Source: a virus
Lineage: Duplodnaviria > Caudoviricetes
DNA: 64,000 bases
Direction: 5' to 3' (one strand)
IMG/VR virus record: IMGVR_UViG_3300033074_001499
Location: 20,315-84,314 of that record
In this document: one piece after another, positions 1-64,000 of the stretch
Numbering within the stretch: position 1 is the first letter of the stretch
Layout of the letters: each line of letters starts with the position of its first letter
Made by a program: the position numbers and the translations under genes
The notes under the pieces: generated by a model
Databases searched by the model: none
What the model was told of the DNA's origin: nothing
What the model saw: the letters and a program-made list of their open reading frames with translations, nothing else

Positions 1-236
1 TTAAATTTTATATTGCCATCCGAGTTGTTATCGTCGATGTAAACATAGTCGTATGCACAAGTTGAAAGATCAGCCAAAGAATGAGCTAGGTCAACAATGA
101 AACCTAGCTCGATATTTTCACCTACTACACGATTGTTACACCAAGCCAGGAGGTCAGACATGATATCAACTTCAAATTGAGATTCTAGTTTGATGATAAC
201 AGGTTTAAATCCATCTTGTTCTTGAATTACTTTCAT
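1..236 (-). CDS. Hypothetical protein (3'-truncated by window), paralog of 29939 and 30156 genes
   Basis: Hand-translated MKVIQEQDGFKPVIIKLESQFEVDIM...; not in ORF track because it runs off the window edge. Confidence 0.7.
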   Translation of the reverse strand, partial: MKVIQEQDGFKPVIIKLESQFEVDIMSDLLAWCNNRVVGENIELGFIVDLAHSLADLSTCAYDYVYIDDNNSDGNIKF

Positions 237-238
237 GT

Positions 239-457
239 TTATTTCCTCTTAAATTTAATTTTATTTAGAAGATTTACAATTTCTGGTACAACCATAAAGC
301 ACAGCAGGAAAGCAGCTACCCAGCTTGATGCTGTGACAACAGCAGTCCAGCGCAACACTTCTCCTACTTCAATCACAACTCCATCGTAATAATCCATGAT
401 TGTGAGTATCATTGCAAGTATAAAAGCTACTAAACAGCCTGTCAAGTAAATACTCAT
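239..457 (-). CDS. Hypothetical membrane protein
   Basis: Two hydrophobic segments; start 457 overlaps upstream stop (ATGA). Confidence 0.65.
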   Translation of the reverse strand: MSIYLTGCLVAFILAMILTIMDYYDGVVIEVGEVLRWTAVVTASSWVAAFLLCFMVVPEIVNLLNKIKFKRK

Positions 458-642
458 TTTACAACCTCCCATTCTCCAATTGGACGACGAATTTTAACAA
501 AAGCTCCTTTCTTTCCTCCACCTTCTTCCCACTCTTTGATCCAATCATCAGCTTGGTCTTCAGACATTCCGCCTTTATAATAACCTCTAACTTCAGATTC
601 AAAAGTATCTGAAATATGAGTAACACCATATTCGTAGCTCAT
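454..642 (-). CDS. Hypothetical protein
   Basis: ORF track, operon orientation, GGAG RBS. Confidence 0.7.
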   Translation of the reverse strand: MSYEYGVTHISDTFESEVRGYYKGGMSEDQADDWIKEWEEGGGKKGAFVKIRRPIGEWEVVK

Positions 643-664
643 TTAAAATTTCTCCAAAATTCAT

Positions 665-703
665 AAAAGAAAAACCCCACCAAAGCTTTTTGCTCTAGTG
701 GGG
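665..703 (-). terminator. Intrinsic terminator after nrdB
   Basis: CCCCACTAGAGC/GCTTTGGTGGGG stem followed by T-run on minus strand. Confidence 0.8.
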
Positions 704-709
704 CTGATA

Positions 710-1735
710 TTAGACTACTTTGAAACGCTTGTCAAGTAGATGTTGGTATTTTGAGTAATCAATCTCTCCAACCAATCCAAGATGGTTGTAACTGGTAACA
801 CGCTTCTCAAAGAAGTTATCATGTTTTTCACCACTAAGAAGCCATTCCATCCAAGGAAGAGGGTTCTTTCTTACTTCTTCAGCCGTTAAATAACCAAGCT
901 GAAATAGTCGAAGCTCTCCGAGAAAAGCAATGTAATTTTTTTGCTGATCTGTAGACATATCCTCATCTTCACCTTCTTTGCTTAAAAGGTTAATAAACTT
1001 ATGCTCAGCTTCAACATACCCTCTTACAAGCTTCTCAATAGCCTCTTTGAGAATTTCTTTTTCAACTTCGTCTAGCTCTTTTCGTCCCTCTTTGAATGTG
1101 CGAATGTTATTTGTCACATGTTCTTGTTCGTCTGCTAGGCTCCATTGGTTGATATCATTGAATCCAATTTGCCTCCCAAATCTTTTCAGATTCAAAAGTT
1201 TTGAAAATGCAGCAAATAAACCAATACCTTCACCAAGAAGAATTTGACCAAGACCAATTAGAGCATTGAGTTCATCACGATAGTGAGCTTTGGTTAAATC
1301 TTCTCCCATCACATCAAGCTTTTCTCTCATCTCAGCATATTCATGGAATGAGGACCAGTCAGCATCCATCAAACCATAAGTTTCACCAGCAAGAGCATAA
1401 GCCCTTTGATGCGTAACTTCACGAGCTGCGAAAGTCAGCATCATATTACTGATTTCATTATTCTTGAAATATGGGAGAATTTTCTTATATCCACCAGCAA
1501 CAGTTTTATCCATTTCAGTGAACAGAGGAAGAATCAAATCAATCTTTCGCTTGTTTACTTCATGGCTTACTGTCGGAGTTGCAAGACCATCTTTGCTGTT
1601 ATATTCACGAAGATCATCTTGGAGTTCAACTTGATGAACATCCCAAAACATACCAATTGAATGTAGCTTAGCAGCTTCAACAGCCCATGGATATAGAAAT
1701 GGTCGATAAGCTTTGCTTTCTTTAAAAACACTCAT
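710..1735 (-). CDS. nrdB: Ribonucleotide reductase class Ia beta subunit
   Basis: Di-iron ligands (FTEMD, E..H in REVTHQRAY, LGEG, DEQEH), FFEKRVTSY C-terminal motif; adjacent to nrdA. Confidence 0.95.
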   Translation of the reverse strand: MSVFKESKAYRPFLYPWAVEAAKLHSIGMFWDVHQVELQDDLREYNSKDGLATPTVSHEVNKRKIDLILPLFTEMDKTVAGGYKKILPYFKNNEISNMMLTFAAREVTHQRAYALAGETYGLMDADWSSFHEYAEMREKLDVMGEDLTKAHYRDELNALIGLGQILLGEGIGLFAAFSKLLNLKRFGRQIGFNDINQWSLADEQEHVTNNIRTFKEGRKELDEVEKEILKEAIEKLVRGYVEAEHKFINLLSKEGEDEDMSTDQQKNYIAFLGELRLFQLGYLTAEEVRKNPLPWMEWLLSGEKHDNFFEKRVTSYNHLGLVGEIDYSKYQHLLDKRFKVV

Positions 1736-1747
1736 TATTTCACTCCT

Positions 1748-3607
1748 TTAACCATGACAACTCAGACAACCATCTTTATCATATTCGATTCGTTTCTTAA
1801 CCTTCACAGCATTAAGAGGACGCTCTTTACCTGTTCCAACATCCGCTTTAACAGGCTCCTGTGCACGACAATAATAAAGACTTTTCAAGCCTTTTTCCCA
1901 AGCATAAATATGAACATCTGACATTTGTTGAGCAGTAGTAGTTGCCTGGAAGAAAAGATTTGTTGAAATTGATTGACAAACATGCTGTTGTGCATTGGAC
2001 GCTAGTTCTACAATCCACATAGGATCAATTTCACGAGCAGTAGCGAACACAGCTTTCTCATGATCTGATAGTTGTTCAATCCATTGGACGCTACCTTCTT
2101 CTTTTACAATCCTTGCCCACGTCTCTTCATTATCGATTCCATATTTTTGTAAAACTGGTTTAAGATATTTGTTCTTGATCAGAAAGCTCCCAGCCCGGCC
2201 CTGACTCACAAAACCGTTACTGGCCCAAGGCTCCCTGCTAGGAGATGCACCAAGAATACTGGCAGAAGAAGCATTCGGAGCAATTGCAGTAAGGTGACTA
2301 TTTCTAAAACCACTTCCACGACAATCAGGAGCCTCCCCCCGCAAAGCGCCAAGACGAAGACTTTCTTTCTCAGCTTTTTCTTTAATGTATGAGTGGATCA
2401 TTTGAGTATGAGACACTGCACTATTAAATCCACCAGATTCAAAAGGAATCATCTTGCTTTGCAAATAACTGTGCCAACCTAGTGTTCCAAGGCCAAGGGC
2501 TCGCTCTTTGGTTGCAGAATTAACTGCTCGACTGATACTTGGCGGAGCAAGACGAATAAAATACTCCAGAACATTATCAAGAAAACGAATCAAATCTGCA
2601 ACAATATTAGTATCTTTCCATTCATCAAATTTTTCAAGATTCAGACTACTCAAGCAACAAACAGCAGTTCGTGAAAAGCTTGTCATTAGTGTAATTTCAG
2701 AACAGAGATTACTTTGTCGAACTTTGTAAGTTGGTTTAGTAATTTGCTTAGGAAGATTTCGATTTACTGTATCAATGAAAAGAATGTAAGGCTCACCAGT
2801 TTCAAAACGAGTTTCCATTAAGTGTTTCCAAACATCACGAGCCTTTACTTTACGGCCAGTAGGTCCGTGTTTTGGATCGACAAACTCCAATTCTTCATCG
2901 GCGATAACAGCGAACATAAATTCATCAGGAATATTCAACCCATGGTTCAGGTTAAAACATTTCTTGTTTTCATCCCCACGAGTTGGATTTCGCATATCCA
3001 TAAACATTGCTAGTTCTGGGTGATTAATATCCAAATACATAGCCATACTACCACGACGAGAAGCTGTCTGACGGTAAGCAATAGTCATGTTATCATAGTC
3101 CCCAGCATGAGCCATTACACCAGTAGATTTTTCATCAGGGCTCCTATTACCAGCGTAGATACCAACACCACCTCCCATCATAGAAAGCTCTTTAGCTTCT
3201 GCTGAAGTTTTGGTTAATCCACTCTTACTGTCATCAATATAAGAAAGGAAGCAAGAAATCGGCATACCACTAGGCTCTACGTTTTCTTCCAACCAATCAC
3301 CAGCTTCTTCAAATTGTTCTTCAGTGAACGTCGGCCAATCAATCTCTACAGCGTTTGTTTGAACAGGGCTTGCATACATGAAATATCCCTGTGAAACATA
3401 GTCGTAAATACGTTGAGCAAAATCGTAATCACCAAAACTATAACAAACCGCAGCACGAGCAAAAGTTTCTTGAGGGCTGTTCTCTTTTTCTGTCTTATAG
3501 AAACCTTTTGCTGTGAGCATAACCAATCCTTGTTCTGGAAGGTTATTGTCTCGTGAGTAGTCAATAATAATTCCAAGGTGTTCTTTTACATCTTCTTTCA
3601 CTTTCAT
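1748..3607 (-). CDS. nrdA: Ribonucleotide reductase class Ia alpha subunit (no ATP cone)
   Basis: PISCFL, QSNLCSEI, AVCCLSSLNL, TAIAPNAS, KSLYY and C-terminal CLSC motifs. Confidence 0.97.
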   Translation of the reverse strand: MKVKEDVKEHLGIIIDYSRDNNLPEQGLVMLTAKGFYKTEKENSPQETFARAAVCYSFGDYDFAQRIYDYVSQGYFMYASPVQTNAVEIDWPTFTEEQFEEAGDWLEENVEPSGMPISCFLSYIDDSKSGLTKTSAEAKELSMMGGGVGIYAGNRSPDEKSTGVMAHAGDYDNMTIAYRQTASRRGSMAMYLDINHPELAMFMDMRNPTRGDENKKCFNLNHGLNIPDEFMFAVIADEELEFVDPKHGPTGRKVKARDVWKHLMETRFETGEPYILFIDTVNRNLPKQITKPTYKVRQSNLCSEITLMTSFSRTAVCCLSSLNLEKFDEWKDTNIVADLIRFLDNVLEYFIRLAPPSISRAVNSATKERALGLGTLGWHSYLQSKMIPFESGGFNSAVSHTQMIHSYIKEKAEKESLRLGALRGEAPDCRGSGFRNSHLTAIAPNASSASILGASPSREPWASNGFVSQGRAGSFLIKNKYLKPVLQKYGIDNEETWARIVKEEGSVQWIEQLSDHEKAVFATAREIDPMWIVELASNAQQHVCQSISTNLFFQATTTAQQMSDVHIYAWEKGLKSLYYCRAQEPVKADVGTGKERPLNAVKVKKRIEYDKDGCLSCHG

Positions 3608-3975
3608 TCCTTATTATTTTCGATATGTTTAAGAATATCTGCTGTAAAGTTACTCTGCTTACTCATAGCTTCAAGATCATCTTTAAGATATTCATCAATC
3701 TCTTCAATCTTGTTTTCCCACGAGCAATGTTCTGAATTAACCCACTGAGGGTCCTTTCGCTCCATGCCTACAATTCGCATACCATAAATAGGCTCTTTTG
3801 TTTTAGAAGTAAATGGCCGATGATAACATTCTTCAAATGTGTAGCCCATCTTAGTACAAAAACCAAGAGAATGCAGAAGAGCATCAACCTCTTCTTTGTT
3901 ATTTCGTTTCATAATACCAACAGCGCCCGGAACGCTGTTGGCTAGATCAATAATGCTTAGGTGACGTGGCGTCAT
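3604..3975 (-). CDS. Hypothetical protein
   Basis: ORF track, AAGGAGAAGA RBS, overlaps nrdA start. Confidence 0.75.
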   Translation of the reverse strand: MTPRHLSIIDLANSVPGAVGIMKRNNKEEVDALLHSLGFCTKMGYTFEECYHRPFTSKTKEPIYGMRIVGMERKDPQWVNSEHCSWENKIEEIDEYLKDDLEAMSKQSNFTADILKHIENNKE

Positions 3976-4194
3976 TTATTCTTCTCCTTCAAATTCTAGA
4001 TAACTTTCCATAGGCGACAGACCATCAGAGTAATCTTCCATAAATTCTGCACTATTTTCTACAAAAAGGAGAAAAGCATCTTCTTTCTTTGCAAGCCAAG
4101 CACGTCGTTTAATAATATTCAGAAGGTCATTGATCCAGGCTGAAAGAGCATAATCTTCTCGTTCTTTAAAAGGGAATACTTGATTGTTCATCAT
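3976..4194 (-). CDS. Hypothetical protein
   Basis: ORF track, tightly packed. Confidence 0.7.
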   Translation of the reverse strand: MMNNQVFPFKEREDYALSAWINDLLNIIKRRAWLAKKEDAFLLFVENSAEFMEDYSDGLSPMESYLEFEGEE

Positions 4195-5157
4195 TCAGCC
4201 TCGCTTTACATTGTTCGGAATGATTTGCCGATGTTGAATCCAACCCATGAAATTACCAGACCAGATTTTTTGATCTTGATCCATGTGCGTAGTTCCTTCT
4301 TGACAGAGTGCTTCCCAAATTGCATCAGTCCAGTAATCACATTCTGGAATTTTCATTGGTGTGGCTTGGTGCTCGAAAGGACTTGCATGAACAGGTTCAC
4401 TTTCTACCAGTTTTTTATAAATTATTTGAGCTTTTTCAAGACTATCATCCAAGGCACGATATGAAACTTGAGCACAGCAGCTAGCACTGGTAGCAAGAGC
4501 ATCTTTCAGTTTTACCCCATCAAAATCTTCACGGTCTTCTTTTTCCACAAGCCAACTGTGAGTTGCATATTTTTCAGAGTGACTATCATCTTTCCAATAG
4601 CCATCTGCGTAATAAGGTGTGTGCCAATCCCCAGGATTCAGAATAACAGGTTCACTATTTTCTTTAGCTTCAAGCATCACTTCAGCAAGACGTTTAATTT
4701 CTGGTTGAGCATCTTCATGATTGCGAAGCCAGAAGAAGTTTTCAAACTCTGTGCCTGTTAGAACGGTTTTCATCCATTGATATGGCTCAAGAATACGATT
4801 GACCACTTGCTTGTGCAGTCCAGCGGAAGCCATTGATTCAGCATACTCACTTGCAGCAATAGCTGCTTGATGCCAAAGCTCATCAACGTACATAGCATCA
4901 ACACTATTCAACTCTTCTTTAGCTTGCATCCCAGGTTGATTTTTACCCCAGTGAACAGGCATTGCTGGATCATTCCGTACTTGTTCAATCATTTTACCAA
5001 TTGGGATAGCACGACTACTTGCAGCATTACGGCTGAACATCCGATGCGTCATTAGTTCTGAGTGAATAAACCGAGGATACTGAAGTTCAAACGTAATAAT
5101 CTCTTTGCCATTAACACTTGATTTGGAATGAGCAATAATTTTAGCGCTAATTTCCAT
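4195..5157 (-). CDS. thyX: FAD-dependent thymidylate synthase ThyX (Thy1)
   Basis: RFIHSELMTHRMFSRNAASSRAIP ThyX motif; HASPFEHQA. Confidence 0.92.
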   Translation of the reverse strand: MEISAKIIAHSKSSVNGKEIITFELQYPRFIHSELMTHRMFSRNAASSRAIPIGKMIEQVRNDPAMPVHWGKNQPGMQAKEELNSVDAMYVDELWHQAAIAASEYAESMASAGLHKQVVNRILEPYQWMKTVLTGTEFENFFWLRNHEDAQPEIKRLAEVMLEAKENSEPVILNPGDWHTPYYADGYWKDDSHSEKYATHSWLVEKEDREDFDGVKLKDALATSASCCAQVSYRALDDSLEKAQIIYKKLVESEPVHASPFEHQATPMKIPECDYWTDAIWEALCQEGTTHMDQDQKIWSGNFMGWIQHRQIIPNNVKRG

Positions 5158-5384
5158 TAGACATATTCCTCCAGCTTACCAACACCACGAATAATCTTCA
5201 CTTCATCTCCTTCATAAATCAGAGTAGTTGGAAGAGATTTAATATTGTTCTCCATACAAAATTCCATGTTTTCATCAGCATCAATTACTTGATAAATCAC
5301 TCCATTTCGAGTGAGCATATCTTTGAGGACCCCACATTGTTTACACCAACTACTGCTTACAACTTTAATTGTACGATTTGACAT
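5157..5384 (-). CDS. Thioredoxin/glutaredoxin-like protein
   Basis: SSSWCKQC (CxxC), IKSLPT cis-Pro motif; next to RNR genes. Confidence 0.88.
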   Translation of the reverse strand: MSNRTIKVVSSSWCKQCGVLKDMLTRNGVIYQVIDADENMEFCMENNIKSLPTTLIYEGDEVKIIRGVGKLEEYV

Positions 5385-5529
5385 ATTCCTTTTCTCCTTC
5401 TTCTCTTTGTAATTCTTTTAGACATTCTTCCCAGGAAAGCGGGATATTAGGATGAAACTCAAACATCATACCACTTTCTTTCAAAGCTTTATAGTCTTTT
5501 TCTGTTTTAATATAGTCTTGCCATTTCAT
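5365..5529 (-). CDS. Small hypothetical protein (54 aa)
   Basis: Hand-translated MKWQDYIKTEKDYKALKESGMMFEFHP...; fills the gap. Confidence 0.6.
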   Translation of the reverse strand: MKWQDYIKTEKDYKALKESGMMFEFHPNIPLSWEECLKELQREEGEKEYVKSYN

Positions 5530-5531
5530 GA

Positions 5532-5591
5532 TTATGGGATAAATTCACTCAAATCTACTTTAGGATGATTGACGGGTTTTGCTATCTTGCC
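5532..5591 (-). pseudogene. Orphan 3' end of the dNTP pyrophosphatase gene displaced by HNH insertion
   Basis: Translates GKIAKPVNHPKVDLSEFIP*, 15/19 identical to the C-terminus of 6266..6754. Confidence 0.85.
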
Positions 5592-5592
5592 A

Positions 5593-6261
5593 TCAAACAT
5601 TGAAACCATATACCTCTACCTCCTTTTCTTTTCTAACCTCAGCAGCTTTATCAAAATCTTCAAAATATCCAGTGTAAACCCTCTTATTATACTTATTAAT
5701 ATAAGCACACCACTTATTCATAGCCTTGGACCAATAAACTCCAGTAACCCCCGATGTGTTTTTACTAGATGTTTTCCTATTATACGACTGAATTGTCCTG
5801 TCTGCCCACCTACAATTTTCTGGAAAATAACCAAGATTCGGGTCAATTCTGTCTAAAGAAGTTCCCTCAGGACGTTCTCCCATGTCAGCAAAGAAATTTT
5901 CGAAAAGAATCCATTCTTTACAAACTTCAATATTGCCATAATATAGTTTTTCACGTTCTGTTGGATTTAGGCATCTATGTAACATTGATTTCCAACTTTG
6001 CCAAGTGGGTGTTTCTGACATTCCGTGATTCTGTCTAGGAAGGCCGGTAATTGTTTGATAGATGCAACCACAAGATTTCGTGTGACCGTTCATCAGATTT
6101 GCAGAGTCGCAATCAAACACATTTCCACAAAAACATTCTACGACGAATCTTTTTCTACCATATTTCTTTTCAGGAGAGGTCTTTTTAAAATAAATATTTT
6201 TTATTTTAAGGTCATTGTAAACGTCCCCCTCTTTTAGTTGTGGATAGTTTATTTTCGGCAT
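5593..6261 (-). CDS. HNH homing endonuclease with AP2-like C-terminal domain
   Basis: GHTKSCGC, SLDRIDPN..Y.PENCRWA, NTSGVTGVYW..KW.AYI. Confidence 0.88.
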   Translation of the reverse strand: MPKINYPQLKEGDVYNDLKIKNIYFKKTSPEKKYGRKRFVVECFCGNVFDCDSANLMNGHTKSCGCIYQTITGLPRQNHGMSETPTWQSWKSMLHRCLNPTEREKLYYGNIEVCKEWILFENFFADMGERPEGTSLDRIDPNLGYFPENCRWADRTIQSYNRKTSSKNTSGVTGVYWSKAMNKWCAYINKYNKRVYTGYFEDFDKAAEVRKEKEVEVYGFNV

Positions 6262-6265
6262 ATTT

Positions 6266-6754
6266 TCAACCCCTCGGTATCATTTTTGAAAGATCAACTT
6301 TTGGAAAATCTACAGGCTTTGCGATTTTTCCAGAAAGAAGTCTAACCGAGTAGAAGGGAAGACCATTCAAAATAGAAGTTTCGATAGTGTATTCCATATC
6401 ATCTCGATTTTCTAGTTTTTCTTTTTCTTCTACAGCCTGATAATAACTATCAAACACTTTCTTTTCATTGTTATCAATGATTGCTTGCATTGCTCCAGAA
6501 ACATCAAATCCTGCTTTGTCTAGAATATCCATAAACTTAGACAAAATAATAAAAGTGTCCACAACGCCATCGATCAGTTCAACAGGATCACCATAATCCG
6601 ATGCTTCAACAGTTTCAGAAGCTTCTTCTACCAGTAATTTAGCTTGAAGAGTGACAGCCTGCCACCACTCTTGCGTATCATAAACACAATCCTTTACACC
6701 AGCTTTAGTGTTCCAATCATTAATTGCTTTGTAGAATTTTACGAGGTCTTTCAC
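6266..6754 (-). CDS. MazG/PRA-PH-like nucleoside triphosphate pyrophosphohydrolase
   Basis: LLVEEASET...ELIDGVVDT all-alpha NTP-PPase motif. Confidence 0.8.
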   Translation of the reverse strand: MKDLVKFYKAINDWNTKAGVKDCVYDTQEWWQAVTLQAKLLVEEASETVEASDYGDPVELIDGVVDTFIILSKFMDILDKAGFDVSGAMQAIIDNNEKKVFDSYYQAVEEKEKLENRDDMEYTIETSILNGLPFYSVRLLSGKIAKPVDFPKVDLSKMIPRG

Positions 6755-6766
6755 TTTTTCTCCTTA

Positions 6767-7303
6767 CTAATAATAAACACAGATTTCTTTTACAATTCGT
6801 TCATCCCACACACTAAACTGATGCATTACAGCACACTCATCAGATTGCGTGTAGGGAGTATTATACAGCACTCTTTTCTGAGGTTCAAACCCTTTCAACA
6901 CATCAAGCCTGTCATCAATCATGCATTCTACAGCTTTATTCATCACATGTTTTTTATGACAAGCAACATATTCATGCATGAAAGGGAAATGTTCTTTCAA
7001 CCAATAATATTTACTTTTTGTGTGATTACCTTTGATTCTTGAAATGAAAACAATTTGGAAATGTTTAGACAATTCTTTAAGGCATTCCACGCTCCCTTCG
7101 ATAGGTTGAAATTGAGAGTAATCAAGTTCTCGCCAATATTCATAGGGATCGTCAACACCAGCAAATTGTGTTCCAAGATTATAAGGAGGTGATTCGTAAT
7201 CTCCGAGAGGATATTCAACAGAACACCTCTTTTTGAGCCATTTCCTCCAACCTCTGTCAGAAGGACATACTGTCAGATCAACATCCACACCGATGATTCT
7301 CAT
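6767..7303 (-). CDS. 5'(3')-deoxyribonucleotidase (HAD, NT5C-like)
   Basis: MRIIGVDVDLT (DxD), MIDDR; true start 7303 with AGGAG RBS, not 7420. Confidence 0.85.
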   Translation of the reverse strand: MRIIGVDVDLTVCPSDRGWRKWLKKRCSVEYPLGDYESPPYNLGTQFAGVDDPYEYWRELDYSQFQPIEGSVECLKELSKHFQIVFISRIKGNHTKSKYYWLKEHFPFMHEYVACHKKHVMNKAVECMIDDRLDVLKGFEPQKRVLYNTPYTQSDECAVMHQFSVWDERIVKEICVYY

Positions 7304-7319
7304 TTTATTTATTCTCCTA

Positions 7320-7979
7320 TTAAGGTTTTTCTTTATATTGCAATTCAAGAATGAGTTCAAGATAATGAATAGCTTTTTTAATGTCCCCTGCTCCGTTTTT
7401 ATCTTTATGACGAGTGACATATTTCACGACATTACCCTGAAAATAATCCAAATTGTTTGCATGAATGTATTCAATAGGTTGAATCTTGCAACCTTTATAA
7501 TGCGTACCACTGATTTGTTTATCTAGAGCAGAACCTGAAACAATATCTACAATTTCTTTTGTTTGTTCAGTGTTGCGCAATGCGTCATATGTTTTTAACA
7601 CTTCAAACCGATTCTTACTCACTTTGCAATTGATAATGCTATCCGTAAGAAGCTCTCTCACTTGATAAACATATCCCCATTCTCCCTCATCCTCAAAAAG
7701 CACTTCGTATGCATAGCCAGGAATTAGTTTCCTGAATCCAACAGCGTTGTCGGAAAGTTTTACAAATTTCTGGGATTTGGGTTTGAATACTTCTTGAAGG
7801 GCTGGAGTTTCTACCCACCAGCGTTCTCTTTTATTACTCACAGAGCTTAGTTCATAAGAGCCATCTTCCGCATCACAAGCTTTGAGTAGACCGATTGTTC
7901 CAACCTCAAAATAGTGTTCCCCTAACTGTTCCTTATCATTATTTTGTCCAACAACTCTAAAATAGCGTTCTTCACTCAT
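7320..7979 (-). CDS. DUF3310-domain protein
   Basis: C-terminal QISGTHY..IQPIEYI...F.QGNVVKYVTR..KNG..DIKKAIHYL. Confidence 0.8.
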   Translation of the reverse strand: MSEERYFRVVGQNNDKEQLGEHYFEVGTIGLLKACDAEDGSYELSSVSNKRERWWVETPALQEVFKPKSQKFVKLSDNAVGFRKLIPGYAYEVLFEDEGEWGYVYQVRELLTDSIINCKVSKNRFEVLKTYDALRNTEQTKEIVDIVSGSALDKQISGTHYKGCKIQPIEYIHANNLDYFQGNVVKYVTRHKDKNGAGDIKKAIHYLELILELQYKEKP

Positions 7980-8014
7980 ATTATTTCTCCTGAAATTAAT
8001 TAGCTTGTAAGAAT

Positions 8015-8043
8015 ATTATCGCATGTATTTGTCTACTTGTCAA
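8015..8043 (-). promoter_or_regulatory. Sigma70-type promoter
   Basis: TTGACA-N17-GATAAT on minus strand. Confidence 0.75.
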
Positions 8044-8050
8044 ACAATAT

Positions 8051-8824
8051 TTAAAGATATTTATTCATTAAATAATCAAGAGATACTGGCATAGGAAGTC
8101 CAAAACCATCCTCAACCTCGTTGAGTACCATAATACCTCTGAAGTGGTTATTTCCCTGATAACCCTTATAATACTCGTCGAAAGGATAACAAGCGCCGTT
8201 GATAATACCAATCTGCATTTTACCGTCAAGGGTTGGATGAATAGCCATATCAAGTAATTGTTTATGCCCAACAACAAAAGAACGACCTACAGTTTTTAAT
8301 TGACTTAAAGCATTTCCCCCATAGGGTTTACCGCTGAAAGGGTTTGCTAAGTAATGGACGTAAAAGATGCCATCAATCTCTACAGGTTTAAGGAAAGGAG
8401 CAACTTCCCAACCATACTGCTCAAGGTTTAGTGTTTCTGTGCCAACAAAACCGCTAAGTTCTGGCATGTCATTGGCCAACCTATCAAAACGATGTTCGTG
8501 ATTTCCAGTGCAAAAGACCATTCTGGGAGAATACACTTTCTTTCTGAATCGACGTTGTTGCTGTTGGAGAATCCTTACTGGCTCAAGGAGAAGTTCCATA
8601 CCTTTGTTACCAGCTTCAATATCTGCAATCAAACGTCTACCTTCAAAAGATTTCTTACCTTTATCATAACTACTCAAAGACTCAAAATCATAATGATCAC
8701 CGATATGAATAATAACATCTGGACGTTTATCTGCAATGTATTTACCAATTGCTTTCATGTAACTCATATCATGATTTGGTTTACATTGTGTGTCTGCTAC
8801 AATTAAATGACGTTTACCGCTCAT
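8051..8824 (-). CDS. Calcineurin-like metallophosphoesterase
   Basis: IVADTQ, IHIGDH, TGNHEHR, YVH, VVGHKQ motifs. Confidence 0.88.
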   Translation of the reverse strand: MSGKRHLIVADTQCKPNHDMSYMKAIGKYIADKRPDVIIHIGDHYDFESLSSYDKGKKSFEGRRLIADIEAGNKGMELLLEPVRILQQQQRRFRKKVYSPRMVFCTGNHEHRFDRLANDMPELSGFVGTETLNLEQYGWEVAPFLKPVEIDGIFYVHYLANPFSGKPYGGNALSQLKTVGRSFVVGHKQLLDMAIHPTLDGKMQIGIINGACYPFDEYYKGYQGNNHFRGIMVLNEVEDGFGLPMPVSLDYLMNKYL

Positions 8825-8836
8825 TAATACTCCTTA

Positions 8837-9034
8837 TCATTCATAATGTGGATTTGAAAAACTGAATGCTGCTGGGGTGTCTTCCCTGTATCCTTCCCAT
8901 TTACTATTAAAATCACACCAATAATCTTCTTCTCCCTTTTCTAAATCATTGTAAAATTCTTCTTGATTTTCCAGAGGAATCAAATACCAATGACCATCAT
9001 CATCTCGCACAAAACACCAACGTTTTTCTTCCAT
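8837..9034 (-). CDS. Hypothetical protein
   Basis: ORF track, GGAG RBS. Confidence 0.7.
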   Translation of the reverse strand: MEEKRWCFVRDDDGHWYLIPLENQEEFYNDLEKGEEDYWCDFNSKWEGYREDTPAAFSFSNPHYE

Positions 9035-9259
9035 TTAATTCTCCAAATCATTATCAAAAATACATTCAAGAAGAGTGATGTAATGTTCTGCGATTGTGTC
9101 ATAAGCAATTTGTTTTTGATGGGCATTCAATGTATAAAACCCATTCTGCACTTGCCTTGTTAGTTCAACATGACGTTTCCAATCAAAAGGAACATTTTCT
9201 TCTTTCTCTTCTGTTTTCTTTTTAAATAGCTCTACAACATTTCCAGGATAATTAGACAA
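9035..9259 (-). CDS. Hypothetical protein
   Basis: ORF track, operon packing. Confidence 0.65.
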   Translation of the reverse strand: MSNYPGNVVELFKKKTEEKEENVPFDWKRHVELTRQVQNGFYTLNAHQKQIAYDTIAEHYITLLECIFDNDLEN

Positions 9260-9322
9260 TCTGATTCATCCATACAAGAGAAAACACACAAAGCTGTAGT
9301 AGTTCAGAATACAAATAATTAT

Positions 9323-9523
9323 TCATCGCACCCTTACCTTTCCAGAAATTACATCTTGGACAAGTTGGTCTAAATCAAAAACTTTAGCATCAGCTTGTAA
9401 ACTCTGACTGTATTCAATTGAGCTTTTCAGAATAATACGAATTGCATCCATCTGACCAGCAGTTAATTCAGAAATAGTCATTGTGAATTTTTCACCATCT
9501 TTTGAAGAGTATTCTACTTTCAT
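9323..9523 (-). CDS. Hypothetical protein
   Basis: ORF track, operon packing. Confidence 0.7.
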   Translation of the reverse strand: MKVEYSSKDGEKFTMTISELTAGQMDAIRIILKSSIEYSQSLQADAKVFDLDQLVQDVISGKVRVR

Positions 9524-9817
9524 CTATATTGTCTCCGTGATGTGGGCATTAAAAACAGGCAGAGGATTATCTACTGCGTCCAGAATTGATTTTGCAAGAT
9601 TTGGATTATTAAAAGCGTCTTCCAATTCCAGCAGAGTGTTTTTAATGCACTCTCTTCGCTCCAAACCTTGCGGAAAGGACAAAGTACCACTATCAATTGC
9701 TTTTGTGATTTTATCAAGTTCAAATGTGAAGTGTTCTTTTTCTAAAATTTTATCCACTTTAGCTTCAATACGAGCTAATTGAACAGAAAGCTCCGTATAC
9801 GCCTCTTCAGTTCTCAT
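9524..9817 (-). CDS. Hypothetical protein
   Basis: ORF track, AGGAGAAATAA RBS. Confidence 0.75.
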   Translation of the reverse strand: MRTEEAYTELSVQLARIEAKVDKILEKEHFTFELDKITKAIDSGTLSFPQGLERRECIKNTLLELEDAFNNPNLAKSILDAVDNPLPVFNAHITETI

Positions 9818-10341
9818 TTATTTCTCCTTAGAATTTCTCTCACTTGCTCTCGTCTTTGCGCTGCATTTGATTTTGGAATTTCATTATTCTCTTTAATGAA
9901 TACTCTGTCTTTCTTTGATTTACAAATCTCAATCACTTGTTTTTCAATAAAAGCATCTTCTAGAGGAATACTAAGTTTTTGGGATAATGTAACAGCAGCG
10001 TGACAATCTTTACACAATTCTCTCAAATCATCAAATGTAACCCAAAGAATCATTTTACTCCATTCAGTGAAAGATTGCCAATCTTTAAAACCATAACCAC
10101 CTTCAATGTGGTCCACCTCACAATCTCTTGATTGTTTTCCACACATCTCACAATCACTCACCCAAACATCCTTGTTATTACGGCCCACAGGGGCCTTATA
10201 TCGACGAGATTGTTTGTAGGCTATCTTGATAGGGTGGCGAGTCCAAACACGTCTAATTGAGCTTCTTAGCCAATTAAAATAGGCTTTTTCATCTTTCCAA
10301 ACGTGAGGAACATCGTCCCATGGATTTCTACTCATTTGCAA
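9814..10341 (-). CDS. HNH/EndoVII-like endonuclease (candidate resolvase)
   Basis: CEMCG...EVDHI...LCKDCH zinc-HNH; replication module location. Confidence 0.75.
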   Translation of the reverse strand: MQMSRNPWDDVPHVWKDEKAYFNWLRSSIRRVWTRHPIKIAYKQSRRYKAPVGRNNKDVWVSDCEMCGKQSRDCEVDHIEGGYGFKDWQSFTEWSKMILWVTFDDLRELCKDCHAAVTLSQKLSIPLEDAFIEKQVIEICKSKKDRVFIKENNEIPKSNAAQRREQVREILRRNK

Positions 10342-11074
10342 AATCTCTTGGAAAGTTCAGATTAGCAAATTCTCCAAAAATTTCAAACGCTCTTTTATCA
10401 TAGTCTATGGCGGCTTCAATTTCCGTGTCAAAAACTTTATCATAAGATATATCATTTATCGTCAAACTTGAAATCCACTTCCCTCTCTCGCACCAAACAC
10501 CTTTGTAAGGACTTCCACTTTTTGAAATCTTTTTAGAAGAATTTCTTGCGTTTTGTTGAGGTGTTACAACCCTTAAATTTTCAATTCTGTTATCATTGGG
10601 GTCATTGTTAATATGATCTAACATCCCCTCTGGGTCTTCGCCTGTAAGAAGTTTCCAAATTATTCTGTGACCTTTAAATAGCTTATTACCGAATCTAATT
10701 TCTAAATAACCGTTTCTACTATGATAATGACCGGCCACCTTCCCTTCAAATTTTGCATTAAATATTTTACAGCTTTTTTCATTTTTGAAATGTGCTAAAG
10801 GCCTGGAACGCCAAACCAACTCACCTGTTTTAAAAACATAATCAAAACACTCTCTCAAATAATCTTGTGACGGTAGGTTTTTACCTTTTGGGTTGAAATT
10901 TTGTTTTGCCTTACTTCCGTTCTGTCTCCATCTACTGGTCACGAGTCTTGCACATTCCACACAAGAACCACTCTCAACTTTCCTCTGTGCAATGTGTCCA
11001 TTTTTACATGGTTTACCAGTAAAATAACGAGTAAACCCAAGGTCTATAGCTGTTTTTCTGTCTATTATTTCCAT
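10328..11074 (-). CDS. HNH homing endonuclease
   Basis: GHRIIW...LDHINNDPNDNRIENLR; N-terminal Zn module; AP2-like C-terminus. Confidence 0.88.
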   Translation of the reverse strand: MEIIDRKTAIDLGFTRYFTGKPCKNGHIAQRKVESGSCVECARLVTSRWRQNGSKAKQNFNPKGKNLPSQDYLRECFDYVFKTGELVWRSRPLAHFKNEKSCKIFNAKFEGKVAGHYHSRNGYLEIRFGNKLFKGHRIIWKLLTGEDPEGMLDHINNDPNDNRIENLRVVTPQQNARNSSKKISKSGSPYKGVWCERGKWISSLTINDISYDKVFDTEIEAAIDYDKRAFEIFGEFANLNFPRDFANE

Positions 11075-12069
11075 TAGATAATCCCGTGGTTTAAGAGAAC
11101 ATCCTTCAGTTCAATTTTATTTTCAAGTTCTTTTTTAGTTCGTAACATTCTAGCAAGATGCCAATTTTCAGATGCAACGTAAAGCCAGTCGATTTCAAAC
11201 TTATCGCCTCGCCATCCTTCAATAATTTTAGGTGCGGGATAAAGCATCTTATACACGGCAACAATGGCCTCTAAAGCTTGCTTATCATTTGTACAGTTGA
11301 CCAAAGCATAGTATGCTTTTTTATCGCCCCATCGCTTATCACTTGCGGAGTTAGCAGCATATCCATCTGCTTTATCTGAAGCACAACATTGCCAGTAGAA
11401 AAATATACGTCCCTCTCCTCTGACTTTATTCTTCGAGTCTAAAAATAAATGCCCAAATTTATTACAGTTGACAATTCCACGATGTTGTTGATTACGATCC
11501 CAGACATTAATTGGACAACCCCAGAAATCTTTATCTTCAATAAGAGCAAAACGATCTGGACGTTTAAAACACTCAATAACTACACGATCATCGTTTTCAA
11601 TCTGAGTTACAATCTCTGCATTAAATTTTTTCTTTAAATAGTGAGACACTTCTTCCAAAAGTAAAGGCTTTAGAAGACTCTCTCTATCTTTATATTTCTG
11701 AATTGTGGACAAATCTACACGAAAAGATTCTCCTTCTCCAAGGAAAGCTAAATAATTTTCTGCACCAGAGAGCTTCAAATCTTTTTCTACCATAACCCTA
11801 GCTGTGTGCAAAACATTCTCAATAGGTTCAGCACGCTGGATATCTTCATATTCAAATTCATCCCAAAGAAAAGGGCTAGTACGATTTTTATTAATTTCTG
11901 CTAATTTCCCTCCTGATTTTTTTAAGTGGTGGCCGTAAAAATCCGTACGTGTTGGTAGCTCCAGTGTCCTGCCTGTGGTTTTGTGAGTAATCAGTACAGA
12001 TCGCGACTCTCCGGCAGCTGCTGCGTGGTACTTATACAGGTCAAGATCGACAATTGCTGTTTTAGTCAT
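11074..12069 (-). CDS. 5'-3' exonuclease (FEN/RNase H-like)
   Basis: IVDLD, FR..Y.D..KP, ENDD, EDKDF, DKADG acidic motifs. Confidence 0.85.
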   Translation of the reverse strand: MTKTAIVDLDLYKYHAAAAGESRSVLITHKTTGRTLELPTRTDFYGHHLKKSGGKLAEINKNRTSPFLWDEFEYEDIQRAEPIENVLHTARVMVEKDLKLSGAENYLAFLGEGESFRVDLSTIQKYKDRESLLKPLLLEEVSHYLKKKFNAEIVTQIENDDRVVIECFKRPDRFALIEDKDFWGCPINVWDRNQQHRGIVNCNKFGHLFLDSKNKVRGEGRIFFYWQCCASDKADGYAANSASDKRWGDKKAYYALVNCTNDKQALEAIVAVYKMLYPAPKIIEGWRGDKFEIDWLYVASENWHLARMLRTKKELENKIELKDVLLNHGII

Positions 12070-12180
12070 TGTTCTTCTTCATAAAGCTGAATCAAATCAT
12101 CAAGACAAGGGACATGATCTTGCAGAAAATCAATCAACCCTTCATACCATTCAATAATTTCATCTTTTGTCTCTGTATCA

Positions 12181-12483
12181 TTAAAATACATGTGCACCTC
12201 CTTTCACTACAGGAGTGATACCTGTAATTTTCTCAAACTTTTCTGAAGCTTCTTTAACGTTTTCAACCAACTCTTTAAGAGGTACTTCATTCATTATGTG
12301 AAAACCAATAAACCATTCTTCTTTAGGGCTGTCATAAGCTGGACTCATGTAATCAAAATAATATTCAATGACCTCATAAATATTACCAAAAACATCATCA
12401 GAATCACACTTTTCTTTTAGCCATGATTCCATATCTGAATAGTGGAGTCCAACCATCAGTTTGTCACGAATGTCTCTACTCAT
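12181..12483 (-). CDS. Hypothetical protein
   Basis: ORF track. Confidence 0.7.
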   Translation of the reverse strand: MSRDIRDKLMVGLHYSDMESWLKEKCDSDDVFGNIYEVIEYYFDYMSPAYDSPKEEWFIGFHIMNEVPLKELVENVKEASEKFEKITGITPVVKGGAHVF

Positions 12484-12734
12484 TATTCCTCTCCTGCAAG
12501 TTCTTCGTATTTCTTGAATACAGCAATCGCTAACTCTTTCTTTTCATTAAAATCTTGCTTTGCTTTTAATTTTGCAGCTTGCGCAATCACTTTAATCTCA
12601 TCACTGGCAATGCCACTTGGATTGTCTTCGGGATGATATTTAACATCAGCTTTCAGTTGACGAATATCTTCAGACAGAGTGAGTTTTTCAGCTTCTAGTT
12701 GTGCTAGACGATTAAATAGTTCTACTTCTTTCAT
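12483..12734 (-). CDS. GapR/T4 DsbA-like dsDNA-binding protein
   Basis: RLAQLEAEKLTLSEDIRQLK resembles the GapR (DUF2312) helix; recognised by eye. Confidence 0.55.
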   Translation of the reverse strand: MKEVELFNRLAQLEAEKLTLSEDIRQLKADVKYHPEDNPSGIASDEIKVIAQAAKLKAKQDFNEKKELAIAVFKKYEELAGEE

Positions 12735-12745
12735 ATTATTTCTCC

Positions 12746-12958
12746 TTAGAAATTAACGATTTCAAATTTAGTAATGTAACCACCTTGCCGATGTAGTTTT
12801 CTAACAGCATCAATAAAATCGTAGGGTGTCTCATAGGTTCGACCTTTACCAACTTTTTCGTATTCGCAAAATACATGAATGTTTTCAGGGCACATTTCTT
12901 TGTAAAACACCCCACTTACAAACACCGTTTGAGTTTTTCGTTTAAAGAAATCAAACAT
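12746..12958 (-). CDS. Hypothetical protein
   Basis: ORF track, AGGAG RBS. Confidence 0.7.
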   Translation of the reverse strand: MFDFFKRKTQTVFVSGVFYKEMCPENIHVFCEYEKVGKGRTYETPYDFIDAVRKLHRQGGYITKFEIVNF

Positions 12959-12973
12959 AATATTCTCCTTTAT

Positions 12974-13156
12974 TCAATCTATAATAATGTGACAGTTTTT
13001 AACTTCTACTTTGATTCCAAGCTCTCGAAGAAGAGCTGGAACATCTCTTACATAATCAAAGTCCCAAAAATTACCAAAAGCTATAGTACGACCATTAATC
13101 AGCACCTCAAGCATTTCAGTATTTTTATCCACCAAGAAATCAACTTTATCAGTCAT
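12974..13156 (-). CDS. Hypothetical protein
   Basis: ORF track. Confidence 0.65.
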   Translation of the reverse strand: MTDKVDFLVDKNTEMLEVLINGRTIAFGNFWDFDYVRDVPALLRELGIKVEVKNCHIIID

Positions 13157-13350
13157 TCCTTATCCTCCCAAAATCCAAAATTCATAAAACCATCTGAATC
13201 TTTTTGAAATTGGAGTTTAGCATAATCTACACAGTCTAGTTCCATGTCGAATTTCTCAAGGATAGACCATGTGTGATTGTTTGGGACAAGGTGGCCAAGA
13301 ATTACATTGAGAATATAATATTCACGCTCTGTTAGCTCTACATTAATCAT
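13153..13350 (-). CDS. Hypothetical protein
   Basis: ORF track. Confidence 0.65.
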   Translation of the reverse strand: MINVELTEREYYILNVILGHLVPNNHTWSILEKFDMELDCVDYAKLQFQKDSDGFMNFGFWEDKE

Positions 13351-13364
13351 TTAATTTTCCCCTT

Positions 13365-13392
13365 TAAAAGAAAGGGGAACAATGTTCCCCTT
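13365..13392 (-). terminator. Intrinsic terminator after SSB gene
   Basis: AAGGGGAAC-ATT-GTTCCCCTT plus T-rich tail. Confidence 0.8.
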
Positions 13393-13406
13393 ATTTACCT
13401 GTTACA

Positions 13407-14396
13407 TCAGAAAGGAATATCTTGATCGAAAGAATCAACATCCATAGCTTCCTTTTCTTGTTTTGACAGCTTTTCCTTAGCTACCGGAACGGAAGGTTCT
13501 TCTTTTTGATTATTAGATTTAAGGACGTCTAGAGCTTTTTGAAGATCACTGCCTTCAAAATTCTGAGCCATACGCATAGTGTTCACTACACTTTGACGAA
13601 GTTGTTTTAGAATTTTAGGGTCTTGAACTCCTTTAAAATTAACGCCATAAATATATTCCTGGGGCAGCTCTGGAATCATCGGCACCATCACATCGGGCAC
13701 TTGACCAGATAGTTTAATCTTCTCATTCAGGTAATGTTTACCACCTGACTCTTGCAGGAAGACCTGCACTTCAAAAAGAGCAGCTTTACCGAGAAGTTTA
13801 CCAATCATGTGTGGTTTAAAACGACCATTCTCATCAAGCACATCAGTAGCAGATGCCAGCTTATGAATCTGAGTGTTAGATTTAAAGCTCCATGAGCCGT
13901 CATCATTCCGAACTTCTTTTACATTATACGGCTTGCCAACAACTTTTCCGATTTCTTTAATGTAGAATTCTCCGTTCAATAGAAGACGCAGCGGATGCTC
14001 TTTTGAGTCTTCGTCTCCAAAAAATTGCCCTTGATTAATCATGACCCCTGGGAAATCCACAGTAAATGCTACCTGTTGACAAGGCTTTACTTTCCAGCGT
14101 TTGTAACGAGTAGGAACACCTTTGTCATTTGGCAGTGTTTCAAAGTATTGCTCTGGATTTTTCTCTAGCTCTGCTGCTTCATCAGCCTCATCCCCTTTGA
14201 ATTCCATTTTAGCATCTTCTTGAGCCTGGAGACCAAGATCAATTACACCACTGATGATACCGATCATCGCCTTAGCTTTTTTCTGAGTGCCAACTTTTTC
14301 AACAATGTATTTAGCACGAGCATCCCAGTCAACTTGAGGACGATCAGAATTATTAGCAGTGTTAGTGTTTACGTTTTCAACATTAAATTCAAACAT
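13407..14396 (-). CDS. Putative single-stranded DNA-binding protein
   Basis: Acidic tail ending DQDIPF; position near polymerase; own terminator. Confidence 0.65.
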   Translation of the reverse strand: MFEFNVENVNTNTANNSDRPQVDWDARAKYIVEKVGTQKKAKAMIGIISGVIDLGLQAQEDAKMEFKGDEADEAAELEKNPEQYFETLPNDKGVPTRYKRWKVKPCQQVAFTVDFPGVMINQGQFFGDEDSKEHPLRLLLNGEFYIKEIGKVVGKPYNVKEVRNDDGSWSFKSNTQIHKLASATDVLDENGRFKPHMIGKLLGKAALFEVQVFLQESGGKHYLNEKIKLSGQVPDVMVPMIPELPQEYIYGVNFKGVQDPKILKQLRQSVVNTMRMAQNFEGSDLQKALDVLKSNNQKEEPSVPVAKEKLSKQEKEAMDVDSFDQDIPF

Positions 14397-14481
14397 ATTA
14401 TTTCCTTTTTGCAGTTTTTAAGTTTTGAGACTTCGCTCAGTTTTGGTGTTGCAATAATCAAGTATTGCTACTTGAATTCTT

Positions 14482-14685
14482 TCAAAGCTTTTTAAGCTCG
14501 CGGTAGATTGATTTTTCACAATTAGCAACTAGACCAATTGTGTGCACATAATAAGGTTTCACATTACCAGTCAGATCAGTGAAAGCACGAACATTTTTAT
14601 ACACCACTTCGTATTGTTCATAAGGAAGACCAACAGAAGCCTTCTGAGCGATTTTACGTAGAGCTTTAGATTTACGAGCATTCAT
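14482..14685 (-). CDS. Hypothetical protein
   Basis: ORF track, AGGAG RBS. Confidence 0.7.
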   Translation of the reverse strand: MNARKSKALRKIAQKASVGLPYEQYEVVYKNVRAFTDLTGNVKPYYVHTIGLVANCEKSIYRELKKL

Positions 14686-14700
14686 TATTTATTTTCTCCT

Positions 14701-14901
14701 TTATTTAAGATTACGATTTGTAATCACACCAATAGTGACAGCAATGAGAATCAGAGTTAAAGCAATTGTAAGAGGAATCCAAAAAGGAGACAGTACCCAT
14801 ACCCAACTCCAAGTTGCAACAACACCAATACCAGCAAGTTTTAGCGTTACAAAAATCAGACCAAGAATTCCAAAGATAGGAAATTGAGTAGATTTATTCA
14901 T
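14701..14901 (-). CDS. Two-helix membrane protein
   Basis: LIFVTLKL.G...WSWVWVLSPFWIP, a common phage membrane family. Confidence 0.75.
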   Translation of the reverse strand: MNKSTQFPIFGILGLIFVTLKLAGIGVVATWSWVWVLSPFWIPLTIALTLILIAVTIGVITNRNLK

Positions 14902-15095
14902 TTTATCGCACCACACTATCAAAAGCTAGACGAACAATCACTTGTTTGTGACCATGTTGTTTTGCATATCGTACGTTATGACGAGCAGATTCACGAGTGG
15001 TGAAAATATCAATCAAACCCACGTCTTCATCAATAACAGCCCAACCCTTTACATTATTTACGTCACGTTTAAATTGTTTCATTTACTTTCTCCAA

Positions 15096-15299
15096 TCAAA
15101 TCACATTATCAATTAAACGTTTATAACGGTCTAAATCTTCATCGTCTTCTTCCAAAGTCTGGTCAATATACATTTCATCAATTTCAAAAGGACTAAGACT
15201 GATTTCATCACTTACAAGATCGAAAGCGTGTTCTTCCGACTCAGCATTAGTAACAAGAAATTCCGAATAAGCTTTTACCCTCACAACATAATTAGTCAT
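15096..15299 (-). CDS. Acidic hypothetical protein
   Basis: 19 D/E versus 5 K/R in 67 aa. Confidence 0.7.
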   Translation of the reverse strand: MTNYVVRVKAYSEFLVTNAESEEHAFDLVSDEISLSPFEIDEMYIDQTLEEDDEDLDRYKRLIDNVI

Positions 15300-15508
15300 T
15301 GTAGTTTCTCCAGTTTATCTTGCAGTTCTTTAATTTGACGTTCAAGAGATTTCTTTACAAACTCTTTGTCAGCCTTCTCCACTTCAAGCTTTAGGTCTTC
15401 TTCTGCAATCCAATATTCATAGCCTGAGCTGGTCGTTAAATTTACACCCTCGTCGCACAAGTCATTCACAATCACTTCAATCTTAAATTTATCACCAATT
15501 TTAAACAT
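15296..15508 (-). CDS. Hypothetical protein with C-terminal coiled coil
   Basis: ORF track, AGGAG RBS. Confidence 0.7.
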   Translation of the reverse strand: MFKIGDKFKIEVIVNDLCDEGVNLTTSSGYEYWIAEEDLKLEVEKADKEFVKKSLERQIKELQDKLEKLQ

Positions 15509-15542
15509 TTATTTTCTCCTTTGTTTTCAACACATGGCATCT

Positions 15543-15570
15543 ATTGTACACTAAAACAAAAAGATGTCAA
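15543..15570 (-). promoter_or_regulatory. Sigma70-type promoter
   Basis: TTGACA-N16-TACAAT with TG upstream of -10. Confidence 0.7.
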
Positions 15571-15586
15571 GCTTTATTTTACACCA

Positions 15587-18139
15587 TCAATGGCAATTTT
15601 CCCAATTTCTTCCTAGCATATATCCTGCCGTCAGATCAATAACCATATTGTAATCCTTACCTGATTGATTAACAGCTTCGATAGCTAGTTGCCCTGCCTT
15701 ACAATACGCTACATAAAATCCTCCTTTTGGGGATGGTTTAACATCACTCCAAATTTCACCGAACTCTGTAAAACGCAGATTCTTGAATTCTTCTGTTTCC
15801 TCTTTAGTTTGAAACATTTTAAATTTTACAGATTTCTTGTTCACCTCTAATTGTGCTTCGTCATGGTAAGCAATTAGTTGTTGACAAAAATCTTGAGTGG
15901 TCAAATTGTCAGAAAAGAAATCTACAAGAAGATTATTCTCTTTCAACTTACGATCATGAATCACCATAGCTCTTTTAGCACAAATAACACCAGCACTTTG
16001 AAATTTACTGTTAAGAATTGCGTGAGCTGATCGCGTAGGAACAAGTCGGCCATCAATCCCTACAATACGTTTCTTATCAAAAGAAGTCCATTCTTTGTTC
16101 AACGCATCTTTTAGTTTTTTCAAAGGAGCGGCAGCTTCCCAAAAAGCTTCAAAAATCTGATTACCTGTCTCTACATCACAACCAATAGTCTTGGCAATTT
16201 TTGGACCCTGCGCACCGTAGGTTGCTCCATATTTTACAGCTTTTGCAGGAGAACGTCCAAACTCCCTGGCAATAATTGCAGAAATCTTCTCAGCCATCTT
16301 AGTATGCACGTCATTTGGTTTATCCAAAAGCAGAGAATTACAATATTCTTTCTGATTACCTTGCTCGTATGGCCAACAGAAATTAGCCTCCTCTCGTGCT
16401 TCTAGACTATCAAAATCGTAACCAATTTGATAACAATCGTCGTCTACCCCAAACATAGCTCGCATGTTAGCACCATAAAGAGATGTTACACGAGGAATGT
16501 TTGTTACTAACCGATGTTTGAAACGAGATGTTGCAGCGCCGCAGGTATCAGCAGGAGTTGGAATACGTCCATCTTCTCTTACAGCAGCTAAATAACCCTT
16601 CTCTGGTTCTTCGTCATCCTCCCAATCAGCACCGCCGCCTAGAATACTGTTACGGCGGTGCCTGTAAGTTAGATATTCTGTAATATCAGTGATACAATTT
16701 AATTCTTCTTTAGAATTGGCAAGTTCTTGTAGATTAGGGCAAATTTCTTTTTCTTGTCCTACGGTAAAACTAGGATTTGTTAGTACACGAATTCCCCCAC
16801 GGCGTTCGGTACGTTTGACAAGCTCGTGTTTTAGCTTGTTTGCAATACTTTCTTTGCTCATTCTAGGGCCTACACTGATACCCAGATGTTCACAACGATC
16901 TTTACAAAAATTACTATCTACTGTTTGCTCTACGTAGCGTTCAATAGCCGCTTTGAGTTTTTCAGGAGGTAGTCTGTTCTTTTTAACATCTACAGTCAAA
17001 TCTTTTTCCTTATATTCAGAAGGAGCCCAACCCAGGCCAACCAACCATTCTTTAATGTGTGTTGTATCATTAATTGTGGCTTCCATACTGTTAACTAAAG
17101 GTTCTAATGGTAGAGGAAGACTGTACTCTTTACCTTCAAACAAAAACAGATTCTCTTTAATCTCTGCCCCAATTTTTTCTGCAAATTTAATAAGGTTTGA
17201 AGATATATCACCATTCTTTTTAAACTGAATTTTTGGGGGAGTAAAATCAGACTGAACTTTCTTTGTGGCGGTGCGGGGAGGAAGAATTTTCTCAATCTTC
17301 TCTTTACGTTCCTGCATTAATTTATCAAGTTCATCCAAATTTCTTTGTGCCAAACCCATATCAAACTTGAAGCCTCGGTGCTCTTGTCGAGTAACCAACT
17401 CAGCAACAGCTTTTTCTAATTTGATTGCTTTATTCCATTTATCGTTCCATCCGTATAATTTCATCTCTTCATCAAGCTGCTTAGCTACAGCTTTATTAGC
17501 CTTAACGTCCCAAATGTTGTAATAAAGCATATCTGGACCGAAATGTTTAAATCGTTCCTCTTGTGGGATATGTTTACGGAATTGTATTTTTTGTGCTTCT
17601 CCTTTTTGTGACAAATTGTCCAGAGAGTGACCACCAAAACGATCAGGATTCAAAGTTTTTGAACGCACCAACGTATCATCAAAAATTACTTTCTTACCGT
17701 CCCAATAGTCATCACCCAATTCTTTATCAATATTCATATCCACTTCTACAGAATAAGGAATATTCCAGTAAAGTTTTACAGCTAGTAGGTCATAATTAAT
17801 TTGGTTGTGAGCAATAACTTTACTATTTTCCGGTATTGCTTTAACAAAATTAGGGAATTCCTCCAATTTTTTATGAATGTAATTTACAGGTATATACCCT
17901 GCCTCAAGTTTGTAAGTAATCCCTTCTACAGTATGAATATACTCACGACCATCGAAATTATATTTTTCTCCGTCGTGAAAACCATACAAATACTCTTTAC
18001 CATTAATCTCTACAGACACAACAATACAGTGAATTTTAAAGCTATCCTTGAGCTTGTAAGGAACGCTTGTATAATCAATACTCTCACTATTCAAAAGATT
18101 GTTGGCTTCGATATCCCAAACAATTTCCCAAGGTTGCAT
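15587..18139 (-). CDS. DNA polymerase, family A, with 3'-5' exonuclease
   Basis: WDIEAN, AHNQINYD, DTLVRS (exo); GYDFDSLEAR (A), AKAVKYGATYG (B), YHDEAQ (C). Confidence 0.97.
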   Translation of the reverse strand: MQPWEIVWDIEANNLLNSESIDYTSVPYKLKDSFKIHCIVVSVEINGKEYLYGFHDGEKYNFDGREYIHTVEGITYKLEAGYIPVNYIHKKLEEFPNFVKAIPENSKVIAHNQINYDLLAVKLYWNIPYSVEVDMNIDKELGDDYWDGKKVIFDDTLVRSKTLNPDRFGGHSLDNLSQKGEAQKIQFRKHIPQEERFKHFGPDMLYYNIWDVKANKAVAKQLDEEMKLYGWNDKWNKAIKLEKAVAELVTRQEHRGFKFDMGLAQRNLDELDKLMQERKEKIEKILPPRTATKKVQSDFTPPKIQFKKNGDISSNLIKFAEKIGAEIKENLFLFEGKEYSLPLPLEPLVNSMEATINDTTHIKEWLVGLGWAPSEYKEKDLTVDVKKNRLPPEKLKAAIERYVEQTVDSNFCKDRCEHLGISVGPRMSKESIANKLKHELVKRTERRGGIRVLTNPSFTVGQEKEICPNLQELANSKEELNCITDITEYLTYRHRRNSILGGGADWEDDEEPEKGYLAAVREDGRIPTPADTCGAATSRFKHRLVTNIPRVTSLYGANMRAMFGVDDDCYQIGYDFDSLEAREEANFCWPYEQGNQKEYCNSLLLDKPNDVHTKMAEKISAIIAREFGRSPAKAVKYGATYGAQGPKIAKTIGCDVETGNQIFEAFWEAAAPLKKLKDALNKEWTSFDKKRIVGIDGRLVPTRSAHAILNSKFQSAGVICAKRAMVIHDRKLKENNLLVDFFSDNLTTQDFCQQLIAYHDEAQLEVNKKSVKFKMFQTKEETEEFKNLRFTEFGEIWSDVKPSPKGGFYVAYCKAGQLAIEAVNQSGKDYNMVIDLTAGYMLGRNWENCH

Positions 18140-18148
18140 AATTTCTCC

Positions 18149-19990
18149 TTAAAAATCAATTTCCTCGTCAATTTGACGAGGATTTTTGTCTAGCCAGTCT
18201 TCCAAATCGTAAAGACGATGGCTTTCATTGCAATAGTAGTAACGACCAGCATCAGGTGCAGTACGCCCAGACCAGCGACATTTAGTGATTTTCATCCGTG
18301 TAGTATTTCGTTCCACAGGGTCTTCAGCTTCTTTATTTCGCATGAAAAGCATATTACAAGAAGCACTTTTAAAGATTGATGATGAGCCTAAAAAATCTTC
18401 CTCATATAGTTCTGCTCCAGTAGAATTAGCTTGTGCACCGCCACTATTTTTACGAACATGGTTAATATTCACAAAAGTAACCTTGTGACTCTTAGTGAAA
18501 CCTTTCATCCATTTCATAAAAACAGCCTGACCTTCAGTTGAAAGACCATCCAATACATCTTGAAGCGGGTCAAGAATAATAATCTTACACTCACACTCAA
18601 TAACAAGACGACTGACTTGCTCTTGAAGGTCTTCTACACTACCGTCGCGTTCATCTACCAGTTTAAACCGATCAGAGCCATCAGAGTGACAGAACAACTC
18701 AAACTCTTTCTTCTGTACATGCTCTTGTAGTAGGAAATCACGTTTTTCTTCTACTGTTTCAATTAGATCAATTTTATACCCAACATGACGCGATAGAAGC
18801 TTAATCCCATATTCACCACTTTCAGATTCAAGACTTACAACACCAATTTTGTAAGGACTATTAAAAATCCAGTAGTAAATACACTCATCAATAATTGTAC
18901 TTTTACCGGCACCGCTCATTGACCCAAGATTTACAATCCTTCCAAGTGGTATACCCCCTGCCATAAGTTTCTGTGCTTTGTGCATAAATGGCGGAAGAGG
19001 AATTTTCTCAACAAGAGCACTTTCCATGATTTTATCGGGAAGTTCAGAACTCCCAACAATACCCACAGGTGAATATTCCCGAGCTTTATAATAGGCGTTG
19101 ATTACTTCTTTCTCTTTACCGGCTCCAAGAGCATCATTAGCATCTTTTTCGGAAATGTTCATAACAAATAGCTTCCGCTTAGGAACTACCTTAGAAACTT
19201 CTTCAAGAGCTTTCATACCCGCCTTATCTTGATCTGGCAGAAAGATGATCTTGTTAAACCGATTTAACCACTCATACTGCATTTGTAGCTGCTTATGTAG
19301 ACCACCCTCACCAATAGTAGAAGAAACTACAGGAACTTCTTTATAGCCTTTCGAAGTCATGTAATCATTCAGCATTTGGTAAGTTGCCATAGCGTCATGC
19401 TCGCCGGAAGTCACAACAACTGTATCAGACTGAGTATTCATGAATTTAAATTGCATAAACAAATCACAATCCTTACCAGTCTCCCCGTAAGGGCTAGTGA
19501 AGTCTTTTGGGTGTTTCCTCACTTTATAACCTGTTAGTTTACCTTCCTTAGTACAAGGATAGTAAGTGGCAGAAACATTCCCGTCTTCCTCGTTATATTC
19601 ATAACGAACGCCGAAAGGTTTACTCGTATCTGTACGAATCCCACGGTAACCTTTACTTTCTACACCAGTAGATGCTTTGATCTTAGCATGAACTTCATCA
19701 TTAAATTCTTTACCCACTAAATCCTCCCAATTAAACACTTCTTCTCGTTTATAACGCTCTGTATCACCAGTTATTGATTCGTAAATCTGCACAGCTTTTG
19801 GAAAGCTACAATTCTCCATTTCCATGATAAATTTAGCAGCATCCCCACCATCGTTACACGCCCCATAACACCAATAACTATCTTCATACACGTGAAGGGA
19901 TGGTGTAGCTTCTCCATGAATAGCACAACACGCTTTGTTATTAGAATTAACATGTCCGCAGTAGTGCTCGATGATCAATTTTATACTCAT
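18149..19990 (-). CDS. DNA primase-helicase (T7 gp4-like)
   Basis: N-terminal Cys/His Zn finger, TOPRIM (TSGEHDA, PDQDKAG), Walker A GSMSGAGKST, IILDPLQ, NHVRK. Confidence 0.95.
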   Translation of the reverse strand: MSIKLIIEHYCGHVNSNNKACCAIHGEATPSLHVYEDSYWCYGACNDGGDAAKFIMEMENCSFPKAVQIYESITGDTERYKREEVFNWEDLVGKEFNDEVHAKIKASTGVESKGYRGIRTDTSKPFGVRYEYNEEDGNVSATYYPCTKEGKLTGYKVRKHPKDFTSPYGETGKDCDLFMQFKFMNTQSDTVVVTSGEHDAMATYQMLNDYMTSKGYKEVPVVSSTIGEGGLHKQLQMQYEWLNRFNKIIFLPDQDKAGMKALEEVSKVVPKRKLFVMNISEKDANDALGAGKEKEVINAYYKAREYSPVGIVGSSELPDKIMESALVEKIPLPPFMHKAQKLMAGGIPLGRIVNLGSMSGAGKSTIIDECIYYWIFNSPYKIGVVSLESESGEYGIKLLSRHVGYKIDLIETVEEKRDFLLQEHVQKKEFELFCHSDGSDRFKLVDERDGSVEDLQEQVSRLVIECECKIIILDPLQDVLDGLSTEGQAVFMKWMKGFTKSHKVTFVNINHVRKNSGGAQANSTGAELYEEDFLGSSSIFKSASCNMLFMRNKEAEDPVERNTTRMKITKCRWSGRTAPDAGRYYYCNESHRLYDLEDWLDKNPRQIDEEIDF

Positions 19991-20221
19991 TTAATCACAA
20001 AGTTCCTTATACATATATTCATATTCTTTAAGACGAATAATTTCATCGAGCATCAAATGAAATAATTTATCACCCAAAACATTTGATGTACCTGCATACC
20101 AGTGTTCTCCATTTCGATATAAAATCGTTTTATAAGTATTTCCATCACGAACAACCTTATATTTACCATTATCAAACTCAAAAACTTCTTCCATGTTTAA
20201 TCCTCTCTTGTTTATTTGCAA
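19991..20221 (-). CDS. Hypothetical protein (start uncertain)
   Basis: ORF track. Confidence 0.65.
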   Translation of the reverse strand: MQINKRGLNMEEVFEFDNGKYKVVRDGNTYKTILYRNGEHWYAGTSNVLGDKLFHLMLDEIIRLKEYEYMYKELCD

Positions 20222-20384
20222 TTACACAGGCATGATTTGTTTTTGTATCAAAGCCCATAACAACAGTTGTTTTCCAACCATCCTCAATTGAACTCTCTAC
20301 TTTGATAAAGAGTGTCTTATTGTTTAAGACTTCCCAATCAAATTCTAGAGCAGGCGGGAAAGTTTTTGATAGCTTATTAATCAT
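20178..20384 (-). CDS. Hypothetical protein
   Basis: ORF track, GGAG RBS. Confidence 0.6.
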   Translation of the reverse strand: MINKLSKTFPPALEFDWEVLNNKTLFIKVESSIEDGWKTTVVMGFDTKTNHACVIANKQERIKHGRSF

Positions 20385-20948
20385 TTACTTATACTCCTTA
20401 CGATATCCCGCATCGTATAGGCCAATCATGGCTTGCTTGAGGACGCTATAAAGACCTTTCATGATGACTGAATTTATATCGCCTGGAGGGATTACATGCA
20501 TCATTTCCTCAATCGCCTTTTCCCGCTCTTCCTCTGCGACCTGCTCGGGGGTGCGGATAGGGCGGAACTGGCAACTACGAACAGGACATGCGAATTCGTC
20601 AGATTCATCGCCCTCGAACACAACAATTCCTGAGCCCATGTAGTTGATTTTGTGGATTACCCAGTTGTTATGCCCGCTGTGCATCACTTCACACAGCGTC
20701 CCAACCGGAGGAAGACCCTTACCATCCCATTCAATTTGTTTTTCTTCTTCTAGGTCTTCACCAGATTTACTAATGAATTCATTTTCATACCAATGAATAT
20801 CATAACTCTCATTCCAATCCCCATCGTACCAAACAAACCAGTCTTTTCCAGATTTTTTAATCCAAGTATTATAATAATCTGCATTCTCAGGTAGGAAGTG
20901 TGTAGTTCCTTCTGGAGCAAGTTCCCAATTTACAGAAACTGTAGTCAT
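20385..20948 (-). CDS. Mosaic hypothetical protein (NWELAPEG.TH and WDGKGLPPVG modules)
   Basis: ORF track; 3' half GC-rich. Confidence 0.8.
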   Translation of the reverse strand: MTTVSVNWELAPEGTTHFLPENADYYNTWIKKSGKDWFVWYDGDWNESYDIHWYENEFISKSGEDLEEEKQIEWDGKGLPPVGTLCEVMHSGHNNWVIHKINYMGSGIVVFEGDESDEFACPVRSCQFRPIRTPEQVAEEEREKAIEEMMHVIPPGDINSVIMKGLYSVLKQAMIGLYDAGYRKEYK

Positions 20949-20958
20949 TTAAATCCTC

Positions 20959-21165
20959 CTAATCAATAGAAATTGTAGAACAACCAATGTCGTTGTCATC
21001 ACATTCATTATCGTACAAATATTCATCTCTGTCAATAAGAGAATATTTCTTATTTTCTTCTGCGATTTCTTTATCAAGAAGTTTCAAATATTCTTTTTCA
21101 TATGAATGGTCAATAACAGAGGACTTGTTAAAGAAGTCCATATTCTTCTTCACTGGATTTTTCAT
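20959..21165 (-). CDS. Hypothetical protein
   Basis: ORF track. Confidence 0.6.
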   Translation of the reverse strand: MKNPVKKNMDFFNKSSVIDHSYEKEYLKLLDKEIAEENKKYSLIDRDEYLYDNECDDNDIGCSTISID

Positions 21166-21166
21166 T

Positions 21167-22249
21167 TTACCCTCTTTTAAATTTACGAATGAATTCTGAT
21201 TTTGTGTAAGCGTTCACCACTTTAACATCACCCATCAATTGATATTGAGATTTATACAATTGATGTTCTGGGGGAATGTCTTTGCATTCAAGCTCAAGAA
21301 TACAATCATTTTCATTATAGATGGCAGAAAGAACATCGTGTCCATAACATGCATAAACACCTCTCTTACCACCGTTCACAAATTCACCAACCACATATTT
21401 AAAATTATTGTCATATGAAGATTGATAAATCCCTTCTTGATTGGTCCTTTCCACATTCTTAAAGAAAATATTGTCAGAAACAATCCGATCATCTTTCTCT
21501 TTACCATATAGAGCAGAGATATCATAGAGTTTATCAAAAGTGAAGTTGTTTTCTGGATAATCTACGGCAGATGCTTCAATTTCATGTAGAATTGAAATAG
21601 CTTTATCTAGTGAAAACTCTTCAGATTCTGGGAAAATCTTATCGAGATTCAAGCCATACATTCCTCCAACATGGTCTTTAAGCTTTTCCCAACTATCAAT
21701 TCCAACTCCAGCAACAGTGAGCATAATTTTAAGAAATTGGGGTTTAGAGATTTTATAGCCTTTATCTGTGTATTTTTGAACACGAATAGCAGAGATAATG
21801 GGATAAGCTGTTTTCTCATTAAATTCTAGATATTTCTGACTGTTGTGCTTCATGAAATCATCATGGAATACAAACTGTTCCGTTGAAAACTCAAAAGCTC
21901 CCATATTACAGGTGAAATCAAAGTCATTGAAAATGTCTTCTACAGTTGGGAAGAATTTGTACACAATTACTTGTACATCCTGTCCAGTTCCATTGTCGCG
22001 GAAAAGAACAGATTTATTTGTAATATTATGCCCAAACAGAGAATATTCGTATTCATGCTCTAGAAGTTCAATGAGCAATTGGAAATCACTAACACTTCGG
22101 AAATAAACATCTACATCATTTACTTCACGATTGCAAAAAAGAGAAGTGATAGCCCCACCTGCAATAATAGCATTAGATTCTTTCAAAAGATCATAAACGT
22201 TATTGGAAATAAGTTTTTTCAGTTTAATTAGTTCTGATTTATGTTGCAT
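21167..22249 (-). CDS. Nucleotidyltransferase (class II, poly(A) polymerase/CCA-adding head-like)
   Basis: IAGGAI...NDVDVYF and DFDFTCN motifs. Confidence 0.75.
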   Translation of the reverse strand: MQHKSELIKLKKLISNNVYDLLKESNAIIAGGAITSLFCNREVNDVDVYFRSVSDFQLLIELLEHEYEYSLFGHNITNKSVLFRDNGTGQDVQVIVYKFFPTVEDIFNDFDFTCNMGAFEFSTEQFVFHDDFMKHNSQKYLEFNEKTAYPIISAIRVQKYTDKGYKISKPQFLKIMLTVAGVGIDSWEKLKDHVGGMYGLNLDKIFPESEEFSLDKAISILHEIEASAVDYPENNFTFDKLYDISALYGKEKDDRIVSDNIFFKNVERTNQEGIYQSSYDNNFKYVVGEFVNGGKRGVYACYGHDVLSAIYNENDCILELECKDIPPEHQLYKSQYQLMGDVKVVNAYTKSEFIRKFKRG

Positions 22250-22267
22250 AATTATTCTCCTTTAAAA

Positions 22268-22498
22268 TTAAATTTTATTTTTATATTCTTCAATAACTTT
22301 CTGAAGAACAATAGACAATTCATCATGATAAGCGCTTATCATTCTTGCCCTACCTAGAAACTCTTTAGGAACATCCCTGCCACAATCATCACAACGAACA
22401 AAATGTCCAAATCCAATATCATAGTGATTGTCATGAGGACAAGGACCATTTTTATTAAATTCCTTTACGATATCATTTAGAATTTCTTCGCTAATCAT
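22268..22498 (-). CDS. Hypothetical protein (Cys/His-rich)
   Basis: ORF track, CPH...CDDC. Confidence 0.7.
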   Translation of the reverse strand: MISEEILNDIVKEFNKNGPCPHDNHYDIGFGHFVRCDDCGRDVPKEFLGRARMISAYHDELSIVLQKVIEEYKNKI

Positions 22499-22510
22499 TT
22501 TTAATCTCCA

Positions 22511-22831
22511 TTAAAAGTCATATTCTTTAAAAATCTTATTAAATTCTAATTCATGTTTCAACGAATCAATTTTCTTTTTAACTTCTTTTTGTTTATTTTG
22601 CTCTGTTTTAGAAACTTTCTTGTTATTGTAGTAATTCTTTTCAATCTTGCAGTTACGACAATCCCCACAGGAAGTATAGCGGTATTCTCCACCACATTTT
22701 ACACAAGGATTGTAATAGAACATCAGTCTATGGGTCACTGCATCTTGCTTTGTCACAAATGCATTACCTGTAAGTTGAATAGCTTTTTTAATAAAATTAG
22801 AAAAAACTTCGGATTTATCTTTTCTTTTCAT
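22511..22831 (-). CDS. Zinc-binding hypothetical protein
   Basis: PCVKCG...CGDCRNC; first gene after minus-strand promoter. Confidence 0.7.
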   Translation of the reverse strand: MKRKDKSEVFSNFIKKAIQLTGNAFVTKQDAVTHRLMFYYNPCVKCGGEYRYTSCGDCRNCKIEKNYYNNKKVSKTEQNKQKEVKKKIDSLKHELEFNKIFKEYDF

Positions 22832-22874
22832 TACGTTTTCCTCTGAGACTCATTAAAATCACTTGATACACCCT

Positions 22875-22902
22875 ATCATACAGCAAAATTTCAGCTTGTC
22901 AA
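22875..22902 (-). promoter_or_regulatory. Sigma70-type promoter, leftward of divergent pair
   Basis: TTGACA-N16-TATGAT with TG. Confidence 0.75.
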
Positions 22903-22927
22903 CAGAAAATATTTCTATCACAGCTTG

Positions 22928-22955
22928 TTGACAAATAGATAAAATGTGGTACAAT
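22928..22955 (+). promoter_or_regulatory. Sigma70-type promoter, rightward of divergent pair
   Basis: TTGACA-N16-TACAAT with TGn extension. Confidence 0.75.
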
Positions 22956-22961
22956 GGTGGC

Positions 22962-23335
22962 TATGAATGTCTTGTTTACATTCTCGGGATAGGAAATTGT
23001 GGGTAAACCTGTTCGTCTTTATCCTTAAAGAGCTGAATCAAAGCATGGCTCGACGTGAGAGATTGCCTGTAAAGGTTGGTAGCACACGGCTAGGACTCCA
23101 GCTATTGGGAGGAAAGCTACCACGGAAAATAGTACAATGCAAGCTATTTTCTACCTCGCACCTTTGATTGGTGTGCCTCATGAATGAGGGGAATATTGTG
23201 GCTCCGAGGGGAATATGATTCTCTTGTTGACAGATTCTGAAGGGTAATCTATAGTCTGTTCTAGGCGCATTAGTGCGTATGGATGGGCTAGGGAGATTGC
23301 TACCTAGAATTTGTTCACCAAGGGGAATATTATTA
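22962..23335 (+). ncRNA. Candidate large structured RNA or leader
   Basis: At least eight short stems in a non-coding stretch directly after a promoter. Confidence 0.55.
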
Positions 23336-23348
23336 GGAGATATAAGAT

Positions 23349-23732
23349 ATGATTAAAGGTAAACGTAACCAATTAGCAAATGTTGGTAATAAATTCCAAA
23401 CAGAAGTGAAGAAGGTTGTCTGTGTCTGTTCTGCTGGACTTCTTCGTTCTCCAACAGCAGCTAATGTTTTGCATATTAAATACGGTTTTAATACTCGGGC
23501 TGTAGGAGCAGATAAAGAATTTGCACTGATCCCTCTAACACAAGCTTTGATTTGGTGGGCTGATGAAATTGTTTTTGTAAATCGGGATGCATTCGATATG
23601 CTAGATGAAGAAGAAAAACAAGAAATTGAAGATGTTGGTGTAAGAGTGACAATCCTTTCAATCGAGGATGATTTTGATTGGATGGATGCAAATCTACGGT
23701 GTGAAATTCTAGAGCAATATGAGAATAAATAA
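23349..23732 (+). CDS. Protein tyrosine phosphatase-like (CX5R)
   Basis: VCVCSAGLLRSPTAA P-loop; C-terminal IEDDF. Confidence 0.82.
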   Translation: MIKGKRNQLANVGNKFQTEVKKVVCVCSAGLLRSPTAANVLHIKYGFNTRAVGADKEFALIPLTQALIWWADEIVFVNRDAFDMLDEEEKQEIEDVGVRVTILSIEDDFDWMDANLRCEILEQYENK

Positions 23733-23734
23733 AA

Positions 23735-24004
23735 ATGATTCTCACGAGATATAAGGGAAATTTCAAGCTAGAAATGCATTTCACAGGATGGTGGCATGTT
23801 TGTGTACATATCTATCAAAAGAAGAAATTACTATGGATTTTCCCCTATTATTCTCGTGTTTGGACAACATATAGACAAGAGCTTGGAACACTCCTTTCTC
23901 TGGAGCATTCTCCTAAATGGGGATTGACAGATGAAGAGAAGGGGTTTAATGTAGCTATGCAAGAATATGAATATTTTCTTAAACAGTGGGAGAAATGGAA
24001 ATGA
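23735..24004 (+). CDS. Hypothetical protein
   Basis: ORF track. Confidence 0.65.
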   Translation: MILTRYKGNFKLEMHFTGWWHVCVHIYQKKKLLWIFPYYSRVWTTYRQELGTLLSLEHSPKWGLTDEEKGFNVAMQEYEYFLKQWEKWK

Positions 24005-24354
24005 ATATTAAAGAATTTCTTGAAAATAAAGGTTATGTCTTCTGGAAAGAAGATAGGGAAAATGAAGGTTCATACCGATCACAATCTATGAAATTTCAAA
24101 AAAGGATTAATAACCCTGATATTCCTGTGTGTGAATGTAATGAAAAACTTTTTATCAATGTTGGATATCACTTGTTCGATATTGGGAGTGGTGTTAATGA
24201 AACGTGTACAATCAGTATTTGTGCTGAGAATGAATCTTCTGATTGGTGTGATCTGAATATTTATAGTATTTCTGTGGACAAATTTAAACAAAACATTAAT
24301 TATTATGAAAATAGTCTTATTACAATGTGGGAAGTATTTTATGATGGGGCTTGA
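24001..24354 (+). CDS. Hypothetical protein
   Basis: ORF track; start moved to 24001. Confidence 0.7.
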   Translation: MNIKEFLENKGYVFWKEDRENEGSYRSQSMKFQKRINNPDIPVCECNEKLFINVGYHLFDIGSGVNETCTISICAENESSDWCDLNIYSISVDKFKQNINYYENSLITMWEVFYDGA

Positions 24355-24379
24355 CAGCCCCTTTTATTTTTTCTAAAGT
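24346..24379 (+). promoter_or_regulatory. Fused terminator/promoter 1
   Basis: GGGGC-TTGACA-GCCCC-TTTT; TTGACA-N17-TAAAGT. Confidence 0.75.
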
Positions 24380-24410
24380 ATTTACATCAAGCCACACAGA
24401 GGAGATAAAA

Positions 24411-24587
24411 ATGATTTACGAAATTCAGAAGAATAATGGTGAAAGTTTTCAAGTTAGAACTGAAGCATATCCAAATATTGACAGTAATGGAATTATTTAT
24501 TTCTATGAATCCACAGAGGAAGGTCCTAGGGCTTCATTGATCTATAAACTAGCCGAGGGTGATTCAGTAGTTTTTGTTTGCGATTAA
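24411..24587 (+). CDS. Hypothetical protein
   Basis: GAGGAG RBS; start 24411 rather than 24351. Confidence 0.7.
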   Translation: MIYEIQKNNGESFQVRTEAYPNIDSNGIIYFYESTEEGPRASLIYKLAEGDSVVFVCD

Positions 24588-24598
24588 GGAGAAATAAA

Positions 24599-25024
24599 AT
24601 GAGTGTTTGCACTAAAGGTTGTATTGTCACTGATAATAAAAATGCATTCTTTTTCAAAGATGTTTTTGAAAGCTGGTGGAAAAATGTTCTAGAGTGGAAG
24701 AATATTCAAGGATGGCATGAAATGCGAGAAAGAGGATTTTCCACTTCCCCAACTATAGAACTTGTATATAGTTGCCATGCGCTGAAAATCTTCTTCAAAT
24801 ACGAAAATGAAGACAGGCAAATGTTTGTCATTTTCGATTGTGATTGTGATCTTCGTATTTATGAAGAAACTGAATCAGAATGTATTTGGATTAGTCTAGG
24901 TAAATGGGGACACAACGAAGAAATTATTCAAAGCCTTCTTGAAGAATTCAAAAAACATTCTGAAGTGGAGAAAGTTTATATTGACAGGGATGATAGTGAT
25001 GATGTAGGATTTGAACAGCTTTAA
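24599..25024 (+). CDS. Hypothetical protein
   Basis: AGGAGAAATAA RBS. Confidence 0.75.
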   Translation: MSVCTKGCIVTDNKNAFFFKDVFESWWKNVLEWKNIQGWHEMRERGFSTSPTIELVYSCHALKIFFKYENEDRQMFVIFDCDCDLRIYEETESECIWISLGKWGHNEEIIQSLLEEFKKHSEVEKVYIDRDDSDDVGFEQL

Positions 25025-25042
25025 CAATCTGAGGAATTTCCT

Positions 25043-25540
25043 ATGAACATCTTTGCCACTAACGAATGCCCTGTAAAATCTGCTCAGGACCATTGCAATC
25101 GCCATAACGTCAAAATGATTCTTGAACTCGCACAGATGCTTTCTACAGCTCATTTCGAGCTTGATGGAAATATTGTTGGGTACAAGCCTACACATAAAAA
25201 CCATCCGTGCTCTATATGGATTCGGCAGTGTTCAGGTAATTACAAATGGGGTTATGAGCATTTCAAAGCTTTGTGCGATGAATACAGCTTTCGCAGTGGT
25301 AAGATTCACAAGACGTCAGAATTACTAGAATTACTGGGGAAAATACCCTCTAAAATCGCTTTTGGTGACAGGACACCGTTTGCTATGGCTATGCCTGAAA
25401 ACTACAAGAAACTGGGTATTTTTGATCAGACAAAAGCATATCAAGCCTATCTAAATGCTAAATTCAAAGAATGGGCTTGCAGAGAAAAGCCGCTTGCTGT
25501 AGAGTGGACCAAACGAAACAAACCGGAGTGGGTAAAATAA
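25043..25540 (+). CDS. Pyrimidine-dimer DNA glycosylase-like (DenV/Pyr_excise family)
   Basis: MNIF...A..HC..H.VKMILE.AQMLSTAH, YKPTHKNHPCSIW. Confidence 0.75.
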   Translation: MNIFATNECPVKSAQDHCNRHNVKMILELAQMLSTAHFELDGNIVGYKPTHKNHPCSIWIRQCSGNYKWGYEHFKALCDEYSFRSGKIHKTSELLELLGKIPSKIAFGDRTPFAMAMPENYKKLGIFDQTKAYQAYLNAKFKEWACREKPLAVEWTKRNKPEWVK

Positions 25541-25700
25541 TGTACACATATCAAGACATGAAGTCTGCACTAAGATGGTGGGTGCAATTAAGTGATGAAC
25601 ATAAAAATTCTATCAAAAAAGAAAGAAACATTAAAATTATGCGGGATATTGTCTGTTATTGGGTTGATAATGTGAAATTTTGCAAATAGGAGAAAATAGA

Positions 25701-25928
25701 ATGTCTATGTATGGTGAAGGTGTTGTAGAAATTGATCTTGCTGATTTCTGGAAATATGTCCATGAACAGCATCCATTTATTGGGGAAGTTCAATATGGAG
25801 TTCCTCGTGTAAATATTTCAAACAACACTATTGAAATTGATGTAGCTTTTGATACTCTGAATCACCCTACCGACTGGGCTGTGAAAAGTAAGGTTTTCCT
25901 TCAATGGAAGGAATTACGGGAGAAATAA
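25701..25928 (+). CDS. Hypothetical protein
   Basis: AGGAG RBS. Confidence 0.7.
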   Translation: MSMYGEGVVEIDLADFWKYVHEQHPFIGEVQYGVPRVNISNNTIEIDVAFDTLNHPTDWAVKSKVFLQWKELREK

Positions 25929-25930
25929 AA

Positions 25931-26122
25931 ATGAAACTAGACAATTATCAAATTGTATTAATTCTTTTAATCTTGGCTTGCATTGGTATTCTATTGAAAT
26001 GTTATTCAGTTGATGTAAGGGGGTATAAATCTGTCTTTGAGCAATGTAAGCAGTTGTCAGGAATTGTTGTAAAAGATGAAAATGACAAATATATTTGTAT
26101 TCGTGAGAATTGGAGGAAATAA
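25931..26122 (+). CDS. Hypothetical membrane-anchored protein
   Basis: N-terminal hydrophobic helix. Confidence 0.65.
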   Translation: MKLDNYQIVLILLILACIGILLKCYSVDVRGYKSVFEQCKQLSGIVVKDENDKYICIRENWRK

Positions 26123-26124
26123 AA

Positions 26125-26352
26125 ATGGGAATGTCTGACATTGAGAATTTGGATTTTATTATTTCCAGTAAAAAAACTCAAATTGAAAATGGAATTGTTG
26201 AAATTCAACGACAAACAATCGAAGCACAGAAGATTAATATTAAAGCTTTAGAAATCTTGATTGAAGATTTAAAAGAAAAGCTTGATAAAGAGAAAGAATA
26301 CAGGGAAACTCTTGAGCAAATCATCTATGAATTTGCAGTGAACGGGAATTAA
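26125..26352 (+). CDS. Hypothetical coiled-coil protein
   Basis: GGAGG RBS. Confidence 0.65.
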   Translation: MGMSDIENLDFIISSKKTQIENGIVEIQRQTIEAQKINIKALEILIEDLKEKLDKEKEYRETLEQIIYEFAVNGN

Positions 26353-26354
26353 AT

Positions 26355-26546
26355 ATGAATATTCTAGATTTTAAAGAATGGCTTGAACAATTTCCAGATG
26401 ATACAGAGATTGTAATTACTGTTAGTAAAAATGAATATTCCTATGGGGAATATTATGAATTTGTGTCATATGAAATTTTTGATTCTGAAGATTTTCATCA
26501 TTGGACTTTTATTAAAAAAGACAAAGAACTCCTCTTTGGGAATTAA
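26355..26546 (+). CDS. Hypothetical protein
   Basis: ORF track. Confidence 0.65.
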   Translation: MNILDFKEWLEQFPDDTEIVITVSKNEYSYGEYYEFVSYEIFDSEDFHHWTFIKKDKELLFGN

Positions 26547-26547
26547 A

Positions 26548-26721
26548 ATGCAAACACATTACGCTGTTTTCCAAAAGCAATTGATTGAAGCTGGATATGA
26601 ATTCAAGAAAGACAACAATGATGATTGGATTTGTGTTGACAAAGCTTCTAAATGTGTTGTAGCATTGCATCGTCAGCTTGGAAATCTTCTTAAGCATCTT
26701 GAAAAAGAATTCGGAGAATAA
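26548..26721 (+). CDS. Hypothetical protein
   Basis: In-frame internal ATG of track ORF 26431. Confidence 0.6.
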   Translation: MQTHYAVFQKQLIEAGYEFKKDNNDDWICVDKASKCVVALHRQLGNLLKHLEKEFGE

Positions 26722-26725
26722 GATT

Positions 26726-26929
26726 ATGGAAATTATTCACAAAACAAAAGTATTTTATCGTGAAAGTACTTCCGAATGGATCATTGAAAATGATATTGTC
26801 ATAGAAAGTGTGGGTGATTTTCTTTTTAGAGTTCCTTTAAAATACATGCCAAATATTGAAACTGTGATGCAAGAAAAGAACAGGACAATGCAAGAAATTT
26901 ATATTGGCTATATGCTTAAGGGAGAATAG
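26726..26929 (+). CDS. Hypothetical protein
   Basis: GGAG RBS. Confidence 0.65.
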   Translation: MEIIHKTKVFYRESTSEWIIENDIVIESVGDFLFRVPLKYMPNIETVMQEKNRTMQEIYIGYMLKGE

Positions 26930-26931
26930 AA

Positions 26932-27168
26932 ATGCTTCATAGAAATTCAAAATTGCTTTACAGCTATTTCTATGAATTGGCTGTAACTATTGTAAATGCA
27001 GACAGTGAATACATGATTGGATATACGTATGGGAAAGCATCTACATCAGCTTCATGGGCTAATTTTAAAACAAAAGAAATTTCAGAAAAAGAATTTTATA
27101 ATTATAATAAATTTATAGCTCAAATTCATGATATACGATTGAAAGAACTTGGTTATGAACTTGATTGA
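26932..27168 (+). CDS. Hypothetical protein
   Basis: GGAG RBS. Confidence 0.65.
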   Translation: MLHRNSKLLYSYFYELAVTIVNADSEYMIGYTYGKASTSASWANFKTKEISEKEFYNYNKFIAQIHDIRLKELGYELD

Positions 27169-27517
27169 TTATTGTATTGAAAAAGCAAAAGAAATCCCAT
27201 ATGTGAAAGGACAATACAGACTCTATTCTGTGATTACAGATAAGAGAGGAAGAATTGTATCTGAGAGTGCGAATTCTTATTGCACTACGCACCCTAAGCA
27301 ATTCTATGCAGCTAAGAGAGTAGGGAAGCCTCTGAAACAATTCCTCCACGCAGAGTCGAGTGCGCTAATTAAAAGCAAAGGAAGGGGTTGTAAACTTTAC
27401 GTTGCTCGTGTATTGTCAGATGGAACACCAGCAGATGCGATGCCTTGCCTTGTTTGCCAGATGATGGTAAAATTGCATGGTGGAATTAAATCTATAGAGT
27501 ATACAACAGGAGAATAA
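27155..27517 (+). CDS. Zinc-dependent cytidine/adenosine deaminase-fold protein
   Basis: HAE (FLHAESSAL) and PCxxC (MPCLVCQ). Confidence 0.82.
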   Translation: MNLIDYCIEKAKEIPYVKGQYRLYSVITDKRGRIVSESANSYCTTHPKQFYAAKRVGKPLKQFLHAESSALIKSKGRGCKLYVARVLSDGTPADAMPCLVCQMMVKLHGGIKSIEYTTGE

Positions 27518-27519
27518 TC

Positions 27520-27813
27520 ATGTGGAATTGGCCTAAATCTGATTTCTTTAAAAAAGAATTGTTTTCTATTATTGAAGAAATGAAAAAACAAGATAAATTG
27601 AAAGAAGGGTATTCTTCAAATTATGCTATTGATGCGATTGAAGATTTACAATACGCTATTTTGCTTAGTGTGATTGCTACTGAGCAACATTGTCAGACTT
27701 GGCTTGACTTTGTAGCAAAAGAAGATTGTGATATTGAATATCAAGATACAATTTATGAATTTGTAAAGAAAGTGAATAAAATTCTTTCAGAAGAACAATG
27801 GAGTTTTGAATAA
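27520..27813 (+). CDS. Hypothetical protein
   Basis: AGGAG RBS. Confidence 0.7.
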   Translation: MWNWPKSDFFKKELFSIIEEMKKQDKLKEGYSSNYAIDAIEDLQYAILLSVIATEQHCQTWLDFVAKEDCDIEYQDTIYEFVKKVNKILSEEQWSFE

Positions 27814-28049
27814 TGTTCACCGTCTTTTTACTTACATTTGCCGTTGCCTTGAGTGTTATTGCAACTGGTCTTATTTCAGTCTTAGTTTCGTCTTTTATTT
27901 TAGAAATGAAAATTAATTGGATTGTAAAAATCATCCTAACTGCTCTCGTGTTCTCTTTTAGTGTTTCAATTAGCACTGTTACTGCAATTTCAGTTGCTGA
28001 TTATTTCTTTGAAGCACCAGAAAAACAGCTTGACAACAAAGAAAAATAG
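27813..28049 (+). CDS. Hypothetical membrane protein
   Basis: Two hydrophobic segments. Confidence 0.7.
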   Translation: MFTVFLLTFAVALSVIATGLISVLVSSFILEMKINWIVKIILTALVFSFSVSISTVTAISVADYFFEAPEKQLDNKEK

Positions 28050-28057
28050 TGTAAAAT
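28030..28057 (+). promoter_or_regulatory. Sigma70 promoter for tRNA-Arg-like RNA
   Basis: TTGACA-N16-TAAAAT with TG. Confidence 0.7.
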
Positions 28058-28075
28058 AGGTGGTATAAAGAATTT

Positions 28076-28155
28076 GCGGGTATATCGGCTCTGCCTTCTA
28101 AGCAGTTGAAACCGTAACTGGACACATGTAGATTCGAGTTCTACTGCCCGCGCCA
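28076..28155 (+). tRNA. Atypical tRNA-Arg(UCU)-like RNA with no canonical D-arm
   Basis: Acceptor GCGGGTA/TGCCCGC, G73, CCA; T-arm GTAGA-TTCGAGT-TCTAC; anticodon hairpin CTGC-CTTCTAA-GCAG. Confidence 0.75.
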
Positions 28156-28200
28156 AACCTAACCCACTTAATTGTGGGTTTCCATTTTATAAGGAAAAAC

Positions 28201-28383
28201 ATGAATTGCTTGAATTGTGGTAAAGAAAGCTCTAATCCTAAATTTTGTAGTAGGTCTTGTTCAGCTTCTTTTAATAATAAAATAGCCCCTAAAAGAAAAA
28301 GGGTTTGTAAAATCAAGGGCTGTCAAGAAATTGTTAAAAGTTACAGGTGGGAAGAGGTTGACAAACGTAAAAGTACACACTAA
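28201..28383 (+). pseudogene. Truncated homing-endonuclease-like zinc finger ORF
   Basis: CLNCGKE...KFCSRSCSA N-terminal module, no nuclease domain. Confidence 0.55.
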
Positions 28384-28386
28384 AAT
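28358..28386 (+). promoter_or_regulatory. Sigma70 promoter for tRNA(CAU)
   Basis: TTGACA-N17-TAAAAT. Confidence 0.8.
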
Positions 28387-28417
28387 GTATTTGTATTAAC
28401 TCATAGGAACCAAATTA

Positions 28418-28492
28418 GGGCCTATAGCTTAAAGTAAAGCAGCCTGGCTCATAACCGGGAGGACTTAGGAGCGTTACCTATTGGGCCCACCA
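28418..28492 (+). tRNA. tRNA(CAU): Ile2 favoured over Met; atypical T-loop
   Basis: GGGCCTA/TGGGCCC-A-CCA; CCTGG-CTCATAA-CCGGG; C4:G69 and C5:G68 as in TilS substrates; T-loop AGCGTTA. Confidence 0.8.
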
Positions 28493-28516
28493 AACAAAAA
28501 TAGGAGAAATATTAAA

Positions 28517-29161
28517 ATGAAAGTAGAAATTGTTAGTTGTAGTAATCCGAGGTATTGGTATTTTTACAATGTGGGTCAAGTTCTTAATGTTGAAGAACAT
28601 CCATATTTTTCTGATTTGTACAAAGTTCCTGATGGAACCGTACTTTACAATTCAATCAGAATTGATGATTGTAGAGAAGTATTTGAAGTAATTCATAAAA
28701 CAAAAGGGAAAATTGAAGTTATTGAAAGCACCGAACTATGTTATCAAATTGCTGGAAAAGCTGAACTAGTTTGGAAAGGCTATTGTCAACCAATTAAACA
28801 GGAGAAAGAGATGAAACAAGAATTTATTAAATCCGATCTTAAGAATTTTATGCGTGTTAAATATCGTGATGGATCAATGCGGGTCTTCATTGAAGGAAGA
28901 TTCTATGCTCAAACCGCATGTTTGAATCATGTAGACAAATACACCCAAGAATTGTATAGGGACGACGGTATAGAAGATCCAACCGATATTATTGCTGTTT
29001 ATGATGAGCCTATTACGCGGGTTCTGAGTGAAGATGTGTACGGGAAATTAATTTGGGAACGAAAAGAGAAATCACAGCAAGAAATTGAACTAGAAAAACT
29101 TCAACAACAAATTAAAGAGCTTGAGAAACAAGCTCAGAAACTTAAGGAGACTCTTAAATGA
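28517..29161 (+). CDS. Hypothetical multi-module protein with C-terminal coiled coil
   Basis: AGGAGAAATAT RBS; start 28517. Confidence 0.75.
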   Translation: MKVEIVSCSNPRYWYFYNVGQVLNVEEHPYFSDLYKVPDGTVLYNSIRIDDCREVFEVIHKTKGKIEVIESTELCYQIAGKAELVWKGYCQPIKQEKEMKQEFIKSDLKNFMRVKYRDGSMRVFIEGRFYAQTACLNHVDKYTQELYRDDGIEDPTDIIAVYDEPITRVLSEDVYGKLIWERKEKSQQEIELEKLQQQIKELEKQAQKLKETLK

Positions 29162-29499
29162 AAATTAATCCTGATGAAGTTGTAAGTGTACATCTCACTT
29201 ATCGTCAAATTGCCAAACTTTATGCAATTATGGGCAGAGCCAGTGGTTGTGGTGCAAGTTCAGCTTGGGGTTTATTCAAAGAAATTCTAAAAGATTCTAA
29301 ACAAGAAAAATATAATAATTTTATTTATCCAAGATGCAATGATGATGTTGTGGAGTATTCAAAATATCAAGATGAGTGGGAAAAAATTATCTTTGGCTCT
29401 CCTAAGTCTGAAGCTGAAATTCAACTAGAAAAACTTGAAGATAAAATTAAAGAGCTACAAGAAGAAGCTCAAAAATTGAAAGAAACAATGCAAAAATAA
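29158..29499 (+). CDS. Hypothetical protein sharing the C-terminal coiled coil
   Basis: ORF track. Confidence 0.75.
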   Translation: MKINPDEVVSVHLTYRQIAKLYAIMGRASGCGASSAWGLFKEILKDSKQEKYNNFIYPRCNDDVVEYSKYQDEWEKIIFGSPKSEAEIQLEKLEDKIKELQEEAQKLKETMQK

Positions 29500-29505
29500 T
29501 TTCAT

Positions 29506-29540
29506 AGGGGCTTGACAGCCCCTTTTCTTTTGTCTAGAAT
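29506..29540 (+). promoter_or_regulatory. Fused terminator/promoter 2
   Basis: AGGGGC-TTGACA-GCCCCT-TTT; TTGACA-N17-TAGAAT. Confidence 0.8.
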
Positions 29541-29724
29541 TTAGCTATCAGAGACAAACAGAGGAAATTCAAATGAAAGGTTATGAGATTGTAAAGAAAA
29601 ATCCCGATGGATGGACAAGAGCTTATGTTGTTTTGTGGGGAGGGAAAGAAGTAGCACAATTCCGCTATAAAGATAGCGCTGAGTATTACATTAAAGAGGA
29701 TCGAATGAATAGGAATAGAACAAA

Positions 29725-29937
29725 ATGATTTTTCATCAGTGGCTGACAGATTTCTATCAGAATCGGAAAGAGCAACAATGCATGAGGCTTGGACAAGCTT
29801 TCTGTAATGATTTTATTTACAAACCCTTTCCTGAATTATATTATGAAAAAGATGAGCAAAAAGCTGTTGACACAATCAGTAAATGGCTTTATGATCACAA
29901 CTACCTAACCACACTTCCTCGTAAAATAGGAGAATAA
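29725..29937 (+). CDS. Hypothetical protein
   Basis: RLGQAF...PELYYEKD, a common phage early family. Confidence 0.75.
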   Translation: MIFHQWLTDFYQNRKEQQCMRLGQAFCNDFIYKPFPELYYEKDEQKAVDTISKWLYDHNYLTTLPRKIGE

Positions 29938-29938
29938 A

Positions 29939-30166
29939 ATGAAAATTAAATTTGAAAACTCTAGTTTTAAACCTATCACTATCATCATCGAAACACAAAA
30001 AGAACTTGACCAGCTTGTTGCTATGTGCAATCATTGCAATTTCGCTCATGAACATGAAAGTAACATTTCAACTGATATTTACTATGAGCTTGAAAGTTTT
30101 GTAAAAACTAAATATCGTGCCGATAATGCTATCGCTCTTTATGAGGTAACTGAAGATAAAAATTGA
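29939..30166 (+). CDS. Hypothetical protein (FKP-ETQ family)
   Basis: AGGAG RBS. Confidence 0.75.
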   Translation: MKIKFENSSFKPITIIIETQKELDQLVAMCNHCNFAHEHESNISTDIYYELESFVKTKYRADNAIALYEVTEDKN

Positions 30167-30395
30167 ACAAAAAGAAGCTGTATTTAGTCCTGTAGTTATC
30201 ACTCTGGAAACTCAAGAGGAAGTAGATCAAATGTATTCAATCATGTATTGGAATTGTATTGTCAGTGAGAGTACACAAGTTGAAATTGATACTTCAATTG
30301 AAGGCTACTTGTCTGGTAAAGCATCTAGTATCTCGCCTAAATACTTTCCTGAAGAAGGTAAAGTGGTGTATTTGAAAGAAAAGGAGGTGAATTAA
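30156..30395 (+). CDS. Hypothetical protein (FKP-ETQ family), ATA in the start position
   Basis: Open 79-codon frame with no upstream ATG; aligns with paralogs. Confidence 0.55.
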   Translation: MKIEQKEAVFSPVVITLETQEEVDQMYSIMYWNCIVSESTQVEIDTSIEGYLSGKASSISPKYFPEEGKVVYLKEKEVN

Positions 30396-30650
30396 ATGTC
30401 TTATATTAATATTGCAATGGATCAAGAAGAGTTTCTTAATTCTGTAGATTTTAGTTCTCTAACGCACGATCAAAGTTATCAGATTATTAAATCCATTGAT
30501 GACAGCGTGGGAGATTATGATTTTACAAAATACATTGCTAAAAATGCTTTGGAAATTTGCATTAATTGTGTGAAAGCTGATAATGCAGATGAAGAAGATT
30601 TTGAACTTCTTAAAAATGAAATCATGAGTCTTTTTGAGAAAGAATTTTAA
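30396..30650 (+). CDS. Acidic hypothetical protein
   Basis: AAGGAGGT RBS. Confidence 0.75.
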   Translation: MSYINIAMDQEEFLNSVDFSSLTHDQSYQIIKSIDDSVGDYDFTKYIAKNALEICINCVKADNADEEDFELLKNEIMSLFEKEF

Positions 30651-30749
30651 AGGAGAAATAAAAATGGAACTAGCTTCAGATGGCGTAGATGTTCTTAAGG
30701 CGCTGATGAGTAAAGCTAAAAAAGAACTAGAAAAAGAAGAAAAATAAGC

Positions 30750-30801
30750 TTGACAATACACTACCGCTTATGTACGATGTTTGTACGTAGGCGGTATTTT
30801 T
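30750..30801 (+). promoter_or_regulatory. Promoter overlapping a 14-bp terminator hairpin
   Basis: TTGACA-N17-TACGAT; stem 30762-30775/30783-30796 then TTTTT. Confidence 0.75.
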
Positions 30802-30835
30802 ATTTGGGTTTATTTTAAGTGGAGAAAATAGTAAA

Positions 30836-31198
30836 ATGAATAGAGCATTTTACAGGGTTTGGGGCAAATACTTTGGCTATCCTGAGTGCTGTACACAAGA
30901 AATGATTTCTTTCTATAAAAGAAATCCGAATAAATTTTATGGTCAGTTTGTTTTTGAATCGGAAAATGGTAGAAAATTTGATGGAACAGGGTTTATTCCT
31001 TGTAAAAAATGCAATAAAAAGAGTTTAAAAGAGCTAGAATCCACAATAAATAGAAATAGAATTTGTTTAAAGAAATTTCCTCAAGAAGAGAGCATAGACA
31101 TTTCTTTAAATTTCATAGAAAAATCAAGTAAATTTTCTAAAGTTGAAAAGAAATTAATAATGAGTGTTTATTTGGAGAAAATAAATGAAACCAACTAA
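30836..31198 (+). CDS. Hypothetical protein
   Basis: WGKYFGYPECC...GTGFIPCKKC, a recurrent phage family. Confidence 0.75.
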   Translation: MNRAFYRVWGKYFGYPECCTQEMISFYKRNPNKFYGQFVFESENGRKFDGTGFIPCKKCNKKSLKELESTINRNRICLKKFPQEESIDISLNFIEKSSKFSKVEKKLIMSVYLEKINETN

Positions 31199-31466
31199 GC
31201 TTTTCCATTGCACAACGCCAAAGAAGGCAAAGCTTTATTCAGGAACTGGACACATCTGCCTTCCTGTAAGAGGTTTTGAAACATTTGAGGGTGCTCTTGC
31301 TTGGTGTGTAAAAACAGGGAGGACAGTGGTTTTAGAGGTTAGTGGTTGGGAACAAGAGGAAATTCATAAGCTACCTGACCACCACAATAAATTTTCTAAT
31401 GCATTTTGGGTTGACAAAAATGTAACCGTGTGGCACTGTGTATTCAGTGCAGATAAAGACGCTTGA
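31185..31466 (+). CDS. Hypothetical protein
   Basis: LFHCTTPKK..Y..TG.I..PVRGF. Confidence 0.75.
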   Translation: MKPTKLFHCTTPKKAKLYSGTGHICLPVRGFETFEGALAWCVKTGRTVVLEVSGWEQEEIHKLPDHHNKFSNAFWVDKNVTVWHCVFSADKDA

Positions 31467-31475
31467 GGATACAAA

Positions 31476-32054
31476 ATGAGACAGTATCTTATAGGTTCGT
31501 GGAACAGCGCGGATGAATATGATTATTCTGGTGAGCAATTGATGGGAGCCAGGAATGGGAAATCAGTGTGTGCTGACCACATGCTACCTAATGGCATGGC
31601 TAACATCTCTCGTTATGGGGATGCCCCTAAAGCAAAGCCTAAGAGGCGTGCCATTGGTGATAGAATCGACTTGGCTAATGCTCATTATGAGCGTATGGAA
31701 GCTATGAGCAATGAGCTAGACAATGCTTATTTTGCTGGCGAGATGGACGATGAACGTTATGCATTGCTCCGTATGAAAATGAATGAAAGGCTTTCTAAAG
31801 CCTGGAAACGTCTTTCCAAGGAAAATGGGTGGAATGAAGAAAAGAAATCTTCTATCAATCCTGAAAAACCAATAGAAAATCACAATAAAAAGAAATCCTT
31901 GACAAACATCCTAGCACAAGCTATTCTCTTCGTAACAAAACAGCTAATTACTAGGGCTACAGTAGACAAAAATGGATTTATTCTTTCAACCATATCTACC
32001 CTACGTCCTGATAACAGCGTGCGTAAAATGTGTGAGAAACTACAATTAATTTAG
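31476..32054 (+). CDS. Hypothetical early protein
   Basis: ORF track; contains internal promoter TTGACA-N17-TATTCT at 31899-31927. Confidence 0.75.
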   Translation: MRQYLIGSWNSADEYDYSGEQLMGARNGKSVCADHMLPNGMANISRYGDAPKAKPKRRAIGDRIDLANAHYERMEAMSNELDNAYFAGEMDDERYALLRMKMNERLSKAWKRLSKENGWNEEKKSSINPEKPIENHNKKKSLTNILAQAILFVTKQLITRATVDKNGFILSTISTLRPDNSVRKMCEKLQLI

Positions 32055-32063
32055 GAGATTGAA

Positions 32064-32282
32064 ATGAAAGATTTTACTGCTGTAGTTCTTGGTCTTGTCG
32101 GTGGAATTGGAATTTTCTTAATTGGCGCTACCATTAATACATTTGGCGACCCTACGCAAGAACAGATTGGGCACACTTATGGTGATCTTGTCAATATGAA
32201 AAAAGAATGTGAAGAAGACTTGCCAAGAAATCAACAATGCACTGTCCTTGTTCAATATCTCCCTCAACAGGAAGGAAAATAA
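32064..32282 (+). CDS. Hypothetical membrane-anchored protein
   Basis: N-terminal TM helix; CE..LPRNQ.C. Confidence 0.7.
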   Translation: MKDFTAVVLGLVGGIGIFLIGATINTFGDPTQEQIGHTYGDLVNMKKECEEDLPRNQQCTVLVQYLPQQEGK

Positions 32283-32283
32283 A

Positions 32284-32478
32284 ATGCAAAAAGCAACTGT
32301 TTACATTTATGAATCTCTGAAAGATTATGCCAACAGCAAGTGTGTTGTAGAACTCTCAGGTGTTACTAATGTTGGTAGCACTGTGGCTGGAGGCTATTTC
32401 TTTGCAATTGGCGAAGAACAAGAAGAACAACACGCTTTTCCTCCAGACACTATTTTTGTCATCATTGCTCAGGAATAA
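32284..32478 (+). CDS. Hypothetical protein
   Basis: Internal ATG (MQKATVYIY) with GGAAGG RBS. Confidence 0.65.
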   Translation: MQKATVYIYESLKDYANSKCVVELSGVTNVGSTVAGGYFFAIGEEQEEQHAFPPDTIFVIIAQE

Positions 32479-33347
32479 TTAAAATGAAAAAACAATCTCA
32501 CAAAGAATCTAATTCTTGGATGTTTGAAGAAGAAAAGAAAATCTCCAAGAAACAGCATAAAGCTTTCCGGGATCATCGCAAAGCAAAGCGTAATGTGTGG
32601 GAGAGTAATTAAATGGGTATTATTAATTTTCTTGCGTGTGTTTTCATGTGGTACACGTTGTCTGGTATGTGGAAACACATTAGGAAACAAGAAAAATTCA
32701 TTATCGGAGTGATTTTCCTTGTAAATGCTGGTTATGTGCTGTATGATCTTTTCAAATTACTAAACTAGTGGTGAATAAAATGCGTTATCTTGAGCAATTT
32801 TACATTGACAAAGCAATGGAATGCAAAGACAATAACGATATGTTTGGATATGCATATTGGATGCAATGTGCCTTCGATGTTTCATCTATTGAAGAGGATA
32901 TGTAAAATGAGCAATGAAATGTATGTTGTGATTGGTGAAGACAAAGAAAGCGGAGAAACTTGGATTTGTGAAACTGGGGACTATATTAATCCGAAGCAAC
33001 TAGTGAGTAAAGAAGAAGCAGAGGAATTCGTTAAAGCTTTTAGTGAAATTTTCGATTACGCAACATATCGCATTGCAAAGCTTTCTTGGCTTGATTAATT
33101 ATGATTAATTAATAGGAGAAAATTAAAATGAATGTAGATGACGTTAAATACAAAATTGAAGTGATGCAAGCTTATGTTGAAGGGAGACAAATTCAATTTG
33201 CCATGAGATATGGCGAGGACTGGGATCATGTTTCAGATAAATTTAATTATCTTAGTGTAGATACTAACTTGGTTGTATCTTTGCAAAAATAAACCTTATT
33301 GGGATGACGACCACGCCCAGTCTCCTGGGCATTACTGAGGAAAGGAC

Positions 33348-33539
33348 ATGAGCAACAAAGTCAAGATCAACCTTTATATAGGCACCGGCTTCTCCGGGCG
33401 CAAATACGAAGATCACGAATATGTAGATCGTAATGAGTGGGAAGCGATGAGCGAGAAAGAACAGCAAGATTATCTTGATCGAGCGGCGTTGGACTTTCTT
33501 GCAAACCACATTGAGTGGTCGGCTTACGTGGATGAGTAA
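33348..33539 (+). CDS. Hypothetical protein in GC-richer cassette
   Basis: ORF track; GAGGAAAGGA RBS. Confidence 0.75.
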   Translation: MSNKVKINLYIGTGFSGRKYEDHEYVDRNEWEAMSEKEQQDYLDRAALDFLANHIEWSAYVDE

Positions 33540-33685
33540 CCCGGCGCTCTGGCTGTAGCGGGGCTATGTATGAGGAAATGAGATAAGTAAGTACGCAACA
33601 GAAGACAGCCTTATGCCGGCCTGGTTTTGAATAGAAATTCTATCGAATTTCTCTTTTCAATTAAAACAATCAATGAATAATTTTT

Positions 33686-33725
33686 AGCCTCCTTGCTTGA
33701 CAGCTTGGGGGCTTTTTGTTTTAAT
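33686..33725 (+). promoter_or_regulatory. Fused terminator/promoter 3
   Basis: AGCCTCCTTGC-TTGACA-GCTTGGGGGCT-TTTT; TTGACA-N17-TTTAAT. Confidence 0.7.
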
Positions 33726-33762
33726 TAGCTCAACAGCAAACGAAACCCCGGAGAACAAAGAC

Positions 33763-33966
33763 ATGTTAAATAAAGACCAAGTTGTCAAGGAACTTGAGAA
33801 ATTCGAGATAAACGGGATATCCAAGGTTGTTTTCAAAGTGATTGATTACAGCGATAATCGTTTTGCACCTGAGAAAATAGCCTACCGTGTTTTCTACACT
33901 GATTGGTTTGGCAACCGCAGAAAAGTTACATATTACCCGAATACTCTAGGTTTTCAATGGAGCTAA
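33763..33966 (+). CDS. Hypothetical early protein
   Basis: GGAG RBS; start 33763. Confidence 0.7.
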   Translation: MLNKDQVVKELEKFEINGISKVVFKVIDYSDNRFAPEKIAYRVFYTDWFGNRRKVTYYPNTLGFQWS

Positions 33967-33982
33967 GAATTAACAAAAAAGC

Positions 33983-34011
33983 TTGACACCCTCTGCAACA
34001 CACATTAATAT
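33983..34011 (+). promoter_or_regulatory. Early sigma70 promoter
   Basis: A-tract UP element, TTGACA-N17-TAATAT. Confidence 0.75.
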
Positions 34012-34051
34012 GAAGCTGTAAACAAAACATACGTCCCAGGAGGACAAGAAA

Positions 34052-34423
34052 ATGAACGCTAATGTAATTGCTCTGATTGCTTCTTTCGCCAAAGCTAACA
34101 AAATCGGCAAAGCTAAAGTGGAAGCCTTCGTCTCTGAGTTGGTAGAGATGATGCCTCAAGCTTCTAGTAATAAAGTGGGTCGTAAAGCTTCTGTTGAGAC
34201 TGTCGAGCTTCGCAATAGCGTGATGACTGCTCTTGATGAACTGAAAGACGAAGCTTTCACTGTCAAGGAAGTGGCTGAAAAGCTTCAAGCTGAGCCCATC
34301 CATATCCACAACGCTCTGAAATTCTTGAAAGAAAATAACAAAATCTCTCTTGACGTTGTTGGGAAAGCTGAGGTAGAATCTGGAAAACGTGGTAAGAAAC
34401 CTGTTCTTTACAAGGTAGCATGA
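34052..34423 (+). CDS. Putative winged-helix DNA-binding early protein
   Basis: FTVKEVAEKL...IHNALKFL...VVGK...GKRGKKPVLYKV wHTH-like pattern; AGGAGG RBS. Confidence 0.6.
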   Translation: MNANVIALIASFAKANKIGKAKVEAFVSELVEMMPQASSNKVGRKASVETVELRNSVMTALDELKDEAFTVKEVAEKLQAEPIHIHNALKFLKENNKISLDVVGKAEVESGKRGKKPVLYKVA

Positions 34424-34550
34424 TGACAGAAGACCAAGCTAGATTGCAAAAAGCCTGTAAGATGTTAGAGCAGGCTTTAGCAGCGCTAAATCCCAATAAA
34501 AGACTTGCGCTTGAAATCAAACAATTTCTAAACTCAGTAAGGAATTTGAA

Positions 34551-34739
34551 ATGAAATATGAATTAGAAATTATCCCAATCAGTGGATTTCAGGATGAACA
34601 TTTGGAAGTTTTCCACAATGAGCTTGAATTGAAAAACTGGCTTGTTGACAATGGTTTCAAATCTCATGTAAAATTCACTGACTATCAAGGGTTTATTTCA
34701 CCTACTGGTGATATAGCTATCTGGAGAACTCAACAATGA
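34551..34739 (+). CDS. Hypothetical protein
   Basis: ORF track. Confidence 0.65.
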   Translation: MKYELEIIPISGFQDEHLEVFHNELELKNWLVDNGFKSHVKFTDYQGFISPTGDIAIWRTQQ

Positions 34740-34875
34740 ATAGTCACTTGCAAGCCATGATTGAACGTGCTAGCATCTCTGAAATTGAGAATGCAATGCG
34801 AATAGCTTTTCTGTTTTCTCCTAGCTTCTATAGGGCTCTTGAGAAAGAAAAACAAAAGAAAATGCAAAATAGTAA

Positions 34876-34904
34876 TTGACAGCAAGACAGACAAGGCTTA
34901 GAAT
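34876..34904 (+). promoter_or_regulatory. Early sigma70 promoter
   Basis: TTGACA-N17-TAGAAT. Confidence 0.85.
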
Positions 34905-34942
34905 TACTCCATCAAGACAACAAACGTAATCGGAGATTCATC

Positions 34943-35185
34943 ATGCAAACTCTCATCACTAAATACTATAGCCCCACTAACACCAAGCCTTCTCGTATCA
35001 AGGTGACTAGCTGGAAAGGCAGTAAATTTTATAGCCGGGATTACAGCTTAGGTGTTAATGACAATCATGTTTTTGCAGCAGCCCTTTATATCGGGAATCA
35101 GCTCAACACTCAGGATCACGAATGGAAGATTGTAGCGAAAGGCGAAATGCCTGATAACACTGGTAAAGCATTCATCATCGAATAA
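34943..35185 (+). CDS. Hypothetical early protein
   Basis: ITKYYSPTNTKPSRIKVT, a recurrent phage family. Confidence 0.8.
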   Translation: MQTLITKYYSPTNTKPSRIKVTSWKGSKFYSRDYSLGVNDNHVFAAALYIGNQLNTQDHEWKIVAKGEMPDNTGKAFIIE

Positions 35186-35199
35186 AGGAGAATAAACAA

Positions 35200-35382
35200 A
35201 TGGTATATCAAGGCATTAAAGCTACGGAGCTTATCAAGAAACTTAAAGATATGGTTGATAAGCATGGTGATCGTGAGGTTATTGTAAACGGAGGAGATTA
35301 TCCCGAACCTTGTTCTGGTGTGATTCTACAAAAGGATGACAATAACCCGTATGTCCCTAAAGGCACGTTCAAGATTTACTAA
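35200..35382 (+). CDS. Hypothetical protein
   Basis: AAGGAG RBS. Confidence 0.7.
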   Translation: MVYQGIKATELIKKLKDMVDKHGDREVIVNGGDYPEPCSGVILQKDDNNPYVPKGTFKIY

Positions 35383-35389
35383 TAAGCAT

Positions 35390-35413
35390 AAGCCCCTACC
35401 CTTGGGGCTTTTT
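35390..35413 (+). terminator. Intrinsic terminator
   Basis: AAGCCCC-N7-GGGGCTT-TTT. Confidence 0.8.
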
Positions 35414-35449
35414 AATATCTAAAATTTATAAAAATCTTTCAAAAATAGC

Positions 35450-35478
35450 TTGCATGTCCTCGAAAACCTGGCTAGAAT
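35450..35478 (+). promoter_or_regulatory. Early sigma70 promoter
   Basis: TTGCAT-N17-TAGAAT with AT-rich UP element. Confidence 0.7.
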
Positions 35479-35700
35479 GAGCACAACAAAGCAAGAAAGC
35501 TTCCTCAAACACTAAAACAAGGTAATTCAAAATGACTCTTACCCAAGCTGTGATGAAGAAAAACGCACTTAAGAAACAAGGCATTCGCTGCCAAATAAAA
35601 TGTCTGCATGGCTCTAATGATTCTGCCTTGTGGACTGTACTGGTAAAAGACATAGACTACTGTGATGCATAAAATTTACAGGAATTTTTAGAAAAATTAG

Positions 35701-35729
35701 TTGACGCGCAGCGTAGCTTCAATTAAAAT
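35701..35729 (+). promoter_or_regulatory. Early sigma70 promoter
   Basis: TTGACG-N17-TAAAAT with UP element. Confidence 0.8.
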
Positions 35730-35766
35730 CTAATCATCAAAAGCAAAAACCCAAAGGACACCAATC

Positions 35767-36003
35767 ATGAAAGTTTCCAAAGGTTATAACGGCTACAAAA
35801 ATTACAACCAGTGGAATATCTCTCTATGGATAAACAATGATGAAGGGTTGTATCGGATGGCTAAGGAATATGTGTCTGTGTACAATCGCAAAGAAGCAGC
35901 ACAAGCAATGCTTGATGATCTGAAAGAGTATGGAATCACTCACACACAAGATGGTGTTAAATTCTCCAAAACTGGTATCCTGGCTGCAATGGTGGGAATG
36001 TAA
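35767..36003 (+). CDS. Hypothetical early protein
   Basis: YNGYKNYNQWNISLWINNDEGLY, a recurrent phage family. Confidence 0.8.
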   Translation: MKVSKGYNGYKNYNQWNISLWINNDEGLYRMAKEYVSVYNRKEAAQAMLDDLKEYGITHTQDGVKFSKTGILAAMVGM

Positions 36004-36019
36004 AACATACACCCTTTAC

Positions 36020-36113
36020 GAGGTTGTAGCTTAATTTAAAAGCAGCGAGGAACACAGAGGCTTCATAAAAGCCAATGCATCCGTCAATGCAGGTGCAAAT
36101 CCTGCCGACCTCA
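36020..36113 (+). ncRNA. tRNA-like RNA with enlarged central domain, no CCA
   Basis: Acceptor GAGGTTG/CGACCTC, D-stem GCTT/AAGC, T-arm GCAGG-TGCAAAT-CCTGC. Confidence 0.7.
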
Positions 36114-36123
36114 CTCTATTCTG

Positions 36124-36149
36124 AAGCCTCCTTGATTGGAGGCTTTTTT
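36124..36149 (+). terminator. Intrinsic terminator
   Basis: AAGCCTCC-N6-GGAGGCTT-TTTT. Confidence 0.85.
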
Positions 36150-36186
36150 ATTCCTAAATTCTAATAAATTTTTCTACAGAAAAGGC

Positions 36187-36214
36187 TTGCATCTGATTCC
36201 TCAAGCTGTATAAT
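36187..36214 (+). promoter_or_regulatory. Early sigma70 promoter
   Basis: TTGCAT-N16-TATAAT with TG. Confidence 0.75.
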
Positions 36215-36256
36215 GAACCCATAGAAAGCAAAAACATCAACACAAGGAATACTGAA

Positions 36257-36448
36257 ATGACCATCTACTTGAACCTGAAAACCTCTCAAGGTCGTGAAAC
36301 TGTAGACCAGATCGACAAGCAAGACGGACAATCTAACAAGGAACATCGTGCGTATATTCGTAACATGGTGAAAGAATATCACTTGGCTGGAATGAATGTT
36401 TACACTAGCTCCCGCTGCTGTGCCAACTGGAATAGCAAAAATGATTGA
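36257..36448 (+). CDS. Hypothetical early protein
   Basis: ORF track, AAGGA RBS. Confidence 0.75.
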   Translation: MTIYLNLKTSQGRETVDQIDKQDGQSNKEHRAYIRNMVKEYHLAGMNVYTSSRCCANWNSKND

Positions 36449-36605
36449 TTGGACTAAGGCACCAAAAGAAGCCACACACTGGGCTGATGACAGATGGTAC
36501 AGTAATTTGCACGGTGGGTGGTATCATTGGAACAATGTAGGATTGTGGATCATGTGCAGTCCTAGCGCATCTAGAATATCTGAAATGATTGAAAGAAAAG
36601 CTTGA
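36441..36605 (+). CDS. Hypothetical protein (DWTKAPKEATH module)
   Basis: Module related to N-terminus of 20385..20948. Confidence 0.65.
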   Translation: MIDWTKAPKEATHWADDRWYSNLHGGWYHWNNVGLWIMCSPSASRISEMIERKA

Positions 36606-36630
36606 TAGCCTAGAGCCTAGTCTGTAAGAT
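36602..36630 (+). promoter_or_regulatory. Early sigma70 promoter
   Basis: TTGATA-N17-TAAGAT with TG. Confidence 0.7.
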
Positions 36631-36864
36631 AGACCCATCTTAAACAGAAAGCCCTACAGGAAAACACAAAATGCGTACAGAATGGCAAGCTGCAATCTCT
36701 CTGATCAAAGATGCTATGTCTTCCTCTCGTTCTGTAAGCAAGCAAGTTATAAAAACTTCTTTGCAAGACAAAGCTTCGATGGTAGAATACGCTAAAGCTC
36801 AAGGGAGCTACGGCAAGAAAGCAATGTTCACTGTTCAATAACCAGACAATCAGAGGATGACGTC

Positions 36865-37050
36865 ATGCTAGCTTGGGCTCTTGTAATTGGATTGAACATT
36901 AATGGAGATGTTTACGAGTCTATCCCTTACAGCTTCACTACGGAGCAAGAATGCTGGAAAGCAGCAGAGAAATACACTCCGATGATGGATGAACAAGGAG
37001 ACTTTGCTCTGTGTTCCCACATGTATCTGAAAGAGAAAGACAGCAAATAG
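36865..37050 (+). CDS. Hypothetical secreted/membrane small protein
   Basis: Hydrophobic N-terminus; FTTEQECWKA. Confidence 0.7.
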   Translation: MLAWALVIGLNINGDVYESIPYSFTTEQECWKAAEKYTPMMDEQGDFALCSHMYLKEKDSK

Positions 37051-37158
37051 CTTATTTGCATCAAATAGCCTACAGCCAATAGAAAAATTCAATTAGACGC
37101 CCCTTCACTGGGGCATTATTATTTACCCATACAAAGCAAACACAGCGGAGTAACTCAA

Positions 37159-37305
37159 ATGTCCTACGTAGCCAAGAATCCTAAGAACCAATCTCTGGTA
37201 GACGAATTTGTTATGCGTCTTGAACGTGAAAAGCATGTCATCTCCAAACGTCTTGTTTGGGAATCTCTGATTAAGCAAGCTGTAAACAGCGAGAAAGTGA
37301 TCTAA
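37159..37305 (+). CDS. Small hypothetical protein (48 aa)
   Basis: Hand-translated MSYVAKNPKNQSLVDEFVMRLE...; GGAG RBS; followed by terminator. Confidence 0.65.
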   Translation: MSYVAKNPKNQSLVDEFVMRLEREKHVISKRLVWESLIKQAVNSEKVI

Positions 37306-37326
37306 AGATTTAAACAACATTAAACG

Positions 37327-37357
37327 AAAGCCCTGTAATGCTCTTACAGGGCTTTTT
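37327..37357 (+). terminator. Strong intrinsic terminator ending early region
   Basis: AAAGCCCTGTAA-N5-TTACAGGGCTTT-TT. Confidence 0.88.
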
Positions 37358-37359
37358 CT

Positions 37360-38150
37360 TTGTCTTGAATAATGTATATGTTGTCATGCAATGCATGACA
37401 GCTTAATACAACACAATGCTATGCATTGAATATGTTCTCAACACAAAGCAAAGCTTTGTAGTGTCTATTCTTCAATACATAGTATTGAATGTCCAATACG
37501 AAGAATAATTCAATAAAATATCTTGTTTTTATTTGTATTGTTCTTCTTTATTTAGCAATGATTTATCATTAATTTTATTAGTTAATGTTAAGCCTACTCT
37601 TTCTTTTCTGTCAAGAAAAGGAATTAATATCTAATATTGTTTACAATAAAGCTTAATTATTCCTATATTATTTATAATATATCTTTATTCTTGTTCTATA
37701 ATTTATTTATAGAATGTATCCATCCATAGCGTAGCTATACACTGTCCCCATCTCATGTGTGTACACACATATTATATACAACTATCTATTATTTAATAAT
37801 GCTACCGTAATTAAATACAATCAATTATGTAGTTCTATTATGTTCTAATTAGTGCATTTAACATATAACAGCTTAAGGACAATCAGTGGTGTATGTATAT
37901 CCTGAGATAGAACTAATCAATGAGTGTCATTGCATTGAGTGCTCTGTATGTTAACGATATGTCCATTGGCAAGCCAATGATTAGTGTACAAGACGATATT
38001 TTAAAATTTTAGTTGACAGATGAATGGAGGTGGGGTAGAGTGTTAAGCTACTCAGAGATCAATCTTAAAATTTTACTATCGATCTTATAGGATACCCATA
38101 TATGAATCCTACTGCTGATATTTCCTATCATTGATATTTCAACAGATATA
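37360..38150. other. AT-rich, palindrome-rich non-coding region; candidate genome terminus or origin
   Basis: No ORF of 60 aa or more; several perfect inverted repeats; lies between convergent terminators. Confidence 0.6.
38013..38041 (+). promoter_or_regulatory. Sigma70 promoter with no downstream gene
   Basis: UP element, TTGACA-N17-TAGAGT. Confidence 0.65.
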
Positions 38151-38178
38151 AAAATACCCCTGTATTTCTACAGGGGGT
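38150..38178 (-). terminator. Intrinsic terminator ending the leftward block
   Basis: CCCCTGTA-N4-TACAGGGG with T-run on minus strand. Confidence 0.8.
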
Positions 38179-38240
38179 TTGGGACATTTTGACTGGAATG
38201 AATTATTGCACTTCGCACTCATATATAATATAGGGGTAAA

Positions 38241-38298
38241 AAAGTGCACTTGTATGTTTTACAGGGTGCACCAAGTTTTATACGAAATAAAGTGCACT
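38241..38298. repeat. Repeated GTGCAC palindromes (iteron-like)
   Basis: AAAGTGCACT at 38241 and 38289; GGTGCACC at 38265. Confidence 0.6.
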
Positions 38299-38857
38299 AC
38301 TTGTTTATACGCTCATCCATGATTTCTGTCAAAAGCTCTATTCTATCCATTCTACGTTTAAGAGTTTCACCTTCCACGTTAGGTTTTAGATATTCTAATA
38401 ATTCGTATTTAACAGAAGACGGAGATGTTTCAGGGAATGTATCACAATACCACCTTATCAGATTGTCCAACTCATCCTGCATGTGCAGGACATATGCACA
38501 GAAAGCTTGATAGGATTCTTTAGGCTTTGTGGTTGAAAGCCAATCTGGTCTAAACAAACAATCAGGATTTTTAGATTTTGCTTTGTTTCTAATATATCGT
38601 ATTTGATCTTTGGAGAGTTTCTTGTCTTTGTTGTATTTCATGATCACTCCATTGGCTTCATATACACTCACCCCTTCTGGTATTGTTGCTAGACGTATAA
38701 GTTCATTAAGACATTCATCATCTTGCTCTGATTTGAGCACTCCTTTTAGATTTCTCTTACACCAATCAACAGAAACAGCCCCATTTAAGGAGCTGGATAT
38801 TTCTGCATACGTCATACCACTCTGTCTTAAGGCGATGGCTTGTTCTCTAATATTCAC
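38297..38857 (-). CDS. N-terminal HTH DNA-binding protein
   Basis: REQAIALRQSGMTYAEISSSL HTH pattern. Confidence 0.7.
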   Translation of the reverse strand: MNIREQAIALRQSGMTYAEISSSLNGAVSVDWCKRNLKGVLKSEQDDECLNELIRLATIPEGVSVYEANGVIMKYNKDKKLSKDQIRYIRNKAKSKNPDCLFRPDWLSTTKPKESYQAFCAYVLHMQDELDNLIRWYCDTFPETSPSSVKYELLEYLKPNVEGETLKRRMDRIELLTEIMDERINK

Positions 38858-39026
38858 ATTTAAATTTCCTCTTCTTCAAATTCAAAATGAACTAATTCCC
38901 AAACAGCCTTGGATATGGCTTTATATTGTTTTGTATTAGCAAAAACATCCCAATCAACTCCCATAGAGTTAGATAGGCTCCAATCCAGGCAATTCATAAT
39001 ACTATCGTGTTCTTTGTATTTATCGT

Positions 39027-39317
39027 TCATAGTCTTACACTCCCAGGACCATCCCAATTATGTACCACTTTAATTAGTTTGTTATTGCAAAACAATACAG
39101 CTTCTTTTCCATGCACCCAAGCTTCAATTGTGAATGTACAAAATGCTCGTCCTGAAATCCTCCCAGGACAGTTGAATGGACCTGCTGTATTACTGACTGT
39201 TTGAGGGTATGCCCAATATTCCATTTCATGATAGTTCACATTATCTTTTCCAAACACTTCCACCAGTTGTTCGTAGGCTTGTTCCTGAGTGTATTCAACA
39301 CTCTTTTGTTTATTCAT
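39027..39317 (-). CDS. Hypothetical protein
   Basis: ORF track. Confidence 0.7.
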   Translation of the reverse strand: MNKQKSVEYTQEQAYEQLVEVFGKDNVNYHEMEYWAYPQTVSNTAGPFNCPGRISGRAFCTFTIEAWVHGKEAVLFCNNKLIKVVHNWDGPGSVRL

Positions 39318-39502
39318 TTATATTCTCCTTCGTTTCTGTAGCTTTCAAAAACCCCTTTCCCATCACAATTGATACAACATTCTGATTGAAATACTTTTTC
39401 TCCTTCGCAAGCAGGGCAAAACCATCCACTGATCCATCTGGGATTGATTTTATATTTTGTTTCTTTCATTACAACAGATACAGCTTCTCCCATGTTTTCC
39501 AT
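39314..39502 (-). CDS. Small zinc-finger protein (DnaJ-like CxxCxGxG)
   Basis: CPACEGEK...CINCDGKG. Confidence 0.65.
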   Translation of the reverse strand: MENMGEAVSVVMKETKYKINPRWISGWFCPACEGEKVFQSECCINCDGKGVFESYRNEGEYK

Positions 39503-39584
39503 TCATTTTGTTTAATTCTCCACCCCACCCAAGTCATCCAGTCAGATGCATACGTGTTTTCATGTAAAGCAGTGTTTGGTTTAT

Positions 39585-39848
39585 TCATACAATCTCCACT
39601 TCAATTCCAAATTCTTTTGTTAGCTTCTTTAGCTCTTCCAGGGTCATGCAATACAGATAGCTATCTCCATAGGACATATCTCCTTGATGTTGTTTTATTG
39701 CATGGATGTAGTAATCTTCTTCATCCAAGGCTGGTCCTAAAAGAGCATTAACATCTTCACTTCTATAGAATGAAAGCCATGAGGGTAGACAGCAATCACA
39801 CTCAGGTTCATAAAGATACCCCTCATCGTAGAACGTATATTTAGTCAT
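39585..39848 (-). CDS. Hypothetical protein
   Basis: ORF track. Confidence 0.7.
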   Translation of the reverse strand: MTKYTFYDEGYLYEPECDCCLPSWLSFYRSEDVNALLGPALDEEDYYIHAIKQHQGDMSYGDSYLYCMTLEELKKLTKEFGIEVEIV

Positions 39849-40383
39849 TTTTCCATCCCATCTTATTCCAATAATTGAATTTATCAGCTACAGCATTAGC
39901 GTGTTTCTTGTCAAAACATCTAGACAACGTGTAGCCATCCCTAATACGAGCAACAATCCATTTCTTGTTCTTACATTCTACTTTACAATACATAGAATTT
40001 TCCTACTTTCTAAAACCTCTTCGATTTCTATTTGAAAAATATCTGAACATTTTTCATAGATTGAGGGAATATCTTCATTTGGTTCTGTAGTGGCACACAT
40101 AATGGAGTTTGGAAGATCGAGGCGCTCATACCAAAAATATTCTCCAGCCATTTTAACCTAATATAAAATACAAAAATCTGTTGTATTTTTCATTTTAACT
40201 TCACAAACCCAACATTTATACTTCATAAATTTCACCACCAATAATTATTGTATTGTGTAAAAACATAAGGGATTGGTTTTCTCTCTACAACCCCTGTGTC
40301 TTTTTGAATAAACATTCTATATCCAAATTCAAAATAGCCGACACACTCCCAATTCATATTATCCTCCACAAACAATTGAAGCC

Positions 40384-40677
40384 TCAATCAAGAGGCTTGT
40401 CTATTGTACCGTACAATCTCATATTTTCCATCATCTGTTCCGCATCTTCACAAGCACGCTGAATTTCTTCATCAGATGGTTGATAGTGATTTTCTGAAGA
40501 AGTTGAACATTCCAGCCACTCTTTTAGAGTGATGGACTTTTCCTTATTTTCCTGAAGCCTTTCAATTGCCTCTTCAATTGAGTATTTGTCTAGTCTCTCT
40601 TCAACAGTTTTAAAATATTCTTCATCAGTCATCACTTTTATCCTCCATATTCGATTCCACAATCTTATCTCTCCCAC
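40384..40677 (-). CDS. Hypothetical protein (start uncertain)
   Basis: ORF track. Confidence 0.65.
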   Translation of the reverse strand: MGEIRLWNRIWRIKVMTDEEYFKTVEERLDKYSIEEAIERLQENKEKSITLKEWLECSTSSENHYQPSDEEIQRACEDAEQMMENMRLYGTIDKPLD

Positions 40678-40972
40678 GCTTAGTCATTGCTTTTGATTTG
40701 TCTTTTGAAACATTCATAACAGAATAACACACCTTCACGTATTCTCCAAGAAGAACATCATCATGCTTTATTTCATTAGGAATCTCAATCTCTTTCCTAG
40801 CTGTAGCACAGATATACCACCTCATTTCCTCTCGTGTCAAGGAAGATGGAATTAGAATATGTTCTCCTGAAAGAGCTTTCTCCATCCTTTCCATGTCGAA
40901 ATTGATTTCATCAGTCATCTTCTTCCCATTCTCCGATAGCCTGATAAAGCTCACACAAAGCAGATGTAGCAT
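40625..40972 (-). CDS. Hypothetical protein (start probably MTDEIN)
   Basis: ORF track. Confidence 0.65.
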   Translation of the reverse strand: MLHLLCVSFIRLSENGKKMTDEINFDMERMEKALSGEHILIPSSLTREEMRWYICATARKEIEIPNEIKHDDVLLGEYVKVCYSVMNVSKDKSKAMTKRGRDKIVESNMEDKSDD

Positions 40973-41144
40973 CCATTAATGCTTTTGCACAACGTTGATT
41001 CCAGATAGCAGGATGTGGTGGACGATCTGTGAATTCCTGATCTGGATCAACAAAACCAAGACTTTGTTCAAGCATAACAAGCATCATGTGTGTGCGATCG
41101 AGGCCTTCATGTTGAAACCACTTATCAATCTTTTCTTGAGTCAT
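40911..41144 (-). CDS. Hypothetical protein
   Basis: AAGGAGAAGA RBS; HEGLDR...ELYQAIG. Confidence 0.75.
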   Translation of the reverse strand: MTQEKIDKWFQHEGLDRTHMMLVMLEQSLGFVDPDQEFTDRPPHPAIWNQRCAKALMDATSALCELYQAIGEWEEDD

Positions 41145-41316
41145 TCTTCTTCTCCTTTAACATCCCCGAACTCACCTACATATTTGTAGTAATGTGTAGT
41201 AGAGAGGTCAATATCAAAAACATTGCACATATCTAGACACTGCTTGCATGGGTTGTTATCTGTACAACCCTGAGGATTGTTTTCTTCACAATAAGAAGTA
41301 ATAGCTAGAAATCTGG

Positions 41317-41547
41317 TCATTTTTCTTCCTCCAAAGCTTTATACAGTTTTTCATAATTCTCATCAACAATAGCTTGCTCTTCTTTTGTTAGAGATGACCA
41401 AGGAATTTCCCCTTCATAATCCATTATCTCATCAAAAGAGGCTTTTGGGAAGCCAACAACCCATCCATAATCAGACAGCTTTGAGAATTGCATTTCCATC
41501 CCTGTCTTTAAGTTTTTGTAATAGTAATGTACAGGATCAATTTTCAT
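41317..41547 (-). CDS. Hypothetical protein
   Basis: ORF track. Confidence 0.7.
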   Translation of the reverse strand: MKIDPVHYYYKNLKTGMEMQFSKLSDYGWVVGFPKASFDEIMDYEGEIPWSSLTKEEQAIVDENYEKLYKALEEEK

Positions 41548-41858
41548 TTATCTATTTCCATCCAATCAATAAATTCTTGTCTTTGTTTAAAATACTCTTT
41601 TTCTCTATCCCTCTCAATTTTATTTTTTACGGCCAAACCTACAGCATTATTTTCATCAGGATTCATCCAATAGACATTGCAGGTAAAACCATAATGAGGG
41701 TCTAAATAAATTTCAATTTTAAGGTATTCTTTGCTCGACTCATTCTTAAAAATTTTAAGATTGTACCACTGAGGATCGTTTTCTCTTTCTAGGTAAATCG
41801 TAGGATGATCTTCATCAATTCTTTTAATGATTTCAATTACAGGTTGTGAAATTTTCAT
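41544..41858 (-). CDS. Hypothetical protein, ISEPV family
   Basis: ISQPV motif. Confidence 0.75.
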   Translation of the reverse strand: MKISQPVIEIIKRIDEDHPTIYLERENDPQWYNLKIFKNESSKEYLKIEIYLDPHYGFTCNVYWMNPDENNAVGLAVKNKIERDREKEYFKQRQEFIDWMEIDK

Positions 41859-42238
41859 GCAACACCATCCACAAACATTCTAATTAAAATATTATCTACA
41901 GCTTTCAAAATATTATGTCTAGTTTCAAAATCTTCTACATCAAACGCGAGCTGTGTAATTTCATTTAGCATTGGACGAAATTCTCCGAACACAGCCTCAG
42001 CCATAGATTTTCTTGTTTGATATTTCACCATCCCCAGCATTTCTTTATCGTGTTGAGTGACGATTACTTTCTGAGAAAGAGCTACACTAATATCATAGCT
42101 GATGTTATATGAAGATGGATTCTGAGGATAGCGTTGCTCAGTCCAACTATCTTTGACATTCACGAATTTAGACAACACAGGTACATAATATCGATTTTCA
42201 TCTTGTTTAGCTTGTACGAGACGAATTAGTTCACTCAT
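41855..42238 (-). CDS. Hypothetical protein
   Basis: ORF track; EAVFGEFR. Confidence 0.75.
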   Translation of the reverse strand: MSELIRLVQAKQDENRYYVPVLSKFVNVKDSWTEQRYPQNPSSYNISYDISVALSQKVIVTQHDKEMLGMVKYQTRKSMAEAVFGEFRPMLNEITQLAFDVEDFETRHNILKAVDNILIRMFVDGVA

Positions 42239-42684
42239 TTACAATACACTCCCATAACACGTTGACGTTCTTTAGTTTGTTCAATTTTAGATTTAGCTTC
42301 ACTTTTCTTTTTACGTCTATCTTCCACTCTTGCAATTCTTTCTGCAAGAACTTTCATTCTTTTATTCACTTCTGAAATTACATATTCCTTTTCTTCTTCA
42401 GTCATCCATGTTGGAAGAGGACTGTCATTTTTAAATGATAAGGGCATAGGTTGAGCAAATTTACCAAATTCACTACACCAGTAAGTTCGTGCTACAAGCA
42501 AAAAACATTTTTCCCCTGTTTCATTATCAGTAAAATGAAATGCATAAGAACCCCACACACCACTTTCATGCCATTTCATACTCCATCTTCCTTTTTCATC
42601 AAAAGTTTTTACAATTGAATAAACAGGCTCTGAGATATTGGCAGGCGGTGGGTTCTTTGATTTAAACCAATTAAACATCGTCAA
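42235..42684 (-). CDS. Hypothetical protein, ISEPV family
   Basis: ISEPV motif. Confidence 0.75.
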   Translation of the reverse strand: MTMFNWFKSKNPPPANISEPVYSIVKTFDEKGRWSMKWHESGVWGSYAFHFTDNETGEKCFLLVARTYWCSEFGKFAQPMPLSFKNDSPLPTWMTEEEKEYVISEVNKRMKVLAERIARVEDRRKKKSEAKSKIEQTKERQRVMGVYCK

Positions 42685-43294
42685 TCCCCATTTTATAAAT
42701 TTCTGTTAGTCGAATACGTTCTTTCTGATTGTTTCTCTTTGTACGAACATCTTTTAAATATTTTAAACGCTCAACTCTCTCTTTTACAATCTTCTCCACT
42801 TCTTCTACCAGATACGCAAGCTCATCTTCAGTAGCCCACAGCAAATTTTTAGTGTTGACACGGTACTTGGTGGAATGACTGAATTCATATGCATCAACTT
42901 CATATTTTTCTTGTGAAACTAAATCCAAAAGTTCCAATCGAACACGGGTATATGTACCACGATCTTCTTCAGGATAACTTCTTTCAGTCTTAAATCGCCT
43001 TGGAGTTTGTTTAAAGCATTTAAGAAATGAAATAACAGGCTCAGAAATATGCTCATTGAAAACTGGTTCTTTAATCGGCTCTTGTTTTGATATAAAATCC
43101 CTAGCATCTCGTTCTGTTTTAAATCCCGATTTGTATAGATTATAATCTACAGTAAATATGTGTTTATTATCCCTTGTCCTCTCTTCTTTATAACATTTCA
43201 CATAAACATCGTAGATAGTGTTTTTAAAGATAAATCCTTTCACAGCTTCTCGAATTGTATAATCAAGCAGGCCGTTCATTTCTTCCACCTCCAA
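42671..43294 (-). CDS. Hypothetical protein, ISEPV family with N-terminal extension
   Basis: ISEPV motif. Confidence 0.75.
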   Translation of the reverse strand: MEVEEMNGLLDYTIREAVKGFIFKNTIYDVYVKCYKEERTRDNKHIFTVDYNLYKSGFKTERDARDFISKQEPIKEPVFNEHISEPVISFLKCFKQTPRRFKTERSYPEEDRGTYTRVRLELLDLVSQEKYEVDAYEFSHSTKYRVNTKNLLWATEDELAYLVEEVEKIVKERVERLKYLKDVRTKRNNQKERIRLTEIYKMGIDDV

Positions 43295-43674
43295 AGATCA
43301 TTCATTTCTTTAAAAACTGGCTGCATAATTTCTTGTGCAAGCTGTTCACACAGATTTTTGTACACTTTATCAAGATGTTCTTTCTTATCCTCCAATAAAT
43401 TATCAAGTTTTGTTTTCACTTGATATTCTTTACCATTCAAAACAAACTTGACAATGTAAACTGTCTCATAGTTTACAGGATTTTCAAAAGCAATACAAGC
43501 AGCACTGAGTGTATTATTGGTTGTGGAGACACTTCCTACAATACTTTTTAAAGATTTCTCCCTCATTTCTTCCAAAAGCTTCAAACTTTCATCTGTTGGA
43601 GCACGTTTTTCTGTAATATTCACATTTTTAGTAATTTCACGAGTAATATGCTGGTCATAATAAGTATCAAACAT
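43276..43674 (-). CDS. Hypothetical protein
   Basis: ITEKRAPTDES..LL.EM, a recurrent phage family. Confidence 0.75.
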   Translation of the reverse strand: MFDTYYDQHITREITKNVNITEKRAPTDESLKLLEEMREKSLKSIVGSVSTTNNTLSAACIAFENPVNYETVYIVKFVLNGKEYQVKTKLDNLLEDKKEHLDKVYKNLCEQLAQEIMQPVFKEMNDLWRWKK

Positions 43675-43686
43675 TAATATTTTCTC

Positions 43687-43947
43687 CTAAATTGCAGCAT
43701 TATTTTCAATAAAACATTTATCACGCAATGTTTTGTAGATTGTAGAGTTTTTTATAGCAGATTTATCTATTCCTTGCAAGTTGAAAATCCACACCACCTT
43801 GTAATAAGCATCATGTTCACATTGAATCACTTGTATTTCTTTAACATCCTGAGCCCAAACATCATAATACACAATGTCTGTCTTGTGTTCAACAGAACAT
43901 CCGAATAAAAACATGCAAAGCAGGAGGGAATATTTCATTCTTTCCAC
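43687..43947 (-). CDS. Putative lipoprotein
   Basis: Signal peptide ending LFGC. Confidence 0.6.
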   Translation of the reverse strand: MERMKYSLLLCMFLFGCSVEHKTDIVYYDVWAQDVKEIQVIQCEHDAYYKVVWIFNLQGIDKSAIKNSTIYKTLRDKCFIENNAAI

Positions 43948-44132
43948 ACCACTTCTTGTTTTGGCTTAGTGAAAATTCTTTTATGTCGTTCAAGAGATTC
44001 CATTGCTTCCTCTAGCGTGCCTTCAGAGCCAGGATTGCCATGGTTATCTTCAAAAGAGTACACCCAAAACAACCAAAGCACTTTATGTTGCACATAAAAC
44101 ATATAATCTTTCTTAATAATTCGATATTTCAT
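43935..44132 (-). CDS. Hypothetical protein
   Basis: ORF track. Confidence 0.7.
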   Translation of the reverse strand: MKYRIIKKDYMFYVQHKVLWLFWVYSFEDNHGNPGSEGTLEEAMESLERHKRIFTKPKQEVVWKE

Positions 44133-44323
44133 TAATATTTACCTTCTCTGTAAAGAACTCCGTCAATTTGACATTGTACGTAGAAAACATCCCCTTCCCG
44201 CCCCGTACCGCGTGCTGGAATACCACCTAAAGACTTACATTTCTGCTCAAGTTTACTCACTTCCTCAAAACTCATCGAACAACCACCTAGAAAAACCATT
44301 AGAATCAAAACATATTTCATCAA
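44132..44323 (-). CDS. Putative lipoprotein
   Basis: Signal peptide ending LGGC. Confidence 0.65.
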   Translation of the reverse strand: MMKYVLILMVFLGGCSMSFEEVSKLEQKCKSLGGIPARGTGREGDVFYVQCQIDGVLYREGKY

Positions 44324-44605
44324 TTAATCCTCTTTTCTTGAAAAACACACTTTAATTTTAGAATTGAATAATTCTACTTCTCTGCAATGTTCACCAATTA
44401 AGTGAATTCCTAGTGGTTTTGTCAGAGCTAAAGTTTTAAAAATTTCATCATCTTTCCCGCCCACCACATTTACAGCTATACAGAAATTATCAAGAGTTTC
44501 AATTTTTACATATTCTACTCCATCTATCTCATATAGACATTTTTCTATAGATTTGAAATTTGCATGTCTCTTGAAATTGTCATTTAATTCTTTAAAATCT
44601 AACAT
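44324..44605 (-). CDS. Hypothetical protein
   Basis: ORF track. Confidence 0.65.
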   Translation of the reverse strand: MLDFKELNDNFKRHANFKSIEKCLYEIDGVEYVKIETLDNFCIAVNVVGGKDDEIFKTLALTKPLGIHLIGEHCREVELFNSKIKVCFSRKED

Positions 44606-44826
44606 TCCATCATCCTCGCTTTCCGAACAATTTCATTAAGAGCCTCGTTCCACCCTTTATCATAACTTTCTTCTTCAATAGTTTTGTTAAGTTTGTCAAT
44701 TTCTTCTGCAAATTTTAAAACAATAAAGGCAGGGATAGAATCAACCACCCCTGCCTCAATATACTGTACAATTTCTTCCACTGTCAAGTGTTCAAGATTC
44801 ATTTTTATTCTCCTTAAATAAAACAA
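44599..44826 (-). CDS. Hypothetical protein (start probably MNLEHL)
   Basis: AAGGAG RBS. Confidence 0.65.
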   Translation of the reverse strand: MFYLRRIKMNLEHLTVEEIVQYIEAGVVDSIPAFIVLKFAEEIDKLNKTIEEESYDKGWNEALNEIVRKARMMEC

Positions 44827-44940
44827 TAGGGATATTTCACCCCATTTTAAACAAAATATATTATACCCGTTAAGACTTGTTTAAAAATAGCATTTAAACG
44901 GCCTACAAGGCCCCTAGAATCGTTTTTCTGTTTGGGCCCG

Positions 44941-45636
44941 TTAAATGGTATTCCTTTGCTCTTCTACCTCTTTAACATCGTCTAAGACGGCTTTCATTTG
45001 ATGTTGATTTTTAACTGGATTGGAACTGCAAATTTTTATAGCATATTCCGCTCTTCGAATTCCTAAAATCTCTATCATAGCTTCAAGATATTTTGGTGGA
45101 ATTTTGTAAATCTTTTTTGCATACTCTAAAACATGATCTAAAGATTTAAAATTTTTACCATCTATTTTTATAGGAGAATTTTCAGACTTCTCAATTTCAA
45201 TACCGTCAAAACTTACACACCACGGTTTCCAATCCATCCTTTGTTGTGCAATTTCTGCTAAATGTGAAACACCTTTTGCGAAAATTTCAAACCTCCCCGT
45301 AAACTGTGCATACTCTAACCCATCTTCATCCCAAACTTGACTATATCTTATAATCCTATTAAGTTTTATAGACAATTTAATTTTACACTCATCTGCTCTG
45401 TCAAAAATATCTTTTTGTAAACTGTCGGACAATAGATTGTTACATTCAGAACAAGCGGGTACTGTGAGTGGTCTATGCGTGTTATACAAACTCATGTAGT
45501 CGTGATACCTGCTTACAGGAGGAACATGATCTTGCGTGTTTGATATTTCTCCACAATAAAAACATCTACCCTTGTAAGCATAAGGTACATCAATTGGCGT
45601 ATATAAATAACCTATTTGATCTCTATTTAATTTCAT
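44941..45636 (-). CDS. HNH-like zinc nuclease-domain protein
   Basis: CFYCGE...QDHVPP...VPACSECNNL. Confidence 0.72.
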   Translation of the reverse strand: MKLNRDQIGYLYTPIDVPYAYKGRCFYCGEISNTQDHVPPVSRYHDYMSLYNTHRPLTVPACSECNNLLSDSLQKDIFDRADECKIKLSIKLNRIIRYSQVWDEDGLEYAQFTGRFEIFAKGVSHLAEIAQQRMDWKPWCVSFDGIEIEKSENSPIKIDGKNFKSLDHVLEYAKKIYKIPPKYLEAMIEILGIRRAEYAIKICSSNPVKNQHQMKAVLDDVKEVEEQRNTI

Positions 45637-46195
45637 CTATATGTTTTAATCTCTTTTCCAAATTTCCTCAAGAAGCTTTTCTTTCTGATTATCATTAAGA
45701 TAATCTGCTGTGTTAATGATTCTTGTGACAGATTGTAGAGTTTTTGTGTGAATCAAATCCATTTCTTCCTTCAATTGTCGAATCTTATTATTAAATTCTT
45801 TCTTTTCTGAATTTAACATCAATCTTCTCTCCAATATTCTACTTGAACAACTGGATTCCCATAAACATATCCAGATTTGATTTGAAAATTCTTGATCCCG
45901 AAGCTCAAACAAAAATCACTAGCACTCTGAAGATTACGAAAAAGCTTCACATGACGTTGTTGTTCTTCGTATTCACCTTCAATAATGTTATTTTCTTGTT
46001 CAATCTTTTCCATTAATTTCCCCTCAATCAAACATCTCAGCACAATATTCTGATACGAATAGACAAATATCAATATCTGACATATTACTATCCACTTTAT
46101 ATTTCAAATAATCTTTACCAAGATAACCAAATCCTTCTTCATTATATTCAGATTCTTCTACCCACTGACCATCTTCCCAAATGATAATAGTTTTC

Positions 46196-46576
46196 TTAGA
46201 CATAATCGTCTCCTAGAAATTCTTTTACATAATCCTCAAATTTAAATTTTACCACATGTGATTGTGTAAGGATAATTCGATTTTTCTTGGAGTATTGCAG
46301 TTTTACGTTATACACAATCTTTGAAGCAAAGGCAACATGTAATTGGTATGGTGTAAATTTATTAAAAGGATACTTGAAATATTTATGACCACTCCAATCA
46401 CGAAGAGTTCCGTTATGTAATTTTACAGCAGTGTTGAAAGAGATATTAGCGATTTCTTTCAGATTAGGATGATTCGTATAGAAGAATTTCTCTGTTGGAT
46501 GAGCTGAATATTCATACCCAAGAGCTTTCATGAAATTCATCAAACTTTTCAGTTGAATACGACTAGTATCAATCAT
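46196..46576 (-). CDS. Hypothetical protein
   Basis: ORF track. Confidence 0.7.
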   Translation of the reverse strand: MIDTSRIQLKSLMNFMKALGYEYSAHPTEKFFYTNHPNLKEIANISFNTAVKLHNGTLRDWSGHKYFKYPFNKFTPYQLHVAFASKIVYNVKLQYSKKNRIILTQSHVVKFKFEDYVKEFLGDDYV

Positions 46577-46585
46577 AATTTTTCC

Positions 46586-46780
46586 TTAAACGCCATCTGG
46601 AAGGCAAATAAATGTGTTGTGTTGTTTTAGTCCTTCGATGTGGGGAATCTTAACACGTTCTCCAGCATTGATGCAAGCTTGTTCTGTAGTAAATCCAGGG
46701 ATAACAATTGAAGATTGCGAACTTTGATTATCCCAAGGGCTTACATTTAAGCTGATAATCAAAAGAGTGTAACTAATCAT
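46586..46780 (-). CDS. Small secreted/membrane protein
   Basis: GFTTEQACINAG, similar to 36865 gene motif. Confidence 0.65.
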   Translation of the reverse strand: MISYTLLIISLNVSPWDNQSSQSSIVIPGFTTEQACINAGERVKIPHIEGLKQHNTFICLPDGV

Positions 46781-47201
46781 TGTATTTCTCCACTTTCAAG
46801 TTTAATTTTTTAAGATTTTGCACACCATCAGTAAGTCTATATTCGTTTTTATAAACCACTTTGTCAATACCCGATGCAGCAATCATTTCAGAGCATTTCA
46901 AACATGGACTCAATGTAACGTAAAGTGTTCCTCCCACAACACTAACCCCTTCTTTAGCTGATTTCAAGATAGCATTGAGTTCTGCATGTAGTACATGTTC
47001 TTTGCTTACAAGATTACCATGCTCATCCACATATTCAAGCTCATTTTCACTCCGAGGGGCCATACCATTGCACCCACCAATCAAAACACCATGTTTTGTA
47101 ACAATGCAAGCACCAACTTTAGCTCTGACGCCTTTGCTTAGCTTTGAAAATGATTCTGCTACTTCCATGTATACTTTGTCAAGCTCTTTTTGACTGGCCA
47201 T
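46773..47201 (-). CDS. dCMP deaminase
   Basis: KVGACIV, LHAELNAIL, TLSPCLKC, VVYKNEY. Confidence 0.9.
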   Translation of the reverse strand: MASQKELDKVYMEVAESFSKLSKGVRAKVGACIVTKHGVLIGGCNGMAPRSENELEYVDEHGNLVSKEHVLHAELNAILKSAKEGVSVVGGTLYVTLSPCLKCSEMIAASGIDKVVYKNEYRLTDGVQNLKKLNLKVEKYND

Positions 47202-47420
47202 TTAAAAATCTACCAGATTTCCGTTGAAATCTTCAAGATTCACAACAATACTATTTTCTTTTAGAATACTCAAGGCGTGACTTTCTGACCAAACATCATG
47301 TGTAGAGATTTTATTTTCGTTCATAATTTCAAACAAATGATTTTCTACAAAACGTTTCGGAACTTCATTCAAAAACCACAGATCAGAAATTTCATCCCAT
47401 TTAATTGTATAAGTTTTCAT
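47202..47420 (-). CDS. Hypothetical protein
   Basis: ORF track. Confidence 0.65.
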   Translation of the reverse strand: MKTYTIKWDEISDLWFLNEVPKRFVENHLFEIMNENKISTHDVWSESHALSILKENSIVVNLEDFNGNLVDF

Positions 47421-47698
47421 TCAAAATCCTCCTGCTGAATGACATCATTTTTAAGAATATTCATCAAATCTTTAAAACTCACATTACTACTTGTATGAAT
47501 CTTTTTCAGATCACTCTCTTTAATCCAGAACTCTCCGTTGTGAGAGATAGCTTTGTCTTCTGTCAGGAAAGATACTTGATAACTCTTTACAACAGCTCCA
47601 CTAGGAAATGAAGATGTTTTTGAACGAATGATTTTCACTGGTGAATCCGATAGAAGAGCAATTTCATTGTAAGAAAAATAATGTTCAGACATTTTCAT
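47417..47698 (-). CDS. Hypothetical protein
   Basis: ORF track. Confidence 0.65.
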   Translation of the reverse strand: MKMSEHYFSYNEIALLSDSPVKIIRSKTSSFPSGAVVKSYQVSFLTEDKAISHNGEFWIKESDLKKIHTSSNVSFKDLMNILKNDVIQQEDFE

Positions 47699-48113
47699 CT
47701 CCTTTACTTGGAATATCTTTTTCTAAATAAACTCTGACAGCATAAGTTATTTGTCGTCTTGGACCATCATAGTAATCATGCACAATTCCGTCAATTATAG
47801 CAAAAGCATGCCCCCTGACAAGAACATAATACCTCCCCTTTGGATGATTTTTACAGAAATGGCTTACACAGATTCTGTTTGATGCTGAATAAGGTCCTTC
47901 TTTTACTTTAGCTTTTTTAACAGAATCAAAAGCTTTTTTAATTTGTTTTCGTGTCATGCCTTTTCTGTCGTATCTTCCAAATCGTTTCATGTAGAAATGT
48001 GCTTTTGCATATGGACAATCAAATACTCTAGCCCACGCTGTGACAGTACAATCATTGGTTTCACCAAATTGCTTTCTGACGCTATCGTATTCTGTATTTG
48101 CTATCCATTCCAT
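47685..48113 (-). CDS. Putative papain-fold (C39-like) peptidase
   Basis: NDCTV.A Cys and GHAFAIIDG..HD His/Asp pattern. Confidence 0.5.
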   Translation of the reverse strand: MEWIANTEYDSVRKQFGETNDCTVTAWARVFDCPYAKAHFYMKRFGRYDRKGMTRKQIKKAFDSVKKAKVKEGPYSASNRICVSHFCKNHPKGRYYVLVRGHAFAIIDGIVHDYYDGPRRQITYAVRVYLEKDIPSKGDENV

Positions 48114-48116
48114 ATT

Positions 48117-48389
48117 TTACCTCTTCTGTCCTCGTCTAGTGGAAGTTCCTTTACACGTGTAATTTCCAGACCCTTGACTTTGTTTAGCTGTTCTTACAGT
48201 GTATTTACCGTCGTAATATTCTTTTATATAATCAATAACTTTTTGCCTATCTTTTGTATTAAAAAACAAATAGTCTCCTGTAGCCAATTGAATATAGAAT
48301 TTTCCTTTCGCATTAAAAAGAAACGACCCACTTTCTTCATCATAGTATTCAATTTCATTTTCAGGTACAAGCGTGGTTTTGACTGTCAT
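48117..48389 (-). CDS. Hypothetical protein
   Basis: ORF track. Confidence 0.75.
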   Translation of the reverse strand: MTVKTTLVPENEIEYYDEESGSFLFNAKGKFYIQLATGDYLFFNTKDRQKVIDYIKEYYDGKYTVRTAKQSQGSGNYTCKGTSTRRGQKR

Positions 48390-48391
48390 AT

Positions 48392-49504
48392 TTATTCCTT
48401 AATAAATCCATAGTGAGTTAACTCAGCCTCTTCTCTCACAAACACAGCAAGTTCAAAATCTGTAGTAACAAAAATCCTTTTCTTTTTAATGCGCACATCC
48501 CAAACACCCGGTTTAATTTGATATACGCCAGTCCTTCCTGATTTATTTGTAACTCTTTTATTTTGATTAAACGCTTGGGTTACCCTGTCTGCCCAACAAC
48601 AATTTTCTTTGCAGTAATTACCATTCGGGTCTTTTCTTTCAAGAGTATATTCTGATGAAGGTTTAGGTCCCATATCAGCATAGAAAGCCATAAAATCTTC
48701 TTCCCACTCTTTGCTCATAGATATTCCTCTTCCGCCATATCTATCATATGAGCCTGAATTAGAATTTTTTACTCGCGTTTTAGCGGCCTGCCAAGAAATA
48801 TATTCGGGTGTTCCTGTCATCTCATGTTTTAAGTTTCTCTCAGCCGAGTTTTCGGCGTGGAAACAACCACAACTTTGAGTATGTCCTGTGGACAATTCAT
48901 TGTAGGATGTTTCAACAACATTACCGCAATCACATTTGCATACCCATCGGATTCTAGAGTCCCCATGTTTATCTTTGATTCTTTTCTTGTCTACAACGAG
49001 AAGTCTATTGAATTTTTGACCAAAAATATTATTACTTTCAGCGTAAACCCATTCTAGATTTTCAGCTTTATTGTTATTCTTATCTCCATCCTTGTGTATG
49101 ACGTAGGGCTTATTTTCAGGATTTGGAATAAACTTTTCTGCAACCAGCCTGTGAAGTTTAGATGTTTTACCAATCATCCCACATTTCACCATCAAAAATC
49201 CTTGAGCATCTGGCACAGCTTTTAATTCTTTACCCCAACGCATGCTTAAGATTGAACCTTGGTCTGAAATACAATACTTCTTCTCTTCGTCCAACCACTC
49301 CCAATTACCAGAAGGTAACTTAATATTTTTATTGTAGCAAGTTTCACAGTGGAAAGATTTTGATGCTCCTTTCAAAACAATAGGAATTTGTCTCTTATCT
49401 ATATCAAAAGATTTACCGCAATCGCAGTGACCCTCTACACGGTATTTTCTTCCCCTGAGATATTTTCTTGAAACTGTCAACCATTGAAATTTTTCCTCAT
49501 TCAT
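48392..49504 (-). CDS. Tandem two-nuclease-domain HNH homing endonuclease
   Basis: HRLVAEKFIPNP..KPYVIHKDGDKNNN..NLEW plus second LERKDPNGNYCKENCCWA domain. Confidence 0.85.
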   Translation of the reverse strand: MNEEKFQWLTVSRKYLRGRKYRVEGHCDCGKSFDIDKRQIPIVLKGASKSFHCETCYNKNIKLPSGNWEWLDEEKKYCISDQGSILSMRWGKELKAVPDAQGFLMVKCGMIGKTSKLHRLVAEKFIPNPENKPYVIHKDGDKNNNKAENLEWVYAESNNIFGQKFNRLLVVDKKRIKDKHGDSRIRWVCKCDCGNVVETSYNELSTGHTQSCGCFHAENSAERNLKHEMTGTPEYISWQAAKTRVKNSNSGSYDRYGGRGISMSKEWEEDFMAFYADMGPKPSSEYTLERKDPNGNYCKENCCWADRVTQAFNQNKRVTNKSGRTGVYQIKPGVWDVRIKKKRIFVTTDFELAVFVREEAELTHYGFIKE

Positions 49505-49658
49505 ATTCCAGTTCTTCTTTAATTGCCCAGTAAGTTTCGCCTAGCATTGCTTCTTGTTGTGTATTGTTCCAGCTTTTAATTTCATCAAAATCATCCATCA
49601 CTTCAACAATCTCCGCTTCAATATAACTTTCTAGTCGTTTACCAATCATTTCATCTCC

Positions 49659-49967
49659 TTATAGCACAGGAATAGGGAATGGAGCAAAACTAACAAAATC
49701 TTCTGAATACCCTTCTTCAATTTTGTAGCGAATGTAATAGGATTCTAGACGATTCTCTTTTGGTTTGCAAGAAAATTGTGCATAAATGAAATCTCCAATC
49801 TTCACAGCAGCAAGAGAACGAGATGTTTCCCAATTACGAGTAATATAACAGAAACCAGCTTTGTCCAGATTTTGATCTAAAATACGATTGAATTTATTTG
49901 GCGAAATAACATGTTTGTATTGATGATTTTTATTCTTACGTTTCATTGATTTTCCTCCATTACTCAT
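49659..49967 (-). CDS. Hypothetical protein
   Basis: ORF track. Confidence 0.65.
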   Translation of the reverse strand: MSNGGKSMKRKNKNHQYKHVISPNKFNRILDQNLDKAGFCYITRNWETSRSLAAVKIGDFIYAQFSCKPKENRLESYYIRYKIEEGYSEDFVSFAPFPIPVL

Positions 49968-51262
49968 CGGTCGTTCTCCCGAGGAAATGACTTACACGGA
50001 CCGAAGAGCCCGCAGACAGCACAGGTACGCGGATAGGGCTTTCCCTCAGCCATGAGCACGCGCTGACACGTTTTGCCCACAAACTCAACTGTGTGCGGTT
50101 GCTGGACAGTCTGCTGCTGTTCGGATGCAGGCGGGACTGGTGCGATCAACACTTTATCTTCATCAGAGAGCAGCGGGCCAATGCATCGCCAGCCGTGCAT
50201 CTTGACGGACTGCAAGCTGCCGATCTTCAGAGGGCCTGGCTGCCCCACTTCGAAATCGACAGGTGAAGAGCCGTCGGCATTCTTGCCGATGAAAACGCAG
50301 TGCTGAATGTCGATTCTTGGGACGGCCAGTTCGTTGGTGCGCGAGACTGTTTTTAGCATTGCAGCTACTCGATCCCGCATCGACTCACCGTTGACCACAA
50401 CGCAGTTCATCCCGCAGCGCAGAAGGTCAGATAGAAGCTCTTCCAGCCCATGCGGCACCCCAGCAGCAGGCGGGGCTGCAGTTGCGTGATCGGCAAACGT
50501 CATAGGCATGCCGAGTGACACGGCGATGCTGCGCTCTAGCAGGGCGCCTTTGCTTTTTTCCCAACCAGGCAGGAAGTGGACGGATTCGCACCGCGAGAGT
50601 TGAGCGATGTCATAACGCAAGTAATCGCACCACCCTGCGCCATCTACGATGCCATGATCTGCGGGATTGACTACATCAAAGCCAACGCTACGAAGCCGTG
50701 CAGCCTCTGCATTAAATGCAGGAAAATTGAACTCAGCGTATCCAGTCATTGGGCCCGCCAGATAAACGCGATTGCGACGGCTATCTGCAAGTTGAATCTG
50801 TTGTGCAGCAGCAGGCGGGGCGGAGAGCGCGGCGTCACGCTCTTGCTCGGCCGTGGCACACGCAACAGCAACTTCGTGCAGGCGGCTATTAGCGCAGGAG
50901 ACTTCAGTGCGCAGGCCGGCCACGATGCGCTGATGCTGGGCGACGGTCATCAGGGGTTCACTGCAGCACACATCCTGGGCTGCCTTCACTACGCAGGATG
51001 TGTGGCCGTGGCGACGCATGAGGTTCAGATCGCTGGGGTCAGCCCACGCCACCACCTCCACCTCTTCCCCATCCACGATATGGGCAGGGGATTTGAATAG
51101 TGGATCAGAATCAATAAAAACTTCATCAGGAATATTTTCCCAATTTCGTCGTAGAACCTCAAACTCACCTTCATTCCATAGATTCAGAAACAAAATTGAA
51201 TCAGAGTCATCATCACATTTCTCAAGTGCATATTTAATTGCTGCTACTGCTGAATCATTCAT
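49964..51262 (-). CDS. Mosaic protein with DUF4406 (nucleoside deoxyribosyltransferase-like) domain, GC-rich
   Basis: RVYLAGPMTG...NFPAFN.EA...NPA...DI..L..C....LPGWEKSKGA.LE; start 51262 (AAGGAG RBS). Confidence 0.82.
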   Translation of the reverse strand: MNDSAVAAIKYALEKCDDDSDSILFLNLWNEGEFEVLRRNWENIPDEVFIDSDPLFKSPAHIVDGEEVEVVAWADPSDLNLMRRHGHTSCVVKAAQDVCCSEPLMTVAQHQRIVAGLRTEVSCANSRLHEVAVACATAEQERDAALSAPPAAAQQIQLADSRRNRVYLAGPMTGYAEFNFPAFNAEAARLRSVGFDVVNPADHGIVDGAGWCDYLRYDIAQLSRCESVHFLPGWEKSKGALLERSIAVSLGMPMTFADHATAAPPAAGVPHGLEELLSDLLRCGMNCVVVNGESMRDRVAAMLKTVSRTNELAVPRIDIQHCVFIGKNADGSSPVDFEVGQPGPLKIGSLQSVKMHGWRCIGPLLSDEDKVLIAPVPPASEQQQTVQQPHTVEFVGKTCQRVLMAEGKPYPRTCAVCGLFGPCKSFPRENDR

Positions 51263-51986
51263 TTGTAATCTCCTTTTTACATTGTTTCGGGATAAGATCA
51301 TATTTCTTTTTAATTTCAGCTACACCTTTCTTGATTCCATTTTGCACAGCTTGTTCGATTTCGTCAAGCAGATTAAATTGTTCTTCTGGTTCTTCATTCT
51401 CTTCTTGGCTACTTTCAACCAAAGCTTGTCGATAATCATACATTTTCTCAAGACGTTCTGCAAGCTGGTCAGCATCAAAATAAAACGGAGTGCCTTTGAT
51501 AACGTCCTCCAGATCATCTTGACTCAGGAAACCACTATACACATCTTCATACAATTTACGAAGCTGTTTTCGTGAGAAATTGGCATGTTCATAAATATCT
51601 GTATCTTTTGCCATCAAACCATATGTGCTCGTGTGGATCATCAGATTTGATGTGTCATCTAGGACATGTTCCCGACACGACAAAGCAAGAATACTGCCAG
51701 CAGAGCTACAAGCAGGTCCAATAATTGCTACAGTGTGGGCGGGAGTATTGAACAATGCACGTTTAAAAAGCATTGCCGTATCTAGCACACCACCATCTGT
51801 ACAAATATCAAGCACAATTGTGTCCATTTCCGATGCAGTATTAATCAAATTCAGTTCATCAAGATAATCCCCAGGATTACCAATATCTTCATAAATCTGA
51901 ATAACATGCGTATTTGCTACTGTTTGATTAGTTGAAATACGTGATGGTTTTTGCATCAGGGGAATTAGGTTATCATCATTTCGCAT
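51255..51986 (-). CDS. ClpP-family serine protease
   Basis: ICTDGG, ACSAGS (Ser), LMIH (His). Confidence 0.85.
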   Translation of the reverse strand: MRNDDNLIPLMQKPSRISTNQTVANTHVIQIYEDIGNPGDYLDELNLINTASEMDTIVLDICTDGGVLDTAMLFKRALFNTPAHTVAIIGPACSSAGSILALSCREHVLDDTSNLMIHTSTYGLMAKDTDIYEHANFSRKQLRKLYEDVYSGFLSQDDLEDVIKGTPFYFDADQLAERLEKMYDYRQALVESSQEENEEPEEQFNLLDEIEQAVQNGIKKGVAEIKKKYDLIPKQCKKEITNE

Positions 51987-52811
51987 TTAAATCTCCTTAA
52001 TATTTTCAGCAGAACCTTCTTTTTCAAAAATCTCAACAAATGCTCTCGTCAAACCTGATCGTACAATGTCTGCTGGGGTAAATTCAATCACAGAGCAGTT
52101 TGGAAGACTGTGTTTTTTAATGAGATTTGCAAGGTATACAATACCAGAAACACCTTTCACGTCTCGTTGTTTATCATCCCCGCAAAATGCTACCTGACTT
52201 CCTTCTTCCAGTCGAGTGACAATTGAACGAACCTCTTCAACTGACAAATTTTGTGATTCATCAAGAATCAAAAATGTTCCTGAAGGGAAAGACATACCAC
52301 GAATAGCCTCTAGTGGTTGGATTTTAATTGTTTTACTAAATTCTGCTTGATATCGATGATCCCCAATTCGTTCTTTAATTACATTGAGAATTGGTGCAAC
52401 ATACGGAGCGAGTTTTTCTTCAACGCTCCCAGGCCAGAAGCCTGTGCTTTTTCCCATCGGTACATAAGCCCTGGCAACAATGATTTGTTTAATTTCACCT
52501 TTCAAATACTTATTTGCAGCTACAGCCGCTGCACACCAAGTTTTTCCGCTTCCGGCACTTCCTTTCCCAACACTAACAGTATCGAATTGAAGACTGTGTA
52601 GATATTTTTTCTGATTTTCATTCTTCGCAATAATTGGTTTTGCTTTATGTTCTTCTGCAAATTTCTCTTTAACTTCAGGTTTCACCCCACCATTACGAGT
52701 TTTACGAGTGCGTTTACGTGGCACTTCAACTTCCATGCCATCTACTTCAAGCTTGATCATTCGTTGCCGAGCACCCATATTAAATTCCTTCTGCTTTTTT
52801 AATAATTTCAA
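51987..52811 (-). CDS. phoH: PhoH-like ATPase
   Basis: GSAGSGKT, IRGMSF, LILDESQN, GDDKQRD, IVRSGL. Confidence 0.93.
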   Translation of the reverse strand: MKLLKKQKEFNMGARQRMIKLEVDGMEVEVPRKRTRKTRNGGVKPEVKEKFAEEHKAKPIIAKNENQKKYLHSLQFDTVSVGKGSAGSGKTWCAAAVAANKYLKGEIKQIIVARAYVPMGKSTGFWPGSVEEKLAPYVAPILNVIKERIGDHRYQAEFSKTIKIQPLEAIRGMSFPSGTFLILDESQNLSVEEVRSIVTRLEEGSQVAFCGDDKQRDVKGVSGIVYLANLIKKHSLPNCSVIEFTPADIVRSGLTRAFVEIFEKEGSAENIKEI

Positions 52812-52977
52812 AAACTTGCTTCACATAATCAGGAACATCATATTCTTCAATTTCAAAAATTTCTGATGCCGTATCATTAATAACATTTTTATCATAGTAT
52901 TTAAGTGTAACGAGGTCTTGAATATATCCCGAAGTGACAAAACCAGTAGTTACAAAAAACTCAATTTTATTTTTCAA
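52780..52977 (-). CDS. Hypothetical protein
   Basis: ORF track. Confidence 0.65.
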   Translation of the reverse strand: MKNKIEFFVTTGFVTSGYIQDLVTLKYYDKNVINDTASEIFEIEEYDVPDYVKQVFEIIKKAEGI

Positions 52978-53291
52978 TTCAAAACTCCTTTTTCTATAGA
53001 AAACATTTCAATGTAAGGGAGAATCACTTCGCTCATATTGAAATACAGATTTTCAACAGCTTTTTGATATTTCTTATAATCTTCAGAATTATAAAAATCA
53101 TCCACAGCTTTCATACTCTCTTCTGTAGCTTCTTTCTTAAAATTCTTCAGAAGTTTTTCGGCTTCTTTTTCAAAACTCTTTCCATCCACCAAAGCTACAG
53201 CTTGATTATATTCTTCATCATCTTGCACTACAACAGCCGCTGCATGTTTAAGGGCATTTTTAATGGCCAACTCTACCTGTTCAGAATTCAT
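52974..53291 (-). CDS. Hypothetical protein
   Basis: ORF track. Confidence 0.7.
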   Translation of the reverse strand: MNSEQVELAIKNALKHAAAVVVQDDEEYNQAVALVDGKSFEKEAEKLLKNFKKEATEESMKAVDDFYNSEDYKKYQKAVENLYFNMSEVILPYIEMFSIEKGVLN

Positions 53292-53779
53292 TAGTTTTCT
53301 CCATTAGTTTTTAAGATAGCTTGAGTCATCACTTCACGGGAGCGATTGAAACAATCAAGAGATTTTCCAACTTCTTTCAATTCTTCATAGCTCATGTTCT
53401 CTAGCTGTTCACGAGTGTACTTGATATTTGAAGGATGGTCAAGATTGACAAATTCACAGGTTTTAAAATTCATAAAATTATAATTCAAGCTATCATAATC
53501 TGGTGAATAACCCTGAACAACAAACTGTTGAAATTTCTTTACAAAATCATATTTATCTCGTTCGGAAATAACCACTGTAACTTCTTTGTTATAATCAATT
53601 GTATCAAGTTGCTCTACAGAGTATACATCCAGTTGTAGCATCCCTGTTGACCATTCTGTGATGTCTGATTTTTTATCAATAAAACGATAACCTTGTTTGA
53701 TAGCATTTTCAAACTCTGAAAACACATTAACAGGGTTGGACCCAATAATTAATTTTTCCATTTCACTTCTCCTTATCAC
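53291..53779 (-). CDS. Hypothetical protein with C-terminal HeH/Rho-N-like motif
   Basis: YTREQLENMSYEELKEVGKSL. Confidence 0.7.
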   Translation of the reverse strand: MIRRSEMEKLIIGSNPVNVFSEFENAIKQGYRFIDKKSDITEWSTGMLQLDVYSVEQLDTIDYNKEVTVVISERDKYDFVKKFQQFVVQGYSPDYDSLNYNFMNFKTCEFVNLDHPSNIKYTREQLENMSYEELKEVGKSLDCFNRSREVMTQAILKTNGEN

Positions 53780-53969
53780 TCAGTAGAAAATCTGCAATCC
53801 CAACCATTAGCCAAACAGGCCAAAATAGTGAAACAACCCATACAATTATCGAAGCAATAGCACCCTGTTTATCTGTTTTTCGTTTAACCATATCTGCAAC
53901 CACAGCTTTACTAAATTTATGCGTAATCAGTAGATACAAAGCCGTTAAAACGATGTATACTATAGTCAT
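53763..53969 (-). CDS. Two-helix membrane protein
   Basis: Hydrophobic segments, SLFWPVWL. Confidence 0.7.
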   Translation of the reverse strand: MTIVYIVLTALYLLITHKFSKAVVADMVKRKTDKQGAIASIIVWVVSLFWPVWLMVGIADFLLSDKEK

Positions 53970-53975
53970 TATTTA

Positions 53976-54188
53976 CTATTCCTTATTTATCATTAGAAGA
54001 TATTCAAGATATTCACAATGAGCTTTGTAAGCTACATTCTCTTCTTCCAACTCTTCAATATATTCTTTTAGAGATTTAATTTCTAGTTCCATAGCTGCAC
54101 ATTTCAAACGAGCTTTATCTCCTTTCTCTGCTGCGTCAAGAGCTAGTGCCAATTCGTTTTCTAGAATTTGCTTTTCAATATCATTCAT
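53976..54188 (-). CDS. Coiled-coil hypothetical protein
   Basis: AGGAG RBS. Confidence 0.7.
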   Translation of the reverse strand: MNDIEKQILENELALALDAAEKGDKARLKCAAMELEIKSLKEYIEELEEENVAYKAHCEYLEYLLMINKE

Positions 54189-54337
54189 TTAAAATCTCCT
54201 TTCAATTTATCAATCGCTTCTTCAACAACCACACCAGCAATGTACAGCTTCATAATATGCTTCGATTGTTGATCAGTCAAGGTGTGAACAGAAAAATGTG
54301 TCTTCACTTCATCACAATATTTTTGGAAAGAAATCAT
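54185..54337 (-). CDS. Small hypothetical protein (50 aa)
   Basis: Hand-translated MISFQKYCDEVKTHFSVHTLTDQQSKHIMKLY... Confidence 0.6.
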   Translation of the reverse strand: MISFQKYCDEVKTHFSVHTLTDQQSKHIMKLYIAGVVVEEAIDKLKGDFK

Positions 54338-54553
54338 TTTTGTAGCCATTTTGGATTCCTCCTTTGTTTACGTTCTCTCATTGTACCACAAATTTCTACA
54401 AGGTCAACACACCATATCAAAAATATTTTTAACGAAGAGCTTGCAAAATTTTCAATACATGATATAATATGGCACATATGTAGAGAAATCTCTACTCGGG
54501 ATGTGTTGGGGGCTAACTGTAACGGGCGATTCATCCTTAAAGCAAACCAGGAA

Positions 54554-54836
54554 GTCAGTATATTGCAAACACCAGTCGAAAGAAAGGGGTGTTTCTGACA
54601 GCGAGTAAGATCGTATAAAAGCCTTTCAAGTAGAGTAATCTTACCAAACCTCTACCCGCCACAAGCTGTACCTACCAGACTTGTGTGAATCTTCTTGTCT
54701 CAATCGGAATGGCCTTTTGGTTTTTGTAGGTTGATGAGGTTGGAGATTCAGGATAAGACCGAATCCTTCGTCTTAGGCACAATTCTGTGTATGGCGAGGG
54801 CTTAGGAGTAATCTATCCTGAATTTCTGAACTCATC
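54554..54836 (+). ncRNA. Candidate pseudoknotted structured RNA
   Basis: Nested stems, GNRA loop, two 6-bp loop-distal pairings, 13-bp stem with G-U pairs favouring + strand. Confidence 0.6.
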
Positions 54837-54874
54837 GGAATGTATAACTATTAGATACTAAATTAGGAGAAAGT

Positions 54875-55420
54875 ATGAAATTTAAAGAGTACATGGAAAA
54901 CAGAGGTAACAATGGAATTTCTATTTTCGAATGTAAAGTGTTCGGTATAGAGAAGAGTAAAGGTTGGAAAGAGAGATATGCTGATCTAGAAATTACACAA
55001 AGTCAAATTAACAAAATAGTAACTTTTATGGATAAAAAGATCACAGCAAGTCCAAAAGTAAAAGGCAATATACGTTCTCTTCAAAAAAGAGAATACGTTG
55101 AGTGGGAAGGTAAATACTTATATCTGATGAAAAATGAAATTGGTAGGTTGAAAATTGGAATAAGTGAAGACCCGATTAAAAGATCAAGAGATATTACAAA
55201 TGCTGGTGGCATTTTAACTCAGTGTATTGCTTATTGGAAAGTCTCTAAATTAACCAAGGATGTAGAATCTTTCTTGCTTAAAAAATGGTATGAACATAAA
55301 ACTTATGGTGAATGGTTTGTATCAAATGCTTTCTCTATAAAAGACATAGAGTCGTCAATGCCTTGTGATTTTGAGAGATTGTTCTATAACGAAGAATGGG
55401 ATTGTTCCGTTTTTTACTAG
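54875..55420 (+). CDS. GIY-YIG (T5orf172-like) nuclease-domain protein
   Basis: YLYLM...LKIGISEDP.KR...E...GEWF. Confidence 0.8.
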   Translation: MKFKEYMENRGNNGISIFECKVFGIEKSKGWKERYADLEITQSQINKIVTFMDKKITASPKVKGNIRSLQKREYVEWEGKYLYLMKNEIGRLKIGISEDPIKRSRDITNAGGILTQCIAYWKVSKLTKDVESFLLKKWYEHKTYGEWFVSNAFSIKDIESSMPCDFERLFYNEEWDCSVFY

Positions 55421-55525
55421 ATATTATCAATAAATAATTTCAACACATATTGACTTTCACTAATATAAATATGTAATAATACACTTAATGACCAGAAAAA
55501 CAATAACAAACAGGAATTTAAGTGT

Positions 55526-55735
55526 ATGAAATGTTTAGCTTGTGACTGCTTCCTTAGAGAATCAGAATTGAATATGAAAAAAGAAGATGGTAGTTTTGAA
55601 GATATGTGTACGGATTGTCGTAGAATTTCATACGGATATGAGTACATGGAAATCAAAGAATATCAATTCCAACATCTAACAGAGATGATCCAAAACTACT
55701 TTTATATGAAAAATATTCAATCAGAATACGATTAA
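55526..55735 (+). CDS. Small zinc-finger protein
   Basis: MKCLACD...DMCTDC. Confidence 0.75.
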   Translation: MKCLACDCFLRESELNMKKEDGSFEDMCTDCRRISYGYEYMEIKEYQFQHLTEMIQNYFYMKNIQSEYD

Positions 55736-55737
55736 AC

Positions 55738-55767
55738 TTGACAAATACTAATAATATAGTATATACT
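55738..55767 (+). promoter_or_regulatory. Sigma70 promoter
   Basis: TTGACA-N18-TATACT. Confidence 0.7.
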
Positions 55768-55773
55768 ATAGCT

Positions 55774-55877
55774 TATATAGTGAATAAAAATATTTCTCCT
55801 AAATCACATGTCTTCTCCTTCATGTGATCCTCCAATAACCCTTGGTTATTTCTCCTAGCCAGGGGTTATTTCTTTTT
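55774..55877 (+). ncRNA. Candidate anti-Shine-Dalgarno sRNA
   Basis: Two hairpins with UCUCCU loops, last followed by a U-rich tail; own promoter. Confidence 0.7.
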
Positions 55878-55895
55878 CTAAGAAGGATTGTCAAT

Positions 55896-56276
55896 ATGGC
55901 ATTCGATCATAGTAGTCATGCTAAGAAGATTGGCATGAAAAAAGGTGAAACCAGAAATCCAAATGGTTCTCCTACAAAAGTGCGTATCACTAAAAGTCCT
56001 CTTCGTAAAACTGCTGAATCACTCCGTGAAGTGGAAGAGGATGCTCTTAAAGCTATCAAGCTTGCTGTGAAAGGTCAAGAGGTTGATAAGACACAGCTTG
56101 AAACAGCTAAGTGGTTGATTGGCATGATTCAAACAATAGATAAATCTGCTTCTCAAGAAGAAGTAGCAGCAGCTAAGATTCGACTAGAAGCTAAAAAAGC
56201 ACAAGAGAATGGTGCTGGTGTTGAAGACGTACACCAAGCGGATATAGTTGAATTTACTTTAGATATTGTCCAATAA
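55896..56276 (+). CDS. Putative terminase small subunit
   Basis: GMKKGETRNPNG motif typical of TerS; upstream of terL; start 55896. Confidence 0.65.
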   Translation: MAFDHSSHAKKIGMKKGETRNPNGSPTKVRITKSPLRKTAESLREVEEDALKAIKLAVKGQEVDKTQLETAKWLIGMIQTIDKSASQEEVAAAKIRLEAKKAQENGAGVEDVHQADIVEFTLDIVQ

Positions 56277-56436
56277 TTCAGGGCGACCTGATATCTTCGA
56301 CTATTGCCTAGTCCCGAAGAAACTAATACATAAAACCAACTTATGTATTTTTATTGTGGAGAGGGAAGACATTTTGGTCTTTCAGTGTCAGAAGACAGGA
56401 AGCGTGGTCTCTGACAATTATTCTTATTTTCTATAT

Positions 56437-56511
56437 GCTCGGTTAGCTGGAAGGTCTAGCAATCCTCTTGTAAGGGAAAGATGGTATAGGGTTCGATTCC
56501 CCCACTGAGCA
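56437..56511 (+). tRNA. tRNA-Thr(UGU), possibly degenerate, no encoded CCA
   Basis: GCTCGGT/ACTGAGC; TCCT-CTTGTAA-GGGA; T-loop TTCGATT but only 3 clean T-stem pairs. Confidence 0.65.
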
Positions 56512-56560
56512 AAGAATAACAGGCTGCGCAACAGCCTTTAAAAAACAAGTGACAGTAAGA

Positions 56561-56635
56561 CTTTTATAGCAAATTACTCTTTGTAGGGTTTGTTGCATGT
56601 CCCTGTTGCGACATTGAGTAATTTGACTATAGGAG
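56561..56635 (+). promoter_or_regulatory. RBS-sequestering hairpin upstream of HNH gene
   Basis: 19-bp stem 56561-56579/56616-56635 includes AGGAG. Confidence 0.75.
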
Positions 56636-56646
56636 TTTTAAATTTT

Positions 56647-57198
56647 ATGCAAAAAGAAATCTGGAAAGATGTTGTTGGTTACGAAGAATACTTCATGGTG
56701 AGTAGCACAGGTAGGGTTTGGTCTAAGAGAACTGAAAAATTGTTAGCTCCTACACAGTTAAAAAGTGGCTATCTTGTTATAAATTCTAAGATAGGTGGTA
56801 GAAATGGCAAAGCTGTTTCTCTAAGAATTCATAGATTGGTTGCAGAGGCTTTTTTATCTGAGCCAGAAAAATCAATAAGTCAAGCTTGTTCAGAAACCCT
56901 CTACGGTAAAGTTCCTGTTAACCACAAAGACGGGGACAAAAAGAATAATTGTGTAGAAAATTTAGAATGGTGCACTTATTCTTATAATACTCGCCATGCT
57001 ATACAAAACGGCTTTCTTGTACACAAGAAGGGTTTTGAAAACAGTTTATCCAAACTGACAGAAGAACAGGTTTTGGAAATAAAAAGTTGTTATGTAGCCA
57101 ATCATAAAATTTTTGGCACCAGAGCTTTAGCAAAGAAATACAATGTGCATCACACGACAATAAGTAGAATTGTCAGAAACAATGCTCCGCGTTCATAG
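56647..57198 (+). CDS. NUMOD4-HNH homing endonuclease
   Basis: EIWKDVVGYE..FMVSSTGRV (NUMOD4); HRLVAEAF...VNHKDGDKKNN..NLEW; start 56647. Confidence 0.9.
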   Translation: MQKEIWKDVVGYEEYFMVSSTGRVWSKRTEKLLAPTQLKSGYLVINSKIGGRNGKAVSLRIHRLVAEAFLSEPEKSISQACSETLYGKVPVNHKDGDKKNNCVENLEWCTYSYNTRHAIQNGFLVHKKGFENSLSKLTEEQVLEIKSCYVANHKIFGTRALAKKYNVHHTTISRIVRNNAPRS

Positions 57199-57263
57199 TT
57201 TAATTGGCAAAACCCTAGACTTCCAATCTAGTGTTCCCAGATCGTGGCTGGGTGGACGCTCCA
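57189..57263 (+). tRNA. tRNA-Gly(UCC), atypical T-loop
   Basis: GCGTTCA/TGGACGC-T-CCA; CTAGA-CTTCCAA-TCTAG; CCCAG-ATCGTGG-CTGGG. Confidence 0.88.
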
Positions 57264-57300
57264 ATCACCCCCTATATGAAAATTATAAAAGGAAGGGGTT

Positions 57301-58137
57301 ATGCAGCAAATAATAACAATTCCAAGTTCTACAGCTTACAGTGATCTTTATGTTCTAGCTGGTATTGCAAACACTAGAAGTTTAATGATTACCAATAATA
57401 CTTCTGATCCTATTTTTGTAAATCAATCAACTTCAAGTCCTCCTGACGAATCTCAAGCATTTGTTATATACGAAAACCAAACAGTGTTGATTCAAGCAAC
57501 TGGAAAGGCTTTGTGGGTTAGGGGTAATACCGGTCCAGTAATTGTTCAAACTTTCACAGACACTATTATTCCTGTTTCTGGAATCGATCCTAGAGTTTAT
57601 TCAGGTGATCAAGCTTTCACTGTTCAAAGCTTCACAGAAGCCAACTGCAAAAATGGAACTCAATACGAACTCACTACATATGATGCAGCTTTTGCGGCTG
57701 GTGTAAATAGGGATTTCATTGTAATAACTGGGAATAAACCTATCCTCATTAAGAATAGATTTTTTCAGTTTACTGGTTCACAAATAACAACCAATATTTA
57801 TAAAAATCCAACTTATACAGGTGGAACACCAGTTACATATTTCAATCTTTCAGATAGAAACCCTGTTGCCGGTACTGTGCAAATTTTATCCACTCCTACA
57901 GTGACTAATACGGGAACTCAAATTTCTCCAACAACAGTTATATTAGGAAACATCCCTCAAACAGGTCAGGCAATTGTAGCATCTAATGCTGAAAATTCTG
58001 TGTCAGGTTTAGAGAGAGTTTTAAACTCAAATAGCGTTTATCTTTTTAGAGTTACAAATTCCTCTGCAAACTCAATGTTCTATTCTACAAGAACCACATG
58101 GTATGAGGGTGGGTTGAGTGTGAATCAACAGATTTAA
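57301..58137 (+). CDS. Hypothetical beta-rich protein, possibly virion-associated
   Basis: T/N/S/I-rich, 278 aa, before terminase. Confidence 0.75.
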   Translation: MQQIITIPSSTAYSDLYVLAGIANTRSLMITNNTSDPIFVNQSTSSPPDESQAFVIYENQTVLIQATGKALWVRGNTGPVIVQTFTDTIIPVSGIDPRVYSGDQAFTVQSFTEANCKNGTQYELTTYDAAFAAGVNRDFIVITGNKPILIKNRFFQFTGSQITTNIYKNPTYTGGTPVTYFNLSDRNPVAGTVQILSTPTVTNTGTQISPTTVILGNIPQTGQAIVASNAENSVSGLERVLNSNSVYLFRVTNSSANSMFYSTRTTWYEGGLSVNQQI

Positions 58138-58277
58138 TATTAAAACACTCAAGTAGTTTTATAGATGATCTTCTTTTTGAGGATCATCACTTAAAATTAT
58201 TTAATAATATATTGACTTACAATCAGTTAATTATGATACAATTCATTTATAAATAAAAATTCTAATGGAACTAACTA

Positions 58278-59762
58278 ATGCAAAAGAAAAAAAAGTTAGG
58301 TCCTGCCAGTAAAAAACAAGAGATGTTTTTGAAAAGCAATGCTAACATCATTGTCTATGGTGGGGCAATGGGTGGTGGTAAATCTTTTTGTGGACTACTT
58401 CGCCATTTAAGATGGGTGAATGATCCTAATTATCGTGGATATATTGTTCGTAAAAACCAAACCACGATTATGAAAAGTGGTGGTCTTTTTGATGAAGCTA
58501 CTACCCTTTATAGAACTTTTGATCCAAGAGTAAAAGTAAATAAAAAAGCAATGACTTTTACTTTCCCAAGTGGTGCAATTATTGCTGCTGGTCACTTGGA
58601 AACAGATAATGATGCTGAAAAATGGCGTGGTCTTCAAGTATCTGCTGCGATGCTCGACGAAGCCACTCAAATCTCAGAAGACCATACTCTGGTTATTCTT
58701 TCCCGTTTGCGTTCTAAAGCAAACATGATTCCAAACCTTTTCCTTACATGTAACCCATCTCCAGATTCATTTCTGAGGCGCTGGATTGATTGGTGGATTA
58801 TCCCTAAAGGTGAGGAAAATGCCGGACGTCCTAATCCAGAAAGAGATGGTAAAATTCGATGGTTCATTCGTCTAAACAATGAAATGATTTGGGCAGATAC
58901 CAAAGAAGAATTGATGGAGATTTATGGAAGTAGAGACCAAGACGGAGTTCTTTATCCAGACGATAGCGAAGATCAACATTGTCGTCCACTGTCTTTACAA
59001 TTCATCAGCGCCACAATCTATGATAACCCCCCACTGATTAAATCTAATCCAGGCTATCTTGCAAACCTTCAAGGTTTGAAGCGTGTTAAAAAAGAACGTG
59101 ATTTGTATGGTAACTGGGATATTAGGGAAGACGCTGCTGGTTTCTGGAAATCAGAATGGCTAGGTGAACCAGTAAATGAACATGAACTAGAAATTGTTCA
59201 GTATTGTAGAGCTTGGGATATTGCAGGTTCGTTACCTTGTGAAGCTCTTCCTAATCCTGACTGGACTGCCGGAGTTCTTATTGGTAAAACCAAACAAGGA
59301 ATTTATGTAGTTTTGGATGTTATTAGATTCCGAGCAAGATTTGGTGAAGTTATTCAAAGAATTGTACAAACTGGTTTAGGAGACCCTGACGGAACAACAA
59401 TCATTCTTCCACAAGAGCCAGGACAAGCTGGTAAAGCTGCTGGTCAGATGATGATCAGAGAGTTAGTTAGTGAAGGTTTGTACGCTCGTATGCGTCCTTC
59501 TAATAAATCTAAAATTGTCCGTTTTCAACCATTCGTTGCAGCCTCTGAAGCTGGCTTAGTTCGATATGTTCGTGGTGAATGGAATGACATGTATTTTTCA
59601 GAACTAGAAAGTTTCGATGGTAGTCGTTCTGTTAAGGATGACATGGTGGATGCAACAAGCGATGCTTTTATCACTCTTGCTCAGAAAATTCAACTTCCCA
59701 ATTTCTTGAGTGGATTGCAATCTGCATCCGCATCCCTTGTTTCACATAATCCTTTCAATTAA
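58278..59762 (+). CDS. terL: Terminase large subunit
   Basis: GGAMGGGKS Walker A, MLDEAT Walker B, TCNP, AWDIAGS and KDDMVDA nuclease motifs. Confidence 0.96.
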   Translation: MQKKKKLGPASKKQEMFLKSNANIIVYGGAMGGGKSFCGLLRHLRWVNDPNYRGYIVRKNQTTIMKSGGLFDEATTLYRTFDPRVKVNKKAMTFTFPSGAIIAAGHLETDNDAEKWRGLQVSAAMLDEATQISEDHTLVILSRLRSKANMIPNLFLTCNPSPDSFLRRWIDWWIIPKGEENAGRPNPERDGKIRWFIRLNNEMIWADTKEELMEIYGSRDQDGVLYPDDSEDQHCRPLSLQFISATIYDNPPLIKSNPGYLANLQGLKRVKKERDLYGNWDIREDAAGFWKSEWLGEPVNEHELEIVQYCRAWDIAGSLPCEALPNPDWTAGVLIGKTKQGIYVVLDVIRFRARFGEVIQRIVQTGLGDPDGTTIILPQEPGQAGKAAGQMMIRELVSEGLYARMRPSNKSKIVRFQPFVAASEAGLVRYVRGEWNDMYFSELESFDGSRSVKDDMVDATSDAFITLAQKIQLPNFLSGLQSASASLVSHNPFN

Positions 59763-59782
59763 TTTTATAAAAAGGAACAAAA

Positions 59783-61261
59783 ATGGCAGAAGAACAGATT
59801 GTTCCTCTTACTCAAGGGGAAGATTCGCCTATTCCCTCTATTCGTTTAAGCCAAGTTTCATTCAACGGTCTTAATGTTTTTGCTGGAAATGTTTACGAAG
59901 ATTGTAATCATGAGCTTCGCTGGCCTAATGCGATTTTTACTTATAAAAAAATGGCTAAAGATGCAACTATTGCTCCAGCATTATCCCTTGTCGAAATGGC
60001 AATTGCAAGAGTTCCGTGGAGTGTGAAAATTCCAGAAGGTTACGAAGACAAGTTAAAAGATAAAGCTGAATTTCTACGTCAAGTAATGAATGATATGGAA
60101 CACAGTTGGGGACACTTTATTCGTCAATGTGTTACTTTCAACCGTTATGGTTTTTCTGTGCACGAGAAAGTATACAGAAAACGATATAAGGAAAAAGGAA
60201 GTAAATACAATGACGGTTTGATTGGTTTGCATTCTCTCCCGCTTATTACACAAGACTCGATTGAATCTTGGGATTGGGATAGTTCGGGAAGAAAACTAAT
60301 CGGTCTTTATCAATATAAAAATAAACCTACAGGTAAAAATAAAGCACAATATATTCTTGTAGATGAAGATCAATGGATTCCTCGTAAAAAGTTCTTACAT
60401 TTCCGTAACAATGCTTTGAAAGATGACCCTGTGGGGATTAGCCCTTTGGCTAGTTGCTATGTTGCTTGGAAGTACAAAACAGAGCTTGAGAAGTTTGAAG
60501 GCACCGCCGTCGCCAATGATGCCAGAGGCCTTAAACATCTAAAATTAAATCCGAGATATATGGACCCTAACGCATCCCCTGAAGATAAAGCTGTTTATGC
60601 TTATTATCAGAATATGATGCGTAATCTTCATATGGGAGAACAAAGCGGTATTATCACTCCTTCCTTAAAGGATGATAATGGTGCTGAAATGATTGCTGAA
60701 TTTGAACTTCTTGGTGTCAGTGGCAGTAAAGCTTATGATGTTAGTAAAATTATTTCTCGTTATCAGAAAGAAATTATTACTTCACTGATGGCTTCTCAAT
60801 TGATTCTTGGACAAGACGGTGGTGGTAGTTTTTCACTTGCCGAATCTCTCCAAGGTATTTCTGATATGGCTATTGAAGCCAAGCTAATCGAAATTCAAGA
60901 ACAGCTAAATCACGATCTAATCCCACAGTTGTTTGCTTTGAATGGGTTTGATACAAAGGTTACGCCATTCTTTGAATACGGAAAAGTGAAAGATACCGAT
61001 CTAGATGTTCTGTCTAAATTTGTACAACGTGTGGCTAGCGTTGGTCTAATGCCTAAGACACCTGATGTTGTGAACTTCCTTACCGAAGAGATGGGTGTTA
61101 ATTCACAGTTCACACCCGATGAAAAGCCAGAGGTCATGCAGACTTTATTGACCGGTAATGACTCAAGAGCTGGCGATGGTATGGCAACTGCTGGGGAAGG
61201 TACATCAAAATCTCCAATGGGGTCAGATGATGCTTCAATCGGCAACACAGAGAATGTCTGA
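59783..61261 (+). CDS. Portal protein (DUF935-like)
   Basis: Size and position after terL; YGFSVHEKVY, GSFSLAE, LNHDLIPQLFALNG. Confidence 0.9.
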   Translation: MAEEQIVPLTQGEDSPIPSIRLSQVSFNGLNVFAGNVYEDCNHELRWPNAIFTYKKMAKDATIAPALSLVEMAIARVPWSVKIPEGYEDKLKDKAEFLRQVMNDMEHSWGHFIRQCVTFNRYGFSVHEKVYRKRYKEKGSKYNDGLIGLHSLPLITQDSIESWDWDSSGRKLIGLYQYKNKPTGKNKAQYILVDEDQWIPRKKFLHFRNNALKDDPVGISPLASCYVAWKYKTELEKFEGTAVANDARGLKHLKLNPRYMDPNASPEDKAVYAYYQNMMRNLHMGEQSGIITPSLKDDNGAEMIAEFELLGVSGSKAYDVSKIISRYQKEIITSLMASQLILGQDGGGSFSLAESLQGISDMAIEAKLIEIQEQLNHDLIPQLFALNGFDTKVTPFFEYGKVKDTDLDVLSKFVQRVASVGLMPKTPDVVNFLTEEMGVNSQFTPDEKPEVMQTLLTGNDSRAGDGMATAGEGTSKSPMGSDDASIGNTENV

Positions 61262-62058
61262 TGGCTATCGTTTATTGGATCAGAAAACCAGAACACTCAG
61301 ATATGTTTACAGAGGGCTATATTGGTGTTTCATCAAGAAGTTTAGATGAGCGTGTAGCAGAGCATATTAAAGTATCTGGAGAAAACCACGACAAAGTTTA
61401 CGCTGTACATAAAGCAATTCGTTCAATTGGAATTGAAAACTTAGTTTATTCTGTAGTCATAATTGCCGATGAAGATTATTGCTACGATGTAGAGCGTAAA
61501 CTTAGACCGACAAGAAATATTGGATGGAATATCTCAGAAGGTGGAAGCAAACCCCCATCTAAACAAGGATTCAAACATTCGGAAGAGTCTAAGGAGAAGA
61601 TTTCAAAAATCTGGAAAGGTAAGAAGCGTTCTCCTGAGAGTATTGCTAAATCCGCGGAGTCCCGTAAAGGTTTCAAGCACACTGAAGAATCTTTAGATAA
61701 AATGAGAGCTGCCAGCACAGGCAGAAAATATTCTACAGAATCTATAGAGAAGAGAGTTTCTAAAATACGTGGCAGGGAATACTCCGAGGAACATCGCAAT
61801 AAAATATCTAAATCTAGACTCTCTAAAAATCCTTGGGATATAAAACCAGCCAATATAGAAACTTGGAAGATTGCCGATATTTATTATGAGTATTGGCTAG
61901 AAGAAAAATCACCTTATAAAATTGCAAGAATGCTTGGGCTAAAACATAAAACATTAGCTGCAATGTGGAGGTGGTTTGACAGAGGTTATATTCCCCTAGA
62001 GAACACTATATGGCTTGAAACTTTCAAAGGAGAGCACAATGCCTTGGTCAAAAGATAA
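61261..62058 (+). CDS. GIY-YIG homing endonuclease with NUMOD3 repeats
   Basis: IVYWI...GYIGVS...R..H...E...GWN; about five 17-aa G.KHSEESK.K repeats. Confidence 0.88.
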   Translation: MAIVYWIRKPEHSDMFTEGYIGVSSRSLDERVAEHIKVSGENHDKVYAVHKAIRSIGIENLVYSVVIIADEDYCYDVERKLRPTRNIGWNISEGGSKPPSKQGFKHSEESKEKISKIWKGKKRSPESIAKSAESRKGFKHTEESLDKMRAASTGRKYSTESIEKRVSKIRGREYSEEHRNKISKSRLSKNPWDIKPANIETWKIADIYYEYWLEEKSPYKIARMLGLKHKTLAAMWRWFDRGYIPLENTIWLETFKGEHNALVKR

Positions 62059-63046
62059 CTTACCAGCCGCTGCCAGTAAACTAAAAGGTCACGCTGTTGA
62101 TGTATTTGTAGCGGCTGCTAACGCAGCCCTCAAAGAATATGATGGGGATGAAGGTAGAGCAATCGCCACAGGATTAGCTGCTGCTAAAAATGCAAAAGAT
62201 AGTGTAAAAAAAGCTGAATACACAAGAAACTCAGACGGCACAATTGAATATCGCGGGGAGAAGTTCCCAGGCTTTGGAAAACCTAAGAAAGATTCTGGTG
62301 ATAAACAAGGAGCTGTTCTAGTCAAACGTGGAGATGAAGTCAAGATTGTTAGATTTGGCGACCCCTCTCTTTCAGACAATACAAGTGTAGAAGCGAATAA
62401 TGCTTTTTATGCAAGATTCGGAGGACAAGAAGGAATTAATGACCCTTTTTCTCCTTTGTACTGGTCAGCTAGATGGTTGTGGCCTAGGGGTAAAATGAAA
62501 GGTAAAGGACCAAAGGAATTTTTTAGTGTGAACAAATCTGTGAAAATTGACATGGATGTTGAAGATTTAATTGATGAAGGTCGAAGTGGTTTTCTTCACG
62601 ATCTTGTTTCTCTTTTTGATAAGTGGTTTGGTTCTCCATCTGAAGAAGGTGGGGACAATTACGAAATTGAGATGATGAAGTCTGTTGATAATGAACAACG
62701 CAGAGCGCTTTTCGTAGTTCTTGAACCTAATGTTGTTGATCTACACGGGGATACATATTCAGAGGAAGAAGTTGAAAAAGCTTGTATTTCTTTCAATACA
62801 CATTCCATGAAGGCAAATCTTTTCCATAAAGTTGAAACAGAAAAAGCTAAGATTGAACAGTCTTTTATCACTCCTGCCTCTTTCACATTAGACGATGGAA
62901 GAGAAATTGTCAAAGGTACTTGGCTTCAGTGGTGGTCGTTTCCAGAAAATGATCCAACAAGCGAACAACTTTGGTCTTTGGTTAAGTCTGGTGAAATTAA
63001 TGGTGTCTCCATTGGAGCACGAGCAAAGGTGGAGAATATTGAATGA
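62039..63046 (+). CDS. Prohead protease (XkdF-like) with ChaB-like and extra N-terminal modules
   Basis: VVLEPNVVDLHGD, ANLFH, GTWL, INGVSIG; start 62039 (AAGGAG RBS). Confidence 0.82.
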   Translation: MPWSKDNLPAAASKLKGHAVDVFVAAANAALKEYDGDEGRAIATGLAAAKNAKDSVKKAEYTRNSDGTIEYRGEKFPGFGKPKKDSGDKQGAVLVKRGDEVKIVRFGDPSLSDNTSVEANNAFYARFGGQEGINDPFSPLYWSARWLWPRGKMKGKGPKEFFSVNKSVKIDMDVEDLIDEGRSGFLHDLVSLFDKWFGSPSEEGGDNYEIEMMKSVDNEQRRALFVVLEPNVVDLHGDTYSEEEVEKACISFNTHSMKANLFHKVETEKAKIEQSFITPASFTLDDGREIVKGTWLQWWSFPENDPTSEQLWSLVKSGEINGVSIGARAKVENIE

Positions 63047-63663
63047 CTCAAAAAGCTAAACGACGTCTGACCGATATTAGTTTTGACCATGAAGGCGCGC
63101 ATGTAGCCCTTGTAGGTAAATTTCAGGGTGGTCCTGCCAATGGTATGACAACTCTAATCACTAAAGCAACTGATGATATTTCTGAAGAAGCTTTAGATAA
63201 AGCAATGTCCTCGATTCACGAGGGCGAATCTACTGTAGAAACACCCTCCATAGAAACAGAGGAAATTATGCAAGAAGAAATTCAAAAAGCAGTTGCCGCT
63301 GCTGAAGAAACTCTGAAAGCTCAGTTCAAAGTTGAATTAGAAAACAAAGAGATGGAACTTCAAAAGGCACTCGAATTGGTTTCTCAATTCCAACAAAAAG
63401 AAAAAGACTCTATTGTTAAACAGCGTAAAGAAGCAATTACTTCCGTTGAAACTGACGCTGCAAAAGCTGAAATTCTTTTCAAATCTCTTGAAACTCTAGA
63501 TTCAGAATCTTTTGAAGCTGTAATTAAAGCTCTTCATGAGAAAAATAAGCTTGTAGAAGAAACTGATCTTTTCGTACAAAAAAGCAAACAAATGGAAGTT
63601 GAAGAGCCTGTTGGTGAAAACGCCACTGCTGTACTTCTGAAACAAAAATATGCAAAACAATAA
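63043..63663 (+). CDS. Capsid scaffold protein
   Basis: Acidic/helical, between protease and head proteins. Confidence 0.75.
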   Translation: MTQKAKRRLTDISFDHEGAHVALVGKFQGGPANGMTTLITKATDDISEEALDKAMSSIHEGESTVETPSIETEEIMQEEIQKAVAAAEETLKAQFKVELENKEMELQKALELVSQFQQKEKDSIVKQRKEAITSVETDAAKAEILFKSLETLDSESFEAVIKALHEKNKLVEETDLFVQKSKQMEVEEPVGENATAVLLKQKYAKQ

Positions 63664-63682
63664 TCTCCGGAGATAATTTATT

Positions 63683-64000
63683 ATGGCAATTGTGCAAACT
63701 GACACCGCTCGCATTTCTAATCTAGTAAAACACGAACTGTGGCCTGAAACTGGTTTCTGCCGCAAAGAAGTAGTTGTTAACGAAGCTGCTGCTAAAACTT
63801 ATGCAGTTGGTACTGTACTAGGTAAAGTTACTGCTACTGGTAAATACAAAATCGCTGTAGAAACTGCTGTTGATGGTTCTAAAGTACCAGCAGCTCTTGT
63901 TATTGCAGATCGTAGCATTGCTGCTACCACTGATACCAAAGTTGTTGTTCTTGTTAAAGGTCCCGCTGAAGTTAGCAAGGATGCCCTCGTTCTGGATGCC
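63683..64000 (+). CDS. Head decoration/stabilisation protein (partial)
   Basis: YAVGTVLGKVTATGKY...DGS..PAALVIAD, lambda gpD-like pattern; runs off window. Confidence 0.8.
   Translation, partial: MAIVQTDTARISNLVKHELWPETGFCRKEVVVNEAAAKTYAVGTVLGKVTATGKYKIAVETAVDGSKVPAALVIADRSIAATTDTKVVVLVKGPAEVSKDALVLDA

Follow-up and report, generated by a model that had tools for sequence, protein, structure and literature searches.

Comparative sequence analysis identified positions 54475-54845 of the window (the entire 64,000-nucleotide stretch of DNA analyzed here) as encoding a large structured RNA whose family had not been described before. The conclusion that these approximately 370 bases constitute a real, heavily folded functional RNA is strongly supported. 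Taken as a whole, our preferred reading is that the family consists of cis-acting structured leaders, and that the nuclease gene found beside the RNA in the window is a selfish insertion downstream of it; we give this reading a probability of about 0.55.

Genomic context of the RNA

The phage is represented by an 84-kb IMG/VR record, and its large terminase is approximately 45% identical to those of the Pseudomonas phages ventosus and UAVern and of the phiPsa374 group. The RNA is located in a divergent intergenic region adjoined by the packaging module. The leftward genes end at 54349, and the 5' end of the RNA follows the rightward promoter by five bases. The following elements surround the RNA:

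54380-54407, - strand: predicted divergent leftward promoter of the early and replication-side genes
54441-54468, + strand: sigma-70-type promoter (TTGCAA, 16-nt spacer, TG-extended TATAAT; 10/12 matches), with a predicted start near 54475
54844-54874, + strand: A+U-rich spacer, largely unpaired, with a short weak predicted hairpin, a Shine-Dalgarno sequence (AGGAG, 54865-54869) and no terminator

An equivalent rightward promoter was present upstream of the RNA in every homolog read, and divergent promoters were annotated at the equivalent place by the depositors of the KIL1 record. No terminator-like site was found between 54475 and 55834, and a terminator-like hairpin was identified downstream of the RNA at 55834-55870; the transcript would therefore run through the folded region into the open reading frame (ORF) at 54875-55420. 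Because the RNA has no terminator of its own, it is predicted to be the 5' leader of the rightward transcription unit, positioned between this unit and the leftward early genes. Downstream genes in the window have their own promoters, at 55738 and probably also at about 55450.

Structure of the RNA

The fold opens with a 5' hairpin and continues through helix P1 into a central domain held by three long-range pairings; the 104-nt arm P5 completes it. The original prediction had the element start at 54554; the actual start is near 54475, which adds P1 and the hairpin at 54480-54495, five bases downstream of the predicted start. All of the stems listed in that prediction were located by reading and by script at the positions it gave. 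The structural elements are as follows (L numbers denote the loci used for comparison):

54480-54495, + strand: H0, 5'-terminal hairpin of 6 bp with a 4-nt loop; a hairpin of different sequence occupies this place in all homologs
54498-54542, + strand: helix P1 (54498-54503/54532-54537) with a conserved internal segment, followed by UUAAAG; covariation in 8 sequences
54554-54599, + strand: Pa, two-tier hairpin (54554-54558/54595-54599 and 54567-54573/54588-54594); both tiers compensatory in L032, with an equivalent in L025
54582-54627, + strand: PK3, pairing of 54582-54587 with 54622-54627, missed by the original prediction; covariation
54601-54655, + strand: hairpins Pb (54601-54604/54611-54614) and Pd (54630-54635/54650-54655), the loops of which kiss (PK1); covariation
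54660-54731, + strand: hairpin Pc (54660-54668/54676-54685), the loop of which (54670-54675) pairs with 54726-54731 (PK2); covariation
54733-54836, + strand: P5, irregular hairpin arm (-47 kcal/mol when folded alone), with an internal-loop core containing GUAUGG (54789-54794)

Folding of the + strand of the window RNA gave -115 kcal/mol (z = -2.0), a value matched by 2 of 100 shuffles; the - strand gave -89 kcal/mol (z = -0.4) and was no better than shuffled sequence. In each of eight family RNAs, the stability advantage of the + strand over the - strand was 10-50 kcal/mol. Relative to shuffled controls, too, the + strand had the larger margin in most of them, the exceptions being L013 and L014. 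The - strand was no better than shuffles in most relatives as well as in the window. G-U pairs had been said to favor the + strand, and they were indeed frequent and strand-specific, with the first P1 pair being G-U in 7 of 8 sequences. These observations bear on the alternative that the conserved feature acts as DNA, in the form of a replication origin or packaging site built from inverted and direct repeats at the early/late junction. A divergent intergenic region beside the packaging module would suit such a site, as would the direct repeats B and C (see below) that flank a long palindrome. However, neither the strand-specific G-U pairs nor the failure of the - strand to exceed its shuffles is in keeping with a DNA element, and covarying non-nested pairings are meaningless for duplex DNA; we regard this alternative as improbable.

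Comparison of homologs revealed covariation throughout the fold. For P1, 93.8% of cells in the eight sequences were paired, with changes on both sides at six of the eight pairs; none of 500 shuffles reached the observed score, and slid controls were 31-58% paired. The loop of Pa contains UCGAAA and the 5' strand of PK3. The original prediction correctly enclosed AAACACC/GGTGTTT within GTCAG/CTGAC, but the small TC-GAAA-GA stem that it drew in the loop is not conserved, the loop itself retaining UCGAAA. In the window, L032 and L025, PK3 occupies one and the same alignment position, yet each RNA forms it from a Watson-Crick sequence of its own. With regard to the first pseudoknot, the pairings 54605-54611/54638-54644 and 54630-54635/54650-54655 were present as proposed, but the topology was redrawn as a kiss between the loops of the 54601-54614 and 54630-54655 hairpins (PK1, 54605-54610 with 54639-54644). 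The kissing sequence, a complementarity with P ~ 0.008, changes compensatorily in L032, and the Pb and Pd stems differ in sequence yet remain paired in L025 and L032. The second pseudoknot stood as predicted; the 3' strand of PK2 lies just 5' of the long arm, its complementarity has P ~ 0.003, both of its strands change together in L032, and the Pc stem covaries in L025 and L032. The predicted long stem at 54733-54836 was also present, with its outer helix kept in L025 and L032. The length of P5 ranges from 78 to 143 nt among members, its GUAUGG-containing core is kept in nearly all copies examined (L012 differs), and covariation within the arm was seen in seven cultured-phage copies.

Each of the long-range complementarities consists of six Watson-Crick pairs (P ~ 0.003-0.008 compared with shuffled partner windows); over nine events, P was 0.003-0.15 per event. 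Overall, 11 helices, including the three pseudoknots, persist in the window, L025 and L032 despite the divergence of their sequences. An RNAalifold analysis of seven cultured-phage copies identified compensatory double changes at 27 of 73 predicted pairs, and the fold was also supported by the uncultured subgroup. These data demonstrate that the fold is maintained by compensatory evolution, and the covariation in many homologs strongly supports the original proposal of a functional non-coding RNA.

A lineage-specific repeat flanks P5

A short direct repeat was identified on either side of P5:

54697-54712, + strand: repeat copy B, a lineage-specific 16-nt motif recognized by sequence comparison
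54828-54843, + strand: repeat copy C, the 5' half of which is the 3' strand of the outer P5 helix

B and C (12-16 nt) flank P5 in every member of the family, with the two copies alike within an RNA and different between lineages. The two copies are incapable of mutual pairing, and the search for a consistent pairing partner was negative. A search of the rest of the window, pertinent to the idea of a free guide, found no extra copies above chance. A CsrA/RsmA site was considered and rejected, as GGA is absent from the repeat in L004, L080 and ventosus. In the cultured phages, each copy of the repeat resembles a small hairpin with the same loop.

Distribution of the family

The collection of homologs called for by the original prediction yielded copies in both metagenomic and cultured-phage records. 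Protein searches with the nuclease identified RNA copies at L004 (with the near-identical variants L016-L019), L007, L012, L013, L014 (the same as L015), L025 and L032. Each of these copies is positioned between a sigma-70-like promoter and a related ORF, with fold z scores of -1.2 to -5.0, and the closest relatives of the window RNA are those of L025 and L032. Searches with RNA sequences identified L077, in which the RNA is followed by a DUF7831 gene, and L080, in which it is followed by an HNH endonuclease gene. A further homolog, reached via terminase relatives and synteny, was found in phage ventosus (MG018930.1) in an unannotated 870-nt gap at the equivalent junction; recognizable in this copy are P1 with its conserved internal motif, P2, the core of P5 and the B/C pair. 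When the ventosus copy was used as a blastn query, the RNA was detected in at least 57 cultured-phage records (56 Pseudomonas and 1 Pectobacterium). Six cultured loci were inspected, namely ventosus, phiPsa374, Bitten, Pyxpy02, KoPa-4 and XD2. Blastn searches of the cultured phages with the window, L077 and L025 RNAs gave no match. Scans of genome contigs revealed no real copy, with L010, L011, L078 and L079 representing chance matches; a gapped IUPAC pattern that matches L025 returned nothing from L025's own collection, and negative scans based on short blocks are thus unreliable.

An independent model of P5 (R2), built without window-type RNAs, matched L004 at E = 1e-4; its best match in the window was weak (E = 0.18) and fell at 54745-54826, the right place within P5. 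Homology between the window-type and cultured-type RNAs rests on synteny, architecture, short motifs, and the bridging position of L004 and the uncultured subgroup. The RNAs of the family are approximately 235-475 nt in size, and the lineage that carries them is one of myophages of about 85-100 kb, comprising Otagovirus and Flaumdravirus-like Pseudomonas phages together with uncultured relatives.

In the cultured-phage records, the RNA region is mostly unannotated or lies under tiny hypothetical CDSs. For example, small hypothetical CDSs cover the RNA region in Bitten (L083:839-1627) and at KIL1_0035 (L087:856-939), several of them on the opposite strand; these GenBank CDSs are probably over-calls on a non-coding RNA gene. 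Phage XD2 (PQ288046.1) possesses a second full copy of the RNA (about 19040-19300; L090:1492-1750); a further sigma-70-like promoter immediately precedes it, and two ORFs lie downstream, one small and Cys-rich and the other DUF4326-like. Only one copy was detectable in the window phage. Several phiPsa-type records contained two blastn places. In related phages that lack the RNA, a conserved ORF of about 40 aa followed by a DUF6945/HTH gene was observed at the junction (L006:1650-1780, L020:830-955 and L023:825-950; the DUF6945/HTH gene was checked against Pfam in L006 only), and in L020 and L023 these two genes are followed by a T5orf172-type gene.

The downstream nuclease gene

Two ORFs follow the RNA in the window:

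54875-55420, + strand: GIY-YIG (T5orf172/MUG113) gene, 181 aa, with a helical N-domain (Pfam, AF2 model, structural matches)
55526-55735, + strand: small zinc-ribbon ORF with two CxxC pairs, the usual downstream neighbor of the RNA in the lineage

In agreement with the original prediction, the RNA in the window is directly 5' of the GIY-YIG gene. The encoded protein scored 21.8 bits for Pfam MUG113 (cut-off, 22.3), and its relatives at 32-63% identity matched PF13455 and in some cases also PF10544. Structural comparison of residues 76-181 of the AF2 model (pLDDT 95) gave GIY-YIG enzymes as the top three matches (HIGLE, Z = 7.4; Slx1, Z = 6.7; third match, Z = 5.9), with I-TevI and UvrC scoring below them, and Y83, R103, E131 and E146 were invariant in 50 sequences. 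As modeled, the protein has a GIY-YIG fold with the conserved Tyr, Arg and Glu residues. For the N-domain, there was no convincing structural match.

The original prediction had suggested, by analogy with omegaRNA/HEARO, that the RNA might serve as a scaffold for this T5orf172 nuclease, and a guide role was weighed alongside it. Several observations are consistent with such a role. The RNA is directly 5' of the nuclease ORF in eight lineages, the protein is small and lacks a recognizable DNA-binding domain, and comparison with L004 indicates that the RNA and ORF are exchanged as one unit between L004-type and window phages: sampled flanking genes are 96-99% identical and the promoter nearly identical, while identity falls to about 56% in the RNA and 32% in the ORF. 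After the nuclease stop codon, the L004 cassette has approximately 110 extra bases (L004:3477-3590), including a 9-bp hairpin, that have no counterpart in the window. The early association with the nuclease reflected an ascertainment bias, as these copies had been gathered through the protein. This nuclease is missing beside the RNA at the six inspected cultured loci, and at L077 and L080 the RNA has unrelated genes downstream; close relatives of the nuclease, in turn, occur without the RNA at L008 and L020-L024. A search with the RNA model near about 45 other T5orf172 loci found nothing; approximately 60 further full-length nuclease relatives lay outside the placed set. The nuclease tree is also discordant with RNA type, the window protein being closest to L007 and the window RNA to L025 and L032. 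In addition, the 5' end of the RNA is a self-paired hairpin, not a free guide, and there was no Rfam match to HEARO. The variable content of the site, the RNA-less relatives of the nuclease and the discordant phylogeny leave the scaffold or guide reading unsupported. The co-occurrence check recommended with the original prediction, which found the RNA and the nuclease each without the other, largely refutes it, and we consider it very improbable indeed.

Zinc-ribbon homologs were identified 3' of the RNA in L004, L007, L080, ventosus (L081:2258-2455, unannotated, 66 aa), Bitten, KoPa-4, XD2, Pyxpy02, phiPsa374 and KIL1; with the queries used, none was detected downstream of the RNA in L014, L025 and L032. 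In the six inspected cultured loci, the RNA is followed directly by the zinc-ribbon ORF, without the nuclease gene. The interval that separates the RNA from the zinc-ribbon ORF can hold a gene of the T5orf172 family, an HNH gene, KIL1_0036 or nothing, a presence/absence polymorphism at one locus of the kind expected of homing genes. Because the same RNA precedes an HNH gene, a DUF7831 gene or the zinc-ribbon ORF directly, comparison of gene order shows the GIY-YIG/T5orf172 gene to be an insertion of homing-endonuclease type that separates the RNA from this ORF, and not the partner of the RNA. T5orf172 genes are documented homing endonucleases found near terminase genes and at recombination boundaries (PMC10448857), a setting that fits the cassette swap between L004 and the window. 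Like the free-standing T5orf172 genes of ICP1-like and T5-like phages, the window gene encodes a GIY-YIG-type domain, is near the terminase module, shows presence/absence polymorphism and marks an exchange boundary between near-identical phages; those proteins carry CapR-type zinc-finger DNA-binding repeats, whereas the window ORF has in their place a helical N-domain of about 75 aa. In KIL phages, the insertion site is occupied by KIL1_0036 (L087:1187-1753), a 188-aa "putative DNA/RNA-binding protein" without a Pfam match, which may be a third kind of mobile gene.

Comparison with known RNAs

Folds of such complexity usually mark ribozymes, riboswitches or RNP cores. The Rfam check suggested with the original prediction was run against Rfam 15, and the element had no match: at gathering thresholds and at E up to 10, the window gave only tRNAs and chance matches such as mir-5408, and no family was matched by the relatives at E up to 0.1. 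The models of HEARO/IscB omegaRNA (RF02033), ROOL and GOLLD likewise found no match in the window or its relatives. HEARO/IscB omegaRNA is also large and pseudoknotted and likewise precedes a small nuclease ORF carried by mobile DNA, but the window protein is a GIY-YIG enzyme and not IscB, and the RNA has no free 5' guide; the obligate linkage to a cognate nuclease that characterizes HEARO is broken in L077, L080 and the six cultured phages. ROOL and GOLLD are comparable as large, ornate and intricate RNAs borne by phages and prophages, often near tRNA genes; the present RNAs differ from them in being shorter and in having a fixed promoter-proximal leader position.

Phage endonuclease genes often reside in group I introns. 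A self-cleaving ribozyme, or a ribozyme in the form of a degenerate group I-like intron associated with the mobile endonuclease gene, would account for a large multi-pseudoknot fold with the strictly conserved unpaired segments UCGAAA and GUAUGG. However, no ribozyme or intron family was matched in the Rfam searches above. The RNA is intergenic, not inside a gene, and it exists without any endonuclease gene. Only about 5 nt separate the ORF stop codon from the conserved flank where similarity to L004 resumes, which leaves no room for a 3' intron half. The element therefore has no 3' half and no host gene, and the absence of a match to RF00028 at E up to 10 agrees with the original remark that it lacks a recognizable group I core. 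A ribozyme is accordingly an improbable explanation. No paper describing the RNA was found, a statement that does not extend to the catalogue of a survey of 10,000 csRNAs, which lay outside the comparison (models of up to 151 nt; PMC10690425).

A possible role in transcription

The RNA was promoter-proximal in all homologs, and a second copy was present in XD2, not in the window phage. In phage HK022, putL and putR are located behind two early promoters, and the nascent RNA alone makes RNA polymerase resistant to termination (PMC9378689). The two promoter-proximal copies of XD2 recall putL and putR, which favors a cis-acting leader and places a put-like mechanism first among the specific options. 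A further hint is the terminator-like hairpin downstream of the window RNA. The family resembles the put RNAs in lying immediately downstream of early host-type promoters, in having no factor gene attached, in being part of the nascent transcript and, in at least one phage (XD2), in existing as two paralogous copies behind two promoters. A put RNA has two stem-loops in about 70 nt, compared with three pseudoknots in 235-475 nt for the present family, and the likeness is a guess at function, not a claim of membership.

By this analogy, the RNA would be transcribed from a strong host-type promoter as a nascent 5' leader and would act in cis, with the transcript that carries it or the complex transcribing it as the target. 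The folded nascent RNA would bind the RNA polymerase that made it, and the bound polymerase would resist pausing and termination through the downstream unit. The antiterminator role named in the original prediction may thus be counted as a live option, and put-like antitermination is the specific mechanism that we tentatively favor. Several points weigh against it. The put RNAs are 4-6 times smaller and far simpler, the downstream promoters noted above lessen the need for read-through, the window phage has a single detectable copy, and the lineage-specific B/C repeat is not accounted for. Within the cis-acting reading, the next option would be control of the stability or translation of the zinc-ribbon ORF message.

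In the main, if somewhat doubtful, rival reading, cleavage within the A+U-rich spacer would release the 5' part of the transcript as a stable non-coding RNA acting in trans. This RNA may form an RNP with the zinc-ribbon protein or bind a host factor, with B and C as paired binding sites. The size and tertiary complexity of the RNA are typical of stand-alone RNAs, a hairpin sits right at its 5' end, and the spacer that follows copy C is A+U-rich and largely unpaired. Synteny with the CxxC...CxxC ORF is kept even across inserted genes, a small Cys-rich ORF likewise lies behind the XD2 paralog, and the B and C motifs co-vary within each RNA. On the other hand, the RNA has no terminator or known processing site, and the zinc-ribbon ORF was not detected downstream in L014, L025 and L032. 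More speculatively, and with a low likelihood, the family could define a new type of large, self-folding RNA with which phages reprogram host machinery, either as an elaborate RNA-only antiterminator or as the RNA core of a zinc-ribbon-protein particle in which B and C would act as exchangeable specificity determinants.

Implications

The leader reading remains the one that we prefer, and two aspects of the finding reach beyond the window. Unrelated families of homing endonucleases have repeatedly settled beside a conserved RNA gene, an arrangement that can mislead guilt-by-association arguments of the HEARO style. The RNA itself is present in no fewer than 57 phages that have been sequenced and can be cultured; several of these phages are biocontrol candidates against Pseudomonas syringae. 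It has so far been left unannotated or been over-called as tiny hypothetical proteins. It represents a new complex fold in tractable phage-host pairs (P. putida KT2440 and P. syringae), in which its role is directly testable.

Follow-up and report, generated by a model that had tools for sequence, protein, structure and literature searches.

A short structured unit directly upstream of the late genes of an uncultured tailed phage raises the question of whether RNA takes part in the control of early and late gene expression. Is this unit a free-standing small RNA gene acting on the ribosome-binding sites (RBSs) of other mRNAs, or is it part of the operon that it precedes? The original prediction, made from the letters alone, favored the former and described an independent sRNA gene of ~100 nt that displays four anti-Shine-Dalgarno (anti-SD) motifs and silences early and middle (or host) mRNAs as late expression begins. 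The window, that is, the whole stretch of DNA analyzed here (64,000 nucleotides), makes up 76% of IMG/VR virus record IMGVR_UViG_3300033074_001499, which is 84,314 bp long and 91% complete.

Genome layout and position of the unit

A rough gene map combined with family searches places genes for nucleotide metabolism and replication (RNR, ThyX, PolA and primase-helicase) in a minus-strand block at positions 1-22,800. On the same map, small genes fill a plus-strand block (22,900-37,300) and a second minus-strand block (38,300-54,200). The late operon lies on the plus strand, starts at 55896 and wraps past the end of the record into its first 20 kb, so that it covers roughly 28 kb of tRNA, packaging and morphogenesis genes, in the order 126-aa protein, HNH gene, tRNA-Gly, 278-aa protein, terL, portal gene and further genes. 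DUF5681 was suggested for the 126-aa protein, for which a homology search found 16 homologues, by a feature-based lead, and the gene at the equivalent position in Pseudomonas phage PAK_P3 is annotated as DUF5681. The 69-aa CxxC protein encoded on the other side of the unit has no Pfam family match, and a PDB sequence search with both flanking proteins returned noise only.

About 25 TTGACA-type promoters are found in the early regions, as against exactly one, at 55738, for the late operon, and the interval between the terminator and the first late gene leaves no space for a second. The ~105-nt unit, preceded by the only consensus promoter of the late operon (55738) and with a U-tail that stops 17 nt short of the ATG (55896), is therefore the leader of the tRNA/packaging/morphogenesis operon and not a separate sRNA gene, contrary to what was originally proposed. 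Late transcription must therefore traverse the leader terminator.

Anatomy of the leader

The promoter, the two hairpins, the terminator and all individual strings were recovered exactly where the original prediction had placed them (Table 1). The same site carries a promoter in relatives, where it is annotated in the GenBank records of KIL1 and PAK_P3.

Table 1. Features of the leader region and of matching RBSs, in window coordinates
Feature	Position	Strand	Description
AGGAGAAAUAA-type RBSs	upstream of genes 7979, 9817, 24599 and 3975		
Small 69-aa protein gene	55526..55735	+	CxxC...CxxC, C-terminal EYQxxHLTE-like motif; directly 5' of the leader promoter
Sigma-70-type promoter	55738..55767	+	TTGACA-18-TATACT; 11/12 consensus positions
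Predicted leader RNA, ~105 nt	55774..55879	+	5' end deduced from the -10 element and 3' end from the terminator position
Single-stranded anti-SD motif 1	55792..55800	+	ATTTCTCCT (RNA AUUUCUCCU); from sequence and fold
Hairpin 1 (HP1)	55803..55828; arms 55803-55810 / 55821-55828	+	8-bp stem, 10-nt loop TCTTCTCCTT (RNA UCUUCUCCUU)
Single-stranded linker CCUCC	55829..55833	+	linker plus HP1 3' arm form the complement of GGAGG-N5-AUG
Hairpin 2 (HP2), intrinsic terminator stem	55834..55870	+	12-15 bp; loop (UUA)UUUCUCC(UAG), extended form UUAUUUCUCCUAG
U-rich terminator tail	55871..55879	+	TCTTTTTCT (RNA UCUUUUUCU); ends 17 nt before ATG 55896
Weak Shine-Dalgarno (SD) sequence AAGGA of first late gene	55883..55887	+	12 nt past the terminator stem
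First late-operon gene	55896..56276	+	126 aa; probably DUF5681-like; small-terminase candidate

The plus strand of the leader folds with a minimum free energy (MFE) of -28.6 kcal/mol (z = -6.1), which none of 200 shuffled sequences attained, and a terminator scan recovers HP2 at 15 pairs when G-U pairs are counted. Both results agree with the earlier description of a structured, plus-strand RNA ending in a terminator. In this fold, 15 of the 17 motif nucleotides are unpaired. The nested fold also keeps the SD of the first gene free, and folding revealed no alternative antiterminator structure in the leader. A -10-like TATAGT at about +2 to +9 of the leader is inconsistently conserved.

Within the 84-kb genome, the leader is the only non-coding 100-nt segment with four such motifs on the transcribed strand; the two other segments with four motifs correspond to coding sequence or to the opposite strand of an RBS run. 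Scans of G000 and the relative G001 turned up no further intergenic hairpin of this kind, combining a CUCC loop with a U-tail, and Rfam 15 holds no family matching the window (E ≤ 10) or ten relatives (E ≤ 1).

It could be argued that the minus strand is the functional one, either as a GGA-loop sponge for CsrA/RsmA or as a mini-ORF of 16 codons served by a separate GGAGG SD, since AGGAG occurs in the same loops and GGAGG-N5-ATG is present. However, that strand has neither promoter nor terminator at this site and folds more poorly (z = -3.1 versus -6.1), whereas the plus-strand promoter and U-tails are kept in relatives. Moreover, no peptide is conserved, and L013 and L017 encode none at all. 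We therefore reject this explanation as highly improbable.

Anti-SD motifs are retained in uncultured relatives

Relatives were reached via homologues of the 126-aa protein in viral contigs, metagenomes, Logan assemblies and one metagenome-assembled genome (MAG). Twelve leaders were compared (the window, L003, L009, L010, L012-L017, L026 and L031). In each, a sigma-70 promoter precedes a stretch of 106-329 nt in which 3-6 CUCC/CCUC sites occur. The set totals 46 sites in ~1.9 kb, versus ~1 per 415 nt genome-wide. CCUCC/CUCCU motifs are present in 2-6 copies in loops or linkers, and most of the leaders have a terminator. In MFE folds of the nine leaders first folded, ~90% of the motif nucleotides are unpaired, compared with 36-47% of nucleotides overall; across all twelve, the motif lies in the loop of 22 of 49 predicted hairpins and of 9 of 12 terminator hairpins. 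Relatives have 2-5 hairpins per leader, and both loop length (7-24 nt) and motif context (terminal loops, internal loops and linkers) vary.

The stem sequences of one subfamily are unrelated to those of another; the loops, in contrast, read CCUCCUCC, CCUCCUCCUCC, CCUCUCCUCCU, UUCCUCUCCUCCU, CUUUCUCCU and others. Because relatives with unrelated stems nevertheless retain CCUCC/CUCCU in their loops, the comparison supports the view that selection keeps the exposed anti-SD motifs. This is the reverse of the pattern, drifting loops on conserved stems, that had been named beforehand as speaking against the original proposal. On a finer scale, the loop of the L003 subfamily varies by CCU repeats and its terminator stem shows a change from U-A to C-G. 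In run X2 (~4% diverged), the 106-nt leader differs at two positions, one beside a loop and the other converting a stem G.U pair to A-U; the run sequences compared are contigs and probably represent DNA, and a search for RNA-derived runs with this sequence gave no match. The substitution G55862A strengthens the HP2 stem.

In L012, the homologue of the 126-aa protein is encoded farther along the operon and not by its first gene, yet the leader remains at the operon start. The leader thus belongs to the operon rather than to the gene for the 126-aa protein. L029 and L030 lack the whole module, and their promoter abuts the gene. A small ORF occupies the position of the 69-aa gene in L009, L010 and L013-L017, as judged by alignment, and also in the cultured phages M5.1 (unannotated) and PAK_P3 (gp160). 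Separately, CAGAACACAGCAGAAA, a conserved string before the first gene in relatives, was considered as a late-promoter motif and discarded; it occurs only there.

A single anti-SD hairpin in cultured Pseudomonas phages

Searches of cultured phages with the region (blastn) and with the 126-aa protein (tblastn) gave no match, and cultured relatives were instead reached via terL synteny, terL sharing 43-46% identity with its counterpart in Otagovirus phages. The corresponding block of Pseudomonas phage M5.1 starts with the unannotated CxxC mini-gene and runs through a tRNA cluster to terL. Behind the mini-gene, TTGACA-17-TATACT precedes first a small and then a long hairpin, the latter with loop UUUCCUCCUCCUUU; an SD and the ATG of a protein that begins MEQKNKGGRPTK follow ~11 nt later. 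The region is present in 51 records of the genera Otagovirus and Flaumdravirus. These records and PAK_P3 (Nankokuvirus) share a common layout with an invariant loop, UUUCCUCCUCCUUU or UUCCUCCUCCUU, that displays CCUCCUCC. PAK_P3 carries, in order, gp160 (CxxC), the annotated promoter_16, a 10-bp hairpin with loop UUCCUCCUCCUU, a 10-nt spacer, AGGAG and gp161 (annotated DUF5681).

In an alignment of 11 records, the loop and its flanks are invariant at a mean column identity of 77%, and compensatory changes at 4 of 20 pairs support both hairpins. The covariation in related phages that had been suggested as a check is thus seen in the hairpins of cultured relatives. Among the Otagovirus phages, the 14-nt loop stays invariant while the flanks diverge by 20-30%. 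We also considered a cos/pac or terminase-site reading, against which the hairpin covariation argues by indicating a feature at the RNA level.

In all of these cultured phages, the hairpin lacks a U-tail. It follows that the anti-SD hairpin is old within this phage group and that the extra copies and the terminator are confined to the uncultured clade.

The cultured phages also bring into focus the possibility that the element acts in cis only. In that case, one or more loops would pair with the SD of the first gene in a pseudoknot, or would stabilize the 5' end, and thereby set translation of that gene; the terminator would be an attenuator and the short RNA a by-product. The hairpin of PAK_P3, Otagovirus and Flaumdravirus fits well, being a plain 5' UTR element without a U-tail whose base lies 7-12 nt before the SD, and HP2 of the window stands at an equivalent distance of 12 nt. 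The SD of the cultured phages can be GAGG or GGAGA, but their loop does not change with it, which would be the expectation for a mimic of 16S rRNA; the loop's predicted duplexes with the SD (-7.8 to -9.1 kcal/mol) equal or exceed those of 16S rRNA with the SD, and in L012 the leader tracks the operon start. On the other hand, predicted pairing in the window between the HP2 loop and the SD of the first gene is weak (-4.5 kcal/mol), and this SD is left free in the nested fold. In most uncultured relatives, moreover, the anti-SD hairpins lie 150-200 nt away from the SD, in some cases with a tRNA in between, and a single contact would not require 2-6 motif copies or an added terminator. An exclusive role in cis is the most serious alternative to our model, although we consider it somewhat unlikely.

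Alternatively, the loops could be protein sites, bound by a phage antiterminator or regulator (for example the CxxC or the DUF5681 protein) that enables read-through, or by a titrated host factor with affinity for pyrimidine-rich RNA or for RNA resembling the 16S tail, such as S1, Rho or a bS21-type protein. The succession of promoter, short transcript, terminator and late operon mirrors the factor-dependent logic of lambda PR'-tR' (PMC7547250). Even in very distant phages, the gene for the small protein keeps strict synteny with the leader, the invariance of the 14-nt Otagovirus loop exceeds the need of a 4-6-nt seed, and the leader is devoid of an alternative antiterminator fold. Against this, the varied loop length and context are more in keeping with a linear seed than with a protein site of defined shape, and some members of the small CxxC protein family lack the cysteines. 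In addition, no homologue of RegA, RegB, bS21 or DUF1127 was found in the genome, although for RegA and RegB the control genomes gave no response either. A protein-binding function seems improbable to us.

Pairing with the ribosome-binding sites of the phage

String counts bear out the complementarities that first drew attention to the locus. The loop of HP2 is the exact 11-nt complement of the RBS string preceding genes 7979, 9817, 12734, 24599 and 30664; AGGAGAAATAA occurs six times in the window (these five RBSs and the complement of the loop) versus 0.09 times expected by chance. AAGGAGAAGA, which the HP1 loop complements before genes 3975 and 41144, occurs four times versus 0.32 expected. 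For anti-SD motif 1 and RBSs of the AGGAGAAAU type, predicted pairing reaches -16.5 kcal/mol.

Likewise, late RBSs match the loops less well than the others, in line with the original prediction. A perfectly complementary stretch of 8 nt or more occurs in 25% of the 122 non-late RBSs and in none of the 37 late ones, and the predicted duplex energy between the four exposed segments and the RBSs averages -10.8 kcal/mol for non-late (n = 122) versus -8.9 kcal/mol for late sites (n = 37; p = 1.6e-4). The generic 16S tail shows no such difference (p = 0.29). Non-late RBSs are richer in GGAG (57% versus 30% of late RBSs), GGAGA (39% versus 16%) and GGAGAA (29% versus 3%), late ones favoring AAGGA. 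None of 150 flank shuffles around a fixed CUCC core reaches the observed late/non-late gap, and changing CUCC to CAAC halves the predicted pairing.

The gap persists in a full cofold model (-8.2 for non-late versus -5.6 kcal/mol for late RBSs; p = 1.7e-4). However, whole-RNA mononucleotide shuffles produce an equal one in this model (-2.24 ± 0.58 versus -2.56 kcal/mol for the real RNA). Because composition-matched shuffles discriminate equally, the cofold gap is explicable by the purine- and A-rich initiation regions of early genes, and target discrimination may be compositional. For the relative G001, the late/non-late effect is significant by duplex energy (p = 0.009) but not by cofold (p = 0.34). 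Sorting RBSs by temporal class, as had been suggested at the outset, thus separates late from non-late sites by duplex energy, a result qualified by the equal gap from shuffled RNAs and by the cofold analysis of G001. The 'direct terminal repeat' label of the G001 sequence, which may merely reflect circular assembly, was set aside.

What is conserved and accessible is the generic CUCC core, which is unpaired across the family, and not the extended complementarity. L002, X2 and X17 (95-99% identical) carry T55847G, by which the 11-nt match is lost and the three inner pairs of HP2 are not conserved, and G001 has AGGAGAAATAA at four RBSs, yet its loops contain no complement. The ratio of GGAGA to GGAGG is 39:11 in G000 and 27:25 in G001; a tuning of the loops to each phage's own RBSs is suggestive at best in this comparison of two phages with differing loop lengths. 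Since any SD complements any anti-SD mimic, complementarity alone cannot separate action in cis from action in trans, or name targets.

For the proposed switch from early to late expression, the outcome is mixed. Better pairing of early and middle RBSs than of late ones stands, while the specificity and the timing are called into question by the equal performance of shuffled RNAs, the loss of the 11-nt match in close relatives and the early class of the promoter. Sharing its sigma-70 class with the ~25 promoters of the early regions, the leader promoter does not suggest an RNA made as late expression begins. Rather, the ~105-nt RNA would be expected from the start of infection, and an early or constitutive-looking promoter fits poorly with the silencing of early genes at late onset.

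Comparison with known systems

The leader combines elements of known kinds, namely anti-SD sRNAs and terminated late leaders. Silencing of mRNAs at the RBS by redundant anti-SD loops is known from alpha-r14/NfeR1, the cuckoo RNAs and LhrC (PMC10746234, PMC4615179, PMC4132741). In the cuckoo/alpha-r14 group of Alphaproteobacteria (CcsR1-4, NfeR1), every loop (9-27 nt) displays CCUCCUCCC on highly variable stems (PMC4615179, PMC10746234), and cuckoo RNAs, which contain no multiloop, line up two to four hairpins of 24-50 nt each (PMC4615179). In the window, two hairpins, of 26 and 37 nt, likewise lie side by side, and relatives have 2-5; like these RNAs, the relatives show redundant motifs (CCUCCUCC, CCUCCUCCUCC and CCUCUCCUCCU) in their loops on variable stems. 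By contrast, the window loops contain UCUCCU, with CCUCC confined to the linker, and in relatives the motif extends to CCUCCUCC(U), without every loop showing the full 9-mer. Covariance models are weak for the cuckoo family according to the family paper (PMC4615179); the leader has no Rfam match and no alphaproteobacterial neighborhood. It further differs from cuckoo RNAs in being phage-borne, in lying in a late-operon leader behind a sigma-70 promoter and in its AU-rich motif variants. The resemblance to cuckoo/alpha-r14 RNAs is one of architecture and does not point to common descent.

The LhrC1-5 RNAs of Listeria monocytogenes are ~100 nt long and pair through three CU-rich sites with AG-rich SD regions (PMC4132741, PMC5880928). 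The phage leader matches them in architecture only, with sites divided among a hairpin loop, a single-stranded segment and the loop of the terminator in a ~100-nt RNA; LhrC itself has a UCCC motif, is chromosomal, multicopy and stress-induced, and has neither sequence similarity to the leader nor a corresponding Rfam match there.

As in lambda PR'-tR' (6S RNA), a constitutive-looking promoter is followed within ~100-200 nt by an intrinsic terminator directly before the late genes, with no other promoter. No Q-like antiterminator or qut site was identified here, and family searches with the neighboring proteins gave no match. A terminated transcript of a lambda-type late promoter PR' can act as a trans sRNA, as described for StxS, which uses Hfq and a different seed (PMC7547250). 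In virulent Pseudomonas phages, ncRNA candidates arising from 5' UTRs by premature termination have been reported (PMC10914365). sRNA1 and sRNA2 of PAK_P3 lie downstream, in the tRNA region, and the accessible text on them reports no anti-SD feature (PMC4933390). PAK_P3, a distant relative, has the same operon layout, and the accessible parts of these two papers do not mention its gp161 leader hairpin with a CCUCCUCC loop (PMC10914365, PMC4933390). Our literature search found no paper describing the leader hairpin.

Proposed model

The recurrence of this design in relatives, including cultured Pseudomonas phages, points to a real, undescribed phage element and makes it a candidate riboregulator. 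The account that we put forward, and that we hold to be about evenly balanced between right and wrong, is that the unit is the leader of the tRNA/packaging/morphogenesis operon and belongs to a conserved, undescribed leader-RNA family of Felix-O1/PAK_P3-type myoviruses, carrying four anti-SD sites and a terminator and acting by pairing with SD sequences. The family layout would comprise the gene for a small CxxC protein, a sigma-70 promoter, at least one hairpin whose loop mimics the 16S anti-SD and a DUF5681-like first gene. In the lineage of the window, the anti-SD sites would have multiplied to four and an intrinsic terminator would have been gained.

From these features we infer that host RNA polymerase would start from the promoter at 55738, stop mostly at ~55879 and release an RNA of ~105 nt, the late genes then depending on read-through or antitermination. 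The exposed CUCCU/CCUCC motifs would most likely pair with SD sequences, a mode of action that is favored because bacterial sRNAs of the same design silence mRNAs via anti-SD loops. Pairing in trans would concern RBSs of the GGAG(A) type, which are enriched in early and middle phage genes, and presumably host mRNAs; pairing in cis with the first gene's own SD may also occur on read-through transcripts. In the uncultured clade, the terminator and the multiple sites favor a role in trans. A released sRNA would nevertheless be neither the ancestral nor the universal function, as cultured relatives lack the terminator and L029 and L030 the module.

A more far-reaching version sees the terminated leader as an abundant sRNA and an RNA counterpart of T4 RegB and RegA. 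RegB, which cuts GGAG, and RegA are proteins that shut off early mRNAs at their SD regions, and the late genes of T4 use other SDs. They would be functional analogues of the leader, which is an RNA whereas they are proteins. The anti-SD loops would out-compete the 30S subunit on GGAG(A)AAUAA-type RBSs (predicted pairing of -14 to -19 versus ~-8 kcal/mol for 16S rRNA), shutting down translation of early and middle phage genes and of the host while late genes of the AAGGA type escape. Such a system would have evolved from the single cis anti-SD hairpin still present in PAK_P3 and Otagovirus. We regard this version as unlikely.

If our account holds, a widespread and previously unannotated riboregulator would occupy the switch point in many virulent myoviruses, a large group that includes the therapeutic phage PAK_P3 and the Otagovirus/Flaumdravirus biocontrol phages. 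These phages would then use mimics of the ribosomal anti-SD tail to control translation, whether the target is their first packaging gene or a large number of mRNAs, and their leaders would form an apparent evolutionary series from a single cis 5' UTR hairpin to a released multi-site RNA with a terminator. The question is directly testable, given that cultured relatives as well as published RNA-seq and ONT-cappable-seq data for PAK_P3 exist.

Host and lifestyle

The phage appears to be virulent and of the Felix-O1 type, and an alphaproteobacterial host is unlikely. The only MAG found to carry a relative is labelled Bacteroidota. In view of the TTGACA/TATAAT promoters, the strong SDs and the kinship with Pseudomonas phages, this label is likely the result of mis-binning.

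Ribosome-binding sites and terminators of the late operon

Late genes, taken as the operon from 55896 onward together with positions 1-20,200 of the whole phage record (G000), were compared across the window with all non-late genes. Late ribosome-binding sites (RBSs) are of the AAGGA and UAAGG type, whereas those of early and middle genes read AGGAGA or GGAGAA. GGAG-bearing RBSs make up 57% of the non-late and 30% of the late set in G000, and the relative genome G001 shows a difference in the same direction (61% versus 47%). This split resembles the dichotomy between early and late Shine-Dalgarno (SD) sequences in T4, which is exploited by RegB.

The late operon itself contains strong intrinsic terminators on the + strand, and read-through is therefore required downstream as well as at its start. 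The first of the two in the table (L032 4889-4910) is built as AGAGGGGTC-GCAA-GGCCCCTTT followed by a T-run; terminators of this kind are often found 3' of the major capsid gene.

Features of the late operon and of corresponding loci in relatives
Feature	Location	Strand	Remark
Strong intrinsic terminators within late operon	L032 (G000 late operon) 4889-4910 and 1154-1173	+	
64-codon CxxC...CxxC ORF	L034 3009-3203 = MZ826350 ~22,508-22,702 (Pseudomonas phage M5.1)		Unannotated
Inserted 130-143-aa ORF	L027 3-395; L028 440-871		
tRNA or remnant, terminator-to-gene interval	L015 1063-1136; L003 ~2830-2900; L009 ~815-850; L031 ~1350-1420		
tRNA-Gly (UCC)	Window 57189-57263		Confirmed by ARAGORN
CAGAACACAGCAGAAA, 5' of first gene's ATG	L013 ~2452-2470; L009, L012, L026, L031		

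Variation around the operon start in relatives

Upstream of the leader, the 69-aa CxxC gene has a positional homologue in the M5.1 ORF and in gp160 of PAK_P3; in the corresponding stretch of PN09, a minus-strand ORF is annotated instead.

In one lineage (L029, 1015-1075, and L030), the anti-SD leader and its terminator are wholly missing; a TTGACA-16-TATAAT promoter lies about 35 nt upstream of the first gene, and the SD is covered by a short GC hairpin. In one relative, the leader and the homologue of the 126-aa gene are parted by an extra ORF immediately 5' of the latter; this ORF may encode a homing endonuclease.

In the L003 subfamily, a tRNA or a remnant thereof separates the first gene from the terminator of the leader. 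The element in L015 scores 30.1 bits against the Rfam tRNA model, and that in L009 is reduced to the T-arm-like GGTTCGATTCC. Most relatives also have tRNA clusters 3' of the first gene; in the window, tRNA-Gly lies within the late operon between an HNH gene and a 278-aa gene.

Several relatives retain CAGAACACAGCAGAAA 25-45 nt upstream of the first late gene. It was rejected as a general late-promoter motif, since it does not occur in the window and has no further copy elsewhere in G001.

Contig and bin anomalies

The phage contig of L031 (JASBTZ010000015.1, 60.6 kb), a member of this phage family, belongs to a metagenome-assembled genome labelled Bacteroidota. Mis-binning is suggested by the family's sigma-70-type promoters, strong SDs and kinship to Pseudomonas phages. 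In sequencing run X10, one Logan contig flips strand precisely at hairpin 1 of the leader (window 55789/55828), most likely an assembly artefact at this palindrome.

Follow-up and report, generated by a model that had tools for sequence, protein, structure and literature searches.

A conserved, uncatalogued phage RNA with anti-Shine-Dalgarno loops that probably acts as a translational switch from early to late genes

The Listeria sRNA LhrC and the enterobacterial CyaR carry unpaired C/U-rich seeds that pair with Shine-Dalgarno (SD) sites. Seeds of this type are also found in RNAIII of S. aureus (PMC4615179). The cuckoo, CcsR (RSs0680) and alpha-r14 sRNAs of Alphaproteobacteria consist of two to four hairpins side by side, whose stems vary and whose loops are anti-SD, and have been proposed to act by occlusion of ribosome binding sites (RBSs) (PMC4615179). 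In phage T4, the endoribonuclease RegB inactivates early mRNAs via the GGAG of their SD sequences, which eases the transition from early to late expression (PMC9409239). The passages considered of a 2025 review of phage sRNAs describe the c4 antisense RNA of P1 and P7, whose loops pair near an RBS and block translation, and contain no anti-SD RNA of the kind presented here (PMC12197685). A literature search for phage anti-SD RNAs, conducted mostly outside the subscription literature, found no paper.

The RNA element described below lies in a stretch of 64 kb (the window), which represents the final part of a virus record of 84,314 nt with 37 % GC. The large terminase of this phage is 42–46 % identical to those of Pseudomonas myoviruses (Otagovirus, Pakpunavirus and their kin) and of Acinetobacter phage B9, and the hosts of the cultured relatives are Gammaproteobacteria. 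The locus is found at the head of a rightward late block, between an ORF of 69 aa (55526–55735, + strand), which contains two CxxC pairs, carries a C-terminal motif of the EYQ/HE type and is the usual upstream neighbour of the RNA, and a terS-like ORF of 126 aa (55896–56276, + strand). The latter is the first late gene and, judging by its position and N-terminal motif, probably encodes the small subunit of terminase; no family match was found for it.

As claimed in an initial annotation, a sigma70-type promoter (TTGACA-18-TATACT, 55738–55767, + strand) precedes a unit of about 100 nt ending in a 12-bp stem and a U-rich tail. The promoter scores 11/12, the highest value among 31 promoter-like sites between 50 and 60 kb, and places the predicted start near 55774; the RNA would be about 105 nt long, with two hairpins, the U-rich tail and four anti-SD (CUCCU/CCUCC) tracts. 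On the + strand, the first tract (55792–55800) is single-stranded and lies behind an AU-rich stretch that may resemble an RNase E site. It is followed by hairpin 1 (55803–55828), in which an 8-bp stem (55803–55810/55821–55828) closes a 10-nt anti-SD loop (55811–55820), by an unpaired CCUCC linker (55829–55833, anti-GGAGG) and by hairpin 2 (55834–55870), whose 12-bp stem (55834–55845/55859–55870) carries another anti-SD loop (55846–55858). The latter stem extends to 15 bp if weak pairs are counted and also serves as the stem of an intrinsic terminator, the hairpin and the U-rich tail (55871–55879) together giving a terminator-like match. In the lowest-energy fold loop 2 comprises 7 nt and its flanks pair weakly. 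All four tracts of the initial annotation are present where it had placed them and are mostly unpaired, with mean unpaired probabilities, in order, of 0.56, 1.00, 1.00 and 0.85. The fold has a z of -6.75 on the + strand (0/200 shuffles) and of -3.29 on the - strand, and the + strand of the unit contains no RBS-led ORF. Nowhere else in the 84-kb genome are three TCTCCT found within 100 nt, and only here do hairpins with anti-SD loops cluster.

With two adjacent hairpins, variable stems and anti-SD loops, this RNA is cuckoo/CcsR-like in architecture but is not a member of that group. Its loops lack the fixed CCUCCUCCC (they show UCUCCU in the window and vary in relatives), it is phage-encoded, it has extra single-stranded seeds, and a loop fits the phage's own non-late RBSs; there is no Rfam or sequence link to cuckoo, CcsR or alpha-r14, and the context is a late leader of a lytic myovirus rather than an alphaproteobacterial chromosome. 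With CyaR and the sRNAs that have C-rich loops (RNAIII, RsaE/RoxS, LhrC) it shares unpaired C/U-rich seeds, here in loops, linker and terminator loop. However, RNAIII, RsaE, LhrC and CyaR are host stress or virulence regulators with UCCC-type seeds, not viral temporal switches, and the window loops are devoid of UCCC, unrelated in sequence to RNAIII, RsaE and LhrC and without Rfam match. The predicted outcome resembles that of RegB, but RegB is a protein nuclease that needs S1, whereas here an RNA is predicted to occlude the site. The c4 RNA, in turn, is an immunity RNA of temperate phages with one target operon, whereas the present RNA belongs to a lytic phage and has predicted targets by the dozen. 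The system can thus be called undescribed, as initially claimed, for this phage family but not for the kind of RNA, since anti-SD loops on tandem hairpins are known from bacteria. Rfam gave no match at the gathering threshold for the RNA in the window, and five homologous loci had none at E 0.5.

Relatives were reached through protein searches with the terS-like protein (53–90 % identity, leading to L003–L020 and L119) and with the small upstream ORF; cultured phages gave no hits when searched by blastn with the region or by tblastn with the terS-like protein, and an exact DNA scan returned one near-identical strain only. Wherever the contig of a close relative extends over the site, the promoter is present at an identical position and is followed by two to four hairpins with CUCCU/CCUCC loops. 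The close set consists of the window and 11 uncultured relatives (L003/4, L005, L007, L008, L009, L011, L015, L016, L017, L020 and L119), whose units fold with z values from -2.9 to -9.1. Conservation concerns the architecture and not the sequence: between subclades the stems are unrelated and cannot be aligned while the anti-SD loops are retained, the opposite of the lost loops and kept stems that the initial annotation had named as speaking against it. In L005, L009, L016, L020 and L038 the first hairpin comes after an unpaired UUUCUCC tract, and several different loop variants coexist within one RNA in L005, L017 and L020. Further copies emerged from the search with the small ORF (L038, L043, L044, L053, L054), and whole-genome scans revealed relocated copies in the tRNA region before terL (G009, G010, G011, G012); beyond the 11 close relatives, about nine further IMG/VR phages carry the unit. 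The number of hairpins in relatives varies from one to four, and in L009 the unit and terS are 2.3 kb apart. Weak one-loop forms occur in G004 and G005, while the whole-genome scan gave a weak candidate only in G006 and no RNA in G007 (L033); no anti-SD unit was found within 330 nt in L034, L036, L037, L042, L046 and L048–L051. The strict hairpin detector missed bulged forms. A copy in a contig of a Bacteroidota MAG was rejected as host evidence and is taken to be a mis-binned phage contig.

In cultured phages, a one-loop form is located between the small ORF and the terS-like gene of phiPsa374-type Otagovirus and KIL phages (Otagovirus/Flaumdravirus type, 50 records), and this form is also present in Kassivere, UAVern and PAK_P3. 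In Pakpunavirus (123 records) the hairpin with this loop is found some 170 nt upstream of terL and is preceded by a second unpaired seed. Most cultured copies have no U tail, and the syntenic site of phAPEC8, JLBYU50, Barba5A and vB_PsaM_M1 showed no such RNA. The initial annotation had called for a covariation analysis in related phages, and among ten cultured copies 92.6 % of the cells are paired and two-sided changes are seen in 12 of 19 pairs, mostly due to the more distant members (0/500 shuffles; slid controls 35–45 %), the loop core being invariant. The element is a real, conserved and uncatalogued phage RNA element. The late, abundant non-coding RNAs sRNA1 and sRNA2 from the pre-terL region of PAK_P3 (PMC4933390; 10.1101/2023.10.13.562163) were considered as the same element and rejected: they have other loci and other sequences, lack anti-SD loops, and the hairpin lies upstream of them. 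In Pakpunavirus (L065:37720–37870, - strand; PaYy-2) the anti-SD hairpin directly follows a tRNA-like element similar to PAK_P3 sRNA2, an RNA known to undergo processing. This suggests that the hairpin is freed by tRNA-type processing.

Variation between close strains bears on the length of the seed. The initial annotation had described loop 2 as an exact 11-nt complement of the RBSs of five genes. These five matches exist, but the claim was over-read, since T55847G in close strains (L002; runs X3/X5) reduces the match to 9 nt; the exact 11-nt match is therefore strain-specific and the working seed is a core of 6–9 nt. Strain X3/X5 has 52 differences in 822 nt, yet among those listed (all but 17) only two lie inside the RNA: T55847G and G55862A, the latter converting a U-G pair of hairpin 2 to U-A.

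Transcription data are available for PAK_P3, in which long-read sequencing assigned start site 84633 (+) to the sigma70 promoter P071, the homologue of the promoter in the window (10.1101/2023.10.13.562163, supplement). This start site is just upstream of an unannotated anti-SD hairpin (84633–84703). Transcripts continue through gp161–162 and no terminator is listed between 84633 and 85458 (10.1101/2023.10.13.562163); the transcript reads through, with the homologous hairpin as its 5' leader. The downstream gene gp161 shows a 6-fold rise (log2 2.6) from 3.5 to 13 min (PMC4933390). The + strand is therefore supported and late enrichment of the RNA is plausible. In the window, the terS-like ORF has no promoter of its own, so that its expression needs read-through of the RNA and the terminator must leak; a short RNA would thus be expected alongside a leader form.

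The RBSs of the phage itself are the next line of evidence. Genes came from a simple codon/RBS caller, the loops were hand-picked, and classes were assigned by layout and homology, late meaning the virion, packaging and lysis block. In this genome, seed matches of 7 nt or longer occur in 2/36 late versus 47/138 non-late RBS regions, and those of 8 nt or longer in 0/36 versus 30/138 (p = 8e-4); the split persists when only genes of at least 100 aa are counted (p = 0.001). Matches to the 16S anti-SD do not differ significantly between late and non-late genes of this genome. GGAGAA and AGGAGA, complements of the window loops, are found in 40 and 35 non-late RBSs versus 1 and 2 late ones. A scan of the phage RBSs by temporal class, as suggested initially, points the same way: RNAup-like net energies, corrected for accessibility by including opening costs, average -3.2 kcal/mol for late and -5.5 kcal/mol for non-late genes (p = 9e-5). 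The top predicted targets are the genes starting at 41144, 3975, 28517, 25931 and 9817. Both RBS matches attributed to loop 1 in the initial annotation, before genes 3975 and 41144, exist, and these starts are the best targets of hairpin 1 (net -14.3 kcal/mol for 41144 and -13.4 kcal/mol for 3975). The initial statement that the visible morphogenesis RBSs do not match these strings needs a correction for the late genes as a whole, since late starts 62039 and 63043 match over 6–7 nt; late RBSs are therefore depleted, not free, of matches.

The bias extends to related genomes, with exceptions. Pooled over eight genomes with clear RNAs, own-loop matches of at least 7 nt were seen in 22 late RBSs versus 72 expected (odds ratio 0.19), as opposed to 36 versus 39 for the 16S anti-SD (odds ratio 0.89); since neither genes nor genomes are independent, pooled p-values are too small. 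In phiPsa374 the classes are split by its own loop (1/38 late versus 33/128) and not by the loops of the window (10/38 versus 34/128). PaYy-2, intended as a negative control, was split by the Otagovirus loop (1/33 late versus 59/136) and later found to carry that loop before terL; both it and G009–G012 are useless as negative controls because the RNA is present elsewhere in the genome. The genome in which no RNA was found, G007, is reversed, strong SDs being preferentially on late genes, with AGGAG in 14/26 late versus 18/120 other RBSs, a figure from a single genome that is 89 % complete. Own loops ranked first among eight loop sets in only 4/8 genomes, and the split is absent from G004 and G005, where the late block is poorly defined, weak in G010 and present in G006 with its weak candidate RNA. 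In this phage (G000) GAGGAG is depleted genome-wide (6 versus 35 expected; 52 versus 56 in G001), which suggests avoidance of a restriction site. Because of this depletion, the covariation of loops and RBSs between G000 and G001 (p = 0.005) is not counted as co-evolution and may reflect avoidance at the DNA level.

The sequence, the fold, the conservation, the covariation, the RBS bias and the + start site of PAK_P3 are the observed basis, from which we infer the synthesis of the RNA in this phage, its pairing, the repression and its timing. On these grounds it is fairly likely that the element is a trans-acting, multivalent RNA that occludes RBSs and dampens early and middle translation. The RNA would be made at the head of the late unit, either as a terminated transcript of about 105 nt or as a leader or processed piece of the late mRNA, and would display several unpaired CU-rich seeds able to pair in trans with SD sites of the AGGAG(A/G) type. 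Pairing would keep 30S subunits from loading onto early and middle phage mRNAs, as well as onto host mRNAs with such sites, and, the virion genes being largely without extended seed matches, ribosomes would move to the late genes, which would be under selection to escape the seeds. A role as temporal switch from early to late translation is thus probable; of the silencing switch put forward in the initial annotation, the non-coding + strand RNA and the non-virion RBS bias are borne out, while the leader form of PAK_P3 departs from it. Points against this explanation are the PAK_P3 transcript map, which lists no terminator that would yield a discrete RNA, the missing U tail of most cultured copies, and the modest binding expected of 6–9-nt seeds in small loops.

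To our knowledge, small RNAs of virulent phages with a known function are few and early-gene turn-off in phages relying on sigma70 is largely open; the RNA offers a specific and testable mechanism for it. Hosts, transcript maps and genetics exist for copies in PAK_P3, Pakpunavirus, phiPsa374 and KIL phages, which makes them directly testable. Whether a widespread group of lytic myoviruses with host sigma70 promoters, including therapeutic PAK_P1-like and PAK_P3-like phages, switches in part by an RNA-only counterpart of RegB, namely a multivalent anti-SD RNA, and by an RBS code in which complements of the seeds are avoided in virion genes is evenly balanced. If true, the choice of RBS would encode the temporal class and aid gene annotation, payload expression in therapeutic phages would have to be designed with it in mind, and a compact tool for class-wide translational silencing would be at hand.

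By the same chemistry, the RNA could instead silence host mRNAs as a generic anti-SD sponge, with late phage genes escaping it and early ones being incidental targets. The loops of most relatives are CCUCCUCC-like and complementary to the universal SD, different variants occur in one RNA (see L005, L017 and L020 above), and avoidance by late genes is also predicted. However, the window loops fit the commonest non-late RBS hexamers of the phage better than the 16S-type core. Moreover, a quick degradation of about 90 % of the host mRNA is reported for PAK_P3 and PAK_P4 (PMC5563952), which leaves less to silence late; we regard a host-directed role as unlikely. Quite unlikely, too, is a decoy of the 16S rRNA 3' end that titrates a host protein, either a defence RNase cleaving the anti-SD or an initiation factor such as S1, and does not pair with mRNAs. 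The loops do resemble the 16S tail and their multivalent display would suit a protein sponge, but such a decoy leaves unexplained why late RBSs avoid loop complements while 16S-tail matches are unbiased, as well as the reversal in G007, and the loops (UCUCCU, CCUCCUCC, CUCUCUCC) vary more than would be expected if they imitated one fixed sequence.

A cis-acting leader, in which the loops sequester the terS-like RBS or tune termination and thereby delay packaging, is suggested by the last hairpin, which in the window, Otagovirus and PAK_P3 lies 10–25 nt before that RBS on the same transcript. Yet the terS-like RBS matches the loops over only 5 nt here, and in the cultured copies the loop is near-invariant while the downstream RBS varies freely. 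In L003, L005, L009, G009–G011 and PaYy-2 the unit lies elsewhere, 150–2300 nt away from terS, in the midst of tRNAs or ahead of terL, and up to five seeds are superfluous for a single site. Like the 16S decoy, a cis leader is disfavoured because it accounts neither for the genome-wide RBS bias nor for the mobility of the unit, and it appears quite unlikely.

CsrA sites are hexaloops, unlike the loops of 10–17 nt in question. This speaks against a minus-strand RNA with GGA loops that would sponge CsrA/RsmA, the alternative raised initially, or a minus-strand mini-ORF. The reverse strand folds as well (z = -3.29) with AGGAG in loops, but the promoter, the U tail, the better fold and the PAK_P3 start site are all on the + strand, G-U pairs favour it, and no good - strand promoter is nearby; the + strand loops show the complement of GGA and not GGA itself, in contrast to sponges of the CsrB/RsmZ type, and a minus-strand product is very improbable. 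AGGAG-type words are frequent in these genomes, but ordinary terminator or processing hairpins with CU-rich loops arising by chance are hardly credible and largely refuted by the conservation pattern, as the cluster is unique in the genome and the loops are kept across unrelated stems in >20 lineages.

The 69-aa ORF has no Pfam or PHROG family match; by tblastn, weak homologues of it were found in 442 records of cultured phages, PAK_P3 gp160 being its syntenic counterpart. It belongs to an unannotated family of small Zn-finger-like ORFs kept here and in PAK_P3 (gp160), Pakpunavirus, Otagovirus, Barbavirus and phAPEC8-like phages, with a variant that has an acidic stretch in place of the CxxC part. 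A tie between the RNA and this ORF was rejected, since they are kilobases apart in G009–G012 and PaYy-2. Flanking ORFs encode a MUG113/GIY-YIG-like protein (54875–55420, weak Pfam match) and an HNH endonuclease (56590–57198). The minus strand of 55773–55823 contains a mini-ORF of 16 codons preceded by GGAGG, as well as an RBS-ATG-TGA start-stop; these are probably by-products of the anti-SD tracts.

Several relatives carry a variable structured insert between the RNA and terS that is not in the window (L003:4785–4935, L007:2805–2968, L005:2833–2915, L008:2830–2970, L015, L016, L020, L119). It has a long closing stem, often TGTGTTTT ... AGAACACA, and sometimes a tRNA-like T-loop. Downstream of the small ORF, G007 (L033), L034 and L037 have a long, structured non-coding region of a different kind. 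Two stretches of the window (28418–28489 and 36020–36113) give tRNA-like Rfam matches (41.4 bits) and are called by ARAGORN in neither case. Finally, a second conserved non-coding stem-loop, without Rfam match, occupies the divergent intergenic region at 54748–54823 (+ coordinates). It is common to PaGz-1, UAVern, phiPsa315 and Pyxpy01, contains invariant CGTCTTAGGCA and TGTATGGCG and shows two-sided changes in 13 of 31 predicted pairs (five sequences), which makes it a candidate for a separate ncRNA on either strand.
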